Shown: positions 1 through 64,000 of the stretch, one piece after another | Numbering within the stretch: position 1 is the first letter of the stretch | Layout: the number at the start of each line of letters is the position of its first letter | Origin: Candidatus Woesebacteria bacterium | GTDB lineage: Bacteria; Patescibacteriota; Microgenomatia; UBA8517 | NCBI GenBank assembly: GCA_016432525.1 | Contig: CP066693.1 | Coordinates: 547,650-611,649, forward strand | DNA: 64,000 nucleotides | Reading direction: 5' to 3' | Translations under genes and position numbers: made by a program | Notes under the pieces: generated by a model | What the model saw: the letters and a program-made list of their open reading frames with translations, nothing else | Told to the model about the DNA's origin: nothing | Databases searched by the model: none

Positions 1-1
1 C

Positions 2-1723
2 TCAAGATGGTATACGAATGGCAATCTCGGCTCTTGGCTTATAATTATGAAACAAAAAGTAATTGATGAAGGAAATGTCGACCTCTTATTCTCACCTTTA
101 AAAACCTTACAAAACATAATAATACCAGACATTTTTAAATTATCATTTTCCCTCTTTTTAATCTCGTTAGTTATTGTTTTAATTTGGAAAAGGAAAAAGC
201 TTCTTTGGTTAGGTTTAATAATCATGCTTGCGCCAGTAGCTGTCCCTTATATAACTAATCAAGGTCAAATATTTGAATCATCTCATAGATATATCACCAC
301 ATCCCTTACAGGTTTTGCACTTTTTGTGCCAGTTGTCTTTAGTGAAATTTTCAAAAAAAATAATTTTAAATTCTTCTTTTCTTGTTCAATAGTAATCTTG
401 ATACATTTAATTCTTTTGAATAAACAGCAACTTGATATTATAAAAAATCGAAGTAATCCAACTAGAAAATTCTATGAACAACTAACAAGTGAAATAAAAA
501 CTCTTCCTAAAGGATCTGCGCTATTTTTTGATTCTAGAGATGATGGTATAAGTAAAAGTCAAGTAGGGGATGCTCTTGCAGTTGGATCTATGCCTTCAAC
601 TACATCAGTTGCCTTGCACTACAAAATTGATAGATATGACTTATACCTTCCAGAAAATTTTGATGAGATTTTAAGTTTAATAAGAGCCCAAAAAATTACA
701 AAAGATCATGTTTACACTTTTTATTACAGTTCGACATATGGCCTAACTAATACAAGTTCAGAAACAAAAAAAAATCTATTTAACGGCAGTCAAACAATAA
801 CTTTTATCGATCCTCAAAATATAAACTATAAATTTTCTTCACCTATTTTAGTATCCCTAAATGTCGTAGATAGAGTGAACATCTCTTCTCTAAAGCGCTC
901 GGAAACTAAAGTAAATAATCTAAAAGAATACTTCTCATATATAGAATCTAAAAATAGATACTATCAAAAAGTATCCGCTAGCTCTATTTCAGATTGGAAA
1001 TATCAAGAAATTAGATATTTAGTAGACAGAGATTTAACCACACCTTGGTCGGGAAGTAGGTTTCATTGGCATAACGAACACTCTGAAAGTGTAACCTTAG
1101 ACTTAGGAGAAGTAAGAAAAATTGGTGCAGTAAAAATGTTCCATCAATCAAAATTATTAGTTCCAAGTGAATATTCATATTTTTGTTCTAATGACAATAA
1201 AAACTGGAAGCTGTTAGGGAAATTCTCCTTTATTCCAATTGAAAATACAGGTGTAATAATTGACAAATTTGATCCACAGTTTTGTAGATTTGTAAAAGAT
1301 GAAATAACTAAAACTAAAGCTGACGATTCGCCTCAACTCTTAGAAATGGAAGTAGTTGATGCAGCATATTCTGATTTGGATTTTACCCTTGCAGATAATA
1401 TCCAAAAAAATCCTTTTGATTTTGTCGAGAACCAATCGGATGCCAATTTACTTCAAGAATACTTAACAAGTAATGGTTTAGATTCAAGCTTTTGTTTTTA
1501 TACAGATAAGTCAGAAAAACCATTCTGTCAATCTGTTAAGTTATCAATCAACACAGAAAAAAAATACACGTTAATAGTACCTTCCAATGGAATTGTTCTT
1601 AAAAAAATAATCATACCATCCCCAGATGCTTTAAAAGTTACAATCAAGAATGTGAGCATAAAACCTTTAAAATACTCAGAACTTGAAAATATGAATTATA
1701 TACATGATTATCAAGAATATTAA
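2..1723 (+). CDS. Partial (5'-truncated at window edge) membrane-associated protein with C-terminal discoidin/F5-8 type C-like carbohydrate-binding region
   Basis: Frame is open from nt 2 to the annotated Met at 47, so the gene probably starts upstream of the window. Hydrophobic helices at the N-terminal part; discoidin-like motif region (TPWSGSRFHWHNEHSESVTLDLGEVRKIGAVKMFHQ). Confidence 0.45.
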   Translation, partial: SRWYTNGNLGSWLIIMKQKVIDEGNVDLLFSPLKTLQNIIIPDIFKLSFSLFLISLVIVLIWKRKKLLWLGLIIMLAPVAVPYITNQGQIFESSHRYITTSLTGFALFVPVVFSEIFKKNNFKFFFSCSIVILIHLILLNKQQLDIIKNRSNPTRKFYEQLTSEIKTLPKGSALFFDSRDDGISKSQVGDALAVGSMPSTTSVALHYKIDRYDLYLPENFDEILSLIRAQKITKDHVYTFYYSSTYGLTNTSSETKKNLFNGSQTITFIDPQNINYKFSSPILVSLNVVDRVNISSLKRSETKVNNLKEYFSYIESKNRYYQKVSASSISDWKYQEIRYLVDRDLTTPWSGSRFHWHNEHSESVTLDLGEVRKIGAVKMFHQSKLLVPSEYSYFCSNDNKNWKLLGKFSFIPIENTGVIIDKFDPQFCRFVKDEITKTKADDSPQLLEMEVVDAAYSDLDFTLADNIQKNPFDFVENQSDANLLQEYLTSNGLDSSFCFYTDKSEKPFCQSVKLSINTEKKYTLIVPSNGIVLKKIIIPSPDALKVTIKNVSIKPLKYSELENMNYIHDYQEY

Positions 1724-1726
1724 ATC

Positions 1727-2770
1727 ATGAAACAAAAATTAGTTACAATTATTATTGTCAATTGGAATGGTCTTCATCATTTAAAAAAATGTCTTCCATC
1801 TTTATATAAACAAAATTACAAAAAAATAGAAATTATTCTAGTTGATAACGCATCAACTGATGAGTCTGTGGTTTGGACTAAAAAAAATTTCTCCAAAATC
1901 AAAATAATTAAGAATTCAAAAAATCTGGGTTTTGCTCAAGGAAATAATGTTGGCTATAAAATTGCTTCTGGGGAATATATCTTGTTTCTAAACAATGACA
2001 CTAAAGTTTCGAAAAACTTTTTGAAAGAACTTCTGAAGGTTTTATCATCAGATCCAAAAATAGGAGGAGCACAAAGCAAGATCCTTTTTATGGATAGTCC
2101 TAGTCAATTGGACTCAGCTGGCTCGTACATGACTTACACTGGATTTTTGTATCACTTAGGAATTTATCAAAACCCCAAAAATTTTAAAAAACAATTTGAG
2201 ATTTTTTCTGCTAAAGGAGCTTGCATGATCTTTAAGAAAAAAGTAATAGATAAAATCTTGATAGATGGAAATATCTTCGATAGTCGATTTTTTGCGTATT
2301 TCGAAGAGACAGATTTTTGCCACAGAGTATGGTTGTCAGGTTACAAAATTGTATTTGCACCAAAATCAATAATTTACCATAAATTCGGAGCAACAAGCAT
2401 TCTTCTAGCAAAACCATTTATTGAATATCACTCTTACAAAAATCGAATCAACAGTTATATTAAAAATCTTTCCCTCAAAAATCTTTTGATAATTTTACCT
2501 ATACATATTCTTGCATGCGAATTTCTTTCTTTAATTTTCATATTAAGAAACAAATTCCATGTATTTTTAGCCATACAAAAAGCATTTTTTTGGAATATAA
2601 TCAATTTGCCTAAAACTATAGCCATTCGATTTTATATTCAAAATAAAATTCGAAAAGTGGAAGATCATATATTTTTTCACAAAATTATGCATAATCCAGA
2701 ATTCGATTATTATCTTTCAGCAGTAAAAGGCTGGAATATTACTCAAATCACCAAAAAAAATGAAAAATAA
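1727..2770 (+). CDS. Family 2 glycosyltransferase (rhamnosyl/GalNAc-transferase-like)
   Basis: N-terminal GT-A signature (IIIVNWNG...LYKQNYKKIEIILVDNASTDES); DxD-like region (FLNND); EETDFCHR motif typical of GT2 rhamnosyltransferase-like enzymes. Paralogous to the GT2 genes at 30179 and 35011. Confidence 0.8.
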   Translation: MKQKLVTIIIVNWNGLHHLKKCLPSLYKQNYKKIEIILVDNASTDESVVWTKKNFSKIKIIKNSKNLGFAQGNNVGYKIASGEYILFLNNDTKVSKNFLKELLKVLSSDPKIGGAQSKILFMDSPSQLDSAGSYMTYTGFLYHLGIYQNPKNFKKQFEIFSAKGACMIFKKKVIDKILIDGNIFDSRFFAYFEETDFCHRVWLSGYKIVFAPKSIIYHKFGATSILLAKPFIEYHSYKNRINSYIKNLSLKNLLIILPIHILACEFLSLIFILRNKFHVFLAIQKAFFWNIINLPKTIAIRFYIQNKIRKVEDHIFFHKIMHNPEFDYYLSAVKGWNITQITKKNEK

Positions 2771-5700
2771 ATCAATAATTTTTACTTTAATCTATACGAT
2801 ATTGGGTTTAATAGGCCTATTATTTTTGTCTAAGTTTTGGTTACCTAATGGTTTTACAATAGCTGGCCATGATTCAGGATTATCTCTAGATTCTAAACAA
2901 TTTTTACTTTCCAGGTTGTTTGCTTGGAATCCCAACATAGGTTTTGGTGTAGATAATTCCTTTTTATTCGGAAGTCTCACCTTGCATTTTGTAGATTATT
3001 TATCTTCTTCAATTAGCGGAAATATTTTTGCCGGAAATTGGTTAAATATCTTTTTCTGGCTAGGGTTAATATTTATCTCCGCGGTATTCTTTGCCAACCA
3101 CTTTAAAAACACTTTTGGAGAATATTTTGTTTTTATTTTCCCTCCACTTGTTATTTTTAATTTCTACCTTTTCCAATCGATATTTATTTTAGAACGAGCA
3201 AAATACAGTATATTAATTGGAATATTATTTTTTGTACCCATCCTTCTCAAATTTCTAAATAAAAAAATTTCTCTGTCACTAGCCTCAATAATTAGTGCCT
3301 TTATATTTTTTATCTTCAATGGAGGAAGTCTTCTTGGACTCTCTCTTTTTGGTAGCTTATTTGTAATTATCGGATGCATATTCATTTTCAATCTCGCTTC
3401 AGACATAAAAACCAGGAATTTTTCTCAGACAATTCGTTATGTCGTATTTTTATTGTTAACTGCAATAATCTTTGTTTTATTAAATAGCTATCAAATTTTT
3501 CCTTTTCTCCACGAAAGTCGTAGTCAAAGCTATTTTGATGCCCTTGGAGGAGCAGGAACACTTCAAAGCATCGATTGGGTTGATTACATTAGCAAGAACA
3601 CATCTCTCTTAAGTTTGCTTCGATTAGAAGGAGTACCAAGCTGGTATTCTGATTCCATAACCGCAAACCCCGAGCACCCTTACGCCTCGTTTTATTTAGA
3701 CAACGATTCTCAAATTCTTGTAAGTTTTATTTTTCCAGTTTTAGCAATATCTTGTTTTGTTCTTTACAAAAGTCATAAACAAAAAAAATTATTGTCCCTT
3801 TTTGGTTTAATTGTAATTACTTCAGCTTTTCTCTCAAGTGGAACCCATCCTCCTCTTGGTTCAATTTACACATTTTTGTATAAACACTTACCTGGTTTTT
3901 TTATTTTCAGAAATCCGTATTACAAATTTGCAGGTGGATATTTAATTGGGATGTCAGTACTTATTGCAGGAGCTTTCTCCTTCATAATTACTAAAATAAA
4001 CAAAAAGTTTATATGTCTTTTTTTAAGTTTCTTAATAATCTGTGGATGGATTACCTATCACTACAAACTACTTTTGCCTGATCAGGTTTTCACTTGGAAA
4101 ACAAATTTCACAACTAAGGTAAATATTCCAAGTTATGTTTTTGATTTTTACAAGTGGAACAACTCAGAAAACTTAAAAAATGGAAAAATCCTCCTACTCC
4201 CAAAGCTTAACGATCGATACTTTGCAGACAGTTATGTCTGGAAATATTGGAGTCTTTCTCCGTTAACATACACTCTAGCTACAGTTCCTGGGTTAATTAA
4301 CGAGGCAGATTTAAATGGAGGGGAAATGGCTTGGGTAAACAAAATGTATTCCGCAATCGACTCATCAGATGCCGAAGAAATAAATCTACTAGCTTCAAAA
4401 CTTAACATACGTTATCTTTTACTAAGAAACGATACAGGTAGTTCAGAAGGCAATCAAAAAATACAAAAAACACTTGATAATCTAGCAGGAATCACAAGTT
4501 ATAAAAAATTCGGAGAATGGAGTTTATATCGCGCTGAAAACGTTAACTCAAAAATTATAGATATTTCCCAATCAATCACACTAACATCCAATGAGGGAGC
4601 ATATACTTCCCGTGAATTTGCGCCAAACGAAACAGTAATTACACAAGAAGGTTCTGATGTTGAAAAAACGCTGTCTCCTTTCGCAAACAAAAAAATAAGA
4701 ACATATTTCTGCGACTCTTGTCTACTTGAACAGGTTAATAATGATCAATCTTTACCTCCAACTAGAGTATTGCCAAATTCGCCACTTTATTTTTTGAAAG
4801 ATAGAAATGATCAAAATACAATTAATCAATCTTCAGATGATTCAAGTAAAATCATCAATTATTTAATACTTGCTTTCAGAAAAACTGCTGAAGTTAAATC
4901 AATGGCTGCTATGAACATAGAGGACAGATATCTAAATATAGGAATGCAAAAAATTAACGAATATCTTGCCAACAGCCTTGCGCTTTTAAATAAGCATCCC
5001 GAATTATCAACAAATTATTTAATGGCTAAACAAACTCTCAACACTACCCTTCCACTCTTAAAAGAACTGCAAAAATTTGTAAAAACCCGCGAGTTTAGTC
5101 AAAACCAAGGCAAAATCGGCCAGCTTGTTTACACTGAAATAAACCTTCTCAATAATCTTAATGATTATTATAAACCAATTTATCGTGATATAGATTACTT
5201 AAAAAACAATAAAACATATGAGTTAGGTAAGGAAACTGAATTATATTTGGATATGAACAGTTTAAGTACAGATAAAAATGGAAAAATTCACAAACCCACT
5301 ACAATTTATTACAAAACTGCCAATTCCGAAGAAAAAATTACATTACAAAATACAGACAGTAGGTGGCAAAAAATTAACATGCCAAATAATATGGCAGATA
5401 CTGCAATCCTTACTTTACAGTTCGATCAGCCAGACATGTTTGTACAAGGAAAAAGTGGAATTCATTCTTTTCCTAGTGGAAACCATGGTTGTTCAGAAGG
5501 GAAAATCTATAATTTTAATTCAGACAAGACATATGAAATAAAAATTTTAGTAAACGATAAAGCTCAGCAACTAAATTTATTTTTTCAAAATTCAGGAAGC
5601 AATGAACTAAAAAGAAATGTTGATATCTACCCTATAGAAATCAGTCAACCCTTTATTTATATATATCATCCTGACCACGAAGATAACGATCCAACAGTTT

Positions 5701-6200
5701 ACATTTGTAGTCAAGATAGAGATTTACCCATTATTGGTGCAATATCAATCTACGAACTTACCTCACCTAGGATCCAAGCTATGGAAACAACAGTTGGTTC
5801 ACTTTTCTCATCTAATTCTAAAATCTCCTACCAAATACTAGATAAAACCAAATACTTAATTAACGTAGATGGAAATGGTTACGCTTTTATTACATTCGCG
5901 CAACGCTTTAGCCAGTTCTGGAAACTTTACAAGATTGATAGTAATTTTAATCTTAGCGACAAATTAGCTTGGATAAAAAATTGGACTACTCAAAAACAAA
6001 ATACCTCACATTTTATAGTAAACGGTTTTGAAAACGGTTGGCTCATCAATTCTAATGATCAAAAAACAACATGGGTTTTGGAATATGTTCCTCAAGAATT
6101 TTTCTTTTTAGGTTCTTTAGTTACAATCTTCTCTATACTCGCATTCTTTTTATTTGGCGTTTTCCTTTTAGTAAAAGAATATAAACATGAAAAAGTATAA
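2760..6200 (+). CDS. Large polytopic membrane protein, GT-C-like glycosyltransferase candidate (1146 aa) with big extracytoplasmic domain and C-terminal TM anchor
   Basis: Roughly 12 or more predicted TM helices in the first ~450 aa, a long soluble region, and a final hydrophobic helix. Start overlaps the upstream GT2 stop (atgaaaaaTAA). Architecture resembles YfhO/AftD-like GT-C enzymes. Family not verifiable by eye. Confidence 0.45.
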   Translation: MKNKSIIFTLIYTILGLIGLLFLSKFWLPNGFTIAGHDSGLSLDSKQFLLSRLFAWNPNIGFGVDNSFLFGSLTLHFVDYLSSSISGNIFAGNWLNIFFWLGLIFISAVFFANHFKNTFGEYFVFIFPPLVIFNFYLFQSIFILERAKYSILIGILFFVPILLKFLNKKISLSLASIISAFIFFIFNGGSLLGLSLFGSLFVIIGCIFIFNLASDIKTRNFSQTIRYVVFLLLTAIIFVLLNSYQIFPFLHESRSQSYFDALGGAGTLQSIDWVDYISKNTSLLSLLRLEGVPSWYSDSITANPEHPYASFYLDNDSQILVSFIFPVLAISCFVLYKSHKQKKLLSLFGLIVITSAFLSSGTHPPLGSIYTFLYKHLPGFFIFRNPYYKFAGGYLIGMSVLIAGAFSFIITKINKKFICLFLSFLIICGWITYHYKLLLPDQVFTWKTNFTTKVNIPSYVFDFYKWNNSENLKNGKILLLPKLNDRYFADSYVWKYWSLSPLTYTLATVPGLINEADLNGGEMAWVNKMYSAIDSSDAEEINLLASKLNIRYLLLRNDTGSSEGNQKIQKTLDNLAGITSYKKFGEWSLYRAENVNSKIIDISQSITLTSNEGAYTSREFAPNETVITQEGSDVEKTLSPFANKKIRTYFCDSCLLEQVNNDQSLPPTRVLPNSPLYFLKDRNDQNTINQSSDDSSKIINYLILAFRKTAEVKSMAAMNIEDRYLNIGMQKINEYLANSLALLNKHPELSTNYLMAKQTLNTTLPLLKELQKFVKTREFSQNQGKIGQLVYTEINLLNNLNDYYKPIYRDIDYLKNNKTYELGKETELYLDMNSLSTDKNGKIHKPTTIYYKTANSEEKITLQNTDSRWQKINMPNNMADTAILTLQFDQPDMFVQGKSGIHSFPSGNHGCSEGKIYNFNSDKTYEIKILVNDKAQQLNLFFQNSGSNELKRNVDIYPIEISQPFIYIYHPDHEDNDPTVYICSQDRDLPIIGAISIYELTSPRIQAMETTVGSLFSSNSKISYQILDKTKYLINVDGNGYAFITFAQRFSQFWKLYKIDSNFNLSDKLAWIKNWTTQKQNTSHFIVNGFENGWLINSNDQKTTWVLEYVPQEFFFLGSLVTIFSILAFFLFGVFLLVKEYKHEKV

Positions 6201-6546
6201 AACTGATCAGATCGAAATTGCTATTTATCGCTGGATTATCCGAAAAAGGGTAAAGATAATTCTAAGTCTTATTGCAATTGCGATAATATATCTCTTTTCT
6301 ATATTGCCTTATTTCAATATTTTAATAAGCAAAGAGATGGTTTATTTGATAATTACAATAATAGTTATATTAATTTTTGGTTTAAAGTCACAAACAATAT
6401 TCAAAATAACGGTTTTATTATTATTTCTTACTTTTTTTCTAGTTTTTATAAAACGTGATTATTTAGCAGAATTGGTTGGGGATGTAGTGTTTGTTCTTTT
6501 TGCACTCGGAATTTTTATGCAAATTTTTAAAAATAATGAAAAATAA
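6187..6546 (+). CDS. Small 4-TM membrane protein (possible GtrA-like lipid-linked sugar translocase accessory)
   Basis: 119 aa, four hydrophobic segments, embedded between GT-C-like genes. Assignment to the GtrA family is speculative. Confidence 0.3.
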   Translation: MKKYKTDQIEIAIYRWIIRKRVKIILSLIAIAIIYLFSILPYFNILISKEMVYLIITIIVILIFGLKSQTIFKITVLLLFLTFFLVFIKRDYLAELVGDVVFVLFALGIFMQIFKNNEK

Positions 6547-9022
6547 ATATTTTTGGCTAATTTGCTCAGTTAGTCTTTTTTTAGTAGTTTTAGCTTCATA
6601 CGGTTTTATTTTAAATTTATTTTTTTGGAGAGACGACTACGCACTTTTATATCAATTAAAACAAGGTGGTTTATTTGATTGGCCTTACCAAGCAATTACT
6701 CTAATATATTATCCTTTTTATATTTTCTTCAAAGCCAATCCAGTTTATTATTTTCTAATTTCATTTTTACTTTATTTTGCGTTTTGTTTTCTTTTAGTAA
6801 AATTTGTTCTGTATTTCACGAAAGATAAATTTACTTCTTACCTCTCAGGGCTAATTCTTGCAACAGGTTACATAGGATTAGAAATTATGTATATGGTTGG
6901 CACATCCATGTCTGGTTTAATATATATACTACCCAGCATCTTTATAATTTTCCTATACGAAGAAACTCTTAGAACCAACAAAAAAGCAAAACACATTCTT
7001 CCTTTCAGCTTGTATCTAGTTCTATTATTCCTTTTTCCTCATCGAGCACACTCACTTTTTGCAATCATTTTCTTGACGGATCTGTTCTTCTCTAAGATCA
7101 AAACACCTATTTTAAGCATTAAACGTTTCAAAACTACATTTTTGAGAACAAGTCCTTATCTCATAACCACCGCCATCGCTTTTATTTCTTTGCCTCGATT
7201 TTTTACACCTCAAGCTTCTTCCTCATCTTCATTGCAAGTGATTACTAGTTTTATTAAAAACTTTAACTTAAATTATATAAAATTTTTTTTTGCAGATTTT
7301 ACAAGTTTTTTTATTCCCGACCGTTTTCATCTTTCTCTCACTCAATCTGCTATTTTCGGTTTTTTTTCATTAATAGTAGGTTTAATTTTGATAAAATTAC
7401 CATCAGATAAAAAAACAAAAAATTTTTTGCAATTCTCATTTCTTGTTTGGATAGCAAGTTTTGTTAGTTACTATATAGCTACTCCCGACATAGTATTTTA
7501 CTCAACTCAAAGGTATTTACTTTTCTCATATCCATTTTTAATTCCAATTATTGCTTACTTTTTAAAATATTTGATTTTTGAGAAAAAAAATCTGTCTCTA
7601 AAAATAATTGGGTCGTTACTACTTATATTGCTAATATTTTTTCACTTGAGAGAAACTTTTCTTTACAAAAAAGATATTGTGAAAAGAGCAGAGGCAACAA
7701 CCAACTTTTTTAGTGATCTTCAAAAAGAAGTTCCAGAAATTCACAGAAAAACTATATTCTATTTTGATACAGTTTCAGATCCCGCAACTGAAGATATATT
7801 TGGAGATATCCTAAGAGTGGGTTTTTACCCAACAGAAGCTTCTTTAGCAAGTTATTATGGTGTCAAAATGTCAGACATAAAGATTGCAGATAACTACGAT
7901 GATTATATTAAAGAAAAAAATAATCTTTCAGATTCATACATGTTTTTTTATGACATTTCAAAAAAATTGATAAAAATTACCCCAACAAAAACAAAGCCTC
8001 AAAAATTGCAACTTAATTTTGCCAAGAAACCAATAAGCCAAAAATCCAATATTCTAATCACTCAAGATAAAAGCACCAGCTCAAATAATCTCATTAATTT
8101 AAAAATGGATAATTTTCCACTTTTTGGTCGTCTCTCAATCAATCTAAACTTAACAGCGCAAGATTTAATATCTGAAATTAAAAAATTTCCTTATAAGGAC
8201 GAATCATCGAGTGTTCCAGACAATCTACCAATAAAAATGATTCACGAAAAAAATTATCTCAATACTTTACTTTCTTATATTCAAGATAGAGAAAAATTTA
8301 GAAACCTTGTCCATTTATCATCCAGTAAATACGTTGAAGGCAAAGATCCTAAAAATGCAATAGATGGCAATCTTGATACAGAATGGGAAGCTGACAAAAG
8401 AGACTGGCTAGATACTCAAACAGCATCTCTAGAATTTCAATTTGATAATCTTTTCCTTCTGTCGCAAATAAGATTTATTACTTCACACCCAAGTAGACTA
8501 CCCATCGAATATGAATATTATTATTTTAATGAAAAAGCAGACAGATGGGAGTTATTTTATAAATCTAAAAAAATGAATTATTTAAATAATGTTTATATAA
8601 TAGATTCATTTACTCCGATCAGATCTAAAAAGTTCAAAATGGTTATAACAAAAACGCTAACAGGTGACTTTCCAGGTATATCCGAAATCGAATTACTACC
8701 CAATTCTAATAATGTCGATTCTCGTTTGGCAAATTTCATTATCAACAACCCAATGGCTGATATACAAAGTAAGGATGAGGCAAACATCATTCTCTCTTCC
8801 ATAAAAGAAAATATTAAGCTTTATATTTATCCCATATCAGACAAATATCTAGTTAAAAACGAAGCCGGAAGGATAGAAGTACCTATTTTCCTGGATGGTA
8901 AACCCCACAATTACCACATATCTTTACCACAAGGAGGAACAGTTTTGAAAGCTCTTATACTACAACTTCCTAATATTCCCATAAAAGTAAGTGTCAATTC
9001 AATAAATATTCAAACAGAATAG
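6536..9022 (+). CDS. Polytopic membrane protein with C-terminal F5/8 type C (discoidin) domain
   Basis: The ORF track starts at 6491, but the Met at 6536 gives the canonical ATGAAAAATAA overlap with the upstream stop. N-terminal multi-TM region. C-terminal discoidin-like segment (KDPKNAIDGNLDTEWEADKRDWLDTQTASLEFQFDNLFLLSQIRF). Confidence 0.55.
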   Translation: MKNKYFWLICSVSLFLVVLASYGFILNLFFWRDDYALLYQLKQGGLFDWPYQAITLIYYPFYIFFKANPVYYFLISFLLYFAFCFLLVKFVLYFTKDKFTSYLSGLILATGYIGLEIMYMVGTSMSGLIYILPSIFIIFLYEETLRTNKKAKHILPFSLYLVLLFLFPHRAHSLFAIIFLTDLFFSKIKTPILSIKRFKTTFLRTSPYLITTAIAFISLPRFFTPQASSSSSLQVITSFIKNFNLNYIKFFFADFTSFFIPDRFHLSLTQSAIFGFFSLIVGLILIKLPSDKKTKNFLQFSFLVWIASFVSYYIATPDIVFYSTQRYLLFSYPFLIPIIAYFLKYLIFEKKNLSLKIIGSLLLILLIFFHLRETFLYKKDIVKRAEATTNFFSDLQKEVPEIHRKTIFYFDTVSDPATEDIFGDILRVGFYPTEASLASYYGVKMSDIKIADNYDDYIKEKNNLSDSYMFFYDISKKLIKITPTKTKPQKLQLNFAKKPISQKSNILITQDKSTSSNNLINLKMDNFPLFGRLSINLNLTAQDLISEIKKFPYKDESSSVPDNLPIKMIHEKNYLNTLLSYIQDREKFRNLVHLSSSKYVEGKDPKNAIDGNLDTEWEADKRDWLDTQTASLEFQFDNLFLLSQIRFITSHPSRLPIEYEYYYFNEKADRWELFYKSKKMNYLNNVYIIDSFTPIRSKKFKMVITKTLTGDFPGISEIELLPNSNNVDSRLANFIINNPMADIQSKDEANIILSSIKENIKLYIYPISDKYLVKNEAGRIEVPIFLDGKPHNYHISLPQGGTVLKALILQLPNIPIKVSVNSINIQTE

Positions 9023-9029
9023 ATTCTTA

Positions 9030-10118
9030 TTATCTTATTATGTCTGCGTAAGTTTTTTGATCTTTACCGGTTCGAGTAATGTAATGCCAATCTGTACACT
9101 TGGCACAGGGAGAGTCGGTAGGAATAGTTTGCGAAAGATGATTTTTTCTGATCTCTTGCATCTTGGGAGAATTCCACAATTCCTCAACTTTTCCATCTTC
9201 TGGAAACATTCCAATGTCAAATTCTTGTCTGTCCCATCCATGAGGGCACCATGTTACTCTTATTTGTCCATCTTCATTGCCAACAGCCAAACTTACTCTC
9301 AAGAATGGAAAATGACAGGGCCATCTTTTTAAATTTCCCATTTCAGTTATAACACCATCTACTATTTTTACTTCATCAACATTTTCTTGACCAGTTAAAC
9401 CCGCGTTTGAATTAAGTGGCCGCATAGAAACGCTGTCTACTCCAAGTTTTGCAGCCAATTTTACAAATTCATCTACAATGCCTTCAGTTTCTGGTCTCAA
9501 AATCATATTCATCATAATTTTAGTACCCACTTTTCTGCCGTCTTTCTTCATTAGTTCTCTCCGATTAACTAAGTTCGATATGTTTTTTATTACAGTCTGA
9601 AAATAATTCGTGCCGCTTTGCGATTTTCTAACAATTGAGTAAAGATCTTCTCTTGGTGAATCTACACTTACATTAATCATAGATATATTGGCTTGTAAAA
9701 GCTGTAATGCCATTTGATCATCCAAAAGAATACCATTAGTTGTCATTCCAATTCGAAAATTTCTATCAGTCGAATATTTAACTATATCAACAATTCTGGG
9801 ATGCATAAGAGGCTCTCCGTTTGCTGTTAATTGCAAAGCAGGCTTAGTAGGCCAAGTAGCAATCTCATCCAATGCTCTAAATAAAACTCTCGCGTCCATA
9901 AAAGGAGGTCTTACTTCTTCACCTCGATGTAAAGCTTTTGTGCGCGCAAGCATACGCTCAGGGAGAGGGCAGTGGGGACATGCCAAGTTACATATATTTT
10001 CAACGACATCTAAATTCACCGATCTGGGAAGTCCCTGCCAATGTCTAATTTCCAACTCTGTTGGAGGTTCGCCAAGCGTAGTTCTTAACACCTCAATTCG
10101 CGAATTTTCAGCGCTCAT
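9030..10118 (-). CDS. Radical SAM enzyme with C-terminal SPASM/twitch-like Cys cluster
   Basis: CNLACPHCP (CxxxCxxC) near the N-terminus. C-terminal cysteines (CPHGW...CAKCTDWHY). G+C visibly higher than neighbours. Last gene of the minus-strand Arn-like operon. Confidence 0.75.
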   Translation of the reverse strand: MSAENSRIEVLRTTLGEPPTELEIRHWQGLPRSVNLDVVENICNLACPHCPLPERMLARTKALHRGEEVRPPFMDARVLFRALDEIATWPTKPALQLTANGEPLMHPRIVDIVKYSTDRNFRIGMTTNGILLDDQMALQLLQANISMINVSVDSPREDLYSIVRKSQSGTNYFQTVIKNISNLVNRRELMKKDGRKVGTKIMMNMILRPETEGIVDEFVKLAAKLGVDSVSMRPLNSNAGLTGQENVDEVKIVDGVITEMGNLKRWPCHFPFLRVSLAVGNEDGQIRVTWCPHGWDRQEFDIGMFPEDGKVEELWNSPKMQEIRKNHLSQTIPTDSPCAKCTDWHYITRTGKDQKTYADIIR

Positions 10119-10134
10119 TGTTATTTATTGTACA

Positions 10135-11205
10135 TTAGCTCTTAGCCTTGTCAAGGATGCTTAAAGGCAAAACAAAATGATAAGAATATTCTTTTTTAAT
10201 TCTTTCTAAACCCAAATTGATTAATCTTTGCATTTCTTTTGACTTAAAAACTTTTGTAAAAAAGAAATAAGGCTTTTCGCTGCTTCCCCATTGAACCTTA
10301 AAATTATAAGGTCCACCCCCTCTAGGTTTAGAAGATTGCCAATTAAAATATTTAAATTTATGCATTTTGGACCACTTCATTACTTGAAAAATTAATAAAT
10401 ACATTGCCCCATTTTTATAAGACTCTAAGCTTCCTGAGTAAATATAAGTATCAATTACACGTTTGGAATAAAGAGTAAGGCAGCCGGCAACTACCTGTTC
10501 GTTTTTATCTATTATAAAGAAAAATCTACCAAAATTATTCTGAACTAAAAATTTAATCGAATTTAAAAGTAGTTTTCTAGGTAGAGGAGTAACTGATAAT
10601 TCCTTGTGTCTTAGGCGATGTATTTTATACCAAGAATTAAAGTAATAAGTTGAGGTACTAGCAATAACCTTAAATCCATTATTTTTCGCTTTTTTAAGCA
10701 TTCTTTTTAAGTTATTTCGAAAGTGAGAATTGTTTCTTGGAATTGCTTGAAGGTCAATGTACAAAGTATAGTTTTCTAAATCGTAAGTTGGTTTCCAAAT
10801 CTTCCGATACAAATTAACATCAGGCCAAAAAGGTGAAGATATCAAAGTCGCAGCAATAGCATTTTCTTTTTTTGCAAATGTTGCTAGAGAACTGAATATT
10901 CTAGTATAGATCTCTACTTTTTTTTTCTTATAACCATTTTTTATAATGATTCCCCCCAAAGGTCCAGAGTATGGTACAGAATTAATAATATTTCCAAATT
11001 TTGACTTAAAAACAAAAAGAGGAAGTGCCCCTATTGTTTTATTTTCGTGAAACACTAAAATTACCCAAAATTTATCTTTTCCAAAACTCTCAATTACATG
11101 CGCCCAAAAAATACTCTGTTGAAAATAATAATTATCATTTTCTTCCAAAAACTTTTGATAAAGCTTAATATCTTTTGATCTTGACGATACGATAAGCGTT
11201 TTCAT
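10135..11205 (-). CDS. FemAB-family / Acetyltransf_6 (BioF2-like) acyl- or aminoacyl-transferase
   Basis: About 350 aa, GNAT-like duplicated fold pattern. Overlaps the DegT stop by 4 nt (translational coupling). This family commonly N-acylates amino sugars in glycan loci. Confidence 0.5.
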   Translation of the reverse strand: MKTLIVSSRSKDIKLYQKFLEENDNYYFQQSIFWAHVIESFGKDKFWVILVFHENKTIGALPLFVFKSKFGNIINSVPYSGPLGGIIIKNGYKKKKVEIYTRIFSSLATFAKKENAIAATLISSPFWPDVNLYRKIWKPTYDLENYTLYIDLQAIPRNNSHFRNNLKRMLKKAKNNGFKVIASTSTYYFNSWYKIHRLRHKELSVTPLPRKLLLNSIKFLVQNNFGRFFFIIDKNEQVVAGCLTLYSKRVIDTYIYSGSLESYKNGAMYLLIFQVMKWSKMHKFKYFNWQSSKPRGGGPYNFKVQWGSSEKPYFFFTKVFKSKEMQRLINLGLERIKKEYSYHFVLPLSILDKAKS

Positions 11206-12305
11206 TTAATAAGCTTAAAAAGCCCTTGGTTCAAAGTCCTAATTACATGTCTTTGATCTTTTGCTGTAAGTGAAGGATATATTGGAAGCAACATACTTGC
11301 TTTTTCTAAATACTCGCTATTTTCGAATTTAGCTTTGTAATTTTTATAGTATGGGTGTTTGTGTATGGGATAAATCCCCTCTTTTGCGATAATACCATTT
11401 TCCTTTAGAATCTTGATTAATTCATCTCGAATTTTTAAGTATTTTGGTTTCAGGCTAACAGGATAAGATTGCCAATTGGGTTTAGAAAAAGATTGTAATT
11501 TCACAGTATCTAAATAAGGGTTGTTTTTAAGGCTTTTTGTATAAAAACCAGAAATACTGTTTCTTTTGCTTAAAAATTTTTTTAAATTATTAAGTTGAAC
11601 TAAACCAATAGCCGACTGAATATCGGTAATTCTTAAATTAAAACCTAATTCAGTCAAAAGGTCGACATTATTTGTTCTTATTAATCCATGGTTTCGTAAA
11701 GATTTAATTCTTTCGATGAGTTTTCTGTTAGATGAAACAATCATTCCCCCTTCAGCAGTGGTTATAATCTTTCTGGGGTGGAAACTAAAACAAACAAGCT
11801 TTCCTTTAGATCCAATATATGAGCCTTTATATTTTGATCCCAACGCGCAAGCAGCATCTTCTATAACCGCAATTTTATTTTTTCTTGCAAATGCATAAAT
11901 TTGATCAAGATCACAAGGAAATCCAAATTGATGGACAACAATAATGGCTTTTGTTTTTTGACTAATTTTTTTTTGAATGTTTTTAAGGCTCATATTACTA
12001 TCTGCTTCTACGTCACAAAAAACTGGTTTTGCTTGAGTTAGATTTATTACATACGAAGAAGCTATAAAAGAATAAGATGGAGTAATTACTTCATCGTTTT
12101 TCTTAAGATCCAAAGTTTTAAGTGCTAAATATAAAGCTGCAGTGCCTGAAGATACAGCAACAGCATACTTAGCGTTTATGAATTTAGCAAATTCACTTTC
12201 AAATTTTTCAGTTTCAGGGCCGTTCATAATCCAACCAGAAGTAATCACTTTTTTTATTGCGTCAATTTCCTTTTTGCCTAGGTCAGGTTTTGAAATTGGT
12301 ATCAT
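11202..12305 (-). CDS. DegT/DnrJ/EryC1/StrS family PLP-dependent sugar aminotransferase (ArnB-like)
   Basis: MIPISKPDLGKKEIDAIKKVITSGWIMNGPETEKFESEFAKFINAKYAVAVSSGTAALYLAL is the classic DegT N-terminus; a presumed PLP-binding lysine lies downstream. Confidence 0.85.
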   Translation of the reverse strand: MIPISKPDLGKKEIDAIKKVITSGWIMNGPETEKFESEFAKFINAKYAVAVSSGTAALYLALKTLDLKKNDEVITPSYSFIASSYVINLTQAKPVFCDVEADSNMSLKNIQKKISQKTKAIIVVHQFGFPCDLDQIYAFARKNKIAVIEDAACALGSKYKGSYIGSKGKLVCFSFHPRKIITTAEGGMIVSSNRKLIERIKSLRNHGLIRTNNVDLLTELGFNLRITDIQSAIGLVQLNNLKKFLSKRNSISGFYTKSLKNNPYLDTVKLQSFSKPNWQSYPVSLKPKYLKIRDELIKILKENGIIAKEGIYPIHKHPYYKNYKAKFENSEYLEKASMLLPIYPSLTAKDQRHVIRTLNQGLFKLIK

Positions 12306-12311
12306 CTCAAA

Positions 12312-13286
12312 TTAAAGAGGTTCCTTGATATTATTGTCCCTATACCAAGCTATAGACTTTAAAAGCCCACTTTCTAAATCAACTTTAGGTTGATATCTCA
12401 AAATTTCTTCAGCTTTTTGAACATTAGGAACTCGCAAATCTATATCAACACCCTTATGTGGTACAAAAGATATTTTAGATTTAGAATTGGAAAGCCTGAT
12501 TATTATTTTTGCCAAGGAAAGTATTGTAACAGTACCTTCTGGATTACCAACATTAAAAATTTCTCCTAAAGCTTTCTTTTCCTGGGCTGCAGTAAGTGTT
12601 GCGCTCACCAAATCATCAATATAGCACCAAGCCCTGATCTGGTTTCCATTTCCAGTTACCTCGATTGGTAAATTTGAAAGAGCCTTTCTAATAAATATCT
12701 GGATTGCACCTTCACCTACTTGCCCAGGACCGTAAATATTAAAAGGCCTAATCGATGTCAAAGGTAATTTAAATTCTTGTGAATAAGAAAATACCAAACT
12801 TTCACCTGCAAGTTTACTAATTCCATAACACCACCTCATCTGTTTAAGTTCCCCTTGTGCAGTAGGTGCGTCCTCTTTTACACCAAAAACAGTTGGGCCA
12901 TATACCTCACTGGTAGAAAAATATATAAACCTTTCAATAGGTAGATCTTTTACAGATTGTAATACATTATATGTACCAACAGCATTCACCTCCATAGTTT
13001 TTGTTGGTTGACGATAATAATCAGTTACCCCAGCCATAGCAGCTAAATGAAATACTATCTGAGGTTTAAAAAAAGAAGTTACTCCTCTTAGTAAATTAGC
13101 ATCCAAAATGTCACCTTTGACAAAATTAACATCAGAAATACCATTTTCTTTTGGAAAATATTTCATAGCATCTCTACGCAAATTATCATAGACAACAATA
13201 TCATTATTTGCTGCCAGCTTTCTAACTAAAGTTGAACCTATAAAACCTGCTCCTCCTGTTATTAGAATTCTCTTATTTTTAATCAT
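12312..13286 (-). CDS. NAD-dependent sugar epimerase/dehydratase (UDP-glucuronate decarboxylase / ArnA C-terminal domain-like)
   Basis: Rossmann motif ILITGGAGFIGS; YxxxK catalytic pair (YGISK). Confidence 0.85.
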   Translation of the reverse strand: MIKNKRILITGGAGFIGSTLVRKLAANNDIVVYDNLRRDAMKYFPKENGISDVNFVKGDILDANLLRGVTSFFKPQIVFHLAAMAGVTDYYRQPTKTMEVNAVGTYNVLQSVKDLPIERFIYFSTSEVYGPTVFGVKEDAPTAQGELKQMRWCYGISKLAGESLVFSYSQEFKLPLTSIRPFNIYGPGQVGEGAIQIFIRKALSNLPIEVTGNGNQIRAWCYIDDLVSATLTAAQEKKALGEIFNVGNPEGTVTILSLAKIIIRLSNSKSKISFVPHKGVDIDLRVPNVQKAEEILRYQPKVDLESGLLKSIAWYRDNNIKEPL

Positions 13287-13364
13287 CTTCTAAGATCTAC
13301 CTAAATCGAGATAGATAATTGCACATTTTTTTAATTTGGTCTAGAGTCAGTTCAGTGCGCTAGC

Positions 13365-14066
13365 CTATAAAAGCTGCTGTCTAAGAGAGATGAGATCTCT
13401 TAAATAGCGTAGATATCTTATTGGATTATTGTATTTTGACGACCCAGCAGTTCTCCTGTGAAATACGGCTTTCTGCTGTTTAAATTTAAATCCTTTTCTG
13501 TACAATTTAATAAGAAGTTCAGCTGGGGCAAAGGTATCTTCTGAGTGGATATGTATATTTTTTAAAACATTTTTTCTGTATAGCTGTACAAAATGAAAGT
13601 CATTTATTGGAACGTTAAAGAAAATTTTTACTAGAGTATAACTTACTAAAGAGGTAATTTTTCTGAAAAAAGGATTTGCAGATCTGTCTTTTCTAGTAAA
13701 AACTACAACATCGCTCGTTTCCATCTTGTTTGTCACTTTATTTAAATCAGATAAATCAAATGGTTGATCAGCCGAATTATGAAAAACCCATTTATATTTA
13801 GCGATTTTAAAGCCATCGAGTATAGATTTTCCAACACCTAAATTCTTTTTATGGGTGAGTATAACTATATGTTTCTTCTCTTTTTTGAGTTTTTGCAATA
13901 TGAAAGCAGTTTTATCTTCAGACCCATCATCAACTACAATAATCTCATATTTTTTGCATAGTTTTTGTAACTCTTTTGTATAAATTCCAATTGTTTCTTT
14001 GATTACCTCTTCCTCATTAAGTACTGGAACAATTAAAGATAGGGATTCGATTCTCTTCGCTTTCAT
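13365..14066 (-). CDS. GT2 polyprenyl-phosphate sugar synthase (DPM1/ArnC/GtrB-like)
   Basis: LSLIVPVLNEEEVI...YEIIVVDDGSEDKT GT-A signature. Overlaps the stop of the upstream GT-C gene by 4 nt. Confidence 0.75.
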   Translation of the reverse strand: MKAKRIESLSLIVPVLNEEEVIKETIGIYTKELQKLCKKYEIIVVDDGSEDKTAFILQKLKKEKKHIVILTHKKNLGVGKSILDGFKIAKYKWVFHNSADQPFDLSDLNKVTNKMETSDVVVFTRKDRSANPFFRKITSLVSYTLVKIFFNVPINDFHFVQLYRKNVLKNIHIHSEDTFAPAELLIKLYRKGFKFKQQKAVFHRRTAGSSKYNNPIRYLRYLRDLISLRQQLL

Positions 14067-15940
14067 AATTTAGAAAAAAAACTACTAATAATTATAAATA
14101 ATATAGTAGAAAACATAATTAGCAAACCAATAATAAAACTTTCTGGCCTGTATATAAGATCAATATATCTTCCTTTGCCATTAGACTTTACTTGAATTGT
14201 TCCTACAACAGTTTCGTTAACAGGTATTTTCCCGCCATCCATATAAGCGCTCCACCCAGAATTGTAAACTTCAGGAATATTGATTTGGTTATCAGAAGTG
14301 TCAAATCTAATCTTATTTGGTGAATAAATTAAATAATTCGGATTTGTAAAAAGTTCGTTTTTATAGATTAAATAACCATCAATTTTATTAACAAAAGAAA
14401 GATTTTTTCTATCAATTTCGTAAGGAGAAATAACGTATTTGACTCTGAAAGTCGTTAAAGATGGAGGATAAGGTCTAAACTTTTCGTAATTATAAATTTC
14501 ATAAGGCGGGATAGCCAAGGTATACTTATTTCTCCAAAAAGCTTGATAAAGTTGCTGAGAATAATCATAATAATTTTTTTGTTGTAATGTTCCATATCCA
14601 TCCACGGATTGGATATTATAAATGGCCAATTTTTTTTGAGATAAACACTTTGTAGTGCACAAAACTCTAAAATTATCTTTATCCTCTTTTAAAAATAGAT
14701 AAATCCGGTTCGAAACTAAATCATAATTTGAATCAATCGGTTTCATCATTTTTATCCATGAGGTAATTAAAAGCTCACCACATGTAATTAAAGCCAAAAA
14801 AATTACTAAAACTTTATATTTAGTATGACAATACATCTCGAAAGCAAATCCCGCCAAAAACAAAACTAAAAAAATAACAATAAACCAGAATCTTGTAGAT
14901 ACTCTCAGTAGCAAATACCAATTTTGGGATAGTAATGATTGATAAATAGGCGAAACGTTGTTCAAGCTTATTGGAATTACTATCAAAATAGAAAAACCGA
15001 TTAAAATTTTTAGTTTTCTTCTAATTTGCAAAAAACCAAAAAAGGCGAGTATTAAAGTACCCAACCCCAAAGCAATACATTTTTCAGTATCAAGATTCCA
15101 TAAAAATCTATAACCTAAAAAAATAGGGGACACACTCGAAATAAAAAAATCCCTTAATCCTGACCATTTTGGATAAACATCTGGATTTGTGATCAAAAGA
15201 AGTCTTGTAGTTTCATGGCTCCATTCAAGTTGTGGGAGAAACGCTATTGAAATAAGACCAAACATAAAACCAAAGGCTACTAAAAAGTAGATTATTTTTT
15301 TTCTGAAATCTACTCTTTTGGTCAAGATTAGAAAAAGGTAAACAAAAAAAACACATATTACTGATATCGAAAAAATTAAAACGTGAGTAAAAAAAATAGC
15401 TGCCAAACTTATTGCCAAAAATATAGACTTCTTAATTGTAGGTTTAGAAAAAAGAAGGACTGTAAATAAAAATACCCATGGAAGCCAACCGTAAGAATAA
15501 ATAAGCCCTAAATGTCCTGCTTCTACATATGCAGAAAGTTTAGGAGAAAAAACATAAAATGCTGCCAAAACAAGACTTGTATTCTCACTAAATTTAAACC
15601 CTTTCTTAGATAGTAGATAAATTCCCAAAGTAGCCCAAAATATATGTAAAAAAACGCTTACTAAAAAGGCAGTATCTAAATTCAAAAAAAGAAAAATAAA
15701 ATTAGGAATATAAAAAATCGGCGATTGGGGATCTGTAATCAACGGCATCCCAGAAAAAAATAAATTATTCCAAAGTGGAATTGAGTGATTGATCAAAAGT
15801 TGTGATTTAACAAAAAAAATTGTGGGCCAAAAAAATTCCTCTAAGTCATTTCCTCTTGATACCAAAATAGAGGGATACATTATAAAAGGAAGACACGTTA
15901 AAACCGCTAAAAAAAACAAAATCATTAATGATTTTTTCAT
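14063..15940 (-). CDS. GT-C fold membrane glycosyltransferase (YfhO/ArnT-like)
   Basis: 625 aa with about 13 TM helices and a C-terminal periplasmic domain. N-terminal region resembles YfhO-family loop motifs. Paired with an ArnC/GtrB-like GT2. Confidence 0.5.
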   Translation of the reverse strand: MKKSLMILFFLAVLTCLPFIMYPSILVSRGNDLEEFFWPTIFFVKSQLLINHSIPLWNNLFFSGMPLITDPQSPIFYIPNFIFLFLNLDTAFLVSVFLHIFWATLGIYLLSKKGFKFSENTSLVLAAFYVFSPKLSAYVEAGHLGLIYSYGWLPWVFLFTVLLFSKPTIKKSIFLAISLAAIFFTHVLIFSISVICVFFVYLFLILTKRVDFRKKIIYFLVAFGFMFGLISIAFLPQLEWSHETTRLLLITNPDVYPKWSGLRDFFISSVSPIFLGYRFLWNLDTEKCIALGLGTLILAFFGFLQIRRKLKILIGFSILIVIPISLNNVSPIYQSLLSQNWYLLLRVSTRFWFIVIFLVLFLAGFAFEMYCHTKYKVLVIFLALITCGELLITSWIKMMKPIDSNYDLVSNRIYLFLKEDKDNFRVLCTTKCLSQKKLAIYNIQSVDGYGTLQQKNYYDYSQQLYQAFWRNKYTLAIPPYEIYNYEKFRPYPPSLTTFRVKYVISPYEIDRKNLSFVNKIDGYLIYKNELFTNPNYLIYSPNKIRFDTSDNQINIPEVYNSGWSAYMDGGKIPVNETVVGTIQVKSNGKGRYIDLIYRPESFIIGLLIMFSTILFIIISSFFSKL

Positions 15941-16119
15941 TTAATATCTTTGGGCATAGATTTTAGTATAATCTAGAAAAAATATGAACAGCAGAATTTT
16001 GATTCTAATATCTTTTTTTGGATTTCTAATCATTTCATTTATGCTACTCACCAATCATTGGGGTATCGCAATAAGAATTATAAATTATTTGTTTTTCTTA
16101 CTATTATTTATAGTTTTAT

Positions 16120-18762
16120 ATGAATTTTTTAAAACAAAATAAAAAACTTATTTTTTTTCTAATTCTTCCCATCGTTCTAATTTTTAGAAATTTTTTGATT
16201 AAAGGTCCAACAATATGGGGAGACGCCCCCTATTTTTTCAAAGAAGGTTTAGCTGAGCTCACTTTTCCCATGTCTGCACAAATCTCTAGGGGAAACCCAT
16301 TTGGCGGAGTTAATAATTTTTTATGGATATACCCGTTAATGTATATTTATGGTTTCTTAGGAAAGTACCTTAATCTCGGAAACGACATAATTATAAGAAT
16401 TCTTTTCTATCTTCCCTCTATTGTGTTTTCTGTTATAGGTTCAATCCTGCTTGCAAAAAAATTCAAATTCTCAAAAAAAGTTCAGTTCTTTACAGCTCTA
16501 ATCTACTTAATAAACACATACTATCTTTTACTGGTTGATGGCGGACAAGTGGGTATAGTTTTATCTTATGGAATCTTTCCTTTGGCTACGGTTTGTTTTT
16601 TAAATTTTCTAGAACTACCATCTGTTTTTACTTTCCTAATCTCACTATTAACACTTCAGCTTCTGACAATTGCTGATTTCAGAATAGCAGCTATCTGTAT
16701 TTTTTTTAGTTTTCTGATTGACAGCAGAAAAAACTTTAAATCGTTAATTTATTTATTAGTCTCCCTAGTAGCTATCAATAGTTATTGGCTTATTCCAGCT
16801 TTAAAAATATCTCAACCAGAAGTAAGTAGTGCATCTTCCTTGCAATTAGTATCCCTCTTAAATCCATTTTTTTTATTTCAACCACATTGGCCTGGAAATA
16901 TTTTTGGTAAAGTAAACCCTCCAAATTTTTACTTTGTAGGCCTTCCTTTTCTAATTTTTTTACCATTATTGCTAAAAAAAGCTAACAAAACTCTTTTAAA
17001 ATTTTATCTAATTCTTCTTTTGTTTATTTTTTTATCAAAAGGTGAGACTTATCCCGCAGGATTCTTCTACAGATTTTTTATAAACAAAATTCCATTTGGA
17101 TCAGTATTTCGAGATTCCACTAAATTTTTTATTCCTCTCGTTTTAATTTCAGGAATTTTTATTGGGAAAAGTGTAGAAATTATAAAATCCAAACTCTTTG
17201 CATTTTTGGTTTTTATTTACATATTATTTCTGATTAATCCGGTTTTAATAGGAAAGATGAACGGCATATTAGGAAAAATTCCAAATACTTCAAATTTTAG
17301 CAATTTATACGAATATGTTTCTCAAAAAGAGGGATTTTTCAGAACTGCATACTTTCCAGAGCAAAGTCCGTTTACATTTCATACGGAAGAAAAACAGGCT
17401 CTAAACGCAAAAGATCTTACAAATTTTAGACCTTTCGCCTCTATAAATGTCGGTACCGGCGATCGATTTAATTTTATAAATAATAACGAATATCTGGATT
17501 GGTTTGATATTTTGGGAATTAAGTATTTAATATTTTCAGGGAACCCTCGTCAACCAGTTTTGGATAAATCAGATCAAAAAGATTGGGATAGATTGCTAAA
17601 TCTTGTTAAGAATAATAAAAATCTAGAAAAAATAAATATTGGCACCAATCTTCCAATTTTTCAGACAAAATCATCCAAACAGCATTTGTATGGTGTTTCA
17701 AAAATGTATTTAGTAATTGGTCCTGATGATATTTACCAAAGGATTAGAAAAGTAAACAAAAACTTTTTAATTGGAAATCAAGGCTTTTTGTTTGTAGAAG
17801 ACGGAAAACTAAATCTAGAAGAACTAACAAATCTTCCCGATAAATCTCTAAATTTGATTTTCGACGACAAAGGTATAACGGATTTAAAAATGGGATTCTT
17901 GAAAAGTTCATTTGTGAATCCAGACATGTCCACAACATCACAATGGGCAATAAGAAGACCTGAGGATTATTTAAACTGGAAATACGAACTCCTCATAAAT
18001 AAGATAGATACCCACGATTTTGACTATAATCTCGGGGTCGCTTTTTCTTCTCAACCATCAGAAGAAATTAAATTTAACGTAAGTACCTCAAGTAGCGGAG
18101 AGTATTATCTATTAGTTAGAAATATGTCAGCAGAGAATTCTCAAGATCTGAAATGGGAAATTGAAAATTATCAAGGAAGTATAAAAAATACTAAAAGCAA
18201 AAATTTTCAATGGTCAGAAGTTGGCCCTCTCAAATTAAAGGCTGGGCAATATACATTAACTTTTAAAAATACAAAAGGGTTTCAAGTTCTAAATACTTTC
18301 GTATTAGTTAATAAAAAAGATTTAGAAGAAGCGTTGTCAAAAGCAAATAATTTAGTTAATCGTTTTGAAAAAATAGATCTCACCAAAACAGATATCGATA
18401 AAATAAATAATATCAACACTCTTTTCCAAAGTTCCTGGGTAAAAATAAATTTTACAAAAATAGACAGCGAAAATTACAGAATTGAAAATCCTAAAAATAA
18501 TTTTTGGATTATTTTTTCAGATAAATTTGAGAAAAATTGGAAGGTTAAAACAATGAGCGACTATATAGACCCTTTACCTGTCTACTCCATGCTCAACGCC
18601 TATTATATAAATAATACAAAATCAGAACTTAATTTAATCTACACTGGTCAAAAATATGTCGATCAAGGAATATATTTATCAATTGTTTCCTCTCTAATTA
18701 TTTTAGTGATTCTAGGTTTTATTTTTCTAAGAAACAAAAAAAGATTTAAGAAGGCAAAATAA
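16120..18762 (+). CDS. Large polytopic membrane protein, GT-C-like (880 aa), C-terminal TM anchor
   Basis: N-terminal multi-TM region, large soluble domain, terminal hydrophobic helix (YLSIVSSLIILVILGFIFL). Convergent with a GT2 gene. Confidence 0.45.
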   Translation: MNFLKQNKKLIFFLILPIVLIFRNFLIKGPTIWGDAPYFFKEGLAELTFPMSAQISRGNPFGGVNNFLWIYPLMYIYGFLGKYLNLGNDIIIRILFYLPSIVFSVIGSILLAKKFKFSKKVQFFTALIYLINTYYLLLVDGGQVGIVLSYGIFPLATVCFLNFLELPSVFTFLISLLTLQLLTIADFRIAAICIFFSFLIDSRKNFKSLIYLLVSLVAINSYWLIPALKISQPEVSSASSLQLVSLLNPFFLFQPHWPGNIFGKVNPPNFYFVGLPFLIFLPLLLKKANKTLLKFYLILLLFIFLSKGETYPAGFFYRFFINKIPFGSVFRDSTKFFIPLVLISGIFIGKSVEIIKSKLFAFLVFIYILFLINPVLIGKMNGILGKIPNTSNFSNLYEYVSQKEGFFRTAYFPEQSPFTFHTEEKQALNAKDLTNFRPFASINVGTGDRFNFINNNEYLDWFDILGIKYLIFSGNPRQPVLDKSDQKDWDRLLNLVKNNKNLEKINIGTNLPIFQTKSSKQHLYGVSKMYLVIGPDDIYQRIRKVNKNFLIGNQGFLFVEDGKLNLEELTNLPDKSLNLIFDDKGITDLKMGFLKSSFVNPDMSTTSQWAIRRPEDYLNWKYELLINKIDTHDFDYNLGVAFSSQPSEEIKFNVSTSSSGEYYLLVRNMSAENSQDLKWEIENYQGSIKNTKSKNFQWSEVGPLKLKAGQYTLTFKNTKGFQVLNTFVLVNKKDLEEALSKANNLVNRFEKIDLTKTDIDKINNINTLFQSSWVKINFTKIDSENYRIENPKNNFWIIFSDKFEKNWKVKTMSDYIDPLPVYSMLNAYYINNTKSELNLIYTGQKYVDQGIYLSIVSSLIILVILGFIFLRNKKRFKKAK

Positions 18763-19450
18763 AGTCATAATTCCGTATTTTACAGATCTATAAAAATTTA
18801 TAGAAGAAGAATCAGCAAGATATCGTACAGGGACAGGAATTTCTCCAATTTTAAAATTATTTTTAATAGAATAAATAAGTATTTCCTGGTCAAAAACAAA
18901 ATCATCAGAAAATCTATGGAAGGGAATTTTTTTTAAAACTCTTTTATCAAATGCTCTAAACCCTGTGTGGTATTCAGATAAATTTTGACCTAAAAAAATA
19001 TTCTCAATTATTGTCAAAAAACGGTTTGAAATGTATTTATAAAATGGCATTCCTCCTTCCAAACTTTCTTTTCGAGTTCTTATTCTTGAACCCAACATAA
19101 TATCAAATCTATTATCTATAATTGGTTTCACTAAATCATAAGTTAAAGAACTATCATATTGATAATCGGGGTGAATCATAACGACTATATCAGCACCTTC
19201 GTTTAAAGCAAGAGTGTAACAAGTTTTTTGGTTACCACCATAACCTCTATTCTGTGGGTGAATAAACGTTTTTATGTTTAACTTTTTAGCAAGCTTTACT
19301 GTTTTATCCCTACTTCCATCGTCAACTAAAATTACTTTATCAGCCACTCCCTTAGGTATATCCTCATACGTCCTTTTGAGAGTTTTTTCTGCATTATATG
19401 CGGGCATTACTATTACAATAATGGGCTTTCTTATACTCTTTCTGTTCATA
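18727..19450 (-). CDS. GT2 glycosyltransferase (polyprenyl-phosphate sugar synthase-like)
   Basis: KPIIVIVMPAYNAEKTLKRTYEDIP...VILVDDGSRDKT. The likely start is the internal Met (MNRKSIRK) at 19450 rather than the ORF-track start at 19515. Confidence 0.75.
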
Positions 19451-19467
19451 TTTGATATTATATAACC

Positions 19468-20736
19468 ATGGAAATCCAAGTTAAAAAAATAATAAAAACT
19501 GCAACAATTGTACACTCATTTGCTACACTTTCAGGAACTGCTATTAATTCAATTCTAGGTCTCGGGTTTTATATAATTCTGGCAAGATTTTTAGGAGCAC
19601 AAGCTTTCGGAGTTTTTTCAATTTCAGTAGTCACTCTCACTTTAATTTCAGATATAGCAAGTTTAGGAACAGATACTGGAATCATCAATTTTGTAGGTAA
19701 ATATATTAATAAAGATAAAGAAAAAGCTCTAAAATTTCTAAAACTAGGACTTAAAATAAAATTATTAGTTGGTACTTTAGTAATTATTGTTGGTTGGATT
19801 ATTGCTCCATTTGTAGCCACTTATCTATTAGCAAAACCAGAGCTTGAGTTTCCTTTACGACTTGCCCTCCTTGGAGCTTTTATTGCACTTCTTTTCTCAT
19901 TTGCTACTAGCTCTCTACAAGCAGTACAAAAATTTTGGATTTGGTCCGCAGTAAATATAAGTTCAAATTTATTAAGGCTCATAATTATTTTAACTTTATT
20001 CTCAGCCGGTCTTCTAAGTGTCAACTTAAGTATTCTTACATATGTCACTATTCCATTACTCGGTTTTTTTATGTCTTTATATTTTTTGCCACCTTTTTTA
20101 AAAGCAAAAAACGAAAACTCTGTCAAAAATGAATTTTTTCATTACAATAAATGGGTAGCAGTTTTTATTTTAGTCGCTGCAATTTCTGGCCGTCTCGACA
20201 CCTTTTTAGTTACAAGAATTCTAACTCTTAAAGATGTTGGAATTTATTCTGTTGCTGTTACCCTTTCATCCATAGTCCCTCAAATAGTATCAGCAATAGC
20301 AACAGTAGTAGCTCCTAAAATTGCGGGATTTGATACGAAAGAAAAAGTCATTCTATATTTAAAAAAATTACAAATTTTTGTCACAAGTCTTTCCATTTTG
20401 GGAATATTAAGTGGAATCTTAGTTGGATATATTTTTATCACTAGATTTTATGGAAAGAATTACCTTGATAGTTTTGTTCCCTTCGTAATTTTGCTCATAG
20501 CTCAAGCATTGTTCTTAATTTCGATTCCTGCTCACACAGCAGTTTTTTATTATTTTTCTTATCCAAAACTTTTTGTTTTAGTAAGTCTTGTTAATCTTTC
20601 AATTATTGGAATAGGTGGATGGTTTTTAACTTCCAACTTTGGATTTATTGGAACAGCAATGGCAGTATTAATCGGAAATATTTCAAATTTTGTAATTTCA
20701 GCTATTTGGGTAATTTCTAGATTTAGAAAACAATGA
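19468..20736 (+). CDS. Wzx-type oligosaccharide flippase (MOP/polysaccharide biosynthesis protein family)
   Basis: 422 aa, about 12 TM helices, typical composition and length of Wzx/RfbX flippases. Confidence 0.65.
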   Translation: MEIQVKKIIKTATIVHSFATLSGTAINSILGLGFYIILARFLGAQAFGVFSISVVTLTLISDIASLGTDTGIINFVGKYINKDKEKALKFLKLGLKIKLLVGTLVIIVGWIIAPFVATYLLAKPELEFPLRLALLGAFIALLFSFATSSLQAVQKFWIWSAVNISSNLLRLIIILTLFSAGLLSVNLSILTYVTIPLLGFFMSLYFLPPFLKAKNENSVKNEFFHYNKWVAVFILVAAISGRLDTFLVTRILTLKDVGIYSVAVTLSSIVPQIVSAIATVVAPKIAGFDTKEKVILYLKKLQIFVTSLSILGILSGILVGYIFITRFYGKNYLDSFVPFVILLIAQALFLISIPAHTAVFYYFSYPKLFVLVSLVNLSIIGIGGWFLTSNFGFIGTAMAVLIGNISNFVISAIWVISRFRKQ

Positions 20737-21572
20737 TTACCGCGCATGTATTAGTAAAAAATGAAGGAAATTTTATTTGGTATTCTGTGATGTCAGTTGC
20801 AAATTTTGTAGACAGATTGATGCTTTGGGATACGGGAAGTACAGATAACACATTAATAATCACAAAAGAAATTAAAAAACAGTCAGTTCTTGGAAAAAAA
20901 ATATTTTTGCATTCTTTAGAATTCAAAAAATACGATGAACAAAAAGCCAGACAAATGATGCTTCAGGAAACTCCTGACGGATGGTTTATTGTTGTAGATG
21001 GTGATGAAATTTGGTGGGACGATTCAATCAAAAAAGTTACAGATGAAATTAGAAACAATGGAAACAATATTGAATCAATCGTAGTTCCAACAATTAATCT
21101 TGTTGGAGATATTTTTCATTATCAAGAAAAAGAAGCAGGAAAATACAATTTACTCGGGCGTAAAGGTCATTATAATTTAAGAGCCGTAAATAAAAAAATC
21201 CCAGGGCTTAAGTCCTTAGGAGAGCATGGGGTTTGGGGCTGGGTAGATGAAGACAACAAAATGATTCAAGAAAGATCTGTAAGTAAAATTAAATTTTTAG
21301 ACGCTCCTTATTTACATGCAACCCATTTAAAAAGAGCAGGAGAATTTCAAAAAGACTCAGAAGTGCTAAAAAGATCATCCAAATTAAAACACGAATTGGG
21401 TATAGAGTTTCCTAAAGATTTTTATTATCCAGAAGTCTTTTTTAAATCTAGGCCTAAAATAGTACCGAATGTTTGGGAAAATATGAATTTTATTTTTAAG
21501 TTAAGAAGTTTTTTTGAAACACCTTTACGAAAAATTAACAGAAGATATATGCCAGAAAAAATTGGTTACTAA
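20733..21572 (+). CDS. GT2-like glycosyltransferase (Glyco_tranf_2_4-like)
   Basis: LVKNEGNFIWYSVMSVANFVDRLMLWDTGSTDNT and DGDEIWWDD motifs. Confidence 0.45.
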   Translation: MITAHVLVKNEGNFIWYSVMSVANFVDRLMLWDTGSTDNTLIITKEIKKQSVLGKKIFLHSLEFKKYDEQKARQMMLQETPDGWFIVVDGDEIWWDDSIKKVTDEIRNNGNNIESIVVPTINLVGDIFHYQEKEAGKYNLLGRKGHYNLRAVNKKIPGLKSLGEHGVWGWVDEDNKMIQERSVSKIKFLDAPYLHATHLKRAGEFQKDSEVLKRSSKLKHELGIEFPKDFYYPEVFFKSRPKIVPNVWENMNFIFKLRSFFETPLRKINRRYMPEKIGY

Positions 21573-22270
21573 TGGATTATAAAAATTATCACAGAGATAA
21601 AACTTACAAAGAAAACGAAAGCCTTTTTAAAAATATTTTTGAAAAAAGAGTAAATTTAGCTAGAAAATTTAAAAAAAAACCAGGTTCCGTTTTAGAAATT
21701 GGCGCTTCAAACGGAGTAATGCTTGATATTTTTAAACAAAATGATTGGGAAACATGGGGAGTGGAGCCTTCAAAGAATGCAAATATAGCGCAAAGAAAAG
21801 GTCATAAAATAATAAATGATTTCTTTGAAAAAGCATCTTTACCTAAAAACTATTTTGATTTGGTTATAGCAAACCATACTCTTGAACACTTAGATAACCC
21901 CCTAAGTATTCTAAAAAAGGTGCATAATATTTTAAAAAAAGATGGACTAGTTTTTATAGATGTTCCAAATGCAGGCGGGATCGGATCAGAGTTTTTGGGA
22001 GATAAATGGCCTTATAAATTACCAAAAGAACATAAACATCAATTTACAAAAAACTCATTACAAAAAATATTTGAAGAAGCAGATTTTAAAGTAATCCATT
22101 TTGAATCTCGATCGGGTATTTTTGAGTTCTCAAATCCAATTTTGGAATTATGGCAGTCATTGATAGGTCTCAAAAAAAGATTTTTTACGAATATAATTTT
22201 ATTTCCATATTCACTAGTAACAACTTTATTAAATAGGGGAGATAGCGTAAGTATGATTGGGAGAAAATAA
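21572..22270 (+). CDS. Class I SAM-dependent methyltransferase
   Basis: Motif I LEIGASNGVMLD; the downstream acidic residue pattern is typical of the Methyltransf_11/23 families. Confidence 0.75.
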   Translation: MDYKNYHRDKTYKENESLFKNIFEKRVNLARKFKKKPGSVLEIGASNGVMLDIFKQNDWETWGVEPSKNANIAQRKGHKIINDFFEKASLPKNYFDLVIANHTLEHLDNPLSILKKVHNILKKDGLVFIDVPNAGGIGSEFLGDKWPYKLPKEHKHQFTKNSLQKIFEEADFKVIHFESRSGIFEFSNPILELWQSLIGLKKRFFTNIILFPYSLVTTLLNRGDSVSMIGRK

Positions 22271-22273
22271 ATA

Positions 22274-23632
22274 GTGCACAGAAAATTTTCATTAATAGCA
22301 ATATTGTTCCTGCATTTGTTTTTTTTGAAATCTCTTCAATTTACAGCCTGGCCCGAAATGACTGCTTTTCCATATCTCTTAAATCATGGATTTGTTACTT
22401 ATCGCGATATGGTTCATGCATATCCACCTCTTTTAATAACAGTTTTATCTTTAATTTATAAATTTCTTAGTTACTCTCAAGATGCAGTAAAAATTTCAGG
22501 CTGGAGTTTTATTCTAATAAGCGACTTTTTAATTTTTTTAATTATCAAAAAAATAACCAATAAATTTCAAATCGGAATCATTTCTCTTCTTGGTTATGTG
22601 TTTCTACAAACATTTTTGGAAGGAAATATGATTTGGCCTGATCTGGCTATCATTCCTTTCATTTTAGCTTCCGTCTATTTAGTTTTAAACAAAAAATATT
22701 TTTTCTCAGGAATATTGATTGGGTTAGCTTTCCTAACAAAACAGACAGGGGCTCTGTTTATAATTCCAATTTTTGCCTTTTTAATTTTAGAGAAAGAAAA
22801 AAATAAAAAAATTGCAAGATATGTAGTTGGAGTTTTTGTTGCCATAATCCCATTTTTATTAATTTTAATTAGACAGAATTCTTTTTTGGATTTCTTAAAT
22901 TGGACAATAATTTACCCTTCCAAATATTGGATCAGATTTCCTGGATATGTACAAACGCAGTTAAATCTAAAACAAATTTTAATAATTGCTTTTATATTCA
23001 TTCCAATTGCGTTTGCAGTTTTCTTACACAATAAAATTCTTAAAGACAAAATTTTTTTATTTCTTTTCTTACTTTTACTCGTAGGAATTATAAGCGTATA
23101 CCCAAGATTTTCTTTTTTCCATTTTCAGTCTGCGATAGCAATCACAATATTAATTTATGGATATTTATTCGCAAAAATAAAAAATATTTCAAAATTTTTA
23201 TTTATTTTTATTATTCCATTTCTACTAGTAATAACTTACTTTGGAATTAAAAAAGATTGGAATAAACAAACCAGATTTTTTGAAAATAATAATATAGTTC
23301 TAGCCAGTATTATTGAAAACAAAACGCAAAAAGACGAAAAAATTTACCTACTCGGATTGCCTGCTAATTTATATGTTCTTTCAAATCGACTACCTCCAAA
23401 ACCTTGGCTAGACAACTTTGGTTGGTATTTTGAAATCCCGCAAATTCAGGAAAATACACTTGAAAGTTGGAAGCATGATCCTCCTGTTGCCATCTTTTGG
23501 CAAAACCCACAAAGTGGGCCATGGTACGAAATTGGAAGCTATCAACCTCAAAAAATTACAAATTGGATAAAGAAAAACTATAATAGGGAAAAGGAAATTC
23601 AAAAAGGAATTTGGATGTGGATCAAAAAATGA
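22274..23632 (+). CDS. Polytopic membrane protein, probable GT-C / DUF2029-like glycosyltransferase
   Basis: 452 aa, highly hydrophobic with at least 10 TM helices, in a glycan locus. Confidence 0.4.
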   Translation: MHRKFSLIAILFLHLFFLKSLQFTAWPEMTAFPYLLNHGFVTYRDMVHAYPPLLITVLSLIYKFLSYSQDAVKISGWSFILISDFLIFLIIKKITNKFQIGIISLLGYVFLQTFLEGNMIWPDLAIIPFILASVYLVLNKKYFFSGILIGLAFLTKQTGALFIIPIFAFLILEKEKNKKIARYVVGVFVAIIPFLLILIRQNSFLDFLNWTIIYPSKYWIRFPGYVQTQLNLKQILIIAFIFIPIAFAVFLHNKILKDKIFLFLFLLLLVGIISVYPRFSFFHFQSAIAITILIYGYLFAKIKNISKFLFIFIIPFLLVITYFGIKKDWNKQTRFFENNNIVLASIIENKTQKDEKIYLLGLPANLYVLSNRLPPKPWLDNFGWYFEIPQIQENTLESWKHDPPVAIFWQNPQSGPWYEIGSYQPQKITNWIKKNYNREKEIQKGIWMWIKK

Positions 23633-24693
23633 AAATAGCATTTGTAAGTTTTTACAATGGAGAAATCTTTAGAGGAGTTGAGACATATGTCCATGAATTA
23701 GCAAATCGATTTGTAGACATGGGGTATGAAGTTGTTGTTTATCAAAATGGTCCTAAAATTCCACTTACTAAATACAAAACCAAAGAAATAAGATTAAAAA
23801 TAGATTGGAATAAACGACCATCTAAATTCTTAAAAGTAATATATTTCGATTATTGGAATCTACTTGTCGGAAAATTCACTTTAAAGTTAGCAATAAGCAT
23901 CTTTAATGAAAAACCAAAAATAATAATAAGCGGGAATGGTGGATGGCAACCAGCAATTTTAAGAATTATTACATGGCTCTATGGTGGAAAATTAATTATA
24001 AGCAGCCAGGCGGGAATTGGTTTCGATGATATAAACAATCTATTTTGTTTTCCTAATGTTTTTGTAGCAATATCAACCTATGCGCAAATGTGGGCTAAAA
24101 AAATTAACCCACTTGTTAGAGTAGAAAAAATTTCAAACGGCGTTGACATGCAAAAATTTCAACCTAAAGGTGAGAAGTTAGACATTAACTTACCCAGCCC
24201 AATAATATTGTCGGTTGGAGCACTTACTCAAATGAAGCGTCATGAATTAAGCATAAAGGCTTTTTTGATGGTAAAAAAAGGATCACTGTTAATTGTCGGA
24301 CAAGGTGAGCTTTATGAGTATTTAACTAAACTAGCAAAACAAATGATTCCTGGTAGATTTAAAATCCTGAATTTGCCATACAAAGAAATAGATAAAGCTT
24401 ACAGATCTGCAGATTTATTTATCTATCCAACTTCTAATTATGAATCTTTTGGAATATCGATGCTCGAAGCAATGGCGTCAGGTTTACCAGTTGTTGCCAA
24501 TGATGACCCAATTAGAAAAGAAATAATCGGTAATGCAGGTTTAGTAGTAAATCCACAAAATTCTGAGTCTTATGCTAAAGCAATAGAAAAAGCACTAGAT
24601 ACTAGTTGGGGAAATAAACCAAGAGAACAAGTAGAAAAATTCGATTGGGATAAAATAGCGCTTGATTACGTTAATCTTTTTAAATCATTATGA
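23611..24693 (+). CDS. GT4 (group 1) glycosyltransferase
   Basis: GT-B architecture with the C-terminal E-x7-E-like region (SMLEAMASGLPVVAND). Confidence 0.75.
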   Translation: MDVDQKMKIAFVSFYNGEIFRGVETYVHELANRFVDMGYEVVVYQNGPKIPLTKYKTKEIRLKIDWNKRPSKFLKVIYFDYWNLLVGKFTLKLAISIFNEKPKIIISGNGGWQPAILRIITWLYGGKLIISSQAGIGFDDINNLFCFPNVFVAISTYAQMWAKKINPLVRVEKISNGVDMQKFQPKGEKLDINLPSPIILSVGALTQMKRHELSIKAFLMVKKGSLLIVGQGELYEYLTKLAKQMIPGRFKILNLPYKEIDKAYRSADLFIYPTSNYESFGISMLEAMASGLPVVANDDPIRKEIIGNAGLVVNPQNSESYAKAIEKALDTSWGNKPREQVEKFDWDKIALDYVNLFKSL

Positions 24694-25514
24694 AAGTTTC
24701 AATAATTATTCCAACTTTTAATGAAGAAAAAACAATAGCTGACTGTCTTTTATCTCTTGCTAAACAAACATACAAAGATTTTGAAATTATTGTTGTTGAT
24801 GATGGCTCAACCGACCAAACCTTACAAAATCTGAAAGATTTTAAAATAAAAACTTTTTCTCAGAATCATAAAGGACCGGCAGTAGCAAGAAATTTGGGCG
24901 CAGAACACTCTAAAGGAAAAATATTAGTTTTTGTCGACGCCGATATGACTTTTGATTTTAATTTTATTAAAAATCTAATAAACCCAATTTTAGAAAAAAA
25001 ATCAAAAGGAACTTTTAGTAGAGACGAGTTTGTAGCAAATTGGGACAACATTTGGGCTAGGTGCTGGAATATAAATAGTAATTTGCCTCCTAAACGAAGG
25101 CTTTCCAAAAACTATCCCGAACACCAAAAAGTTTTTCGTAGTATTCTAAAAAAAGAATTTGATAAAGTAAACGGCTTTTCAAAAGGCGGATATACTGACG
25201 ACTGGACCTTGTCAGAAAAGTTGGGTTACGAAGCAACCGTTTCTGAGAATGCAATTTATTATCACAAAAATCCAGATACTCTCACGGAAATTTTCAAACA
25301 AGCAAAATGGATCGGGAAAAGAGATTACAAGTTTGGGTTGATCGGTGAAATTTACACAGTTTTAAAGTCATTGCTTCCAATATCTTTGCTAATAGGGTTA
25401 GTCAAATCTACTATTAATCTTAATTTTTATTTTTTAATTTTTAAAGTAGTTTATGATTTCGGAATTTTTGTAGGAATTTTAGAGATGATAATAGTTGGTA
25501 AATACTCAAAATGA
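24690..25514 (+). CDS. GT2 polyprenyl-phosphate sugar synthase-like with C-terminal TM helices
   Basis: KVSIIIPTFNEEKTIADCLLSLAKQTYKDFEIIVVDDGSTDQT; hydrophobic C-terminus as in GtrB/ArnC. Immediately upstream of an ArnT/PMT-like GT-C gene. Confidence 0.75.
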   Translation: MKVSIIIPTFNEEKTIADCLLSLAKQTYKDFEIIVVDDGSTDQTLQNLKDFKIKTFSQNHKGPAVARNLGAEHSKGKILVFVDADMTFDFNFIKNLINPILEKKSKGTFSRDEFVANWDNIWARCWNINSNLPPKRRLSKNYPEHQKVFRSILKKEFDKVNGFSKGGYTDDWTLSEKLGYEATVSENAIYYHKNPDTLTEIFKQAKWIGKRDYKFGLIGEIYTVLKSLLPISLLIGLVKSTINLNFYFLIFKVVYDFGIFVGILEMIIVGKYSK

Positions 25515-26845
25515 TTTTTTTAATTTTATTTTTAGGATTAGTAATTAGGCTTATTTCTCTTAACCAATCATTTTGGCTTGACGAAGCAACGAGTATGCTG
25601 TCTACAAAAATGTCCCTTACTCATTTTTTTAGCAATTTTATTGTTGGGGATTTTCATCCTCCTCTCTACTATTTATCTCTTCGTTTCTGGGTGAACCTTT
25701 TAGGTAGCAACGAAATAAGTGCGCGAAGTTTATCAATTATTTTTGCCTTATTAACTATTTATGTAATCTTTTTGATAGGAAAAGCAGTCTTTAACAAAAA
25801 AGCAGGGATGATAGCTGCGTTGCTATTAGCAACATCCCCTCTTCACATTTACTACTCGCAAGAAGCTCGAATGTATACAATGTCAACTTTTCTAGCCTCG
25901 TTATCTGTTTATTTCTTCACTAAAATCGCAAAAGAAAAGGGTAGGGTAGGAGATTTCATATGTTTTTCAATATCAATAGCATTTCTTGGAATAACCGATT
26001 ACTTGCCCCTTTTAATTTTGCCTTTTTTTTGGATATTTGCAATTTTAACTAAACAAAAATATTCCTGGTGGAAAAAATTCATATTTTTCCATTTACCATT
26101 AATATTGATTTGGGCAATCTGGTTCCCCTATTTTTCAAAACAATTAAGTGGGGGACTGAAAGTTGCCTCATCTTCCCCACTTTGGGTATCCATCCTTGGA
26201 GGATTTTCTTTTAAAGAAATTTTATTAATCCCGACTAAATTCATAATTGGAAGAATAAGTAGTATCTACGTTCTTCCAGCACTTCCAATTATTGGGTATT
26301 TATTTTACAAATCAACTAAATCCTTTCAAAAGACAAAACTCTTTTTTCTCTGGCTATTTATTCCATTATTCGTTTCCATTTTGATAAGTATAAAAATTCC
26401 AGTACTAAATTATTTCAGATTTTTATTTATACTCCCTGCTTTTTATCTAATAATCTCATTTGGTCTTATGAATATAGACAAAAAACTACAAAAAAAACTT
26501 TTGATTATAATTATTCTTGTTAACATTGCCGCATCCTTTATTTATTTACGAAATTCCAAGTATCAAAGAGAAGATTGGAAGGATCTATCTACGTTTCTAA
26601 ATAATAGCTCAGTTGTTTTTCCTTCAAAATCTCAACGAGAGGCACTTCTCTACTACAATCCAAATGCCAATATCGTTGAGCCACAAAATTTAAATACAAA
26701 TTACAAAGAATTATATTTAATGCGTTACGTCGTCGACATTACAGATCCCAAAGATCTAGTTCGGGAAAGAATCGAAAATCTGAATTACAAAAAAACTGGT
26801 GAATACGACTTCAACGGTGTTATAGTATGGAAATACCAAAAATGA
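25511..26845 (+). CDS. GT-C glycosyltransferase of the ArnT/PMT (GT39/GT83) family
   Basis: The N-terminal loop (FWLDEATSMLST...GDFHPPLYYLSLRFWV) carries the DE motif and HPPL element characteristic of PMT_2/ArnT proteins; multiple TM helices. Confidence 0.7.
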   Translation: MIFLILFLGLVIRLISLNQSFWLDEATSMLSTKMSLTHFFSNFIVGDFHPPLYYLSLRFWVNLLGSNEISARSLSIIFALLTIYVIFLIGKAVFNKKAGMIAALLLATSPLHIYYSQEARMYTMSTFLASLSVYFFTKIAKEKGRVGDFICFSISIAFLGITDYLPLLILPFFWIFAILTKQKYSWWKKFIFFHLPLILIWAIWFPYFSKQLSGGLKVASSSPLWVSILGGFSFKEILLIPTKFIIGRISSIYVLPALPIIGYLFYKSTKSFQKTKLFFLWLFIPLFVSILISIKIPVLNYFRFLFILPAFYLIISFGLMNIDKKLQKKLLIIIILVNIAASFIYLRNSKYQREDWKDLSTFLNNSSVVFPSKSQREALLYYNPNANIVEPQNLNTNYKELYLMRYVVDITDPKDLVRERIENLNYKKTGEYDFNGVIVWKYQK

Positions 26846-27921
26846 AAATTGCTATAGATATCTCTCAAATTGTCTACGAGACTGGTGTCTCTGTTTATAC
26901 TCAAAATTTAGTCAAAAATTTATTTGCAATAGATACAAAAAATGAATATATTTTGTTTGGTGGATCTTTGAGAAAACTCAAATATTTAAAAAAATTCACA
27001 CAATCTCTAAAAGGCAACTTTAAAGCCAAAATATTTCCAATTCCACCTACGGCAGCAAATTTAATTTTTAATAAACTCCGCTTCCCTACGATTGAATCTT
27101 TTGTTGGAAAAATTGATGTTTTCCACTCATCTGATTGGACTCAACCACAGTCAAAAGCTTTCAAAGTAACAACGATTCACGACCTTGCACCAATTTTATT
27201 TAAAAACGAAACTCATCCAAAAACGATAGATGCTCACACACGTCGCCTTGAATGGGTTAAAAAAGAAGTAGATAGGATCATAGTCCCCAGTAATTCAATT
27301 AATAAAGATTTAATGAAACTAAATGTCGATAAAGATAAAGTAAGAGTTATTCCGGAGGCAGCTGATGAAATATTTAAACCTCAATCTGAGGACAAAATAA
27401 TAAATCTTAGAAATAAATATAATATTAAAAAGGATTACTTACTTTGTATTGGTGTGGGTGGAAGAAAAAATACTCAAAGAGTCATAGAGGCCTTTAATAA
27501 ATGTAATACAAATAATAATCTAGAGATAGTTTTAATAGGCAAAAATCTAGAATTCAAAAATCAAAAAGACACAATTTTTACAGGCCATGTTCCAAAAGCA
27601 GAGTTGCCAATCTTCTACTCAGGCGCACAAGCTTTGCTTTACCCATCTCTTTATGAAGGCTTTGGCTTGCCTATCCTAGAGGCCTTTGTCTGTCACTGCC
27701 CTGTCGTGACCTCAAACTTAGGGAGTATGAAAGAAGTTGCAGGAACTGGAGCAGTTTTGGTAGAACCTAAAAACGTTGATTCAATTACAGATGGAGTCCT
27801 AAAAATTCTTAAAAATAGAAATTCTTATATCTCAAAAGGAGCCAAACAAGCCAAAAACTTTTCTTGGCAAAAAACAGCAGCGCTCACACTTAAAGTCTAT
27901 CAGGAAGGTAAAATAGAATAA
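26827..27921 (+). CDS. GT4 glycosyltransferase
   Basis: GT-B fold; EGFGLPILEAFVCHCPVVTS motif. Confidence 0.8.
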   Translation: MEIPKMKIAIDISQIVYETGVSVYTQNLVKNLFAIDTKNEYILFGGSLRKLKYLKKFTQSLKGNFKAKIFPIPPTAANLIFNKLRFPTIESFVGKIDVFHSSDWTQPQSKAFKVTTIHDLAPILFKNETHPKTIDAHTRRLEWVKKEVDRIIVPSNSINKDLMKLNVDKDKVRVIPEAADEIFKPQSEDKIINLRNKYNIKKDYLLCIGVGGRKNTQRVIEAFNKCNTNNNLEIVLIGKNLEFKNQKDTIFTGHVPKAELPIFYSGAQALLYPSLYEGFGLPILEAFVCHCPVVTSNLGSMKEVAGTGAVLVEPKNVDSITDGVLKILKNRNSYISKGAKQAKNFSWQKTAALTLKVYQEGKIE

Positions 27922-29045
27922 TGATCATAGGTCTTGACGGAAACGAAGCAAATATTGAAAACAGAGTTGGAGTAAATGTATACGCATTCGAGCTCCTCAC
28001 TGCTATCTCCAAACTACAGGAGAATTGGAAAAATAAACATACAATTATAGTTTATCTTAAAAGGAATCCTCTTCCTGACATGCCTAGAGAAACAAAAAAT
28101 TTCAAATACAAAATTTTACCTGGACGAAAAATTTGGATTCTCACTCGTCTTACTCCATATCTATTACCAAATCCTGACAAGTTAGACCTTTTCTTTACTC
28201 CAAGTCATTATTTACCTTTAATTTTAAAAATTCCATCAGTTTGCTCAATCATGGACTTAGGTTACCTCAATTCTTCGGAACAATTTAAAAAATATGACTT
28301 TTGGCAACTCAAATATTGGACTGCCAGCTCCTTACAGAAGGCTAAAAAAATAATAGCCATATCGGAAAGCACTAAAAAAGATATTTTACGACACTATCCA
28401 AACACAGCTAAAAAAATTGAAGTTACTCTTCTTGCTTATGATAAAAATAAATTCAATCAAAAAACTATAAATAAAGATGTGCGACAAGTCAAAAACAAAT
28501 ACCACATTAACAAAAACTATATCCTATTTTTAGGTACTTTAAAACCTAGTAAAAACATCGAAGGTTTACTACTCGCTTTTGCAAAAATAAGTAAAGAATT
28601 CCCTGATATTGAATTAGTTATTTCCGGGAAAAAAGGTTGGCTATTTGAAAGTATCTTCCATAAAGCAAAAGAATTAAATCTAGAAAATAGAGTTATCTTT
28701 ACAGGTTTCGTAGATGAAAAAGATAAGCCTTCCCTTATCGGGTCAGCTAAAATATTCTGCCTTCCTTCGTTCTGGGAAGGTTTTGGCCTTGATGTGTTAA
28801 ATGCCCTCGCATCAGGGGTTCCGTGTATTATATCTGATCGTGGGAGTCTTCCAGAAGTTGGTGGGTTAGTAGCTTTATATGCGGACCCTCAAAATACTGA
28901 TTCAATTGCCTATAATTTGAAAAAAGTTTTATCTATGAAAAAAGTAGAATATAATAAGCTATCCAGAAATTCAGCTAAATGGGCACAAAAATTTGATTGG
29001 GAAAAAACTGCTAATAAAACCTTGAAAATTCTGGAAAGCATTTAA
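27921..29045 (+). CDS. GT4 glycosyltransferase
   Basis: EGFGLDVLNALASGVPCIISDRGSLPEV motif. Confidence 0.8.
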   Translation: MIIGLDGNEANIENRVGVNVYAFELLTAISKLQENWKNKHTIIVYLKRNPLPDMPRETKNFKYKILPGRKIWILTRLTPYLLPNPDKLDLFFTPSHYLPLILKIPSVCSIMDLGYLNSSEQFKKYDFWQLKYWTASSLQKAKKIIAISESTKKDILRHYPNTAKKIEVTLLAYDKNKFNQKTINKDVRQVKNKYHINKNYILFLGTLKPSKNIEGLLLAFAKISKEFPDIELVISGKKGWLFESIFHKAKELNLENRVIFTGFVDEKDKPSLIGSAKIFCLPSFWEGFGLDVLNALASGVPCIISDRGSLPEVGGLVALYADPQNTDSIAYNLKKVLSMKKVEYNKLSRNSAKWAQKFDWEKTANKTLKILESI

Positions 29046-29048
29046 AAC

Positions 29049-29645
29049 ATGTTTAAAGACAAAAACGGGAACAATCTAAGTCTTGGTCAGGCTTTTCCTA
29101 AAATAACTAATCGTATTTTTAATTATTGGCTAGATTTTGAATTAATGCTTTTAAGGTGGGTAGGTCTCGTTCCATCTCATCGTTTCCGTAAATTCTTTTA
29201 CCAACTCGCAGGAATAAAGATAGGTTCAGGATCTGTTATTCATATGTGGGCTAATTTTTTTGATCCAAGAAATATTGAAATTGGTGAAGATTCAATAATT
29301 GGTGACCACATCTTTCTAGATGGTCGCAGCAAACTTACAATTGGCAACCATGTTGATATAGCCTCTCAAGTTTTAATCTATAATTCAGAACATAATCTTG
29401 AAAGTTCTGAATTCAAAGCCAGAAACGAAAAGGTTGAAATTGGAAATTACGTCTTTATCGGTCCAAGGGTCATAATTTTACCTGGTGTTACGATTGGAAA
29501 AGGTGCAGTTGTCGCAGCTGGAGCAGTTGTAACAAAGAGCGTTATGGATTTTGAAATCGTAGGTGGAGTTCCAGCTAAAGCAATAGGTGAGAGAAAAAAT
29601 AAAAAACCAGACTATAAACTCGGTCGAGCTCGCCTTTTCCAATAA
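29049..29645 (+). CDS. Hexapeptide-repeat (left-handed beta-helix) sugar O-/N-acetyltransferase (WcaF/LacA-like)
   Basis: Imperfect hexapeptide repeats (IGEDSIIGDHIFLDG...IGNHVDIASQVLIY...IGNYVFIGPRVIILPGVTIGKGAVVAAGAVV). Confidence 0.75.
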   Translation: MFKDKNGNNLSLGQAFPKITNRIFNYWLDFELMLLRWVGLVPSHRFRKFFYQLAGIKIGSGSVIHMWANFFDPRNIEIGEDSIIGDHIFLDGRSKLTIGNHVDIASQVLIYNSEHNLESSEFKARNEKVEIGNYVFIGPRVIILPGVTIGKGAVVAAGAVVTKSVMDFEIVGGVPAKAIGERKNKKPDYKLGRARLFQ

Positions 29646-29653
29646 GTTTAAAA

Positions 29654-30178
29654 ATGAAAAAAATCATTCCAGGATTATATGTATTAATTTCAATTGCCTT
29701 TTGTATTTATCTTGTTCTTCCCTCAAGAGGCTTCCCTGATCCTTTACCTGGATCAGTCAGATCAGATGAAGAAGGAGATAACGAAACTTCACTTAGGCGT
29801 GCTTATTTCACAAACTTGCAGCGCGAGGAAATAATAAATTATTACAAAAAAGAATTTTGGTATCTTCCTACTCTCAGATTAAATTACCCTCCAGAAGATG
29901 CTCAAACTCTTATCCGAGATCAAACCAGAAGCACTTTTCTAGAAGAACTGGTTCACCCATTTCGCGAATCGTTTTATATAAATGGATTTAAACCAATAAA
30001 AGCAAAAGATGACATTTGGTATAAAGGGGTTCATTATGTTGAAAAAATAACAGTTGTTTATGTACCAAATAGCCCAATAATTAGACTTTTGGTAATTATT
30101 CCCACACAATTTTTTGTCTGGATTGTAATTGCGCAGTTTCTAAAGTCAATTAAAGAATTTAGGTTAAAAAAAATATAG
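29654..30178 (+). CDS. Small membrane protein, unknown function
   Basis: N-terminal and C-terminal hydrophobic helices; 174 aa. Confidence 0.35.
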   Translation: MKKIIPGLYVLISIAFCIYLVLPSRGFPDPLPGSVRSDEEGDNETSLRRAYFTNLQREEIINYYKKEFWYLPTLRLNYPPEDAQTLIRDQTRSTFLEELVHPFRESFYINGFKPIKAKDDIWYKGVHYVEKITVVYVPNSPIIRLLVIIPTQFFVWIVIAQFLKSIKEFRLKKI

Positions 30179-31072
30179 ATGCTTGATCTTTCAATAATCA
30201 TAGTAAGCTTCAATACAGAAAAATTAACTCTGGACTGTATCAAATCAATATTATCTTCAAATCCGAAAATCAAATATGAAATTATCTTAATAGATAACGC
30301 ATCAAATGATTCAACTGTTAAAAAAATTAGCAATCTAAAACCTAAAAATATTAGGATAATTAAAAACTCTGAAAATCTTGGATTTGCCAAAGCCAATAAT
30401 CAGGGAATGAAGATTGCCAAAGGTCGTTATATTCTTCTATTAAATTCAGATACCAAACTTAACGATGACATTTTAACCAACATGACAAATTGGATGGAAG
30501 AAAATAAAAATGTTGGAATAGCAAGCTGTGCTCTAAAAAATAAAGACAACTCTTTTCAGGGAACAGGAGGTTTTTTTCCAAGCCTTCCCAAAATCTTCTC
30601 CTGGATGTTTTTTCTTGAAGATATTCCCTTTCTTGATTCTATAATCAAGCCTTTTCACCCATATCATCCCAATTCACCTTTCTATAAAGGAGAAAATTTT
30701 TACAAAAAAGAGCACGAACAAGATTGGGTTACAGGAGCTTTTTTCTTCGTAAGAAGAAAAGTAATTGATGATATTGGGCTCTTTGATGAAAAATATTTTA
30801 TGTATGTAGAAGAAGTCGACTTTTGCTTGAGAGCTAAAAAAAAGGGCTGGAAAGTATTCTTTACTCCAATTGGAGCGGTTACTCATTACGGGGGTGCAAG
30901 TGGAACTTCCGATTTTTCAATTATTGCCGAATTTAATGGAATTAAATATTTCTTTCAAAAAAATTATCCAAAATGGCAATATCCAATACTTTTGTTAATG
31001 CTAAAATTGGGAAGTCTTATTAGATCTTTTTTCAAAGGAGCAGTTTATGCAAAAACTTTTAAAGAAATTTGA
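30179..31072 (+). CDS. GT2 glycosyltransferase (rhamnosyltransferase-like)
   Basis: LSIIIVSFNTEKLTLDCIKSIL...YEIILIDNASNDSTV; EEVDFCLR motif. Paralog of 1727..2770 and 35011..35916. Confidence 0.8.
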   Translation: MLDLSIIIVSFNTEKLTLDCIKSILSSNPKIKYEIILIDNASNDSTVKKISNLKPKNIRIIKNSENLGFAKANNQGMKIAKGRYILLLNSDTKLNDDILTNMTNWMEENKNVGIASCALKNKDNSFQGTGGFFPSLPKIFSWMFFLEDIPFLDSIIKPFHPYHPNSPFYKGENFYKKEHEQDWVTGAFFFVRRKVIDDIGLFDEKYFMYVEEVDFCLRAKKKGWKVFFTPIGAVTHYGGASGTSDFSIIAEFNGIKYFFQKNYPKWQYPILLLMLKLGSLIRSFFKGAVYAKTFKEI

Positions 31073-32405
31073 TTCACTACTAAAATTCGGGGTAGCAGCA
31101 ATTCTTATTGCTGTTCCTCTGTATCCCAAATTTCCATTCATAAACGTCCCAGGAACTTATGTGTCTATAAGAATAGAAGATTTTTTAGTTTTTTTTGTAG
31201 TCTTAATCTCAACTCTTCTTTTTCTGAAAGATCTGAAAGTTAAAAATCTAAAAGAAAAAATTAAATCAATTTTTAAAAATAAATTTGCCGTTAGCTTTAT
31301 TCTTTTTTTTGCTATTACTCTTCTCTCTGTTCTTTCTGGAATTTTCCTTACAAAAACAGTAGTTTTTCATATCGGTTTTCTTCACTGGGCTCGCCGTATC
31401 CAGTATATGATTTTATTTTTTGTTGGAATTCAGGTAGTTAAGTCAATCAAAGATGTTAAATTTTTTACAAAATGTTTAATGATCGTAATAGTTTTTGTTT
31501 TTTTCTTTGGAATTGGCCAAAAATATTTTGGATTACCAGTTATTACTACACAAAATTCAGAATACTCAAAAGGCATAGCCTTGCGCTTTATGCAGGGAAG
31601 TCATTTGATATCAACTTTTGCAGGACACTATGATCTTTCAACATTTTTAATATTAGTATCTCCACTTCTTTACACAACACTAGTAAGTGACATATCAAAA
31701 AAACCAAAAGTTTTAATTCTTTTTTGTATGCTTTCCTCCCTCTGGTTACTTTCAAATGCTGCTGCTCGAATCTCTTTTGTAGCCTACGAAGGAGCAATTG
31801 TATTAACTCTGATCCTGGTGAAAAAGTATAAATTTATTGCTTTATTTTTAGTTATTTCTGCAATTTTTGCTCTTTTTTCTCCAAATTTAGTTTCAAGATT
31901 TACTAACATTTTTGATGTAACTATCAAAAAAATAATAACAAGTACTCATGTTCAAGTTTATGCCCAAGAAGAATCACCAACACCTACTCCAATACCAGTT
32001 GTAGAAGATAGGTCAACATCAATTAGATTAAATGTCGAATGGCCAAGGGCAATTCGAGCTTTTGAAATTAATCCATTTTTAGGAACTGGTTTTTCCTCAA
32101 TTAGTCTAGCAACAGACAACGATTACTTAAGGGTTTTAGGTGAAGCTGGAATTTTGGGATTTTTATCTTTCATAACTATATTTATTAGAATCATTAAAAA
32201 ACTTTTAGATGAAATTAATCTTAAATCTAAAAATTTCAAAAATGCCTATTTAATTGCCTTAATTGCCACTCTTCCAGCAATTTTTCTAAACTCGCTATTT
32301 ATTGATGTATTTGAGGCTTCAAAGTTTGCAATGATTTTTTGGCTAATGTTAGGATTCGGGGTAGGTTTACAAAAAATTAAAGATGAAAATATTAAAGACT
32401 TTTAA
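31047..32405 (+). CDS. O-antigen ligase / Wzy-like polymerase family membrane protein
   Basis: About 10-12 TM helices with a large periplasmic loop late in the sequence. Composition and length fit the Wzy_C family. By eye only. Confidence 0.5.
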   Translation: MQKLLKKFDSLLKFGVAAILIAVPLYPKFPFINVPGTYVSIRIEDFLVFFVVLISTLLFLKDLKVKNLKEKIKSIFKNKFAVSFILFFAITLLSVLSGIFLTKTVVFHIGFLHWARRIQYMILFFVGIQVVKSIKDVKFFTKCLMIVIVFVFFFGIGQKYFGLPVITTQNSEYSKGIALRFMQGSHLISTFAGHYDLSTFLILVSPLLYTTLVSDISKKPKVLILFCMLSSLWLLSNAAARISFVAYEGAIVLTLILVKKYKFIALFLVISAIFALFSPNLVSRFTNIFDVTIKKIITSTHVQVYAQEESPTPTPIPVVEDRSTSIRLNVEWPRAIRAFEINPFLGTGFSSISLATDNDYLRVLGEAGILGFLSFITIFIRIIKKLLDEINLKSKNFKNAYLIALIATLPAIFLNSLFIDVFEASKFAMIFWLMLGFGVGLQKIKDENIKDF

Positions 32406-33834
32406 GTTCAAAAAAATACTAACGATTATAATTTTATCAATTATCTTGATTGGTGGATTTGCAGTAAGGCTTTATAAAATCAACTCTCCAATTGCTGATT
32501 GGCATTCCTGGCGCCAAGCAGACACAGCCTCTGTTGCAAGAATATATTCAGATAGGGGAATTGATCTTCTTCATCCGCGCTACTACGATGTCTCAAGCAT
32601 ACAAACGGGTTATTACAACGGCGATGGTCTTCGATATGTCGAGTTTCCTGTATATAACGTTGCTCATGTTGTTTTGTATAAATTAATCCCTAATCTGGGA
32701 TTTGAAGTCGCGGGCCGTTTAATTACAATTTTTAGTTCACTCACAACTGCCTTCCTTATATATCTTCTTTGTAAAAGATATATAAACAAAACAGCAGCTT
32801 TTTTTGGCGCATTCTTTTTTGCATTTTTACCATTTAACATTTTCTTTAGTCGTGTAATTTTGCCCGAAGAAATGGCTGTTATGTTTGCAATTGCCTCAGT
32901 TTATATATTTTCAATTTTTACTCAAAAAGAAAAAAACCTCTATCTTTTTCTATCGGCAATATCATTTTCATTGGCAATTCTAGTAGATCCATATGTTGCT
33001 TTTTATTCTATTCCAATTATTTATCTTGCACTTAAAAAATATGGTCTAAAATCTTTCTTTAAAGTTACTTTTTATCTTGCATTAGATCTAGCTTTAGTTC
33101 CATTATTTTTATGGAGAGCCTATTTTTTTGAAAAAGTTGTAGGAATTCCTCCAGTTGAATGGGCTTTTAATGGAGATGGAATCCGTTTCAGGCCAGCCTT
33201 TTGGTGGTGGATCTTTGGTCAAAGATTGGGAAGTCTGATTCTTGGCATTTGGGGAACAGCTTTATTTGTCTTAGGTTTCGCTAAAAACGACAAAAAGAAC
33301 TTATTTGTTGAATCAATGGCGCTTGGTGCATTTATTTTTGTTTCAGTTGTTGCAACAGCAAATGTCAGACACGATTACTATCAGTCAATGATAATTCCTG
33401 CCGTTGTCTTTGTCCTTGCCAAAGGAACTTCTTATGTTTGGAACTTAGGTAAAATTAGACCAAAACTAGTTATTTTCGCTTCAATTTTTCTAATGCTCTT
33501 AATTGGAGCATATCAGGTCAAAGAATACTACAAAATCAATCACCCCGAATTTATGTTAGCCGGTGCATATATCGACAAAATTGCTCCTAAAGATGCCAAA
33601 GTCATAGCTCCAAATAATGGAGACACTGCATTTCTTTACCAAACCAAACGTTTCGGTTGGCCAGTTTTAGATCGCTCAATCGATGAAACAATTACCTTAG
33701 GTGCCAAATATTATGTTTCTGTGACTTTTAACGATACAGATACAGTTAACTTCAAAAAAAGGTTCAAAACAATTGAAGAAAACCAACAGTTCATAGTTCT
33801 CGACCTCACAAAAGAAATCAGTAAAAAGAAATGA
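32383..33834 (+). CDS. GT-C glycosyltransferase, PMT/ArnT-like (GT39/83)
   Basis: The first periplasmic loop carries WRQADTASVAR and DGLRYVEFPVYN, which resemble the PMT-family catalytic loop; multiple TM helices. Confidence 0.6.
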   Translation: MKILKTFKFKKILTIIILSIILIGGFAVRLYKINSPIADWHSWRQADTASVARIYSDRGIDLLHPRYYDVSSIQTGYYNGDGLRYVEFPVYNVAHVVLYKLIPNLGFEVAGRLITIFSSLTTAFLIYLLCKRYINKTAAFFGAFFFAFLPFNIFFSRVILPEEMAVMFAIASVYIFSIFTQKEKNLYLFLSAISFSLAILVDPYVAFYSIPIIYLALKKYGLKSFFKVTFYLALDLALVPLFLWRAYFFEKVVGIPPVEWAFNGDGIRFRPAFWWWIFGQRLGSLILGIWGTALFVLGFAKNDKKNLFVESMALGAFIFVSVVATANVRHDYYQSMIIPAVVFVLAKGTSYVWNLGKIRPKLVIFASIFLMLLIGAYQVKEYYKINHPEFMLAGAYIDKIAPKDAKVIAPNNGDTAFLYQTKRFGWPVLDRSIDETITLGAKYYVSVTFNDTDTVNFKKRFKTIEENQQFIVLDLTKEISKKK

Positions 33835-35024
33835 AAATTTTAATGCTCGTTCCCTTTCTTCCTAACGCCTCAATGTCCGGAGGTCAAACCAGATGGTATA
33901 ACCTCATTAAATATATGTCTGCTTCTCATGAAATTACCCTTTTTTCTTTGATAAAAGATGAGTCAGAAAGGCGTTTCGTGCCAGAACTTGAAAAATACTG
34001 TAAAAAAGTTCGCGTTTTTAAGCGTCCCAAATCTCCTTGGACTTTTAGAAATCTGTTTCTTACCGCCTTTAGTTTTTATCCCCTTTTGGTCATTAGAAAT
34101 TACTCATCAAAAGAAAAACACGCAATCAAAAAAGAGCTAAAAGAAGAAAAATATGATCTTATTCATGCAGAGGCCTTTTATGTTATGCCTCATGTTCCAA
34201 AAACCAAAATCCCATCAATTTTGGTTGAACAAACAATCGAGTATATGGTTTATAAACACTATGTTGACACAGAAGTTCCTTGGATTCTAAAACCAATTTA
34301 TCTTTTGGATATTCTAAAACTTCGTTTTTGGGAGCTTTACTTCTGGAAAAAAACGAACCAGTTAGTTGCAGTTTCTTCAAGCGATAAAAAAATCATGCAA
34401 AAATTAATTCCCGGAATAGATGTTGATATCATTCCAAATGGAGTAGACGCTCAATTTTACGTTTCCAAAAAAGCTGAAAAACTATCACCCCCCAGAGTTT
34501 TGTATGGCGTCACCAATTTCGAATGGCTCCAAAATATTGAAGCAGTTCAAACATTGATACAAGATGTCTGGCCTGAGGTTCATGAAAAATTTCCCAAAGC
34601 CAAACTCTGGATTGTGGGACGTCTAATACCCAAATGGATCGTTGAATTATCTCAAAAACGATCAGATATAGAAATTACAGAGTCAATTCCAGATGCAAGA
34701 GATGCGTATCTTAAGTCAACTCTTATGGTCGCTCCCATTAAAGGTTCAGGTGGAACAAGATTAAAGATTTTGGAGGCAATGGCAGCTGGCCTACCTGTTA
34801 TTTCAACAAGCATTGGAGTAGCTGGCCTTGATTTAGAAAATGGAAAGCATGCAATTATAAAGGATAAACCAAGTGAATTGGCTCAAGAAACCATAAGACT
34901 TCTCAAAAACCCACTTCTTGCCAAAAAAATAGGACTTGCTGGTCAAAAATTTGCCAAAGAGAATTATGATTGGAAAAAACTGGTAGAAATTCAAGATAAA
35001 ATTTACAAAGATGTACTATCCTAA
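33831..35024 (+). CDS. GT4 glycosyltransferase
   Basis: GT-B fold; GGTRLKILEAMAAGLPVISTSIG motif. Confidence 0.8.
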   Translation: MKILMLVPFLPNASMSGGQTRWYNLIKYMSASHEITLFSLIKDESERRFVPELEKYCKKVRVFKRPKSPWTFRNLFLTAFSFYPLLVIRNYSSKEKHAIKKELKEEKYDLIHAEAFYVMPHVPKTKIPSILVEQTIEYMVYKHYVDTEVPWILKPIYLLDILKLRFWELYFWKKTNQLVAVSSSDKKIMQKLIPGIDVDIIPNGVDAQFYVSKKAEKLSPPRVLYGVTNFEWLQNIEAVQTLIQDVWPEVHEKFPKAKLWIVGRLIPKWIVELSQKRSDIEITESIPDARDAYLKSTLMVAPIKGSGGTRLKILEAMAAGLPVISTSIGVAGLDLENGKHAIIKDKPSELAQETIRLLKNPLLAKKIGLAGQKFAKENYDWKKLVEIQDKIYKDVLS

Positions 35025-35916
35025 AATGCTTTCAATAATCATTCTAAATTACAACACAAAAGATCTTTTAAAAGATTGTATCCTTTCTCTTGTAAAGTTA
35101 AAAGATAAAACCAATTTTGAGATTATTGTCGTTGATAATGGGTCCGTTGACGGCTCAGTTGAATTGGTTGAAAGTTTAAAAATTAAAAACTTAAAAATTA
35201 TTGAAAATAAAGCTAATTTAGGTTTTGCCAAAGGAAATAACTCAGCCCGCAGCGTTGCTAAAGGAAAATATATTCTTTTTCTAAATTCAGATACCATCAC
35301 CAAAAACAACTGTCTTGATTTTCCAGTTAACTATTTAGAAGATCACCGTGATGTTGGTGCAATTACATGCAAAGTTATCCTGAAAAATGGAAAACTTGAT
35401 CCTGATACCAGAAGATCTTTTCCAACTCCATTTGTCGCATTTACTCATTTTTCCCATTTAGATAGAATTTTTCCAAAATCAGAAGTCTTTTCTAAATATT
35501 GGTATGGATTTATTTCTGATACTTTATCTCACGAAATTGACTCTCTTCAAGGTGCGTATTTTCTTGCAAAAAAAGATATTTTAGATTCTGTAAATTGGTT
35601 TGACGAAGATTATTTTTTAGATGGCGAAGATATTGATTTATGTTTCAAGATAAAAGATAAAGGCTACAAAATTGTTTACTTGCCAACTTCAGAAATCACT
35701 CATTTAAAGGGTGCAACTAAAGGCAAAAATCAAAATTTCAAAACTTCATTTAAATCTAGACTTCAGTTTCTTTTAGCTGGTGTTAATTCAATGGAAATAT
35801 TTTACACAAAAAGGCTAAGTAAAAACTATAATTTTATTGTTAATTTCTTAGTAATTTCTGGAATCAATTCCCTAAAACTTTTTAGATTTATGAGACTCCT
35901 TGTAAATTACATATGA
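35011..35916 (+). CDS. GT2 glycosyltransferase (rhamnosyltransferase-like)
   Basis: LSIIILNYNTKDLLKDCILSL...FEIIVVDNGSVDGSV; DGEDIDLCFK motif. Confidence 0.8.
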   Translation: MYYPKMLSIIILNYNTKDLLKDCILSLVKLKDKTNFEIIVVDNGSVDGSVELVESLKIKNLKIIENKANLGFAKGNNSARSVAKGKYILFLNSDTITKNNCLDFPVNYLEDHRDVGAITCKVILKNGKLDPDTRRSFPTPFVAFTHFSHLDRIFPKSEVFSKYWYGFISDTLSHEIDSLQGAYFLAKKDILDSVNWFDEDYFLDGEDIDLCFKIKDKGYKIVYLPTSEITHLKGATKGKNQNFKTSFKSRLQFLLAGVNSMEIFYTKRLSKNYNFIVNFLVISGINSLKLFRFMRLLVNYI

Positions 35917-37067
35917 AAATATTAATTGATGCTCGTCTTTACGGACTTGAGAATGCAGGCTTAGGTCGTTATCTCATCAATTTAATACGTGAACTTCAGA
36001 ATATCGATCTTAAAAACGATTACACTATCTTTCTCAAAAAAAAATATTATGAAAGTTTAATAGTTCCTAAAAATTGGAAAAAAGTTAAAGTAAACATTCG
36101 CCACTATTCACTCTTTGAACAAATGTTTTTACCGTTAATTATCAAAAAAGAAAACCCCGATCTTGTTCATTTTCCACATTTCAATATTCCAATTTTGTTT
36201 AATGGGAATTTTGTTGTAACTATCCACGACCTTTTAATGCACAGAGAAAAAGGGACATCGGCAACCACACTTTTTCCTCCTTTTTATTTCGCAAAAAGGG
36301 TAGGTTACAAAAAAACTTTTAAACATGCAGTTTTCGATTCTCAAAAAATAATTGTCCCAAGTAACTCAGTAAAAAGAGATATTGTCTCTTATTATAAAAT
36401 TCCTGAAGAAAAAATATCTGTAACTTATGAAGGTTTTGATGAAAATATTCACTCAAATTTAAAAAACGGAGATATTTTTAAAAACTTTCTAATAGATAGG
36501 CCATATTTTATGTATGCCGGAAACGCATACCCCCATAAAAATTTAAAAAGACTGATTGAAGCAACTCAGAGTTTAAATAACGCTCTTGGGCAAAAAATTT
36601 TGCTAGTTTTAGTTTGTCCTCGAAATGTTTTTGTCAAAAGACTCGAAAAATCAATCAAATTTTATAAAGCTGAAAATTCAGTTAGGATAATAAACTATAT
36701 AAGTGATAGCATTCTTTCTTTTCTTTACAAAAATTCCCTTGGTTTAGTTTACCCATCATTTTCTGAAGGTTTTGGTCTTCCCGGACTTGAGGCAATGGCA
36801 AATGGGACTTTAGCTTTAGTTTCAGATATCGCTGTTTTTAAAGAAATCTATAAAAATCATGCAATTTATTTTAATCCTTACGATTTCACATCAATTGAGA
36901 AAGAAATGAAAGAAGTATATGCTATGGACTTGAAAAAAAGAGCCAGGAAAGTTAAATTGGCAAAAAGTTTTGTAAAAAGATACAGCTGGCACAAAATGGC
37001 ACTTGAAACTTTAAAAATTTATGAAGAAACCTACAAAAAAAATAGCCTTAGTTTACGATCGGGTTAA
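35913..37067 (+). CDS. GT4 glycosyltransferase
   Basis: EGFGLPGLEAMANGTLALVSD motif; GT-B architecture. Confidence 0.75.
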   Translation: MKILIDARLYGLENAGLGRYLINLIRELQNIDLKNDYTIFLKKKYYESLIVPKNWKKVKVNIRHYSLFEQMFLPLIIKKENPDLVHFPHFNIPILFNGNFVVTIHDLLMHREKGTSATTLFPPFYFAKRVGYKKTFKHAVFDSQKIIVPSNSVKRDIVSYYKIPEEKISVTYEGFDENIHSNLKNGDIFKNFLIDRPYFMYAGNAYPHKNLKRLIEATQSLNNALGQKILLVLVCPRNVFVKRLEKSIKFYKAENSVRIINYISDSILSFLYKNSLGLVYPSFSEGFGLPGLEAMANGTLALVSDIAVFKEIYKNHAIYFNPYDFTSIEKEMKEVYAMDLKKRARKVKLAKSFVKRYSWHKMALETLKIYEETYKKNSLSLRSG

Positions 37068-38109
37068 TAAATGGGGTGGGGCAGAGCGTGTTTTATTAGC
37101 CCTCAACGAAATTTTCCCCGACGCACCTCTTTACACTTCAGTCTATTCTCCCAAAAGTGCCAGTTGGGCCAAAGTTTTTCCAAATGTAATCCCCTCTTTT
37201 TTACAAAAAATTCCACTTGTTAAAGAAAAACACGAATATATACCTTTCCTTATGCCTTTAGCTTTTGAAAATTTAAAATTAAAAGATTATGACGCAGTTA
37301 TCTCTGTGACAAGTGAATCCGCCAAAGGAATAATAACAGGGAAAAACACAGTCCATATTTGTTATTGTTTAACCCCAACCCGGTATCTTTGGAGTGGTTA
37401 TAAATCCTATTTCAAAAATAAAACCCTTAAAAAATTAAGCCAACCAATAGTCTCTTATCTTAGAAATTGGGATAAGATGTCCGCTCAAAAGCCCGACTAT
37501 ATGATCGCAATTTCAACTACTGTCCAAAATCGTATTAAAAAATATTACAATCGCGATTCAATAATAATCCACCCGCCTGTCGAAACCAAAAATTTCAAAA
37601 TCAGTAATAAAAGATCTAAAAATTTCCTAATAGTTGGGCGGCTAGTTCCTTACAAAAAAGTAGACTTGGCAATTAAAGCTTTTAATAAGCTTAATCTTCC
37701 TTTAACTGTAGTTGGTTCAGGGTCAGAAGAGCGTTATTTGAAAAGTATCGCTAGAGAAAATATAACTTTTAAAAATTTTGTTAAAGAAAAAGAACTTTCC
37801 GAAATTTATAACTCCTCAAAAGCATTAATTTTTCCCCAAATTGAAGATTTTGGCATAGTCGCGGTTGAATCTCACGCCTCGGGCATTCCTGTTATAGCTT
37901 TTAAAAAAGGAGGAAGCTTGGATACAATAATAGATGGAGTCAATGGAATCTACTTTGAAAGACAAACTGTGAAAAGTTTGCTAAAATCAGTTAAACGTTT
38001 TAATTCGTTACGTTTTGATAGTAAAATCATTAAAAACAGTGCTAAAAGATTTGATAAAAAAATTTTCAAGAAAAAGATTACCAAGTTCGTTGAACGTGTT
38101 ACAAAATAA
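37021..38109 (+). CDS. GT4 glycosyltransferase
   Basis: N-terminal KIALVYDRVNKWGGAERV; C-terminal EDFGIVAVESHASGIPVIAF. Confidence 0.75.
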   Translation: MKKPTKKIALVYDRVNKWGGAERVLLALNEIFPDAPLYTSVYSPKSASWAKVFPNVIPSFLQKIPLVKEKHEYIPFLMPLAFENLKLKDYDAVISVTSESAKGIITGKNTVHICYCLTPTRYLWSGYKSYFKNKTLKKLSQPIVSYLRNWDKMSAQKPDYMIAISTTVQNRIKKYYNRDSIIIHPPVETKNFKISNKRSKNFLIVGRLVPYKKVDLAIKAFNKLNLPLTVVGSGSEERYLKSIARENITFKNFVKEKELSEIYNSSKALIFPQIEDFGIVAVESHASGIPVIAFKKGGSLDTIIDGVNGIYFERQTVKSLLKSVKRFNSLRFDSKIIKNSAKRFDKKIFKKKITKFVERVTK

Positions 38110-39235
38110 TTACAAAGACCATTTATTTGCATTAGTATTAGCGGGTGGAGGCGGAACCAGGTTGTGGCCAAAATCTCGCGAAAAGACTCCAAAACAATTC
38201 TTAAAACTTTTCTACAACAAAACTCTTACTCAAATTACAATAGAAAGATTTAAAAAAATTCTGCCCCTCTCAAAAATATTTATCGTCACAGTTTCAGAAG
38301 ATTACAAAAAGGAAATTTTAAAAGAAATTCCAGACTTTCTTCCTAAAAATATAATTGTAGAGCCTTTAAGGCGTGAAACTGGGCCAGCCCACGGAATTGG
38401 TGCAACTTTCATAAAAAAGCAAGATCCGGATGCAGTTATTATTACAGAATCAGCTGATAGACTAGTCGATCCAATAAATCTTTATCTTAAAACTTTGACC
38501 ACTGCTGCAAAAGTAGCCTTCAATGACAGAATGTTAATCGCTGTAGGAGTCAAACCTCAATATCCACACACAGGTTTAGGACATATTAAAAAAGGAAAAG
38601 AATATATAAAAATCAATGACAATACATTTTATAAAGTAGAAAAATTCATCGAAAAACCTCCACTTGCCTTAGCTAAAAAATACACAAAATCTGGAAATTA
38701 TTACTGGAATGCAGGTCAATATGTTTGGCGCGCTGATGAATATTTAAAAGCCTTGGATCTTTACGAGCCAGAAATATCAAAAGGTCTCCAAGAAATTGAA
38801 AAGGAAATAGATACTTCAAGAGAACTGAAAACTATAAAAGAAGTTTATGAAAAACTTCCACTAAAAACAAAAGAAGGAAAACCCCTTTCGGTTGATTATA
38901 CAGTTTCAGAAAGAGCCAAAAACATGATTGTAATAGGTGGAGATTTTTATTGGTCAGATATTGGCGATTGGAAAGAAGTTTGGAATAATCTTAAAAAAGA
39001 TGAAAATGGAAACGTCATAATTGACGGAGAAGAAAAAGGTGGAGAGATTATGAATATAGATGCAACCGACTCTTTAATTCACACCAATGGACGCATGATT
39101 GCAATAATAGATGTAGATAACATTGTTGTAGTTGATACAAAAGATTCACTCTTGATTTGTAGTAAAAGTCGTGCCCAAAATGTTAAAAAAATCGTAGAAG
39201 AGCTAAAAGCTAGAAAGCAAAAAGACCTTCTTTAA
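38096..39235 (+). CDS. manC: Mannose-1-phosphate guanylyltransferase (GDP-mannose pyrophosphorylase)
   Basis: ALVLAGGGGTRLWPKSREKTPKQFL is the nucleotidyltransferase signature of ManC/CpsB. The ORF track's Met at 38015 lies inside the upstream gene; a GTG (38096) or TTG (38090) start just before the conserved N-terminus is more plausible. Confidence 0.7.
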   Translation: MLQNNYKDHLFALVLAGGGGTRLWPKSREKTPKQFLKLFYNKTLTQITIERFKKILPLSKIFIVTVSEDYKKEILKEIPDFLPKNIIVEPLRRETGPAHGIGATFIKKQDPDAVIITESADRLVDPINLYLKTLTTAAKVAFNDRMLIAVGVKPQYPHTGLGHIKKGKEYIKINDNTFYKVEKFIEKPPLALAKKYTKSGNYYWNAGQYVWRADEYLKALDLYEPEISKGLQEIEKEIDTSRELKTIKEVYEKLPLKTKEGKPLSVDYTVSERAKNMIVIGGDFYWSDIGDWKEVWNNLKKDENGNVIIDGEEKGGEIMNIDATDSLIHTNGRMIAIIDVDNIVVVDTKDSLLICSKSRAQNVKKIVEELKARKQKDLL

Positions 39236-39240
39236 TTTAT

Positions 39241-39882
39241 ATGATTTACCATTTAGTAAAAAGAACGATAGATCTTACACTCGCCTCTTTTTTATTAATA
39301 ATCTTCTCTCCTATTATATTGACAACAGCAATAACAATTAAACTGACCTCGAAAGGCCCTATTTTTGCAGACACTCCAAAACGTGTTGGAAAAAATGGCA
39401 ATCTTTTTTATCCTTACAAATTTCGCTCAATGATTGTAAATGCTTATAATCTCCTGAAAACTGATCCCAAATTCAAAAAAGCTTACGAAGAACAGCAAAA
39501 AGCAGGGAATTATAAAATTAAAAATGACCCGAGGGTTACTCCAGTTGGAAAATTTATAAGAAAACACTCTATTGACGAAATACCCCAATTAATTAATGTC
39601 CTAAAAGGAGAAATGAGCATAGTTGGTCCCCGACCTTATTACCCTGAAGAACTTGAGAAACAACAAAGACTTTATCCTCAAACTAAAAAACTTGTAAAAG
39701 AGGTTTTATCTGTTCAACCGGGTATAACAGGGCATTGGCAAGTATCTGGTCGATCAGAGGTTCTTTTTGACAAAAGAATTGCAATGGATGCTTTTTATGC
39801 TCGAAAAAAGTCCGTTTCGCTTGATATACAAATTCTTCTCAAAACCCCTTGGGCAATGATTTCTGGAAAGGGAGCCGTCTGA
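39241..39882 (+). CDS. Initiating polyprenyl-phosphate hexose-1-phosphate transferase (small bacterial sugar transferase, PglC/WbaP C-terminal domain-like)
   Basis: A single N-terminal TM helix followed by the conserved region KGPIFADTPKRVGKNGNLFYPYKFRSM...SIVGPRP of the Bac_transf family. Confidence 0.85.
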   Translation: MIYHLVKRTIDLTLASFLLIIFSPIILTTAITIKLTSKGPIFADTPKRVGKNGNLFYPYKFRSMIVNAYNLLKTDPKFKKAYEEQQKAGNYKIKNDPRVTPVGKFIRKHSIDEIPQLINVLKGEMSIVGPRPYYPEELEKQQRLYPQTKKLVKEVLSVQPGITGHWQVSGRSEVLFDKRIAMDAFYARKKSVSLDIQILLKTPWAMISGKGAV

Positions 39883-39901
39883 TATAATATAATTAATTCC
39901 A

Positions 39902-41935
39902 ATGCCCGAAAAAGATCTAAATATTCCACAAATAAAACCATCGATTATTGATCCACCTCAAATCCATTTGGAAAGTGCTAAAAACATAGAAGGTGATATT
40001 GCTCCCAACTCAAAAGTGAAACTACCCAAGTTTAAATTCAAAATCAACTCCAAACTTCTCAAAATACTAGGAATTACAGGAGGCACAATACTTGCCATAA
40101 TCTTAATTTTTGCTATTTTGATTGGAATTCCAGCATATTCTGTCTATCAAAAATCTAAACTTTTAACCTCTGATATGAATTTGGCGAAAGAAGCCTTCAA
40201 GTCTCAAGATATCAATAAAGTAAAAGATGTTCTCACAAAATCAAAAACAGATCTAACAGCTTTTAATAGTTCGTATCAAAAACTAGCCCTTTTAAAAGTA
40301 ATTCCAATTGTTTCAAATTATTATAGCGATGGCCAGTCGGCCCTAAATGCTGGAGGTTATGCTCTCGATACTGGTGAAGTCGTCATAAAAACAATAGAGC
40401 CTTATGCAGATATAATTGGATTTACAGCAGGAGCTGCTAAACCAAAAGATGGTGGAGAGTCAGCAAACCAAAGAATTGATTTTCTTATAAAGACAATTAA
40501 CGATGTTCTACCAAAACTCGATGAAATCTCTCAAAAAGCCAAACTTGCCCAGGCCGAGATAAATAAAATAGATGCTGCACGTTACCCGCAAAACTTTAGA
40601 GGAATAAAAATACAAGAAAAAATTCGCGAAGTTCAAACTCTGATGGACGAGGCTACTCAATTTATTTCTCAAGGCCAACCTCTCTTAAAGGAAGCGCCTT
40701 ACTTACTAGGTAAAGATTCACCCAGAACTTACCTTGTTCTTTTCCAAAACGACAAAGAACTTCGTCCAACTGGTGGATTTATAACTGGATATTCAGTTAT
40801 GAAAGTGGTTAATGGTAAATTTGAACCAGTCTCATCAAATGATATTTATAATTTAGATTCGCTCTATTCTGGAAACATCGCAGCTCCCGATCCAATGATT
40901 AAATATCTTAAAGGCCCTTACGTAATATCAAATAAACTTCGCTTGCGAGATATGAATTGGTCTCCAGATTTCAAAACCAGTATGGATTCATTTGCAACTG
41001 AGGCCAAAAAAGTAGGAATTGGAAATATAGATGGAATAATTTCAGTAGATACCCAAGTTTTAGTTAAACTTCTAAATGTAATTGGAGTAATTGGAGTACC
41101 TGGTTTTGGGAATTATTCAACTCAAATCGATGCAAGATGTAATTGCCCTCAGGTAATTTACGAGCTCGAAAGCTTTGCGGATATAGAAGGGCCTGTTGTT
41201 TGGAGCGAAAACGAACCAGGTAAAATTGTTTTTGCCCCACCAAATTACGACAACAGAAAAAAGATATTAGGCCCGTTAATGAACTCAATCATGGCAAATG
41301 CTTTCGGTCAGCCAAAAGCAAAACTCCCCCAACTTTTCCAGGCAGCTTGGGAATCTCTAACCGAAAAGCATATTCTTTTCTATTCACTAAACTCAGATGC
41401 CCAAAAGGCAGCAGAAGAATTTAACATTGCAGGCCGTCTTAAAGACTATACAGGCGATTACCTTGAAATAAACGATGCAAACTTGGGAGGACGCAAATCA
41501 AATCTTTATGTAACTCAGGAGGTAGTCCAAAATGTTTCAAAAGCAAACGATGGAAGTCTGACCGTAAATCTTGAAATCACATATAAAAATACCCAAAGTC
41601 AAGATGGTTGGCTAAATTCAGTTCTCCCAAGTTATGTTAGGGTTTATGTTCCAAAAGATTCTCAATTAATATCAACAGAAGGATTTGAAGATAAAACTGA
41701 CCCCTATGAAGATTTGGGAAAAACTGTTTTTGCAGGACTATATAGGCTACGTCCGCTTGGAGTTTCAAAACTAACTCTCAAGTACAAGCTTCCTTTTAAA
41801 GTAACAAATGGCAGATATGATCTATTAATCCAAAAACAGCCAGGACTAGATGCTCCTAACTATACAGTTCAAATAAATCGCCAAAGTGAAGAATTTCAGC
41901 TTAAAACAGATCGTGAATTCCACTTCAAAATTTGA
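39902..41935 (+). CDS. DUF4012 domain membrane-anchored protein
   Basis: N-terminal TM anchor; the LVLFQNDKELRPTGGFITGYSVMKVVNGKF segment matches the DUF4012 core as I remember it. The family is common next to glycan loci in CPR and actinobacteria. Confidence 0.55.
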   Translation: MPEKDLNIPQIKPSIIDPPQIHLESAKNIEGDIAPNSKVKLPKFKFKINSKLLKILGITGGTILAIILIFAILIGIPAYSVYQKSKLLTSDMNLAKEAFKSQDINKVKDVLTKSKTDLTAFNSSYQKLALLKVIPIVSNYYSDGQSALNAGGYALDTGEVVIKTIEPYADIIGFTAGAAKPKDGGESANQRIDFLIKTINDVLPKLDEISQKAKLAQAEINKIDAARYPQNFRGIKIQEKIREVQTLMDEATQFISQGQPLLKEAPYLLGKDSPRTYLVLFQNDKELRPTGGFITGYSVMKVVNGKFEPVSSNDIYNLDSLYSGNIAAPDPMIKYLKGPYVISNKLRLRDMNWSPDFKTSMDSFATEAKKVGIGNIDGIISVDTQVLVKLLNVIGVIGVPGFGNYSTQIDARCNCPQVIYELESFADIEGPVVWSENEPGKIVFAPPNYDNRKKILGPLMNSIMANAFGQPKAKLPQLFQAAWESLTEKHILFYSLNSDAQKAAEEFNIAGRLKDYTGDYLEINDANLGGRKSNLYVTQEVVQNVSKANDGSLTVNLEITYKNTQSQDGWLNSVLPSYVRVYVPKDSQLISTEGFEDKTDPYEDLGKTVFAGLYRLRPLGVSKLTLKYKLPFKVTNGRYDLLIQKQPGLDAPNYTVQINRQSEEFQLKTDREFHFKI

Positions 41936-42010
41936 CCTAAATCTCTAGCTTGCATATAATTCCCTTAGCCAATAAAGGCAATTCGCACAATTTCAGTATA
42001 AGAGGTAAAA

Positions 42011-42325
42011 ATGTCGTTGAGTGTGACTCAGAAACTTGCTAAAGACCAATTCGACAAAAAATACCAAGAAGTAATTAAAAGAATCAACATAGCCTTTGGG
42101 AGAGTCGATGCAAACGGGTCAGATGATCTGCGTGAAACCTTAATTCTCATCTCCGACTTTACAAAGACCTTAAATGAACAACAAATTCCATTCAATCACA
42201 AGGAGCCAGGTAAACTTCCCACTTTTGGACAAACTATAAATTCATGCTTCTCGTTCATTCATGGTTTGCTAAATGATTTAGAAAAACTACTTGAAGAACA
42301 ATCTCAGCCTGTTTCTAAATCATAA
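42011..42325 (+). CDS. Hypothetical small protein
   Basis: 104 aa, no recognisable motif; followed by a strong intrinsic terminator. Confidence 0.4.
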   Translation: MSLSVTQKLAKDQFDKKYQEVIKRINIAFGRVDANGSDDLRETLILISDFTKTLNEQQIPFNHKEPGKLPTFGQTINSCFSFIHGLLNDLEKLLEEQSQPVSKS

Positions 42326-42331
42326 TTTTTT

Positions 42332-42374
42332 CCAGGAATCTTCTCTTAAAGCCAAAGATTCCTGGAATTTTTTT
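42332..42374 (+). terminator. Rho-independent terminator
   Basis: Perfect 11-bp stem CCAGGAATCTT / AAGATTCCTGG with a 12-nt loop, followed by AATTTTTTT. Confidence 0.55.
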
Positions 42375-42389
42375 AAGCTATAATATGCT

Positions 42390-42935
42390 GTGAGATTTAA
42401 AACTTTTAAAAGTGAAGGAATAATTATTTCTCGCAAAAACTTCTCAGAAGCAGATCGCTTAATTACTTTGTTCACCAAAGATTTTGGCAAAATCACTCTT
42501 CTTGCAAAGGGCGTTCGAAAACCAAAAAGCAGAAAACGCGGTTCTCTCGAAATCTTTACTCTTGTGAGTTTTCAAGCCTCAGAAACAAATTCAATTAATT
42601 TAATTACAGAAGTAACTGCAATAAATAATTTTCCAAAAATTAGAAATAATCTAAAACGTACATCAGTAGCCTTTTTTATCTGTGAACTCGTTTCTCGCCT
42701 TACTCAATACGAAGAGCCTCATCTTGATTTATTTTTTTTAGTAGTTAATACTCTCAAAAATTTACAAACCTCGCAAAAACTAAGAGTTTTAAGAGAAAAT
42801 TTTATAAAAGATAGTGTAGTTCTCTTAGGCTTTTGGCCCTCATACAAAAAAATCGACTTTCCTGATAAATTGGTTGAAGAAATTGCCGAAAAAAGACTGT
42901 CTAGTATAAAAATCGGAAAACTCTTAAGCTCGTGA
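42390..42935 (+). CDS. recO: DNA repair protein RecO (short form)
   Basis: The N-terminal OB-fold pattern (EGIIISRKNFSEADRLITLFTKDFGKITLLAKGVRKPKSRK) matches the conserved RecO N-terminus. Its 181-aa length is shorter than the roughly 240 aa typical of RecO. Confidence 0.6.
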   Translation: MRFKTFKSEGIIISRKNFSEADRLITLFTKDFGKITLLAKGVRKPKSRKRGSLEIFTLVSFQASETNSINLITEVTAINNFPKIRNNLKRTSVAFFICELVSRLTQYEEPHLDLFFLVVNTLKNLQTSQKLRVLRENFIKDSVVLLGFWPSYKKIDFPDKLVEEIAEKRLSSIKIGKLLSS

Positions 42936-42965
42936 TACAATATTTCTCACGAGGTAGACGCTAAT

Positions 42966-44066
42966 ATGGCAAATACAATCAAATGCCCACATTGTGGAAA
43001 AATAGTTGAAATTACAGAAGCTCTTCGACACGAAATCAAAGTCGAAGTAGATGCTGAATTCGAGAAGCAAATAAGGGAAAAAGTTAAAGAAGAAACGTCG
43101 TTAGAAATTGAAAATCTTGAAAAATCGCTTAAAGAAAAAGAGAGAAAAGAAGATGAAAGGCGAGCTATAGAATTAAAATTACGAGAAGAGAATCGAAAAC
43201 TCATGGAAAAAGATAAAGATCGGGAAATCGAACTTCAAAGAAAAATAGACGAAGAAAGACAAAAAATAGAAGAAGAAGCTTTAAAGAGAGCATCCGAAGA
43301 GCATAGATTAAAAGATTTAGATAAGGAAAAGAAAATTTCAGATATGGAAAAGCTCATAGAGGAATTAAAAAGGAAAGCTCAACAAGGATCTCAACAAACA
43401 CAAGGAGAAGTATTGGAGCTAGATTTAGAAGAAAATTTACGATCAAACTATCCTCAAGATGATATTGAACCTGTTGGAAAAGGAGTCAAGGGAGCAGATA
43501 TTCGACAAATTGTTAAAAGTCCTAAAGGTAACATTTGTGGCGTGATCCTTTGGGAAAGCAAAAGGACCAAGAATTGGATTGACGAGTGGGCTACTAAATT
43601 AAAAACAGATTTGAGATCTGAAAAGGCAGACATTCCTGTTATTGTGACAACATCCGTACCTAAGAGTATTTCAAACGGATTGGGTTTTTATGAAGGAGTC
43701 TGGGTAGTTAAATTTGAACTAGCTCTGGTTCTAGCTCAACTTCTACGTAAGAATATTTTAGATGTAGCACGTCAAAAAGCCGTAAATGCTCAAAAGAGTG
43801 ATAAAGCGAGCTTATTGTATGATTATGTAATGGGGCATGAGTTTAGACAACAAGTTGAAGCTGTGGTTGAAATATTCAAAGAAGAGCAGGAACTCATTCA
43901 AAAAGAACGAACCGTATTCGAAAAAATTTGGAAAGCTAGAGAAGCAAGGAATAAGCGTTTAATTACATCAACTGCAAGCATCTATGGTGGCATCCAAGGA
44001 CTTGTTGGTACTTCAATGCCTCTGGTCAAAGGTTTAGAGATCGAAGAGCTTGAAAGTGGAGAGTAA
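42966..44066 (+). CDS. DUF2130-like protein: N-terminal zinc ribbon, long coiled-coil, C-terminal domain with a PD-(D/E)xK-like motif
   Basis: CPHCG zinc ribbon at residues 7-11; a K/E-rich coiled-coil of about 150 aa; C-terminal GADIRQIV...VILWESKRTK resembling a D...ExK nuclease motif. Confidence 0.5.
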   Translation: MANTIKCPHCGKIVEITEALRHEIKVEVDAEFEKQIREKVKEETSLEIENLEKSLKEKERKEDERRAIELKLREENRKLMEKDKDREIELQRKIDEERQKIEEEALKRASEEHRLKDLDKEKKISDMEKLIEELKRKAQQGSQQTQGEVLELDLEENLRSNYPQDDIEPVGKGVKGADIRQIVKSPKGNICGVILWESKRTKNWIDEWATKLKTDLRSEKADIPVIVTTSVPKSISNGLGFYEGVWVVKFELALVLAQLLRKNILDVARQKAVNAQKSDKASLLYDYVMGHEFRQQVEAVVEIFKEEQELIQKERTVFEKIWKAREARNKRLITSTASIYGGIQGLVGTSMPLVKGLEIEELESGE

Positions 44067-44105
44067 AAGTTGACAAAACAACTTCGTTTGCTACAAAATA
44101 AATAA

Positions 44106-44846
44106 ATGAAAAAGTTTCTACCATTTATTCTTCTCGGAGGTGGAGTAATAGTCTTCATTGTAGTTTTTATGTTTATCAAAAAATCTTTTCAGCCAGCAGC
44201 CGAGCCGACCCCAACAGATGAACCAGTTGTTGAGCTTAAGACTGAAGAAAGTCCTGTTACTTCTCTAACTCCCTCAGCCGATGGTCATTGGCTCAAGCTT
44301 AAAGTTGAAGGAATAAAGCTTAGTGCAAAAAGCATGGATTATGAACTTTTATACACCCTTCCTGATGGCCGCACACAGGGAGTTCCAGGTACAATAGATC
44401 TAAAAGGCCAAGACGCAATTCAAAGAGATTTACTTTTAGGTTCAGAATCCTCGGGAAAGTTTAGATATGATCAAGGGGTAAAAGGTGGAACTTTAACTCT
44501 CAAGTTCAGAGACAATTCTGGAAAATTAACTGGCAAACTCACAACAAACTTTACTCTTTCAAGTAATACAACAAATTTAGCCTCCTCAGATTCCAGTTTT
44601 AAATTCACTCTAGCATCGGATAACGGAAAAACTTTTTATATAGCAATGAAAACATTTGGGCTTCCAGATAAGGCTCCAGGTGTTTTAGCCTCAGGTCCTT
44701 ACGGAATATTTCCATCAGACACAATTTCTCATAAAGGAACAGTTACTTTAAGTGGTTCAAAGCCTTATGAATGGAATGGTGGAAGCTGGCAAAGCATTGA
44801 TACAAGCTCTTCTGTTGAGACCGGAATCTTCATTGGTACCAATTGA
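44106..44846 (+). CDS. Membrane-anchored extracytoplasmic protein, unknown function
   Basis: N-terminal TM helix (LPFILLGGGVIVFIVVFMFI) then a Thr/Ser/Gly-rich beta-like domain. Confidence 0.4.
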   Translation: MKKFLPFILLGGGVIVFIVVFMFIKKSFQPAAEPTPTDEPVVELKTEESPVTSLTPSADGHWLKLKVEGIKLSAKSMDYELLYTLPDGRTQGVPGTIDLKGQDAIQRDLLLGSESSGKFRYDQGVKGGTLTLKFRDNSGKLTGKLTTNFTLSSNTTNLASSDSSFKFTLASDNGKTFYIAMKTFGLPDKAPGVLASGPYGIFPSDTISHKGTVTLSGSKPYEWNGGSWQSIDTSSSVETGIFIGTN

Positions 44847-44911
44847 TCTCTTCTTGACATCTACTACTAAAATATATCAAAATGAATAGATCCAAAACTT
44901 TGTAGAACTAA

Positions 44912-45751
44912 ATGCACAAAAGTGTACTTGTTAAAGAAATAATTGATAGCCTGCACATTAATAGTCAATCTCGGATAATAGATGCAACTCTAGGAGCTGG
45001 TGGCCACACACAAGAAATAGTTAAAAGAGGAGCAAAAGTCTTAGGTGTCGAAACAGATCCAAAAATGCTTGAAATTGCCCGAAAAAACCTAGAAAGCTTC
45101 AAGGATAGAGTAATTTTTGCAAAAGGAAACTTTAAAGATATCGACTCAATAGCAAAAAATAACAATTTTGAAAAAGTGGACGCAATTTTATTTGATCTTG
45201 GAATAAGTAGCTTTCATATAGACGATTTCAAAAGAGGTTTTAGCTTTAGAGAGCGTGAAAGCCTTCTTGATATGAGGCTTGATCCAGATAGTCTTGCACT
45301 TAAAGGATCAGATCTACTAAACACTCTAAGAGAAGATCAGCTAAAAGAACTTTTTTCAGTATCAATTACAGAGCCTGATTTATCTAGACTTGTCAGAAAA
45401 ATCATAAATTATAGAATTCAAAACTTAATAAAAACTGTTGGCCAATTCAAAGAAATTGTTGATTCAGTTTCCTCTAGAGGTAGAAGCTTAATTCCATCTA
45501 CTCTCGCATTTATGGCAGTAAGAATAGCAGTTAATTCAGAACTTGATGTTTTAAGCCAAGCTCTTCCAAAAGCATATTCACTGCTTAAAAAGGATGGAAA
45601 ACTTTTGATTATAAGTTTTCATTCAGGCGAGGATAGTATAGTTAAGAAATTTTTTAAAAAAGAAGGAATTCTCATTATACCCACAAAAGAAGAGATTGAC
45701 GAAAATAGCCGTGCTCGGTCAGCAAAACTTAGGATTCTTACAAAAACATGA
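44912..45751 (+). CDS. rsmH: 16S rRNA (cytosine1402-N4)-methyltransferase RsmH (MraW)
   Basis: HKSVLVKEIIDSL...IDATLGAGGHTQEI...FDLGISS motifs of RsmH; first gene of the dcw cluster. Confidence 0.85.
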   Translation: MHKSVLVKEIIDSLHINSQSRIIDATLGAGGHTQEIVKRGAKVLGVETDPKMLEIARKNLESFKDRVIFAKGNFKDIDSIAKNNNFEKVDAILFDLGISSFHIDDFKRGFSFRERESLLDMRLDPDSLALKGSDLLNTLREDQLKELFSVSITEPDLSRLVRKIINYRIQNLIKTVGQFKEIVDSVSSRGRSLIPSTLAFMAVRIAVNSELDVLSQALPKAYSLLKKDGKLLIISFHSGEDSIVKKFFKKEGILIIPTKEEIDENSRARSAKLRILTKT

Positions 45752-46035
45752 TTAAAAATAAAAAAGTAAAAATCAACTTAATAATTATCGCCCTACTTTT
45801 CTTGGCCAATGTTTTAGTTTCAGTTGGAAATGGGAATTTTGGGTCAAACCTAGTAGATGTCGAAAAAAAATCACTTACACTGACTGAAGAGAACAAAAAA
45901 ATAAAACAACAGATAATAGCCTCTGACTCTCTAACAAAAATTGAACAACAAGAGCTCCAAAATGGTTTCCAAAAACCAGACAATATTGTCTATATAAAGA
46001 CTATTCCAACAGTCGCTCAAGCTTCCACTAAATAA
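45748..46035 (+). CDS. ftsL: FtsL-like cell division protein (small bitopic membrane protein with coiled-coil)
   Basis: 95 aa, one TM helix then a coiled-coil segment; positioned between rsmH and ftsI as ftsL is in dcw clusters. Confidence 0.45.
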   Translation: MIKNKKVKINLIIIALLFLANVLVSVGNGNFGSNLVDVEKKSLTLTEENKKIKQQIIASDSLTKIEQQELQNGFQKPDNIVYIKTIPTVAQASTK

Positions 46036-46038
46036 GAA

Positions 46039-47739
46039 GTGAAAAAAAGATTAACTGCTCTTTCATTAATCTATGTAGTAAGTATTCTTTTTATTTCAGT
46101 CCGTCTCTTTTTTTGGCAAATTGTAAAAGGATCCTCCCTTTCCCAAATTGCAACATCTCAATATCAAAGTCAGTCTCAAACTAAAGCTTTTCGTGGGGCA
46201 ATTCTTGACAGTGGTGGTTCATATCTTGTTGCAAGTGTCACCTCCTGGAGATTATTTGCAAATCCTCCAAAAATTAAGGATAACAAAAAAGTTATAGCAA
46301 ATACTCTTGCCCCACTTCTAGTTGAGGACCCAAAAGATATAAAAGATGAAGTTTCTCTTATAGAGAATGATCTCAATAGTAACTCTCCTTATATTCCAAT
46401 AAAAGAAAAAATAAGCGATGATGTAAAGAAAAAAATTGAGAATTTAAGTTTTACAGGATTGGGATTTGAAAGTATTGAAGATCGTCTATATCCAGAAGGC
46501 TCAAGTTCAGCCCAACTTTTAGGTTTTGTTGGCAAAGATAAGGAAGGCGGAGATGTTGGTTACTTTGGCTTAGAAGGTTATTACGACCTTCCTCTTAAAG
46601 CAAAAACAGGCTTTACAATTAGAGATACTGATCCATTTGGCCATCCAATTCTTTCAGGCGATTTAAGCTCGGTTCCTGAACTTGGAGGCGTAGATTTAGT
46701 AACCTCAATAAATAAAGGTATCCAACTTTTGGTTGAGCAAAAACTTTCAAAAGCAATGGAAACCTATGAAGCCAAATTGGGAAATGTCATAATTATGGAT
46801 CCTAAGGATGGCAAAATTCTAGCAATGGCTTCCTATCCCTCTTTCGACCCAAGAAAATACTATGATTATAGTAACGAACTTTTTAAAAATCCTAATATTT
46901 CAGATAGTTTCGAGCCAGGCTCCATTTTCAAGCCTCTGGTAATGGCAGCTGGCTTTGACTCTAAGGTTATTAATAAAAACACTTTCTGTGACATTTGTGA
47001 TAAACCTTACAAAGTTGATAAGTATCAGATAGAAACTTGGAACCAACAATACTTTCCCAATTCTTCCATGACAGATATTATTGTTCATTCGGATAATGTT
47101 GGAATGACTTTTGTGGGTCTAAAGCTTGGAGGTAAGCGCTTAATAGATTATATAGATAAATTTGGGATCGGTCACTTAACTGGAATTGATTTACAAGGTG
47201 AGGATACTCCTCCTTCAAGAAAAAAAGATGAATGGAACATAGTCGATGAGGTCACCGCGACTTTTGGACAAGGAGTTGCAGTAACTCCTATCCAAATGAT
47301 AAGGAGTCTATCTACAATTGCCAATGGTGGCTTCTTAGTAAGACCTCATGTAGTCCAAAGTATTAAAAAAGATGATTTTACAAAAAACGTAGAATTAGAT
47401 GCTCCAACTAGAGTAATAACCAAAGATGCAGCAAACACAGTAAAAGATATGATGATTAAAGCAGTTAAAGACGGTGAAGCAAAATGGGCAATGCCAAAAG
47501 GCTTTTTGATAGCCGGAAAAACAGGAACAGCTCAAATTCCAGTTGCCGGACATTACGACTCAAAAAAAACAATCGCAAGCTTTGTAGGTTTTGCTCCAGC
47601 CAATGATCCAAAATTTATCATGTTAGTTTCGTTAACTGAACCTCAAAGCTCTCAGTGGGGAGCAGAAACAGCAGCTCCCTTGTGGGCAGATATTGCTCGC
47701 GATTTATTCCCAATGCTTGGTATCCATCCAGAAAATTGA
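46039..47739 (+). CDS. ftsI: Class B penicillin-binding protein / peptidoglycan D,D-transpeptidase FtsI
   Basis: N-terminal TM anchor; SxxK (SIFKP), SxN (HSDN) and KTG (KTGTA) active-site motifs in the correct order. Confidence 0.85.
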   Translation: MKKRLTALSLIYVVSILFISVRLFFWQIVKGSSLSQIATSQYQSQSQTKAFRGAILDSGGSYLVASVTSWRLFANPPKIKDNKKVIANTLAPLLVEDPKDIKDEVSLIENDLNSNSPYIPIKEKISDDVKKKIENLSFTGLGFESIEDRLYPEGSSSAQLLGFVGKDKEGGDVGYFGLEGYYDLPLKAKTGFTIRDTDPFGHPILSGDLSSVPELGGVDLVTSINKGIQLLVEQKLSKAMETYEAKLGNVIIMDPKDGKILAMASYPSFDPRKYYDYSNELFKNPNISDSFEPGSIFKPLVMAAGFDSKVINKNTFCDICDKPYKVDKYQIETWNQQYFPNSSMTDIIVHSDNVGMTFVGLKLGGKRLIDYIDKFGIGHLTGIDLQGEDTPPSRKKDEWNIVDEVTATFGQGVAVTPIQMIRSLSTIANGGFLVRPHVVQSIKKDDFTKNVELDAPTRVITKDAANTVKDMMIKAVKDGEAKWAMPKGFLIAGKTGTAQIPVAGHYDSKKTIASFVGFAPANDPKFIMLVSLTEPQSSQWGAETAAPLWADIARDLFPMLGIHPEN

Positions 47740-48643
47740 CTGATTCTGATATAATTATATACGTTGTGGAAAGTTAATCATGGAAAACATAGAAAAAAAA
47801 GTAGTCTTAGTCATATATAGATGCGAATTAGGAAAAACTGAATTTCAAAAACAATTTAGTTTTTAAATGACGATACTCCACCAGAAGCACTACCTTGTAT
47901 ATGTGAATCAAAAAATCAAGAACATTCTGCTGTTATTTCTAAAATAGAAGTCGTAGAGCTATCTCAACCTCGAAGTCTTGAAAGAAAACTTTAAAAATAA
48001 TTAATGTTTAAAGATAGAAGACCAGGGATAGGTGAAGGAGAAGCAAACCAATATATTTATGCCTATGTCGATCAAAAAAAAGCAGGGTTCGATACGGCAG
48101 CAGTTTTAAAAGAATTGCAAACTTTTTACCCTTCAGACCTAAATATTAACAACTCGCAAAGATTCCCAACTATAATTTTGGGAATCGGATGTGTTTACCA
48201 TCTTCGGCTGCAATGTGTATTAACTTAATTAAAGGTCGACGGATAATAAGCGATTCAAACGAAACTTCTATTAAAGTAAGCGATATTTATAGACTACTGC
48301 TTCCACTTCACGGTAAAAACCTAGATTCACTATTCCCTTCCTTCCAGTGAAAGACAAGCTGATGACGAGAAAGTGCATTGTCAAAGGGCGCCGATTATCT
48401 CAATGAGGTCCGAACCAAGCAGGGGGACTGCAATCTGAAGAAGCTTGCTTGGGCGATGATGTGATTCATCAATTGACATCGGTTATAAGGTCATGATAGA
48501 GGAAGTAGGGGAGGGGATGCAACCGTGTGATATTGGGCCAAGAGACCTTCGTAGCCGAAACTTCCTAGAACTGTACAAGACTATACAAATGAGCAGGGCA
48601 TTGGCTCAGAGAGATCTATACTGATCACGCATGACAGATTGAC

Positions 48644-49024
48644 TTGGCAGAGGGGATCATGGCTGTACCACTTGTCCTCATCGTTGACGATGATCCTGCG
48701 CAGTTGATGTTGTATAGCCTGGTACTGCGACCGTTACCGTGCTACATTGCAACGGCACCGAGCGGCGAAGCAGCGCTCAAGCTGCTTGAGAATGCGCACC
48801 CGGCACTCCTGATAGTCGATATTCTCTTGCCCGGAATGAGTGGGGCAGATGTGATACGTACCATTAGGAAGGATGCGCAGTTTGCGCCAATGAAAATTGT
48901 TGCCCTAACTGTTGTTCCACACATGCTTGCCCAGGAGGATACGGCTCTTTGCAATGTCGTGCTTGCCAAACCAATCGGTGTGGCACAACTCAAACAAGTG
49001 ATTCGAGACTTGTTGGGTGTATAG
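48644..49024 (+). CDS. Stand-alone response regulator receiver (REC, CheY-like) domain protein
   Basis: LVLIVDDDPAQL (acidic pocket); phospho-acceptor Asp in LLIVDILLPGMSG; the downstream conserved residues of REC domains are present; 126 aa with no output domain. Confidence 0.75.
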   Translation: MAEGIMAVPLVLIVDDDPAQLMLYSLVLRPLPCYIATAPSGEAALKLLENAHPALLIVDILLPGMSGADVIRTIRKDAQFAPMKIVALTVVPHMLAQEDTALCNVVLAKPIGVAQLKQVIRDLLGV

Positions 49025-49426
49025 GTGGCTGATCCTCCCGTATTCCGATTCCAGTCGGCGGGACAAGGTAATTCTCGTTGCCCCAACAGTACAGCGAGAA
49101 TCTGTTCTTTGTCGCGCAAAGTCGCGGAATGTTGGAAAAGTCAGGCGAAAGGTGAGCCACGATCAAAGCGTCTAAAGCGTATGAAGTTAAATGTCGAGAA
49201 AACCAGTGTGAGTGAGAGTTTGGACCTGCAATCCATCCTTAAGTGTCCAGTATGCGGGTTTTCCAAAGAGGAAATCATGCCGACGGATAGTTGCCAATTC
49301 TTCTATACTTGCACAAATTGTCACACACGACTACGGCCTAAGCCTGGCGATTGCTGCGTGTTTTGCTCGTATGGGAGCAAAAAATGTCCGTCCAAACAGA
49401 GGGAGGAGTCCGATCAATTGCCGTAG
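49025..49426 (+). CDS. Cys-rich small protein with GDCCVxC-like metal-binding motif
   Basis: CPVCG...CTNCH...GDCCVFCSYG...C cluster; translational junction ATG right after the REC stop; the alternative start at the Met at 49181 gives about an 81-aa product. Overlaps a convergent small ORF at its 3' end. Confidence 0.4.
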   Translation: MADPPVFRFQSAGQGNSRCPNSTARICSLSRKVAECWKSQAKGEPRSKRLKRMKLNVEKTSVSESLDLQSILKCPVCGFSKEEIMPTDSCQFFYTCTNCHTRLRPKPGDCCVFCSYGSKKCPSKQREESDQLP

Positions 49427-49523
49427 TCTGCGCCGTTTCCATCAAGCTACAGGAGGAAAGGGGAATAAGGGCGGTAACGAAAACCAGTACAATGAGACGC
49501 ACAATAATACTTTTTTGCGACAT
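49338..49523 (-). CDS. Possible small lipoprotein (61 aa)
   Basis: MSQKSIIVRLIVLVFVTALIPLSSC has a signal peptide with a lipobox-like LSSC. Overlaps the 3' end of the plus-strand Cys-rich ORF, so one of the two may be spurious. Confidence 0.25.
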   Translation of the reverse strand: MSQKSIIVRLIVLVFVTALIPLSSCSLMETAQTTAIDRTPPSVWTDIFCSHTSKTRSNRQA

Positions 49524-49826
49524 GTTTTAGGCGCAGGGATTGGATGGAAGGGGGTATAACAAGGATAGGACTTACGCAGTTGGAGGGGTTCTTGGCGCTA
49601 CGAGCCGATTCCGCAGAAATGCCCAAACCGGCGTTTTGCTGCACAGGAAGCCTAACTTGGGGTTCAACTGCGTAACTCCTACCCCTACAGAGTCACTTAG
49701 GGAGAGCTAGAATGGGCAGCAAACTCAAGAAAAAAGCTCTGGCTTATAGTCTGAGCAAAGGGGGTGACGACACTATTGGGGCTATGGGGTGGAACACAGG
49801 GGTGATCGTTAACCCTTTCGATGATT

Positions 49827-50639
49827 TTATGTCGAATCCCGAAGTATGTCGATCACCGTAGTGATCAATCGGTCGTTTTGAAGTGCAAAAGTATGAACGG
49901 ACTGCCTATTGGTGTCGATTCCTTGGATTATGATATGAGGTTGTGTTGCACACAGAACTCTGCCTTCATCTAGACCAACTATCTCATCGCCCTCTGTAAC
50001 TATGTTTATAATTCGCTGTACTGGGGAATTCCCCTCAGCGCAGCCTTCGATAATCCTCATCAAACCATTCGTCCGAAGTTCTTGGAACACTAGCGGAGGC
50101 TGCTGCGAACCAAGAAACGGTCTATTCTTTTCAAGAAAATTTGCCTTGTAGGCTTCCCAGTATTTGTCTGAGCCTCGCAATGGTGAGTTTATGATGGTTA
50201 TAGACCGCACCCGCTTCACAGTATCTGATTTTGCGCGAGATCGAGTGATAGCCCAATATAATGCGATAGTTCCCATTAATGAATGGCATACCATATCTAC
50301 AACAGACCGTCTATAAAACTTAAGAAAATCATCAAACTGATATGCAAAATCAGAAATTGACTGAATAACCGTATCCTTTTTGGAATAAGAGAATCCTGGA
50401 TCACGGTATCCTAACCACTGTATAGATACATACGTATCTTTTACTTTGATCTGCTGATGAATGGCCTGAGCTAAAAGATCGAATGATTTTCTGCCTTCGT
50501 ACCAGTTTTGCAGGGAACCTGGCCCCAAAAGAATGAGCCGATCCTGCTGTGAATGCACCTCAGCTTCATTTTTGTTACGAGCAGAGATGCTTACAGCCCG
50601 CATGAACTTTCCAATTTTCTCTTCTTCACTGTCCGGCAT
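49827..50639 (-). CDS. Hypothetical protein (270 aa), weak alpha/beta-hydrolase-like features
   Basis: G+C-rich ORF with good coding look; CHSLMG resembles but does not match a GxSxG nucleophile elbow; no firm family assignment. Confidence 0.3.
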   Translation of the reverse strand: MPDSEEEKIGKFMRAVSISARNKNEAEVHSQQDRLILLGPGSLQNWYEGRKSFDLLAQAIHQQIKVKDTYVSIQWLGYRDPGFSYSKKDTVIQSISDFAYQFDDFLKFYRRSVVDMVCHSLMGTIALYWAITRSRAKSDTVKRVRSITIINSPLRGSDKYWEAYKANFLEKNRPFLGSQQPPLVFQELRTNGLMRIIEGCAEGNSPVQRIINIVTEGDEIVGLDEGRVLCATQPHIIIQGIDTNRQSVHTFALQNDRLITTVIDILRDST

Positions 50640-50674
50640 AAAGATCCTGCTAAAGTAGCGATGAAATAAATAAA

Positions 50675-50704
50675 GGCTTGCTCATCTTATCCGTTGAGCA
50701 AGTC
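50675..50704 (-). terminator. Candidate intrinsic terminator for the minus-strand 183-aa gene
   Basis: GGCTTGCTCA - 10-nt loop - TGAGCAAGTC hairpin immediately downstream (minus-strand sense) of the stop at 50763, followed by a T-rich run on the minus strand. Confidence 0.35.
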
Positions 50705-50762
50705 TTATAGAATACACTATATGTAGTTAGTGGTCGAATTATATGGAAGTCAAACTGCCGCT

Positions 50763-51314
50763 TCAATCAATATGTTCAATTCGCCCAGAAGAAAATACCC
50801 TTATGTCGTGTGACTCAACAGTTCCACGCAAGACAGTGCCATTATCTGCTATTGGCGGAGAAAAACAAGCCCATTGCGCATTGAGATCAATTTGAATCTT
50901 AGAAATCAGAGAATGATATGGTTTGCACTGACGGTCAAACTTCGCGTGTCGAACATCCAACTTGAAATGCGGCGCTCTGCTGAAAAGGTCGCGTGTAACT
51001 GTCAAAATAACCGTGTCATCCTTGGTATGGAGCAGACTGTCTTCGACGAGAGAGATTTCATAAACAGCAACTTCTTGATCTGAATCAGGATCATCGCTCT
51101 TCTGTTGGACTTCGACAGGATTTCCAAAAACATGAGCAAGTTCACTTATCCAATCAACGTTGCTGTCCGTATAATTGATTTCCCGAAGATCGGCTGCTAC
51201 GGACACTTTTCGATTTCGTTCAAAAGAATGATGAGGTTGCGTGCTCTCTGAGCGATTAATAATCGAGGCAACAAATCCTCTCAATCGACTCTTTTCTCTT
51301 TCTTTAGAAGCCAT
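50763..51314 (-). CDS. Hypothetical protein (183 aa)
   Basis: G+C-rich ORF, acidic central region, no recognisable motif. Confidence 0.35.
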   Translation of the reverse strand: MASKEREKSRLRGFVASIINRSESTQPHHSFERNRKVSVAADLREINYTDSNVDWISELAHVFGNPVEVQQKSDDPDSDQEVAVYEISLVEDSLLHTKDDTVILTVTRDLFSRAPHFKLDVRHAKFDRQCKPYHSLISKIQIDLNAQWACFSPPIADNGTVLRGTVESHDIRVFSSGRIEHID

Positions 51315-51463
51315 GATTGCTCCCTACATGTGAAGGATGATGAGTATTCCGATCGCCCGACGCGCGAATCGGCAATAGCTCATCCTCCAATAAGATGACA
51401 CAATAAGATAACATATAATGACATTATCATGTTTTTGTGCTATTATGTCAACCCGTTAAAGTG

Positions 51464-51483
51464 TTAACATGCTGTCATGTTAA
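51464..51483. promoter_or_regulatory. Perfect palindrome TTAACATG-N4-CATGTTAA (candidate operator) in divergent promoter region
   Basis: 8-bp inverted arms with a 4-bp spacer overlapping the first ATG of the wHTH ORF; related half-sites (GTTAACA, ACATTATCATG) occur 30-70 bp upstream. Confidence 0.35.
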
Positions 51484-51737
51484 GATTCAGGGGGAATGGT
51501 CTGATCATGAACGAGGGCCTCTCAATTTATGCTAATAAGATCTTGGATTTACTGCGCCAGCGGGGCGAATGGATGAAAAGGAGTGAAATTGCAAAAGGGT
51601 TAGGCCGCAAACGCTTGACTGGCAGCCACCTTACTGCACTGGCAATACTTGAGGAGCGCAAACTCATCGAGGTTGAAAAGCGGCCAGACAATCGCCCAAT
51701 CGGACTTATATTCTTTTACAGAGCAATCAACGATTGA
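51477..51737 (+). CDS. Small winged-helix DNA-binding protein (putative transcriptional regulator)
   Basis: ILDLLRQRGEWMKRSEIAKGLGRKRLTGSHLTALAILEERKLIEV is a wHTH-like pattern; the true start is possibly the Met at 51507 (MNEGLSIY). Confidence 0.4.
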   Translation: MLRFRGNGLIMNEGLSIYANKILDLLRQRGEWMKRSEIAKGLGRKRLTGSHLTALAILEERKLIEVEKRPDNRPIGLIFFYRAIND

Positions 51738-52012
51738 GTTTCTGCTTCCTGGGTTTGGGTCGTCTTGGGCCGTCCCTCACAACACGGACACTCGAAGCGC
51801 TTGGGGCGATAGCGGATCACAACTTCCCAGCCAAAACTGGGCAGATGTCTCACCTGTACCCACTCACTGTACCCGGCAAAGCGCCGTATCTCCCGTCCAC
51901 AACGTTTACAGTGTGTGCTTTCCACACTGATGCTCAGTTGCTTGGCTCCCTGTACCTCGACCTTCACCACCTCTACATCAGGTAGATCCAATGGAATGGT
52001 GAGTTCGGCCAC
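51716..52012 (-). pseudogene. ISL3-family transposase, N-terminal zinc-finger fragment only (truncated)
   Basis: LDLPDVEVVKVEVQGAKQLSISVESTHCKRCGREIRRFAGYSEWVQVRHLPSFGWEVVIRYRPKRFECPCCEGRP matches the ISL3 N-terminus (C-x2-C ... RFxC-x2-C zf-ISL3). Stops after 98 aa, so no catalytic DDE region. Confidence 0.6.
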
Positions 52013-52155
52013 CCTACTCTCTCACTTCGTTTGCTCCCTACCCCTGCCTAATACTACTCCCACAGGTACGCCCGACTCCAGAATCTCCCAATGAACCGAA
52101 TTTCCTCGGTCATTTGCCGAACATCTTCTGCATCTAACCTGTTTTTCGCTATGAT

Positions 52156-52299
52156 TGTCAGTTTTAACGAAAAATGAAAGGATTTTTTACAACAAAATTG
52201 AAATCATAAATTAAACTTATCCCTTATTATTGGGATAAATAGTAAATAGACATTTCATTTTTCACATAAATTCTGTTACAAATTTCGTTAAAACTGACA
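52156..52299. repeat. Perfect 17-bp inverted repeat pair (TGTCAGTTTTAACGAAA / TTTCGTTAAAACTGACA) flanking a 110-bp A+T-rich spacer; MITE-like
   Basis: Copy 1 at 52156-52172, reverse-complement copy 2 at 52283-52299; the second arm overlaps the 3' end of the toxin ORF. Confidence 0.5.
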
Positions 52300-52633
52300 G
52301 CTTGTGATCATTTCTGGATTTTTTTACTATATGTAAATAGTGGATTGTACGATAATTGGTGATGAAGAAGATTCTGATCCAGTGTTTTCGTTTGGGGAGT
52401 CTTAGTTCCCGCAGTTTACCATCAATCTGTCCTGTATGTAGACTGCCCAGTAAATTTCCCTCTTGCTTGTGTCGTCTGATAAGTTGTTCTACAGCGCTTC
52501 GCTCTAAATTTGGCAACCTCTCGATATATTCTTGAACTGGTGACCGGCCTTGTTTCGTTTTGTAGAACTCGACTGCAAATCGCGGTTTCTCCAACCTGGC
52601 CTCCTTCTCGTTACGCACCGGATAGTGAGCCAA
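52262..52633 (-). CDS. Type II toxin, RelE/ParE superfamily, Gp49/HigB-like (DUF891-type)
   Basis: VEFYKTKQGRSPVQEYIERL...GKLRELRL...RIFF...IHYLHIVKKSRNDH follows the Gp49-like toxin consensus (xEFy...G..pv..f...l.....LRelR....RifY......i.LLH.F.KKt.k.p). No adjacent HTH antitoxin ORF is evident. Confidence 0.55.
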   Translation of the reverse strand: MAHYPVRNEKEARLEKPRFAVEFYKTKQGRSPVQEYIERLPNLERSAVEQLIRRHKQEGNLLGSLHTGQIDGKLRELRLPKRKHWIRIFFITNYRTIHYLHIVKKSRNDHKLSVLTKFVTEFM

Positions 52634-52703
52634 CAGGCAGTCCTAATTTTCAATTTTTGAAATCAAAAAAGGACTCGAATCCTTTTTAACTACCGATCAC
52701 AGA

Positions 52704-53093
52704 ATGAAAATAATAAAACATAAATCAGGATGTATAATAATCGATGATACTTACAACAATAATCCTCAGGCAGCACTTAAAGCTTTAAAGACATTGGAAT
52801 CAGTGTCTAGTGGTAAAAAAATTGGAATAGTTTTTGGTGACATGCTTGAATTAGGCAAAAATGAGGCTAAATTTCACAAGAAAATAGCTCGAAAAATACA
52901 AAAATTAAAACCAAAATTTATAGTTTTAGTAGGTAACGCAACAAAAGGTTTGATCAAAGAATCTTTCTGGTTTGAAAAAAACCAAACTAAAGAAATAGTA
53001 ATGACTCTCAAAAAACTAATAAAAAAAGACTTCGTGGTTCTTTTTAAAGGTTCTCGATCAATCGGTCTGGATGATATAATATCTAAGTTATGA
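52704..53093 (+). pseudogene. murF: murF remnant: C-terminal domain only of UDP-MurNAc-tripeptide--D-Ala-D-Ala ligase
   Basis: IIDDTYNNNPQAALKALKTLESV...KIGIVFGDMLELGKNEAKFHKKIA...KGSRSIGLDDII is the Mur ligase C-terminal domain. The reading frame is closed upstream, so only about 129 of the expected 430-460 aa are present. Confidence 0.6.
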
Positions 53094-54142
53094 ATGTCCC
53101 AAACATTCTCCCTTTGGTTTTAGGGTTAATTCTGTTCTCGTTCTTTGTTTCGAGCCTTCTAGTTGTTCCATTTATTAACCTTCTTTACAAAATCAAGCTT
53201 ACCCGTCGTCGAGAAGCAATGGGTAAGAAAAAAACTCTTTTTGAAAAACTTCATGATATCAAATCAGGTACACCAATTGGAGGTGGGGTTTTGATAATTG
53301 TCATAGTTGTTACCCTTTTTGCAGTCCTTTTTCCAATCCTTTTAAATTTTGGAGTTTTTATTCATTCATCTTTTAATCTCTTTAAAGAACTTCTAGTCAT
53401 ATTTTTTACATTCATTTCGTTTGGTCTTTTAGGACTTCTCGATGACTTTGTAAAAACATTTGGAAAACCCAAAACAGGAAACGTAGGTGCTGTTTTTGGT
53501 CTAACTAAAAAACAAAAATTTTCAATTCAATGGGTTCTTGCCTTAATTACAGCCTTTATCCTTTATCAATTTTTGGGAATCCATATCCTTCATCTTCCAC
53601 TTCTCAACTCAGTTATAGATCTCGGAATTTTTTATGTTCCTTTTGCAGCAACAGTCATAGTCTTCTTTGCAAATGCCTTTAATTTCACAGACGGGCTTGA
53701 TGGCTTAGCATCTGGCCTACTTGTAATTTATTTAATTAGCTATATCTTTATAAGTGCAGGTAACCTTGATACAACTCTTTTTATGTTCATTTCAATTTGG
53801 CTCGGCGCAATAATTGCCTTCCTTTACTTTAATGTTTATCCTGCTCGTGTTTTTCTGGGGGATGCAGGAGCTCTTTCTTTTGGTTCAACCATAGCACTCA
53901 TTGGTTTATTAACAGGAAATGTCGCAACTCTTTTTGTGATTGGTGGGATTTTTGTAATTGAAGCAGCCTCAAGTGCAATTCAAATCATCTCAATCAAATT
54001 CTTCAACAAAAGGGTTTTTCCTCTTGCTCCAATTCATCACAGCTTCTTGGCAATTGGCTGGGAAGAACCAAAAATTGTGATGAGAGCCTGGATTGCAGGT
54101 ATAATTTTGGCAATTTTTGGGCTTTGGCTTGCCGCAATTTAA
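53090..54142 (+). CDS. mraY: Phospho-N-acetylmuramoyl-pentapeptide transferase MraY
   Basis: About 10 TM helices; NAFNFTDGLDGLASG and VFLGDAGALSFGSTIA motifs. Confidence 0.85.
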   Translation: MNVPNILPLVLGLILFSFFVSSLLVVPFINLLYKIKLTRRREAMGKKKTLFEKLHDIKSGTPIGGGVLIIVIVVTLFAVLFPILLNFGVFIHSSFNLFKELLVIFFTFISFGLLGLLDDFVKTFGKPKTGNVGAVFGLTKKQKFSIQWVLALITAFILYQFLGIHILHLPLLNSVIDLGIFYVPFAATVIVFFANAFNFTDGLDGLASGLLVIYLISYIFISAGNLDTTLFMFISIWLGAIIAFLYFNVYPARVFLGDAGALSFGSTIALIGLLTGNVATLFVIGGIFVIEAASSAIQIISIKFFNKRVFPLAPIHHSFLAIGWEEPKIVMRAWIAGIILAIFGLWLAAI

Positions 54143-55214
54143 AATGCAAAAAAAACCAGTTGATCGCCTTCTTTTAATTCTCACATTTCTCCTTACACTA
54201 ATAGGTATAATTTTTGTAGCCGATGTTTCAGCTCCACAAGCAAAAGCTTTCTTTTCCGACAGCTACTTTTTTGTAAAACAACAATTGATTTGGGGAGTTT
54301 TAGGAATAATTGCGCTAATAGTTGCAAGTAAAATTCACTATATTTTTTGGAAAAAAATTTCATACTATTTATTTTTCGCAAATATCTTTTTACTAATCTT
54401 GGTTTTGATTCCGCATTTTGGTAATAAGCTTCTTGGAGCTAGGCGGTGGATTAGTTTTGGGCCTATTACAATTCAACCATCAGAGTTGGTAAAACTAACT
54501 CTTGCTCTTTACATTGCAAATCTTGCTGATAGGAAAAAAGAAGTTCTTTATTATTTAATTCCAGTCGCACTCGTTGCAGGGCTCATTATGCTTGAGCCAG
54601 ATCTAGGAACAACAATTATTGTTGTTGCAATTGGTCTAACTCAAATATTTCTTGCAGGTATTCCTCTTGTTTATTTAGCATCAATTTTAGGTACAGGGGG
54701 AATTGTCGGATTCATATTAATAGTTTTTTCAAATTATAGAAAAACAAGATTTATGCATTTCTTAAGCGGTCTGAAAGATCCATTGGATAGCTCCTATCAT
54801 GTAAAACAAATTCTTTTCGCTTTAGGATCAGGTGGTCTTTTCGGAGTAGGTATTGGCCAATCAAAACAAAAATATCTTTTTTTGCCTGAGGCGGCAACAG
54901 ATTCTGTTTTTGCAATAATTGCAGAAGAAATAGGATTTTTTGGAAGTCTTGCAATTATTATTCTTTTACTTTTGATAGTTTTAAGAATTTTTAAGATTGC
55001 CAAAAGCGCACCTGACACTTTTTCCAACATCTTGGTTAGTGGAATAGGTATCTGGCTTGGAATTCAAATCCTAATCAATCTTGGCTCAATTGTAGCCCTT
55101 ATTCCCTTAACTGGCGTACCACTACCGTTCTTTTCATATGGAGGCTCAAGCTTGACAATGTTGCTTTTAGGTATTGGAATAGTATTAAACATAAGTAAAT
55201 ATGCAAAAAAATAA
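54117..55214 (+). CDS. ftsW: SEDS-family peptidoglycan glycosyltransferase FtsW
   Basis: RWISFGPITIQPSELVKLTLALYIAN and the C-terminal PLTGVPLPFFSYGGSS motifs of the FtsW/RodA family; position between mraY and murG. Confidence 0.8.
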   Translation: MGFGLPQFKMQKKPVDRLLLILTFLLTLIGIIFVADVSAPQAKAFFSDSYFFVKQQLIWGVLGIIALIVASKIHYIFWKKISYYLFFANIFLLILVLIPHFGNKLLGARRWISFGPITIQPSELVKLTLALYIANLADRKKEVLYYLIPVALVAGLIMLEPDLGTTIIVVAIGLTQIFLAGIPLVYLASILGTGGIVGFILIVFSNYRKTRFMHFLSGLKDPLDSSYHVKQILFALGSGGLFGVGIGQSKQKYLFLPEAATDSVFAIIAEEIGFFGSLAIIILLLLIVLRIFKIAKSAPDTFSNILVSGIGIWLGIQILINLGSIVALIPLTGVPLPFFSYGGSSLTMLLLGIGIVLNISKYAKK

Positions 55215-56283
55215 TATAGTTATAACAGGCGGGCATGCAGCAACAACGGCCCTGGCAACGATACAAAGCTTAAAAACCAAAGACCCAAATTTAGAAATTT
55301 ACTTTATAGGTGTAAAAAAAGCACTCGAAGGAAAAAATACTCAGACATTAGAATCGCAAATTTTTCCACAAATTGGAGTTTATTATCGTACAATTACCAT
55401 GGGCCGTCTTCAAGCCAAATTCACAAGATATACAATTCCCTCTCTTCTCAAAATCCCAATTGGTTTTTACAATTCTTTAAACTTGCTTCTAAAAATACGA
55501 CCAAAACTGATCCTTTCTTTTGGTGGCTTTGCATCAATTCCAGTCTGTTTTTGGGGATATTTGCTAAAAATTCCAATAATAATCCATGAACAAACCGTTT
55601 CTGTGGGTCTTGCCAACAAAATTTCCTCTATATTTGCAACAAAAATAGCCTTGGCAAGAGAAGAAAGTAAAGCCTTTTTCCCGATCTCAAAAACTATTTT
55701 AACCGGAAACCCAATTCTTGGATCAATTGTAAACATCAAGCCTAAAAACAAAATAGGTTCACCTCCAGTTATTTTCATAACATGTGGCTCTCGTGGCTCC
55801 CAGACAATAAATAATGCTTTATTTCCAATTCTGGAAAAGCTAGCTAAAAACTTTAAAATCATCCATCAAACAGGTGAGTTAGATTTCGAAAAGTTCAATA
55901 AATTGAATCTAAAAAATTACAAAGCCTACAAGATTATATCACCTTTCGAGATAGGTTCATTTTATAAAACGGCAGACATAATAATTTCCAGATCTGGAGC
56001 CAATACCATTGCAGAAATTATGCTTCTAAAGATTCCTTCGATTATTATCCCCATTCCATGGACAAGATATAATGAACAAACAAAAAACGCTTTATTTGCG
56101 AAAAAATATGCTCCTATAGAAATAATAAAACAAGATTTGCTAAGCCCAGATTTACTGTTTCAAAAAATATATTTTTTGAAAAACAATTGGAGCACTCTCA
56201 AGAAACAAAACAATAAAAGTTTTCAAAATGATACAAAAGCAGCAAAAAATCTGACCAATCTAGTATTTGAATACATAAAGTGA
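55201..56283 (+). CDS. murG: Lipid II synthase MurG (GT28)
   Basis: IVITGGHAATTALA N-terminal glycine-rich motif; C-terminal GANTIAEIMLLKIPSIIIP region; position in the dcw cluster. Confidence 0.8.
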   Translation: MQKNNIVITGGHAATTALATIQSLKTKDPNLEIYFIGVKKALEGKNTQTLESQIFPQIGVYYRTITMGRLQAKFTRYTIPSLLKIPIGFYNSLNLLLKIRPKLILSFGGFASIPVCFWGYLLKIPIIIHEQTVSVGLANKISSIFATKIALAREESKAFFPISKTILTGNPILGSIVNIKPKNKIGSPPVIFITCGSRGSQTINNALFPILEKLAKNFKIIHQTGELDFEKFNKLNLKNYKAYKIISPFEIGSFYKTADIIISRSGANTIAEIMLLKIPSIIIPIPWTRYNEQTKNALFAKKYAPIEIIKQDLLSPDLLFQKIYFLKNNWSTLKKQNNKSFQNDTKAAKNLTNLVFEYIK

Positions 56284-56969
56284 ACAAAAAAATAATTTAC
56301 TTCCTAGAATTTGGAATAATTGTTATAATCGTTACTATTTTTTTGAAGAAATTTTTAATAGTTAAAAAAATCAGATGTATAAGTGACATTAGCTGTAGTA
56401 TCACTCTTACCCAGAAACTTCAAAAAGCTCAAAATCTACCTCTTTTTACATCAAAATCAACGGTTTTAGATATTCTAAAAAAAGAAGTTACAGTTAAAAA
56501 CTATTCAATGAGAATAAAACCGCCCGATAGTTTAGAAGTTTATATTATAGAGAGAAAAGAAAGTGCAGGCTTTGCCGCAAATGGAAAGTTTGTTTACGTC
56601 GACGATGAAGATGTTGTTATAAAATTCTCAGACAAAAAAGATAATGTTCCGCAGATTAATATCTACGATGGTAAAAATTATAAATTTAGAATAGGTGACA
56701 AGCTCCCAGAAAATCTAGTATTCGCTAGTGCTTTATCTCGCGATCTCTCAAATTTGTATGCAATTAAAGAAATTACTTTAGGAAAAACTGACATTTCAGC
56801 CAATTTTCCAAACCTAAAAGTTTTCTTCCCCACAAAAGATGACGAAGACCTTTTAATTGGAAGGCTGAAATTCGTTCTTTCCTGGTTGAACAATAGTTTC
56901 TTACCTTCTAAAATGAAAACACTGGATCTAAGATTCAAAAATCCAGTCGTGAGAAGCGAAAATGGGTAA
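56280..56969 (+). CDS. ftsQ: Cell division protein FtsQ/DivIB-like (POTRA domain)
   Basis: N-terminal TM helix, then a POTRA-like region (VKNYSMRIKPPDSLEVYIIERKESAGFAANGKFVYVDDEDVVI); position before ftsA. Confidence 0.55.
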   Translation: MNKKIIYFLEFGIIVIIVTIFLKKFLIVKKIRCISDISCSITLTQKLQKAQNLPLFTSKSTVLDILKKEVTVKNYSMRIKPPDSLEVYIIERKESAGFAANGKFVYVDDEDVVIKFSDKKDNVPQINIYDGKNYKFRIGDKLPENLVFASALSRDLSNLYAIKEITLGKTDISANFPNLKVFFPTKDDEDLLIGRLKFVLSWLNNSFLPSKMKTLDLRFKNPVVRSENG

Positions 56970-58242
56970 AAATAAAATAATTGCTGCGATTGATATAGGA
57001 TCATCAAAAATAACAACTTTAATAGCGCAACTTGTTGTTGATCAAGTAACTCTTGATTCTTCATTAAACATAGTAGGTGTGGCAGTTGCTCAATCAAAGG
57101 GAGTTAAAAAAGGTCAAATTGTCGACATCGAAGATGCAGTTGAAGCAACAATTCTTTCTGTTGAAGCAGCTGAAAGAATGGCAGGATATAACCTAAACAG
57201 CGCTTTTATTTCAGTAGCTGGAGGCCATATTGGTTGCCAAAATTCAACAGGTGTAGTTGCCGTCTCAGATCCAAACGGTGAAGTAACTCCAGGTGATGTT
57301 GAAAGAGTAATTGAAGGAGCCAAAGCAGTTTCACTTCCAACATCCAGAGAAATTATCCACGTTATTCCAAGACAGTTCACAGTTGACGGAGAACAAGGAG
57401 TTAAAGATCCTGTTGGCATGGCAGGTGTTCGTCTTGAAGTAGACACTCATCTAGTAACAGCCTCAGCGGCAGCTTTAAAAAACCTCTCCAAAACTGTAAA
57501 CGAAGTAGGAATAAAAATCGACGAAGCAGTCTTTTCGGGTTTAGCAAGCTCATTTACAACTCTCACGGAAACTGAAAAAGAGCTTGGCTGTGTTCTTGTG
57601 GATATTGGGGCAGGGACAACATCAGTAGCTGCCTTTGTTGATGGCTCTCTTTCCTATTCATCTTCAATTCCAATTGGAGCTCGAAACGTAACAAACGATT
57701 TAGCAATTGGCTTAAGAGTTTCTCTCGAATCTGCTGAAAAAATAAAACTCGCGCTCTCTAGCAAAAAAAAGCAAGGAAAGGTTGAAGAAAAAGCAGAATT
57801 TTTTGATATAGGAACCCTTTCAGGTGAGGAAAGCAAAAAAGTTTCAAGAAGAACGTTAGTTGAAGGAATAATAAAACCAAGACTAAATGAAATATTTACC
57901 ATGGTTAAACTCGATTTAGAAAAATCAAATATTATAAATAGAATCCCATCAGGTGCAATCATTACAGGTGGAGGATCGCAAACTGTAGGGCTTTTGGAAT
58001 CAGCTAAAAAAACTTTAGCTCTTCCAGTAAGAATAGGAATCCCAACCGGAGTTACTGGCTTAATAGATGACATAGGCACTCCAGCTTTTTCAACTGCAGT
58101 CGGATTAATTCTTTACGCAAAAGAAAAAGAAGGTTTCAAAGAAATTCCTCAAAAAAATTTTGCACCTAAAATTAAAATGCCCACCAAAGGCATTCACTTA
58201 CCTAATAAAATTATAGATATAATAAAAAATCTTCTGCCTTGA
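56962..58242 (+). CDS. ftsA: Cell division protein FtsA
   Basis: IIAAIDIGSSKITTLIAQ actin-fold phosphate-1 motif; DIGAGTTSVAAF phosphate-2; GGGSQTVGL adenosine motif. Confidence 0.85.
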   Translation: MGKNKIIAAIDIGSSKITTLIAQLVVDQVTLDSSLNIVGVAVAQSKGVKKGQIVDIEDAVEATILSVEAAERMAGYNLNSAFISVAGGHIGCQNSTGVVAVSDPNGEVTPGDVERVIEGAKAVSLPTSREIIHVIPRQFTVDGEQGVKDPVGMAGVRLEVDTHLVTASAAALKNLSKTVNEVGIKIDEAVFSGLASSFTTLTETEKELGCVLVDIGAGTTSVAAFVDGSLSYSSSIPIGARNVTNDLAIGLRVSLESAEKIKLALSSKKKQGKVEEKAEFFDIGTLSGEESKKVSRRTLVEGIIKPRLNEIFTMVKLDLEKSNIINRIPSGAIITGGGSQTVGLLESAKKTLALPVRIGIPTGVTGLIDDIGTPAFSTAVGLILYAKEKEGFKEIPQKNFAPKIKMPTKGIHLPNKIIDIIKNLLP

Positions 58243-58293
58243 TGCTTGTAATAAAAACATTCACGATGTAGAATCGTGGGAAATATATAATAA

Positions 58294-59439
58294 ATGGCAC
58301 TAGTCAAACCAGATTCAGCTAGAATCGCAAAAATTAAAGTAATGGGAGTAGGTGGTGGTGGTGGAAATGCAGTAGCTTCGATGGTTGATGGTGGCCAAAT
58401 AAACGGTGTCGAATTTATAGCTTTAAATACAGATGCCCAAGTTCTCCTCGCAAGTCAGGTTCCAACCAAACTCCAGATTGGAGAAAAACTTACCAAGGGC
58501 CTGGGAGTGGGAGGTCACCCCGAAATTGGTGCTCAAGCTGCAGAAGAATCAACAGAAAAAATAAAGGAGGTATTAATTGATGTAGATATGACTTTCATTA
58601 CAGCAGGAATGGGTGGGGGAACTGGTACTGGTGCAGCTCCTGTAATTGCTCGACTTGCCAAAGAATCAGGCTCCCTTACTGTCGCAGTTGTCACAAAACC
58701 ATTTGCTTTCGAAGGAGCCAGGCGCATGATGCTAGCAGAAGAAGGAATAGAAAAATTAAGAAAAGAAGTTGATACTTTAATTGTTATTCCAAATCAAAGG
58801 CTTTTGGATGTTGTTGATCGAAAAATGACTCTTCTAGAAGCATTCAAAGTTGCAGATAGCGTTTTGGGTCAGGCTGTTGCAGGAATTGCCGAAATTATCA
58901 CAACTCCAGGTCTCGTTAACGTTGACTTTGCAGATGTTAAAGCCATTATGTCCGATGCAGGTTCCGCACTTCTTGGAATTGGAACTGGTGTTGGAGAAAA
59001 TCGTGCACAAATGGCAGCCCGTGCAGCAGTTTCATCTCCACTTTTAGATCTTTCAATAGAAGGAGCTCGCGGAGTTCTTTTCAACATTGCAGGTGGGCCT
59101 GACCTTACAATGTTTGAGGTAGACGAAGCAGCTCGTGTCATTTCAACAACAGCTGATCCTGATGCGAATATCATGTTTGGAGCTGTTATTAAAGAGGATA
59201 TGTCTGATCAAATTAGAATTACAGTTATTGCAACAGGATTTGACGGCTCAGCCGCAGAAATTCATGAAATTCACTCAGCTCCACCCCCACCTCCAATTCA
59301 GGGAGTAGTAAGTGAAGGAATTAAAAAAGAGGAAGAACCTATGGATGAAGATCAAAAAGAAGAATTTGCAAACCCCCGCGACAAAGATGAATTTGGTGAT
59401 GAATTCGAAATACCTGCTTTCCTTCGTAAAGTCCACTAA
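58294..59439 (+). CDS. ftsZ: Cell division GTPase FtsZ
   Basis: Tubulin signature [10 protein letters not shown]; T7 loop NVDFADV; the conserved C-terminal peptide [11 protein letters not shown]. Confidence 0.9.
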
Positions 59440-59459
59440 CATTGATCCATAATTATTTT

Positions 59460-59503
59460 AGTGTTATAATTTTTAAATTTAGTTAGCTCTTTAAGGAGGC
59501 ATC
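59460..59503 (+). promoter_or_regulatory. Promoter -10 and ribosome-binding site for small gene
   Basis: TATAAT at 59466-59471; AAGGAGG at 59493-59499, 4 nt before a TTG start. Confidence 0.35.
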
Positions 59504-59809
59504 TTGTATTCAAAAAAGCTGCGAGGAGGCCATGAAGATTTTATATCTTCAGCTAGGAATCTCTATGAATTTTTAAAATGTCTAGATATAGTTGCAGGTG
59601 TTGCTCCCTGTAGAATCATACCTGGACATGGGCATAGGGCAGATAAAACAAAAATTAAAGTTGTAAATGAAACTGGATGTCTTCGGGTTAAAGTTATTGA
59701 AAGTAATAAATTTCAATTTTTGCAAATATATTCAAGCAATATTCAAGGAGTAAAAACAGAAATTGAAAGATTTGCACAAGCTAACAATAAGTTTGAATTC
59801 ATTAGTTAA
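59504..59809 (+). CDS. Small conserved-looking hypothetical protein (101 aa), TTG start
   Basis: A perfect SD (AAGGAGG), the TATAAT box and an immediate intrinsic terminator bracket the ORF. No recognisable family. Confidence 0.45.
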   Translation: MYSKKLRGGHEDFISSARNLYEFLKCLDIVAGVAPCRIIPGHGHRADKTKIKVVNETGCLRVKVIESNKFQFLQIYSSNIQGVKTEIERFAQANNKFEFIS

Positions 59810-59848
59810 GCGCCTTATTGGCACAAAAAACCATAAAGGCGCTTTTTT
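59810..59848 (+). terminator. Rho-independent terminator
   Basis: GCGCCTT - loop - AAGGCGC stem directly after the TAA stop, followed by TTTTTT. Confidence 0.55.
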
Positions 59849-59859
59849 CTTGCGAAAAA

Positions 59860-60072
59860 TTGGCCTTTGTGATATTCTACTCGGTTCGGCTGGTATACAG
59901 GTCGAACAATGCCTTACGCAGATGTGGGAGTTTAAGTTTTCTACAAACTACCCCTTTTGGGTTAGACATATTTTTAAACTGGGTGGGGATCTCTTCTCGT
60001 TTCACATCATCTCCCCACCCAGTATTCTTCTTTTCTTTCCTATTCAGATGTTTTCATCTATAATACCCATAA
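59860..60072 (+). promoter_or_regulatory. Candidate T-box riboswitch / attenuator leader of ileS
   Basis: AAACTGGGTGGGGA resembles the T-box consensus (AAnnnGGGUGGnACC). It forms the 5' arm of a 12-bp terminator hairpin (CTGGGTGGGGA / TCCCCACCCAG, 59979-60022) followed by a U-rich tract, about 50 nt before the ileS ATG. An upstream CCCC run could form the alternative antiterminator. Confidence 0.4.
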
Positions 60073-62982
60073 ATGGCCAAAAAACAATACTTTGACTCAG
60101 TTGATTTAAAAATAAATTTCCCCGAAGAAGAGAAAAAATTGCTTAAATTCTGGTACGAAAACGATGTTGTCGCTAAATATTTAAATAAAAATAAAACTTC
60201 TAAAAAATACTTCTCTTTTATGGATGGACCAATTACAGCAAATAACCCAATGGGAGTTCACCATGCTTGGGGTCGAACATATAAAGATCTTTGGCAGAGA
60301 TTCAATAATATGAGAGGATTTCGCGAACGTTTTCAAAATGGCTTTGACTGTCAAGGTTTGTGGGTAGAAGTGGAAGTAGAAAAAGAATTGGGACTACGCA
60401 ATAAAAAAGATATTGAGGCCTTAGTTCCCGGTAACAAAAAGGAAAGCATTGCCAAATTTGTAAATCTTTGTAAAGAAAGAGTAGAAAGGTTCAGTAATAT
60501 TCAAACCCAACAATCTAAACGCCTTGGTAATTTTATGGATTGGGACAATTCATATTTCACAATGTCTGATGAAAATAATTACACCATCTGGCATTTTCTA
60601 AAAGTCTGCCACGAAAAAGGTTGGATTTATAAAGGTACTGATTCAGTTCCATGGTGCCCCAGATGCGAAACTGCAATTTCTCAGCACGAGATGCTAACTG
60701 AGGATTATAAGGAAATTACACATAAATCTGTATATTTAGAATTTCCAATAGTAGATCGCAGTCGGGAATATCTTTTGGTCTGGACTACAACCCCATGGAC
60801 CATTCCAGCAAATATTGCTGTAGCTGTTGATGAAAAGATGGACTATGTTTTAGTGGAAGGAAAAACTGGGGACAAATATTGGATAGTTAAGGAAAGACTA
60901 GATGCAGTTTTTGGTAAAGACTTCAAGAAAAAAATTAAAACCGTCAAAGGCAAAGAACTCGTTGGATTAAAATACACAAGTGCATTCGATGATATTTCGG
61001 CAATAGCCAAAGTAGCAAAAGAAAATGAAGAGTTGTTTCATAAAGTTATAGCCACAGATCCACTAATTTTGCCTATCGCTGGAACCGAAGGTACTGGTCT
61101 CGTTCATACAGCAGTATCTGCGGGAGCAGAAGACTTCAAGCTGGGCAAAAAATATGGTTTACCCATGATACCTGTCATTCAGGATAATGCCGATTACCTT
61201 CCAGGTCTTAATTTTTTAAGTGGCCAAAATGCCAAAAAACATCCAGAAATAATAATAGATTATTTGTTATCAAGAGAGAAAGAAAATTGGATCTTTAAAG
61301 TCGAGAATTATACACACAGATATCCAGCATGTTGGCGTTGTAAAACTGAACTTGTCTGGAAGGTTGCCGATGAGTGGTACATTTCAATGGATAAGGTTGA
61401 CCCAAAAGATTCAAAGAAAAGAACTTTAAGAAAAGAAATGGTCGATGTTGCCAAAAAAATAAATTGGATTCCAAAATTTGGTCTAGACCGCGAACTTGAT
61501 TGGCTCTCTAACATGCACGATTGGCTCATCTCAAAACCAAATCGTTATTGGGGATTGGCTCTTCCAATTTATGAATGTAAAAAATGTGGAAATTTTGAAG
61601 TTATTGGTAGTAAAGAGGAATTAAAGGAAAAAGCAGTTGAAGGTTGGAAAAATTTTGATGGTCATTCTCCACACAAACCATGGATAGATGAAGTCAAAAT
61701 TAAATGTGACAAATGTGATGAAATCGTTGATAGACTTGCTGATGTAGGAAATGTCTGGCTTGATGCAGGTATCGTTCCTTTTTCTACAATTTCAGAAAAT
61801 AACCAAGGTGATCCTTTATACAAAACTGATAAAACCAAATGGCAAAAATGGTTTCCAGTAGATTTCATAACTGAAAGCTTTCCAGGTCAATTCAAAAATT
61901 GGTTTTATTCGCTTATTGCAATGGCAACAGTTTTGGAAAACAAAAATCCATTTAAATCTGTTTTGGGTTTTGCAAGTCTTCTTGCAGAAGACGGCCGTCC
62001 AATGCACAAAAGTTGGGGCAACGCAATAGAATTTAATGAAGGTGCAGACAAAATTGGAGTTGATGTCATGCGCTGGATGTATGTCAGACAAAACCCAACA
62101 GATAATCTTCTCTTTGGCTTTAAAATTGCAGATGAAGTTCGTCGCAAATTCCATTTAAAACTTTGGAATATCTATAACTACTTTGTAACTTATGCAAATT
62201 TAGACAATTGGGACCCGCTGAAGAATAAAGACAATAGTCAAAACATCTTAGATAAATGGATTATAAGCAGATTAAATGAGGTTATTAAAAAAACAACTAA
62301 AGATCTTGAAAAGTACGATGCTTACTCTGCCTCCTCAGAAATAGAAAATTTTGTTGATGATTTATCAAATTGGTATATAAGAAGGTCAAGAGAACGTGAA
62401 GACAGAGAAAATTTTTATAATACTACTTATCAAGTTTTAGTCACTTTATCAAAACTTTTAGCTCCCTTTACACCATTTGTTGCAGATATTATTTACAAAA
62501 ATTTAACAAAAAAAGAGTCAGTTCACTTAAGTGACTGGCCAAAAGCTAAACTCGAAAGTAAAGAAATAATTGATCAAATGACATTGGTGAGAGCTGTTAC
62601 AGAAAAAGCTCATTCGCTTAGAAAAGAAAAATCCATTCCTCTTCGTCAACCTTTGTTATCTTTAAAAACTAGTTATGAATTCACCCTCGATCTTAAAGAA
62701 ATTTTAAAAGAAGAATTAAACGTTAAAGATATTTTAAAAGGTAAAAAAGCTGCAGAATTAGATACAACTATAACTCCCGAGCTTGAAGAAGAAGCCAAAG
62801 CTCGTGAATTAATCAGAAAAATTCAGGCAAAAAGAAAAGAGATGAATGTAGATCTTACTCAAAAAGTTGAAATTTCAAATGAATGGTTTCCAAAAGACGA
62901 AAAACTTACTCAGAAAATTATTGAAAAAACCTTGGCTACCTCGTTGCAAAAAGGGGAATTTAGCGTTAAGGTAAGTGGATGA
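60073..62982 (+). CDS. ileS: Isoleucyl-tRNA synthetase
   Basis: Class I HIGH motif region (PITANNPMGVHHAWGRTYKD), KMSKS-like PMHKSWGN, zinc-binding Cys clusters, and a 969-aa length typical of type 2 IleS. Confidence 0.9.
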   Translation: MAKKQYFDSVDLKINFPEEEKKLLKFWYENDVVAKYLNKNKTSKKYFSFMDGPITANNPMGVHHAWGRTYKDLWQRFNNMRGFRERFQNGFDCQGLWVEVEVEKELGLRNKKDIEALVPGNKKESIAKFVNLCKERVERFSNIQTQQSKRLGNFMDWDNSYFTMSDENNYTIWHFLKVCHEKGWIYKGTDSVPWCPRCETAISQHEMLTEDYKEITHKSVYLEFPIVDRSREYLLVWTTTPWTIPANIAVAVDEKMDYVLVEGKTGDKYWIVKERLDAVFGKDFKKKIKTVKGKELVGLKYTSAFDDISAIAKVAKENEELFHKVIATDPLILPIAGTEGTGLVHTAVSAGAEDFKLGKKYGLPMIPVIQDNADYLPGLNFLSGQNAKKHPEIIIDYLLSREKENWIFKVENYTHRYPACWRCKTELVWKVADEWYISMDKVDPKDSKKRTLRKEMVDVAKKINWIPKFGLDRELDWLSNMHDWLISKPNRYWGLALPIYECKKCGNFEVIGSKEELKEKAVEGWKNFDGHSPHKPWIDEVKIKCDKCDEIVDRLADVGNVWLDAGIVPFSTISENNQGDPLYKTDKTKWQKWFPVDFITESFPGQFKNWFYSLIAMATVLENKNPFKSVLGFASLLAEDGRPMHKSWGNAIEFNEGADKIGVDVMRWMYVRQNPTDNLLFGFKIADEVRRKFHLKLWNIYNYFVTYANLDNWDPLKNKDNSQNILDKWIISRLNEVIKKTTKDLEKYDAYSASSEIENFVDDLSNWYIRRSREREDRENFYNTTYQVLVTLSKLLAPFTPFVADIIYKNLTKKESVHLSDWPKAKLESKEIIDQMTLVRAVTEKAHSLRKEKSIPLRQPLLSLKTSYEFTLDLKEILKEELNVKDILKGKKAAELDTTITPELEEEAKARELIRKIQAKRKEMNVDLTQKVEISNEWFPKDEKLTQKIIEKTLATSLQKGEFSVKVSG

Positions 62983-63989
62983 GGGTAGCCATATCTGTTT
63001 TGATAATTTTATCGATAATTACTCTTCGAGCAATTTACCCTAGTATTTTTCCTAATTATTTTTTATATATCATAATTTCGATCGTCGCGTTTATTTGCTT
63101 TTCCAGACTTGATTTTGAAATACTTGAAGTTTTTTATAAACATTTCTATGTAATCTCGGTAGTTTTGTTAATTATTACTCTTTTGATAGGACAGGCAACC
63201 CGCGGTGTTGTCCGCTGGATTCCTTTGGGACCCATTAATTTCCAGCCAACAGAAATAGCTCGACCTTTTCTTCTTTTATTTTTTGCTAAATTCTTATCAG
63301 AGCAAAGAATTACAATTAAAAGATTTATTCTTGCCTTAATTTTGTTCGCAATTCCATTTTTACTAATTTGGTTTCAGCCATCTCTTGGTGTTGCTGTGGT
63401 CACAACGATAGGTATAATAGGAATTACTCTAACAACCGGAATAGAAAAAAGAATTATTCTCATATCAATAATTACAGTTGTTGCACTTTTACCAATTATT
63501 TGGCAACTTTTAAGGCCTTACCAAAAAACTAGAATTATTGATTTGTTAAACTCAGGTAAACGAGAAGCAAATTATAATAGTCTGCAATCAATGATTTCAG
63601 TCGGATCAGGTGAAATTAATGGAAGAGGGTTGGGAAAAGGTGCCGAAACTCAGCTTTATTTTTTACCAGAGCGCCATACAGATTTTATATTTGCTTCGAT
63701 TTCGGAAGAGTTAGGGACAGTAGGCTCTATGCTTGTTATTCTAACCTCTTTTTATCTCCTATATCAAATAATTATAATTTCAGAAAGCACAAAAAATATT
63801 GTTGCTCGCACATTTGCCATAGGTATCTTCATGACCTTGTTTATGCAAACTTTTGTTCATATTGGCATGAATATGGGTTTGACTCCTGTAACAGGTCTTC
63901 CTCTTCCTTTAGTCTCGGCAGGGGGCTCGTCATTAGTTGCTACCATGGCTAGTTATGGCATGTTACTTGGAATTAAAAGAAATTCGTAG
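62979..63989 (+). CDS. rodA: SEDS-family peptidoglycan glycosyltransferase RodA/FtsW paralog
   Basis: RWIPLGPINFQPTEIARPFLLLFFAKFLSE and C-terminal PVTGLPLPLVSAGGSS motifs; second SEDS copy in the window. Confidence 0.7.
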   Translation: MRVAISVLIILSIITLRAIYPSIFPNYFLYIIISIVAFICFSRLDFEILEVFYKHFYVISVVLLIITLLIGQATRGVVRWIPLGPINFQPTEIARPFLLLFFAKFLSEQRITIKRFILALILFAIPFLLIWFQPSLGVAVVTTIGIIGITLTTGIEKRIILISIITVVALLPIIWQLLRPYQKTRIIDLLNSGKREANYNSLQSMISVGSGEINGRGLGKGAETQLYFLPERHTDFIFASISEELGTVGSMLVILTSFYLLYQIIIISESTKNIVARTFAIGIFMTLFMQTFVHIGMNMGLTPVTGLPLPLVSAGGSSLVATMASYGMLLGIKRNS

Positions 63990-64000
63990 TAAAATAGGTA

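What the first reader, a model, noticed from the sequence alone, without database searches (positions are those of the whole stretch)
52262..52633. Orphan Gp49/HigB-like toxin straddling the island boundary, with its 3' end inside a MITE-like inverted repeat
The ORF matches the RelE/ParE-superfamily Gp49 consensus throughout, including the C-terminal LLH-F-KK signature. No HTH antitoxin gene follows it. Its 5' two-thirds are G+C-rich, while its last about 25 codons lie in A+T-rich DNA that includes one arm of a perfect 17-bp inverted repeat. An inserted miniature element may have replaced the native 3' end and the cognate antitoxin.
Basis: partly seen in the sequence, partly recalled or inferred. 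Interest (0 to 1): 0.55.

Follow-up and report, generated by a model that had tools for sequence, protein, structure and literature searches.

The report
Broken orphan HigB-type toxin gene
This is the decayed remnant of a HigB/Gp49-type toxin gene inside a small block of foreign DNA in a Woesebacteria genome: a 144-base palindromic insert has cut off its functional tail and a transposon fragment sits where its antitoxin should be, which is an ordinary kind of gene decay.

Summary
ORF 52262-52633 (-) is a Gp49/HigB-type RelE-superfamily toxin (Pfam 35.4 bits; fold match to S. pneumoniae HigB and M. tuberculosis HigB1). The real start is probably TTG 52594, giving 110 aa, as NCBI annotates it. 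A profile of 40 homologues aligns up to Lys98 and stops one base before a perfect 17-bp inverted-repeat arm. The last 12 codons and the stop lie in a 144-nt, 23% G+C palindrome (52156-52299). They lack the family's C-terminal helix motif [ED][IL]xxAxxR[ML].

The interpretation needs three corrections.
- The gene does not straddle the island edge. G+C-rich island DNA resumes beyond the palindrome, and the island ends at about 52645, upstream of the toxin.
- A 58-nt remnant beyond the palindrome (52098-52155) probably still encodes part of the native helix (IIAKNRL; p about 0.01).
- A truncated ISL3 copy (52097-51755) abuts that remnant. It, not the palindrome, accounts for the missing antitoxin. 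No HTH is found in any frame for 1 kb downstream.

"MITE" is unproven: I found one copy only, and no significant target duplication. The locus is identical in four assemblies, so it is not a one-off assembly chimera. Verdict: an ordinary degraded toxin-antitoxin remnant of low interest.

The parts
48301..52645 (.). G+C-rich foreign island (about 47% G+C in a host of about 32%), lying between ftsI and a 5'-truncated murF
   Evidence: Composition. Gene content. The same junctions are 100% identical in other assemblies.
52300..52594 (-). Native 5' part of the HigB/Gp49-like toxin gene: TTG start at 52594, codons 1-98 plus one base
   Evidence: Pfam Gp49. NCBI 110-aa product. The homologue HMM aligns nodes 3-96 and ends at Lys98. 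AF2 model and Foldseek hits to 6AF3/6AF4/7NBU.
52600..52606 (-). Shine-Dalgarno-like AAGGAGG, 5 nt upstream of the TTG start
   Evidence: Read directly from the sequence.
52156..52299 (.). 144-nt A+T-rich palindromic insert with perfect 17-bp terminal inverted repeats (52156-52172 and 52283-52299)
52262..52299 (-). Element-encoded replacement tail of the ORF (LSVLTKFVTEFM) plus the TGA stop at 52262-52264
   Evidence: Translation. No family signal in this tail.
52215..52240 (-). Central hairpin of the palindrome. It resembles an intrinsic terminator and lies about 22 nt after the ORF's stop.
   Evidence: Consensus scan. This is a pattern match only.
52098..52155 (-). 58-nt remnant, probably the rest of the toxin's native C-terminal helix (reads IIAKNRLDAEDVRQMTEE)
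   Evidence: PSSM rank 5-10 of about 70,000 window positions. HMM score rises 102.3 to 107.4 bits when joined with 4 missing codons, and 2 of 200 shuffles do as well. G+C 41.4%, equal to the toxin's 5' part.
51755..52097 (-). Left end and N-terminal coding part of an ISL3-family insertion sequence, cut off at 51755
   Evidence: Pfam Zn_ribbon_ISL3 and NCBIfam transpos_ISL3. 90% DNA identity to two Logan contigs that carry DDE_Tnp_ISL3. The terminus GGTTCATTGGG is defined by where three flanks diverge.
52646..53093 (+). murF C-terminal domain only. The host sequence starts here, at the island's right edge.
   Evidence: Pfam Mur_ligase_C. In-frame translation up to the junction. NCBI calls the 129-aa product a hypothetical protein.

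Best explanation
The ORF is the disabled remnant of a higBA-type type II toxin-antitoxin module. It arrived in a Candidatus Woesebacteria genome on a 4.3-kb block of foreign, G+C-rich DNA.

Shown: the first 98 codons are a bona fide Gp49-like HigB core. It has the RelE fold. It keeps the residues that align with the S. pneumoniae HigB active-site residues D61, E66, R68, R73 and K92 (here D58, E63, R65, R74 and K92).

Shown: at codon 99 a 144-nt A+T-rich palindrome interrupts the gene. The palindrome supplies 12 unrelated codons, a stop codon and a terminator-like hairpin.

Inferred, p about 0.01: the 58 nt beyond the palindrome are what is left of the native C-terminal helix, with about 11 nt lost at the junction.

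Shown: an ISL3 insertion sequence abuts that remnant and is itself truncated after 343 nt.

Inferred: the ISL3 insertion and the later deletion removed the toxin's stop codon and the downstream HTH antitoxin.

Inferred from published work on M. tuberculosis HigB1: the long C-terminal helix of Gp49-like toxins contacts the P-site tRNA and is needed for activity, so the chimeric product is probably non-toxic or weakly toxic. That would explain why the gene persists without an antitoxin. Only about 50 nt of native DNA survive upstream of the start, so its own promoter may also be lost.
For: Family membership: Pfam Gp49 35.4 bits. There are 71 phmmer hits in 1.8 billion representatives, the best at 40% identity. 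The family profile hits S. pneumoniae HigB 6AF3 at E=2.5e-25 and M. tuberculosis HigB1 7NBU/7AWK. The AF2 model has pLDDT 88.6, dropping to 68-76 in the last 20 residues. Foldseek top hits are 6AF4, 6AF3 and 7NBU with TM 0.70-0.76.

Breakpoint: the homologue HMM alignment ends at Lys98, one base before the repeat arm. The homologue motif [ED][IL]xxAxxR[ML] has Ala in 37/40 and Arg in 34/40 sequences, and the ORF tail lacks it.

Remnant: PSSM rank and HMM gain, and matching G+C. The spacing to homologue P0008 (KSRNKHQQDDIDIALGRM) is exact if 4 codons are missing.

ISL3.

No antitoxin. The expected gene order is seen in homologue P0004, where the toxin is followed directly by a 107-aa HTH_31/HTH_3 protein.

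Helix function: PMC9098466 reports that helix alpha3 residues K113 and R117 contact the P-site tRNA and that K113A abolishes activity.

The locus is real: 100% identical in contigs from three sequencing runs, and in an NCBI MAG over the stretch its contig covers.
Against: The catalytic core shows no stop, frameshift or lost active-site residue apart from Phe90 to Val, which 6 of 40 homologues share. Residual activity therefore cannot be excluded.

AF2 models the replacement tail as a short helix (residues 100-109), which might partly substitute for the native one.

The far-side remnant needs an ad hoc 11-nt loss. Its support is only p about 0.01, and I chose the spacing after seeing the data.

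If the weak 8/9-nt flanking repeat were a true target duplication, the reconstructed pre-insertion frame would not read the family motif.

There are no expression data and no second sequence with which to test selection.
Confidence: 0.7

Rival explanations
1. The ORF is a functional toxin variant. Its HigB core is intact, the element-derived 12-residue helix replaces alpha3, and it is controlled by an unrecognised antitoxin. That could be an RNA from the palindrome or a protein encoded elsewhere. Alternatively it acts as a solitary stress or defence nuclease.
For: All core catalytic positions are retained. The ORF has a strong Shine-Dalgarno sequence. The tail is modelled as a helix. A terminator-like hairpin follows the stop. 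At least one homologue (P0008) also has no called antitoxin gene downstream.
Against: The family's conserved helix motif is missing. Point mutations in that helix abolish activity in HigB1 (PMC9098466). No HTH protein is found in any frame nearby, and there is no Rfam hit. The neighbouring genes are visibly decaying, with a truncated ISL3 and a truncated murF. Only about 50 nt of native upstream DNA remain.
Confidence: 0.12
2. The palindrome is a true MITE of the Woesebacteria host. It transposed into the toxin gene after the island arrived.
For: It has perfect 17-bp terminal inverted repeats, is small and is non-coding. Its G+C (23%) matches the host, not the island. Homology to the toxin family breaks precisely at its end. 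Family-like sequence resumes at its other end.
Against: There is a single copy in about 74 kb of this genome. Exact-match scans of about 596 Gb of genome representatives, JGI metagenomes and viral contigs found only single-arm hits, and none extends into the element. The flanking 8/9-nt repeat is not significant. The junction seems to have lost about 11 nt, which clean transposition does not do. Its ends do not resemble the adjacent ISL3 terminus.
Confidence: 0.35
3. The palindrome is not a mobile element. It would be a rearrangement scar or captured host DNA, for example a fold-back or illegitimate-recombination junction, or a host terminator-like hairpin. It would have been joined in during the same decay that truncated the ISL3 copy and murF.
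For: It is single-copy everywhere I searched. There is no significant target duplication. Several codons were apparently lost at the junction. The island has other abrupt truncations.
Against: Perfect 17-bp termini around a much more degenerate interior are typical of transposase-recognised ends. No similar sequence exists elsewhere in the window that could have served as a source.
Confidence: 0.3
4. The A+T-rich and G+C-rich mosaic is a metagenome assembly chimera, and the truncated toxin is an artefact of it.
For: There are sharp compositional switches. Two assemblies break inside the island at 50103 and 50124.
Against: The toxin, palindrome, ISL3 and murF junctions are 100% identical in three independently assembled Logan contigs from different runs and in an NCBI MAG contig. 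Another run (SRR12113415) gave a contig that matches downstream of the island. The island is flanked on both sides by the same host's dcw cluster. An artefactual palindrome would be expected to be perfect, not 68% self-complementary.
Confidence: 0.03

Closest known systems
Gp49-like HigB toxins (Pfam PF05973): S. pneumoniae HigB (PDB 6AF3/6AF4), M. tuberculosis HigB1/HigB-TAC (7NBU, 7AWK) and V. cholerae HigB2
   Same: The sequence profile and predicted fold match. The core residues equivalent to D61, E66, R68, R73 and K92 of S. pneumoniae HigB are present. In an intact relative the toxin is followed directly by an HTH gene.
   Different: It lacks the long C-terminal helix alpha3 that marks this subgroup (PMC9098466). 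That helix is replaced by 12 residues encoded by an inserted palindrome. There is no HigA partner. The nearest relative among 1.8 billion representatives is only 40% identical.
Bacterial MITEs and palindromic elements that land inside genes, such as Rickettsia palindromic elements and Neisseria Correia elements (named from general knowledge, not tested here)
   Same: It is a short (144 nt), non-coding, A+T-rich palindrome with terminal inverted repeats. It sits inside a coding sequence and contributes codons to the product. The host has a small genome.
   Different: Only one copy is known and there is no convincing target-site duplication. It introduces a stop after 12 codons instead of an in-frame insert. 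No related autonomous element has been identified.
ISL3-family insertion sequences
   Same: The neighbouring fragment has the ISL3 zinc-ribbon N-terminus. It is 90% identical in DNA to copies that encode DDE_Tnp_ISL3, starting from a shared terminus GGTTCATTGGG.
   Different: Only 343 nt remain. It has a 12-nt internal deletion relative to those copies and an abrupt cut at 51755. It is not related to the palindrome's ends.

Membership tests
Gp49/HigB toxin (PF05973, RelE/ParE superfamily) | Sequence match to the family profile above the curated threshold | tested here: met
   35.4 bits against a cut-off of 23.9, E=1.1e-8. A profile of 40 homologues scores 98-103 bits.
Gp49/HigB toxin (PF05973, RelE/ParE superfamily) | RelE-type fold: N-terminal helices packed on a four-stranded antiparallel sheet | tested here: met
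   AF2 pLDDT 88.6 with elements E7-10, H19-26, H29-49, E54-58, E61-67, E72-80 and E83-92. Foldseek matches 6AF4, 6AF3 and 7NBU with TM 0.70-0.76.
Gp49/HigB toxin (PF05973, RelE/ParE superfamily) | Conserved core and active-site residues (S. pneumoniae HigB D61, E66, R68, R73, F90, K92; PMC7984235) | tested here: met
   By alignment, D58, E63, R65, R74 and K92 are present, and F90 is Val as in 6 of 40 homologues.
Gp49/HigB toxin (PF05973, RelE/ParE superfamily) | Long C-terminal helix alpha3 with the motif [ED][IL]xxAxxR[ML], which contacts P-site tRNA in HigB1 | tested here: not met
   The profile alignment stops at Lys98. The tail LSVLTKFVTEFM lacks the Ala (37/40 homologues) and the Arg (34/40). 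The functional role comes from PMC9098466.
Gp49/HigB toxin (PF05973, RelE/ParE superfamily) | Cognate HTH (HigA/XRE) antitoxin gene immediately downstream | tested here: not met
   No HTH family in any of six frames over 51250-52270. The downstream space is taken by the palindrome, a 58-nt remnant and an ISL3 fragment. The intact arrangement is seen in a homologue.
Gp49/HigB toxin (PF05973, RelE/ParE superfamily) | Ribosome-dependent mRNA cleavage and growth inhibition | not testable with these tools
   This needs expression and cleavage assays.
MITE (miniature inverted-repeat transposable element) | Terminal inverted repeats on a short non-coding unit | tested here: met
   17-bp perfect arms, 24 nt at 88%, 144 nt overall. 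It is the strongest local inverted repeat in the window.
MITE (miniature inverted-repeat transposable element) | Target-site duplication flanking the ends | tested here: inconclusive
   GCTATGAT and GCTTGTGAT abut the ends, at edit distance 2. 7% of random position pairs in the window score as well.
MITE (miniature inverted-repeat transposable element) | Multiple copies in the genome or in related genomes | tested here: not met
   One copy in 64 kb plus 10 kb of the same genome. Only single-arm chance hits in genome representatives, metagenomes and viral contigs. The other roughly 840 kb of the genome could not be read.
MITE (miniature inverted-repeat transposable element) | Ends related to those of an autonomous insertion sequence | not tested
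   No IS with TGTCAG... ends was available. The adjacent ISL3 terminus GGTTCATTGGG is unrelated.
ISL3 insertion sequence (the neighbouring fragment) | ISL3 transposase with zinc ribbon, HTH and DDE domains between terminal repeats | tested here: not met
   Only the zinc-ribbon N-terminus (Pfam 27.3 bits; NCBIfam 34 bits against a cut-off of 180) and one terminus are present. It is therefore a fragment.

The most novel reading that the evidence does not exclude
The 144-nt A+T-rich palindrome is the first sighted copy of a mobile palindromic element native to Woesebacteria (Candidate Phyla Radiation). It would insert into coding sequence and bring its own stop codon and terminator, like Rickettsia palindromic elements in another reduced genome. 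Here it would have disarmed an incoming toxin by swapping its tRNA-contacting helix. A weaker variant is that the chimeric toxin is still active and is controlled in an unknown way.
Probability: 0.12. Interest if true: 0.45.

Novelty: new member of a known kind. Interest (0 to 1): 0.2.

Why it matters
The practical value is for annotation. NCBI labels this product a type II toxin-antitoxin system RelE/ParE family toxin. In fact it lacks the helix that related toxins need for activity, and it has no antitoxin. It should be read as a remnant and not counted as a working module.

It also records horizontally acquired, higher-G+C DNA decaying inside the cell-division (dcw) gene cluster of a small-genome episymbiont. 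That would matter more if the accompanying murF truncation proved to be the only murF copy. The palindrome would gain interest only if further copies exist in the genome.

Tried and rejected
- Word-indexed protein search found only the protein itself. The exhaustive phmmer search was needed to collect homologues.
- An exact-product look-up of the 110-aa protein found nothing. Neighbouring proteins recovered the same locus in other assemblies.
- Exact-match scans for the repeat arm in genome representatives, metagenomes and viral contigs gave only single-arm hits. None extends past 20-36 nt. The central hairpin gave no viral hit. The window's own genome is not in the genome collection, so its other 840 kb stayed out of reach.
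- Sensitive blastn and nhmmer of the element against the window and 10 kb more gave only A+T-rich noise.
- A plain HMM search of six-frame translations did not pick up the far-side remnant, which is too short. A dedicated PSSM and a join test were needed.
- I tested a target-site-duplication model. It is not significant, and the pre-insertion frame it implies does not read the family motif (and reading of the sequence).
- Negative results: no tRNA integration site, no Rfam family, and no sigma-70-like promoter on the toxin strand.
- The 86-aa winged-helix-like ORF 51477-51737 (+) was considered as an antitoxin and rejected. It is on the opposite strand, lies beyond the ISL3 fragment, has only weak MarR/ArsR-like hits and is not XRE-type.
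- A search for close MurF relatives, meant to reconstruct the pre-island locus, gave nothing closer than 47% identity, mostly on short contigs.

Full report
**What is at the coordinates.** The window is about 32% G+C DNA. It carries a cell-division (dcw) cluster: rsmH, ftsL, ftsI, then murF C-domain, mraY, ftsW, murG, ftsA and ftsZ. Between ftsI (ends 47739) and the murF fragment lies a block of 45-48% G+C DNA, from about 48301 to 52645.

The flagged ORF, 52262-52633 on the minus strand, sits at the right end of that block. A Shine-Dalgarno sequence AAGGAGG lies 5 nt upstream of an in-frame TTG at 52594. That start gives a 110-aa protein identical to an NCBI entry named 'type II toxin-antitoxin system RelE/ParE family toxin [Candidatus Woesebacteria bacterium]', from a 916,571-bp contig. 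Residue numbers below refer to this 110-aa protein.

**Is it a Gp49/HigB toxin?** Yes.
- Pfam PF05973 scores 35.4 bits against a gathering threshold of 23.9, E=1.1e-8.
- An exhaustive phmmer scan of 1.8 billion representatives found 71 relatives. The best is only 40% identical, so this is a poorly sampled branch.
- A profile of the query plus 40 relatives hits S. pneumoniae HigB (6AF3, E=2.5e-25) and M. tuberculosis HigB1 (7NBU, 7AWK).
- An AlphaFold2 model has mean pLDDT 88.6. Its best structural matches are the same proteins, with TM 0.70-0.76.
- By alignment, D58, E63, R65, R74 and K92 correspond to the S. pneumoniae HigB active-site residues D61, E66, R68, R73 and K92 (PMC7984235). F90 is Val here, as in 6 of 40 relatives.

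**Where similarity stops.** In the relatives the last strand (LLHxFxKK) is followed by a loop and a helix with the pattern [ED][IL]xxAxxR[ML]. The Ala is present in 37 of 40 sequences and the Arg in 34 of 40.

An HMM built from the 40 relatives alone aligns the ORF over nodes 3-96 of 114 and ends at Lys98. The next codon, CTG, has the first base of the inverted-repeat arm as its second base. The ORF's real tail, LSVLTKFVTEFM, adds 0.5 bit to the profile score (102.8 against 102.3 bits without it). It contains neither the Ala nor the Arg.

**The inverted repeat.** The arms TGTCAGTTTTAACGAAA at 52156-52172 and 52283-52299 are perfect. They extend to 24 nt at 88%. Further features:
- The whole 144 nt is a degenerate palindrome, 68% self-complementary.
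- It has a central 9-bp hairpin that scores as terminator-like on the toxin's strand, about 22 nt after the TGA stop.
- As a single strand it folds at -43.9 kcal/mol, z=-5.7.
- It is the strongest short-range inverted repeat in the window.
- Its G+C is 22.9%. The DNA on both sides has 41.4%.

The A+T-rich stretch is thus a 144-nt insert within island DNA, not the island's edge.

**What lies beyond the palindrome.** Three things follow on the toxin's strand.

First comes a 58-nt remnant (52155 to 52098) that reads IIAKNRLDAEDVRQMTEE in one frame. A PSSM of the family's helix columns ranks this 10th of 68,928 positions (columns 117-127), or 5th of 76,319 (columns 119-127), among all six-frame positions in the window. 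It starts at the first base after the repeat arm.

Joining it to Lys98 with four unknown residues raises the family-HMM score from 102.3 to 107.4 bits and extends the alignment to node 109. Only 2 of 200 shuffles of the remnant do as well. With four missing codons the spacing matches relative P0008 exactly: KSRNKHQQDDIDIALGRM against KSRNDHK....IIAKNRL. I take this as moderate evidence (about p=0.01, and partly post hoc) that the native helix was split off rather than replaced, with about 11 nt lost.

Second, an ISL3-family insertion sequence starts at 52097.
- The 98-aa ORF 51716-52012 has the ISL3 zinc ribbon.
- Its DNA is 90% identical to two Logan contigs that go on to encode DDE_Tnp_ISL3.
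- The three sequences agree from GGTTCATTGGG inward and differ outside it, which fixes the IS terminus at 52097.
- The similarity ends abruptly at 51755, so the IS is itself truncated.

Third, no HTH or XRE family is detectable in any of the six frames across 51250-52270. In relative P0004 the toxin gene is followed directly by a 107-aa HTH_31/HTH_3 gene, the expected arrangement.

The antitoxin's place is therefore occupied by an IS fragment. The IS insertion plus a later deletion explains the orphan state better than the palindrome does.

**Is the palindrome a MITE?** It has the anatomy but fails or cannot take the other tests.
- No second copy exists in the 64-kb window, allowing 3 mismatches or using sensitive blastn and nhmmer.
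- None exists in a further 10 kb of the same genome.
- Exact scans for a 20-mer of the arm found 12 hits in 596 Gb of species-representative genomes and 21 in JGI metagenomes. A 17-mer scan found 8 in viral contigs. All are single arms in unrelated organisms, and similarity ends after 20-36 nt.
- The source genome is not in the genome collection, so about 840 kb of it remain unexamined.
- The flanks GCTATGAT and GCTTGTGAT look like an imperfect 8/9-bp duplication. However, 7% of random position pairs do as well. Removing one copy does not restore a family-like reading frame.

I therefore give 'host MITE' about 0.35 and 'rearrangement scar or captured host DNA' about 0.3. Either way the effect on the gene is the same.

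**Is the locus real?** The region is 100% identical in two Logan contigs that span the whole island and its flanks, both from the 149,672-bp contig of run SRR12113414 (L040 over 43000-60639, L041 over 43090-64000). A contig from SRR12113388 (50124-57717) and NCBI GCA_016178105.1 contig JACOTY010000018.1 (50103-64000) are also 100% identical, and cover the island's right part and all the toxin junctions. A contig from a further run, SRR12113415, matches downstream of the island. The island is flanked by the same host's genes on both sides. A one-off chimera is very unlikely. These assemblies all appear to sample one population.

**Likely consequence.** Work on M. tuberculosis HigB1 shows that Gp49-like toxins share a long C-terminal helix. 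It lies along the P-site tRNA, and K113A in that helix abolishes mRNA cleavage and toxicity (PMC9098466).

Here that helix is replaced by a short element-encoded segment, which AF2 models as a 10-residue helix with lower confidence. Only about 50 nt of island DNA remain upstream of the start, and no sigma-70-like promoter was found on that strand. The most economical reading is a disarmed toxin that can persist without an antitoxin. This step is an inference, and residual activity is not excluded because the catalytic core is intact.

**Comparison and verdict.** The protein works like, and descends from, Gp49-like HigB toxins. As it stands it fails two defining features: the C-terminal helix and the partner antitoxin. 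It is best filed as a remnant of that family.

The palindrome resembles MITEs and, in its habit of sitting inside a coding sequence in a small genome, Rickettsia palindromic elements. That comparison comes from general knowledge and was not tested here.

Nothing here is a new kind of system. Interest is low at 0.2. It would rise modestly only if the palindrome proves to be a multi-copy element of these bacteria, or if the chimeric toxin proves active.

Noticed in passing
window 52646-53093, with 47740-48300 and the whole window: murF is present only as its C-terminal domain (129 aa, Mur_ligase_C), and its reading frame opens right at the island edge. No Mur-ligase P-loop motif (G[TS]xGK[TS][TS]) occurs in any frame of the 64-kb window. 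No murE or murF N-terminus lies between ftsI and mraY, where another organism's cluster (L046) has murE. The island may have replaced essential peptidoglycan genes, unless copies exist elsewhere in the genome.
   Followed up: partly
window 49563-49684: A second, G+C-rich palindromic unit lies inside the island, between the GDCCVxC gene and the 270-aa gene. Its 20-nt arms are 90% complementary and 82 nt apart. The DNA fold has z=-3.8.
   Followed up: partly
window 48644-49426: A stand-alone response-regulator receiver domain (126 aa) is followed immediately by a 133-aa ORF with a strong GDCCVxC (seleno)protein domain hit (NCBIfam NF041374, E=1.9e-28). This is an unusual pairing inside the foreign block.
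   Followed up: no
window 50103-50124 (inside the 270-aa gene 49827-50639): Two independent assemblies (NCBI JACOTY010000018.1 and Logan SRR12113388_13241) both end within 21 nt of each other inside the island. This may point to strain heterogeneity or a repeat shared with another genome at that spot.
   Followed up: no
window 51755-52097 compared with L035 and L036: The ISL3 fragment has a 12-nt in-frame deletion in its zinc-ribbon region relative to its 90%-identical relatives. In those relatives the transposase is itself split into two ORFs (148 aa and 243 aa).
   Followed up: partly
window 52666-52688: A hairpin AAAAAGGA-CTCGAA-TCCTTTTT lies in the 58 nt of host DNA between the island edge and the murF fragment's ATG. 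It vaguely resembles a tRNA T-arm, but ARAGORN finds no tRNA anywhere in the window.
   Followed up: partly
L055 816-1163 (homologue P0008): This relative is the most similar around the breakpoint. It also has no called or obvious HTH gene in the 417 nt downstream, so orphan copies may be common in this branch.
   Followed up: partly
L046 5444-6396: In an unrelated metagenome contig the dcw cluster also has a 131-aa gene with only the MurF C-domain, after a gap of about 550 nt following murE. This may be a recurrent truncation or a gene-calling problem.
   Followed up: no

Follow-up and report, generated by a model that had tools for sequence, protein, structure and literature searches.

The murF gene of the dcw cluster in this Woesebacterium is most probably a recent pseudogene remnant. 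In the account that best fits the evidence as a whole, to which we give a probability of about 0.8, a foreign, IS-associated segment occupies the hypervariable ftsI-mraY interval, and the native sequence separating two genes has been deleted. That murF was destroyed by the insertion event is certain. The window, meaning the whole 64,000-bp stretch of DNA that was analysed, encodes proteins of Candidatus Woesebacteria (CPR, Microgenomates), a tiny groundwater bacterium. Its features are collected in Table 1.

A murF fragment upstream of mraY

The 129-aa ORF at 52704-53093, hereafter murF', encodes only the C-terminal domain of MurF, as an earlier reading of the DNA made from the sequence alone (the sequence-only reading) had proposed. 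Pfam Mur_ligase_C (PF02875) covers the ORF from profile position 3 to position 127 of 127 (E 2e-14), and the NCBIfam murF model TIGR01143 matches it over positions 291-417 of 418 (E 1.9e-28), with a score of 99.6 bits that lies below the whole-protein cut-off of 288.6 and thus misses the curated threshold. There is no Pfam match in the ORF to the central ATP-binding domain with its P-loop (PF08245, Mur_ligase_M), nor to the N-terminal domain. Aligned to full-length MurF, the fragment corresponds to the C-terminal end of the protein: residues 264-417 of the MurF of locus L041 match 52650-53090 by tblastn (47% identity, E 2e-37). The MurF proteins of relatives give no tblastn homology 5' of 52650 in any frame.

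The homology to murF therefore begins 54 nt 5' of the ATG of the ORF, which amounts to 18 further codons lying behind a stop. The frame upstream was correctly described as closed: the nearest in-frame stop is a TAA at 52644. No ATG, GTG or TTG stands in frame between this stop and 52704, so the frame has no possible extension, and the non-ATG start that could have brought it to full length does not exist. The ATG itself codes for a Met inside full-length MurF, the one in the conserved HRM motif that opens the Mur-ligase C-terminal domain, and the ORF is open only because this motif happens to provide an in-frame ATG. The break lies about 20 residues ahead of the domain boundary. The motifs DDTYNNNP, GDMLELG and KGSRS are all intact, and the stop codon overlaps the start of mraY (ATGA). 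Judged from these features, murF' is a 3' gene remnant with an accidental start codon, best treated as a pseudogene fragment rather than a gene. Because it lacks the ATP-binding central domain, it is not expected to act as a ligase and add D-Ala-D-Ala.

Table 1. Features of the dcw cluster and of the segment between ftsI and mraY (positions in the window).
Feature	Coordinates	Strand	Evidence
rsmH (mraW)	44912-45751	+	Pfam Methyltransf_5, E 2.6e-74
ftsL-like ORF, 95 aa	45748-46035	+	Position and size; no Pfam match; homologous ORFs in the same place in relatives
ftsI, class B penicillin-binding protein	46039-47739	+	Pfam PBP_dimer and Transpeptidase, E 5e-72
Frameshifted 5' remnant of a native gene (ORFs 48004-48228 and 48189-48350)	48004-48350	+	Homology to L097:4219-5163
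Foreign mosaic segment (island), ~4.3 kb	about 48340-52645		GC, Shine-Dalgarno motifs, no homology in relatives
Response-regulator receiver, stand-alone	48659-49024	+	Pfam Response_reg, E 3e-17; NCBI: response regulator, QQG47126.1
GDCCVxC-domain protein, true start probably internal	49025-49426	+	NCBIfam NF041374 GDCCVxC, E 1.9e-28, residues 70-126
270-aa protein, weakly alpha/beta-hydrolase-like	49827-50639	-	Pfam Abhydrolase_1, E 0.03, below cut-off
183-aa protein	50763-51314	-	No match in four profile libraries
86-aa putative winged-helix protein	51477-51737	+	Weak MarR and Csa3-HTH similarity, below cut-offs
ISL3-family transposase, N-terminal stub, 98 of ~370 aa	51716-52012	-	Pfam Zn_ribbon_ISL3, E 5e-6; PHROG transposase
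Orphan RelE/ParE (Gp49/HigB-type) toxin	52262-52633	-	Pfam Gp49, E 1e-8; NCBI: type II TA system RelE/ParE family toxin
murF 3' remnant, codons ~264-418 (open ORF 52704-53093, 129 aa)	52650-53093	+	Pfam, NCBIfam, tblastn
mraY	53090-54142	+	Pfam Glycos_transf_4; 61-70% identical to Woesebacteria MraY
ftsW, 356 aa	54144-55214	+	Pfam FTSW_RODA_SPOVE, E 3.5e-98
murG	55201-56283	+	Pfam Glyco_transf_28 N- and C-terminal domains
ftsQ-like	56280-56969	+	Position and size; no Pfam match
ftsA	56962-58242	+	Pfam FtsA/SHS2
ftsZ	58294-59439	+	Pfam Tubulin/FtsZ_C

A foreign segment between ftsI and murF'

The DNA that separates ftsI from murF' is mostly of another origin. The edges of this island are approximate: the left one was placed where the GC content steps up and a native remnant ends (see below), the right one at the onset of murF homology. 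Its GC content is about 45-55%, as opposed to 30-35% in the flanking DNA; in 100-bp bins the values are 0.43-0.58 inside, apart from a few lower ones, and 0.29-0.37 outside. A second and independent sign that it comes from another kind of organism is the contrast in Shine-Dalgarno motifs. The genes for the response regulator, the 270-aa protein, the 183-aa protein and the toxin are preceded by GGAG, GAGG or AGGA at -9 to -11, whereas GGAG is absent from all 44 native ORF starts examined, and a motif of this kind near this spacing occurs at just two of them (GAGG at -9, AAGG at -7). The stretches compared upstream of the starts include, for instance, 53065-53089 for a native gene and 48634-48658, 50640-50664 and 51315-51339 for the island. 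No protein or DNA homology to the island was found in the 160 loci of relatives (described below) or in a sister-species contig, and comparisons with phages and JGI metagenomes gave no match; among plasmids, only the GDCCVxC gene is matched (68-75% nt identity). The island is thus a horizontally acquired mosaic from a higher-GC organism that uses Shine-Dalgarno motifs.

Apart from the PHROG transposase match at the ISL3 stub, neither PADLOC nor PHROG assigns a function to any gene in the island, and the 270-aa protein has no PADLOC, NCBIfam or PHROG match and no relatives in JGI metagenomes. The NCBIfam model transpos_ISL3 matches the stub over positions 9-70 of 370. This 98-aa stub is the only mobility gene; no intact transposase or integrase was found in the island, and no target-site duplication or meaningful terminal direct or inverted repeats. 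The toxin gene is classed as an orphan because no ORF of at least 50 aa, and thus no antitoxin gene, occurs in the 250 bp from its stop (52262) to the ISL3 stub (52012). In this AT-rich gap lie a terminator-like hairpin and an inverted repeat of 24 nt (52156-52179 with 52276-52299). The idea that the high-GC stretch might be an rRNA operon was discarded: Rfam and ARAGORN are empty across the window, which has no tRNA gene.

Could the junctions of the island be an artefact, a Woesebacteria contig joined in assembly to the DNA of another organism? The sharp change in GC would fit such a chimera. So would the fact that two assemblies end within the 270-aa gene of the island, 21 bp apart (JACOTY010000018.1 and SRR12113388_13241, at 50103 and 50124); these ends suggest a repeat, or a variant sharing sequence, somewhere in the community. 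However, a chimera would need two matching misjoins placed exactly between the halves of one gene cluster. Copies of the region are found in a 916,571-bp NCBI contig (QQG47124.1-QQG47137.1, HY044_), in the MAG GCA_016178105.1 (HYS03_), and in the Logan assemblies SRR12113414, SRR12113415 and SRR12113388. These five contigs, from four sequencing datasets, are all 100% identical to the window; three of them, independently assembled, span the whole arrangement from ftsI through the insert to murF', and all five span the junction between the insert and murF'. We consider an assembly chimera extremely improbable. The 916,571-bp contig is taken to be a complete genome, judging from its size and accession style. 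Since the genotype with the island is the consensus of the population, in this contig as well as in the second MAG and the three Logan assemblies, it is not lethal, and the lethality once entertained for a peptidoglycan-making cell lacking these genes can be set aside.

The left edge and a probable deletion

The low-GC DNA directly after ftsI is native. It carries the 5' part of another gene, whose homologue in the L097 locus (L097:4219-5163, 314 aa, without Pfam family) lies between murE and murF. Positions 48043-48123 correspond to residues 21-47 of this protein and positions 48189-48317 to residues 70-111, in different frames (combined E 1.7e-12; tblastx against 80 loci, E 3e-7). The sequence-only reading had suggested that the spacer after ftsI might hold decayed codons of murE or murF. 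There are none of murE, murF or murA in 47740-48350, and the stretch is instead the frameshifted remnant of this unrelated native gene.

The island is thus flanked by two cut native genes, the left one interrupted after about codon 111 and murF, on the right, before codon 264. Before the event, a normal full-length murF would have abutted mraY. A foreign segment would then have entered the ftsI-mraY interval, cutting the native gene on the left and murF on the right, and the intervening native sequence would have been lost, either at insertion or by a later IS-mediated deletion. The mechanism can only be inferred because there are no target-site duplications or terminal repeats, and the layout before insertion is likewise inferred rather than observed, because no relative found exceeds 70% MraY identity. 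The claim that the island displaced murE and most of murF holds for murF, whose first ~263 codons are gone. For murE it is unproven, given the native DNA after ftsI and the variability of the interval.

The dcw cluster in Woesebacteria

The gene order rsmH, ftsL-like, ftsI, insert, murF', mraY, ftsW, murG, ftsQ-like, ftsA, ftsZ, proposed in the sequence-only reading, stands with Pfam, the ftsL and ftsQ labels being positional. Searches by tblastn with 376 proteins of relatives gave no homology to any other Mur ligase, MurA, MurB or Ddl in the 64-kb window, and no mur genes were found in the 10 kb to its right. There is no mraZ in the 65-bp gap ahead of rsmH. In relatives this side of the cluster reads recO-glyS-(246-aa gene)-mraZ-rsmH, and in the window (42390-45751) a DUF2130 gene (42966-44066) takes the place of glyS. 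Since glyS is essential and is displaced here, it must be encoded elsewhere, and the genome has been rearranged around the cluster.

Some further features of the surroundings deserve mention. The gap between ftsZ and ileS (59504-60095) contains two overlapping small ORFs of 101 and 110 aa with TTG starts, the former being an annotated gene in public assemblies, without Pfam family. The ~40 kb 5' of the cluster (window 1-42000) is rich in glycosyltransferases, large membrane proteins and sugar-nucleotide enzymes, with a trio of radical-SAM, DegT and FemAB-like genes on the minus strand at 9030-12305; this composition indicates a large cell-envelope glycan locus.

The comparison set comprises 160 loci collected with MraY as probe, half of them from GTDB species representatives and half from JGI metagenomes (80 each); gene labels come from NCBIfam for one reference locus and from BLAST for the others. 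The closest relative among these 160 loci, in the GTDB and JGI sets alike, has 70% MraY identity. The absence of murD and murC after mraY, where most bacteria have them, was noticed in the sequence-only reading and is real, but it is not an anomaly. In 69 of the 77 loci that share at least 59% MraY identity, ftsW is the first gene 3' of mraY; murD has this place in none, and murC, murB and ddl are downstream of mraY in none. The absence of murD and murC there is typical of the lineage, because 0/77 of these relatives carry either gene downstream of mraY. The order in the window, mraY-ftsW-murG-ftsQ-ftsA-ftsZ-ileS-rodA, is the norm of the clade, and where murC, murD, murB or ddl are clustered in the clade, they lie upstream, between ftsI and mraY. 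Hence, the lack of murC, murD and murE in the cluster mostly reflects the gene order of the lineage rather than the insertion event. For annotation, this means that mur genes of Woesebacteria are to be sought between ftsI and mraY or elsewhere, and that their absence after mraY does not equal gene loss.

The content of the ftsI-mraY interval ranges from eight mur-pathway genes to none. In L024 it holds murA-murE-murC-murB-murD-pgeF-ddl-murF, and L016, L028 and L113 have similar blocks, with murI or without ddl; other relatives have partial mur sets. At the opposite extreme, ftsI is directly beside mraY in L021, L023, L048 and L059 (GTDB, with gaps of 21-88 bp), and gene order shows the same adjacency in the JGI loci L116, L119, L124 and L135. 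Among 73 GTDB loci, 66 have at least one mur gene upstream of mraY, and in 26 the gene immediately 5' of mraY, in the same orientation, is a full-length murF. Internal truncation of murF was not observed in any of the 160 loci. The one near relative found, a 3.5-kb contig of a sister species (L089; GCA_040960765.1, JBFOMR010051180.1), is 85.5% identical in nucleotides across ftsL-ftsI; the homology ends at 47735, at the ftsI stop, and different genes follow, namely one for a beta-propeller protein and an ORF with homologues in the ftsI-mraY interval of L010 and L011. The interval is hypervariable among the 160 relatives and is a rearrangement hot spot in Woesebacteria, and annotation should treat it as such.

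The relatives also differ in the kinds of genes they carry. There are two types of MurA, 31-35% identical to each other (L024:529-1815 versus L007 and L018), and two forms of MurF, one of 370-435 aa beside mraY and another of 460-540 aa (L010:6155-7723 versus L024:8708-9964). An alpha/beta-hydrolase gene invariably accompanies the longer form, and DegT-type aminotransferase and FemAB-like genes often follow. In another lineage of Microgenomates (L056:3650-4039, also L147 and L149), an unrelated 129-aa ORF lies between ftsI and mraY. It looks hydrophobic and has neither an NCBIfam match nor similarity to Mur proteins; the match in length with murF' is coincidental.

The age of the remnant and its possible roles

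Several observations bear on when murF was cut. When the identity of the murF C-terminal region was regressed on MraY identity across 27 relatives, the mean residual of the window was +2.9 points, which is within the range of the relatives. In a neutral simulation with substitutions only, the probability that the frame stays open is 0.32 after 0.05 substitutions per site and falls to 0.11 at 0.10 and to 0.05 at 0.15. This leaves two options, a recent truncation or a frame of murF' that remains under some constraint. The event is probably recent on an evolutionary scale, because the remnant has neither excess divergence nor stop codons, and the unameliorated GC of the island argues for it too. 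Still, an intact fragment that has all its motifs and overlaps mraY may have retained a role, for example in translational coupling to mraY or as one half of a split MurF.

Could murF' be a functional stand-alone protein, either the member of a small family of its own or a split-MurF half? The break about 20 residues before the domain boundary leaves the whole Pfam domain and the conserved motifs in place, and an exhaustive HMMER search returned many matches of 125-200 aa. Yet the short homologues examined, P0002 and P0003, are cut by the ends of their contigs, with frames open to the edge and running into central-domain sequence, and the short MurF calls in the 80 JGI loci are all at contig starts, as are those of L017 and L074 (GTDB). 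In the HMMER search, which covered 1.84 billion cluster representatives, only murF' itself reached E<=1e-30; the next match is a 413-aa MurF, 47% identical, aligned at residues 276-411. The 18 codons of murF homology ahead of the ATG, behind a stop, also speak against a protein that starts where this one does. A complete and conserved small family, which the sequence-only reading had named as the finding that would overturn the truncation, does not emerge from the 160 loci or from the 1.84 billion representatives. We have rejected a stand-alone Mur_ligase_C family, its short homologues being contig-end artefacts with none internal in the 160 loci, and we hold an independent function of this kind to be quite unlikely.

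Somewhat less unlikely, though still doubtful, is that murF' has been kept for the sake of mraY, either delivering ribosomes to the ATGA overlap or housing a promoter that now drives mraY to ftsZ after the island separated the operon from its promoter upstream. The stop of one gene overlaps the start of the other, mraY has no Shine-Dalgarno motif, and the frame of murF' is intact. Moreover, the last gene of the island is directed away from mraY, so that mraY requires a new source of transcription, and weak promoter-like sites occur at 52686-52714 and 52972-52999. However, native genes generally lack Shine-Dalgarno motifs, so there is no special need for coupling here, and the 13 promoter-like sites are not in excess of the 9.9 +/- 3.4 found in shuffled sequence. 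A recent origin accounts just as well for the intact frame, and we retain the reading of murF' as a recent pseudogene remnant.

Where MurF might come from

The disruption of murF raises an intriguing question: what provides the MurF activity? The genotype with the island is dominant in several groundwater samples, and mraY, murG, ftsW, ftsI and rodA are intact. Our guess, held with little more than even confidence, is that the activity is supplied from elsewhere in the genome. Fixation of the genotype in the population makes a MurF encoded elsewhere the most likely source. Furthermore, few or no mur genes occupy the ftsI-mraY interval in many relatives, so that in this group they often lie at other sites. 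No second murF close to the fragment emerged from a word-based k-mer search, which argues against a recent duplicate. In searches with MurF (L041) and MurA (L024) as queries, no protein of the 916,571-bp contig was among the best 120 of thousands of matches; the power of these searches is low, as the expected identities (~40% for MurF, and ~62% for MurA in the case of one of its two types) are at or below the cut-offs of the lists.

The alternative is that the loss is real. The bacterium would lack MurF, perhaps along with the entire cytoplasmic Mur pathway, and it would depend on a host for its precursors or be in the course of losing peptidoglycan, with mraY, murG, ftsW, ftsI and rodA not yet decayed. 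With an ancestor of the L024, L016 or L113 type, the deletion would have taken murA, murE, murC, murB, murD, pgeF or murI, ddl and murF, and, depending on this layout, the whole pathway from murA to murF may have been lost recently in one replacement. The cell would then be a natural precursor auxotroph, fed by its host or having an unconventional wall. The lack of mur homologues in the 64-kb window and in the 10 kb to its right fits such a loss, as do the lack of a close second murF by k-mer search and, with low power, the absence of the 916,571-bp contig among the best 120 matches listed for MurF or MurA. The persistence of the genes for the membrane steps says nothing on the matter, because the event is recent. 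On the other side, published work credits CPR bacteria with essentially complete peptidoglycan pathways (PMC7143001; PMC13293708). The genotype has become fixed in several samples, the interval contains hardly any mur genes or none in many relatives, and the native DNA directly after ftsI excludes a full block of mur genes immediately there. The list searches with MurF and MurA, being low in power, weigh little. We consider a real loss of MurF improbable, though a slightly more serious contender than a role of murF' in the expression of mraY.

The two outcomes differ in what they mean. If a second murF exists, murF' is a routine pseudogene. If there is none, this may be a symbiont that has newly become dependent on the wall precursors of another cell, which would give direct insight into the dependence of episymbiotic CPR bacteria on their hosts.

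Comparison with known systems

The natural counterparts of murF' are the full-length MurF proteins (UDP-MurNAc-tripeptide--D-alanyl-D-alanine ligase) of other Woesebacteria. The C-terminal 154 residues of those in L041 (8707-9963) and L024 (8708-9964) align with it end to end, at 47% and 40% identity, respectively, and the gene occupies this position and orientation directly 5' of mraY in 26 of 73 relatives. Unlike murF', these proteins have residues 1-263, which form the N-terminal and the central ATP-binding domains.

The classical dcw cluster has the order mraZ-rsmH-ftsL-ftsI-murE-murF-mraY-murD-ftsW-murG-murC-ddl-ftsQAZ. The cluster described here has kept rsmH-ftsL-ftsI at one end and mraY-ftsW-murG-ftsQ-ftsA-ftsZ at the other. 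It differs from the classical one in lacking mraZ at its beginning. In the classical arrangement murD and murC are 3' of mraY, whereas in this clade they never are (0/77), and the mur genes are found between ftsI and mraY or elsewhere.

MurF is essential wherever penicillin-binding proteins cross-link peptidoglycan. Bacteria with naturally incomplete precursor pathways are known: Tannerella forsythia is a MurNAc auxotroph, and in insect endosymbionts the pathway is completed by the host. If there is no other murF, the Woesebacterium would resemble them in keeping the late steps while an early one is missing, although we know of no case among them in which MurF was lost and MraY, MurG, FtsW and FtsI were kept.

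Finally, the insertion of islands and the IS-mediated deletion of adjacent DNA are a well-known general route to bacterial pseudogenes. The remnants made in this way share with the present case the foreign composition, the relics of a transposase and of a toxin-antitoxin system, and the truncation of native genes at both edges. Here, by contrast, there is no intact transposase or integrase and there are no terminal repeats or target-site duplication, and the victim is an essential cell wall gene in the dcw cluster of an apparently complete genome. The disruption of murF is thus a familiar type of event in an uncommon location.
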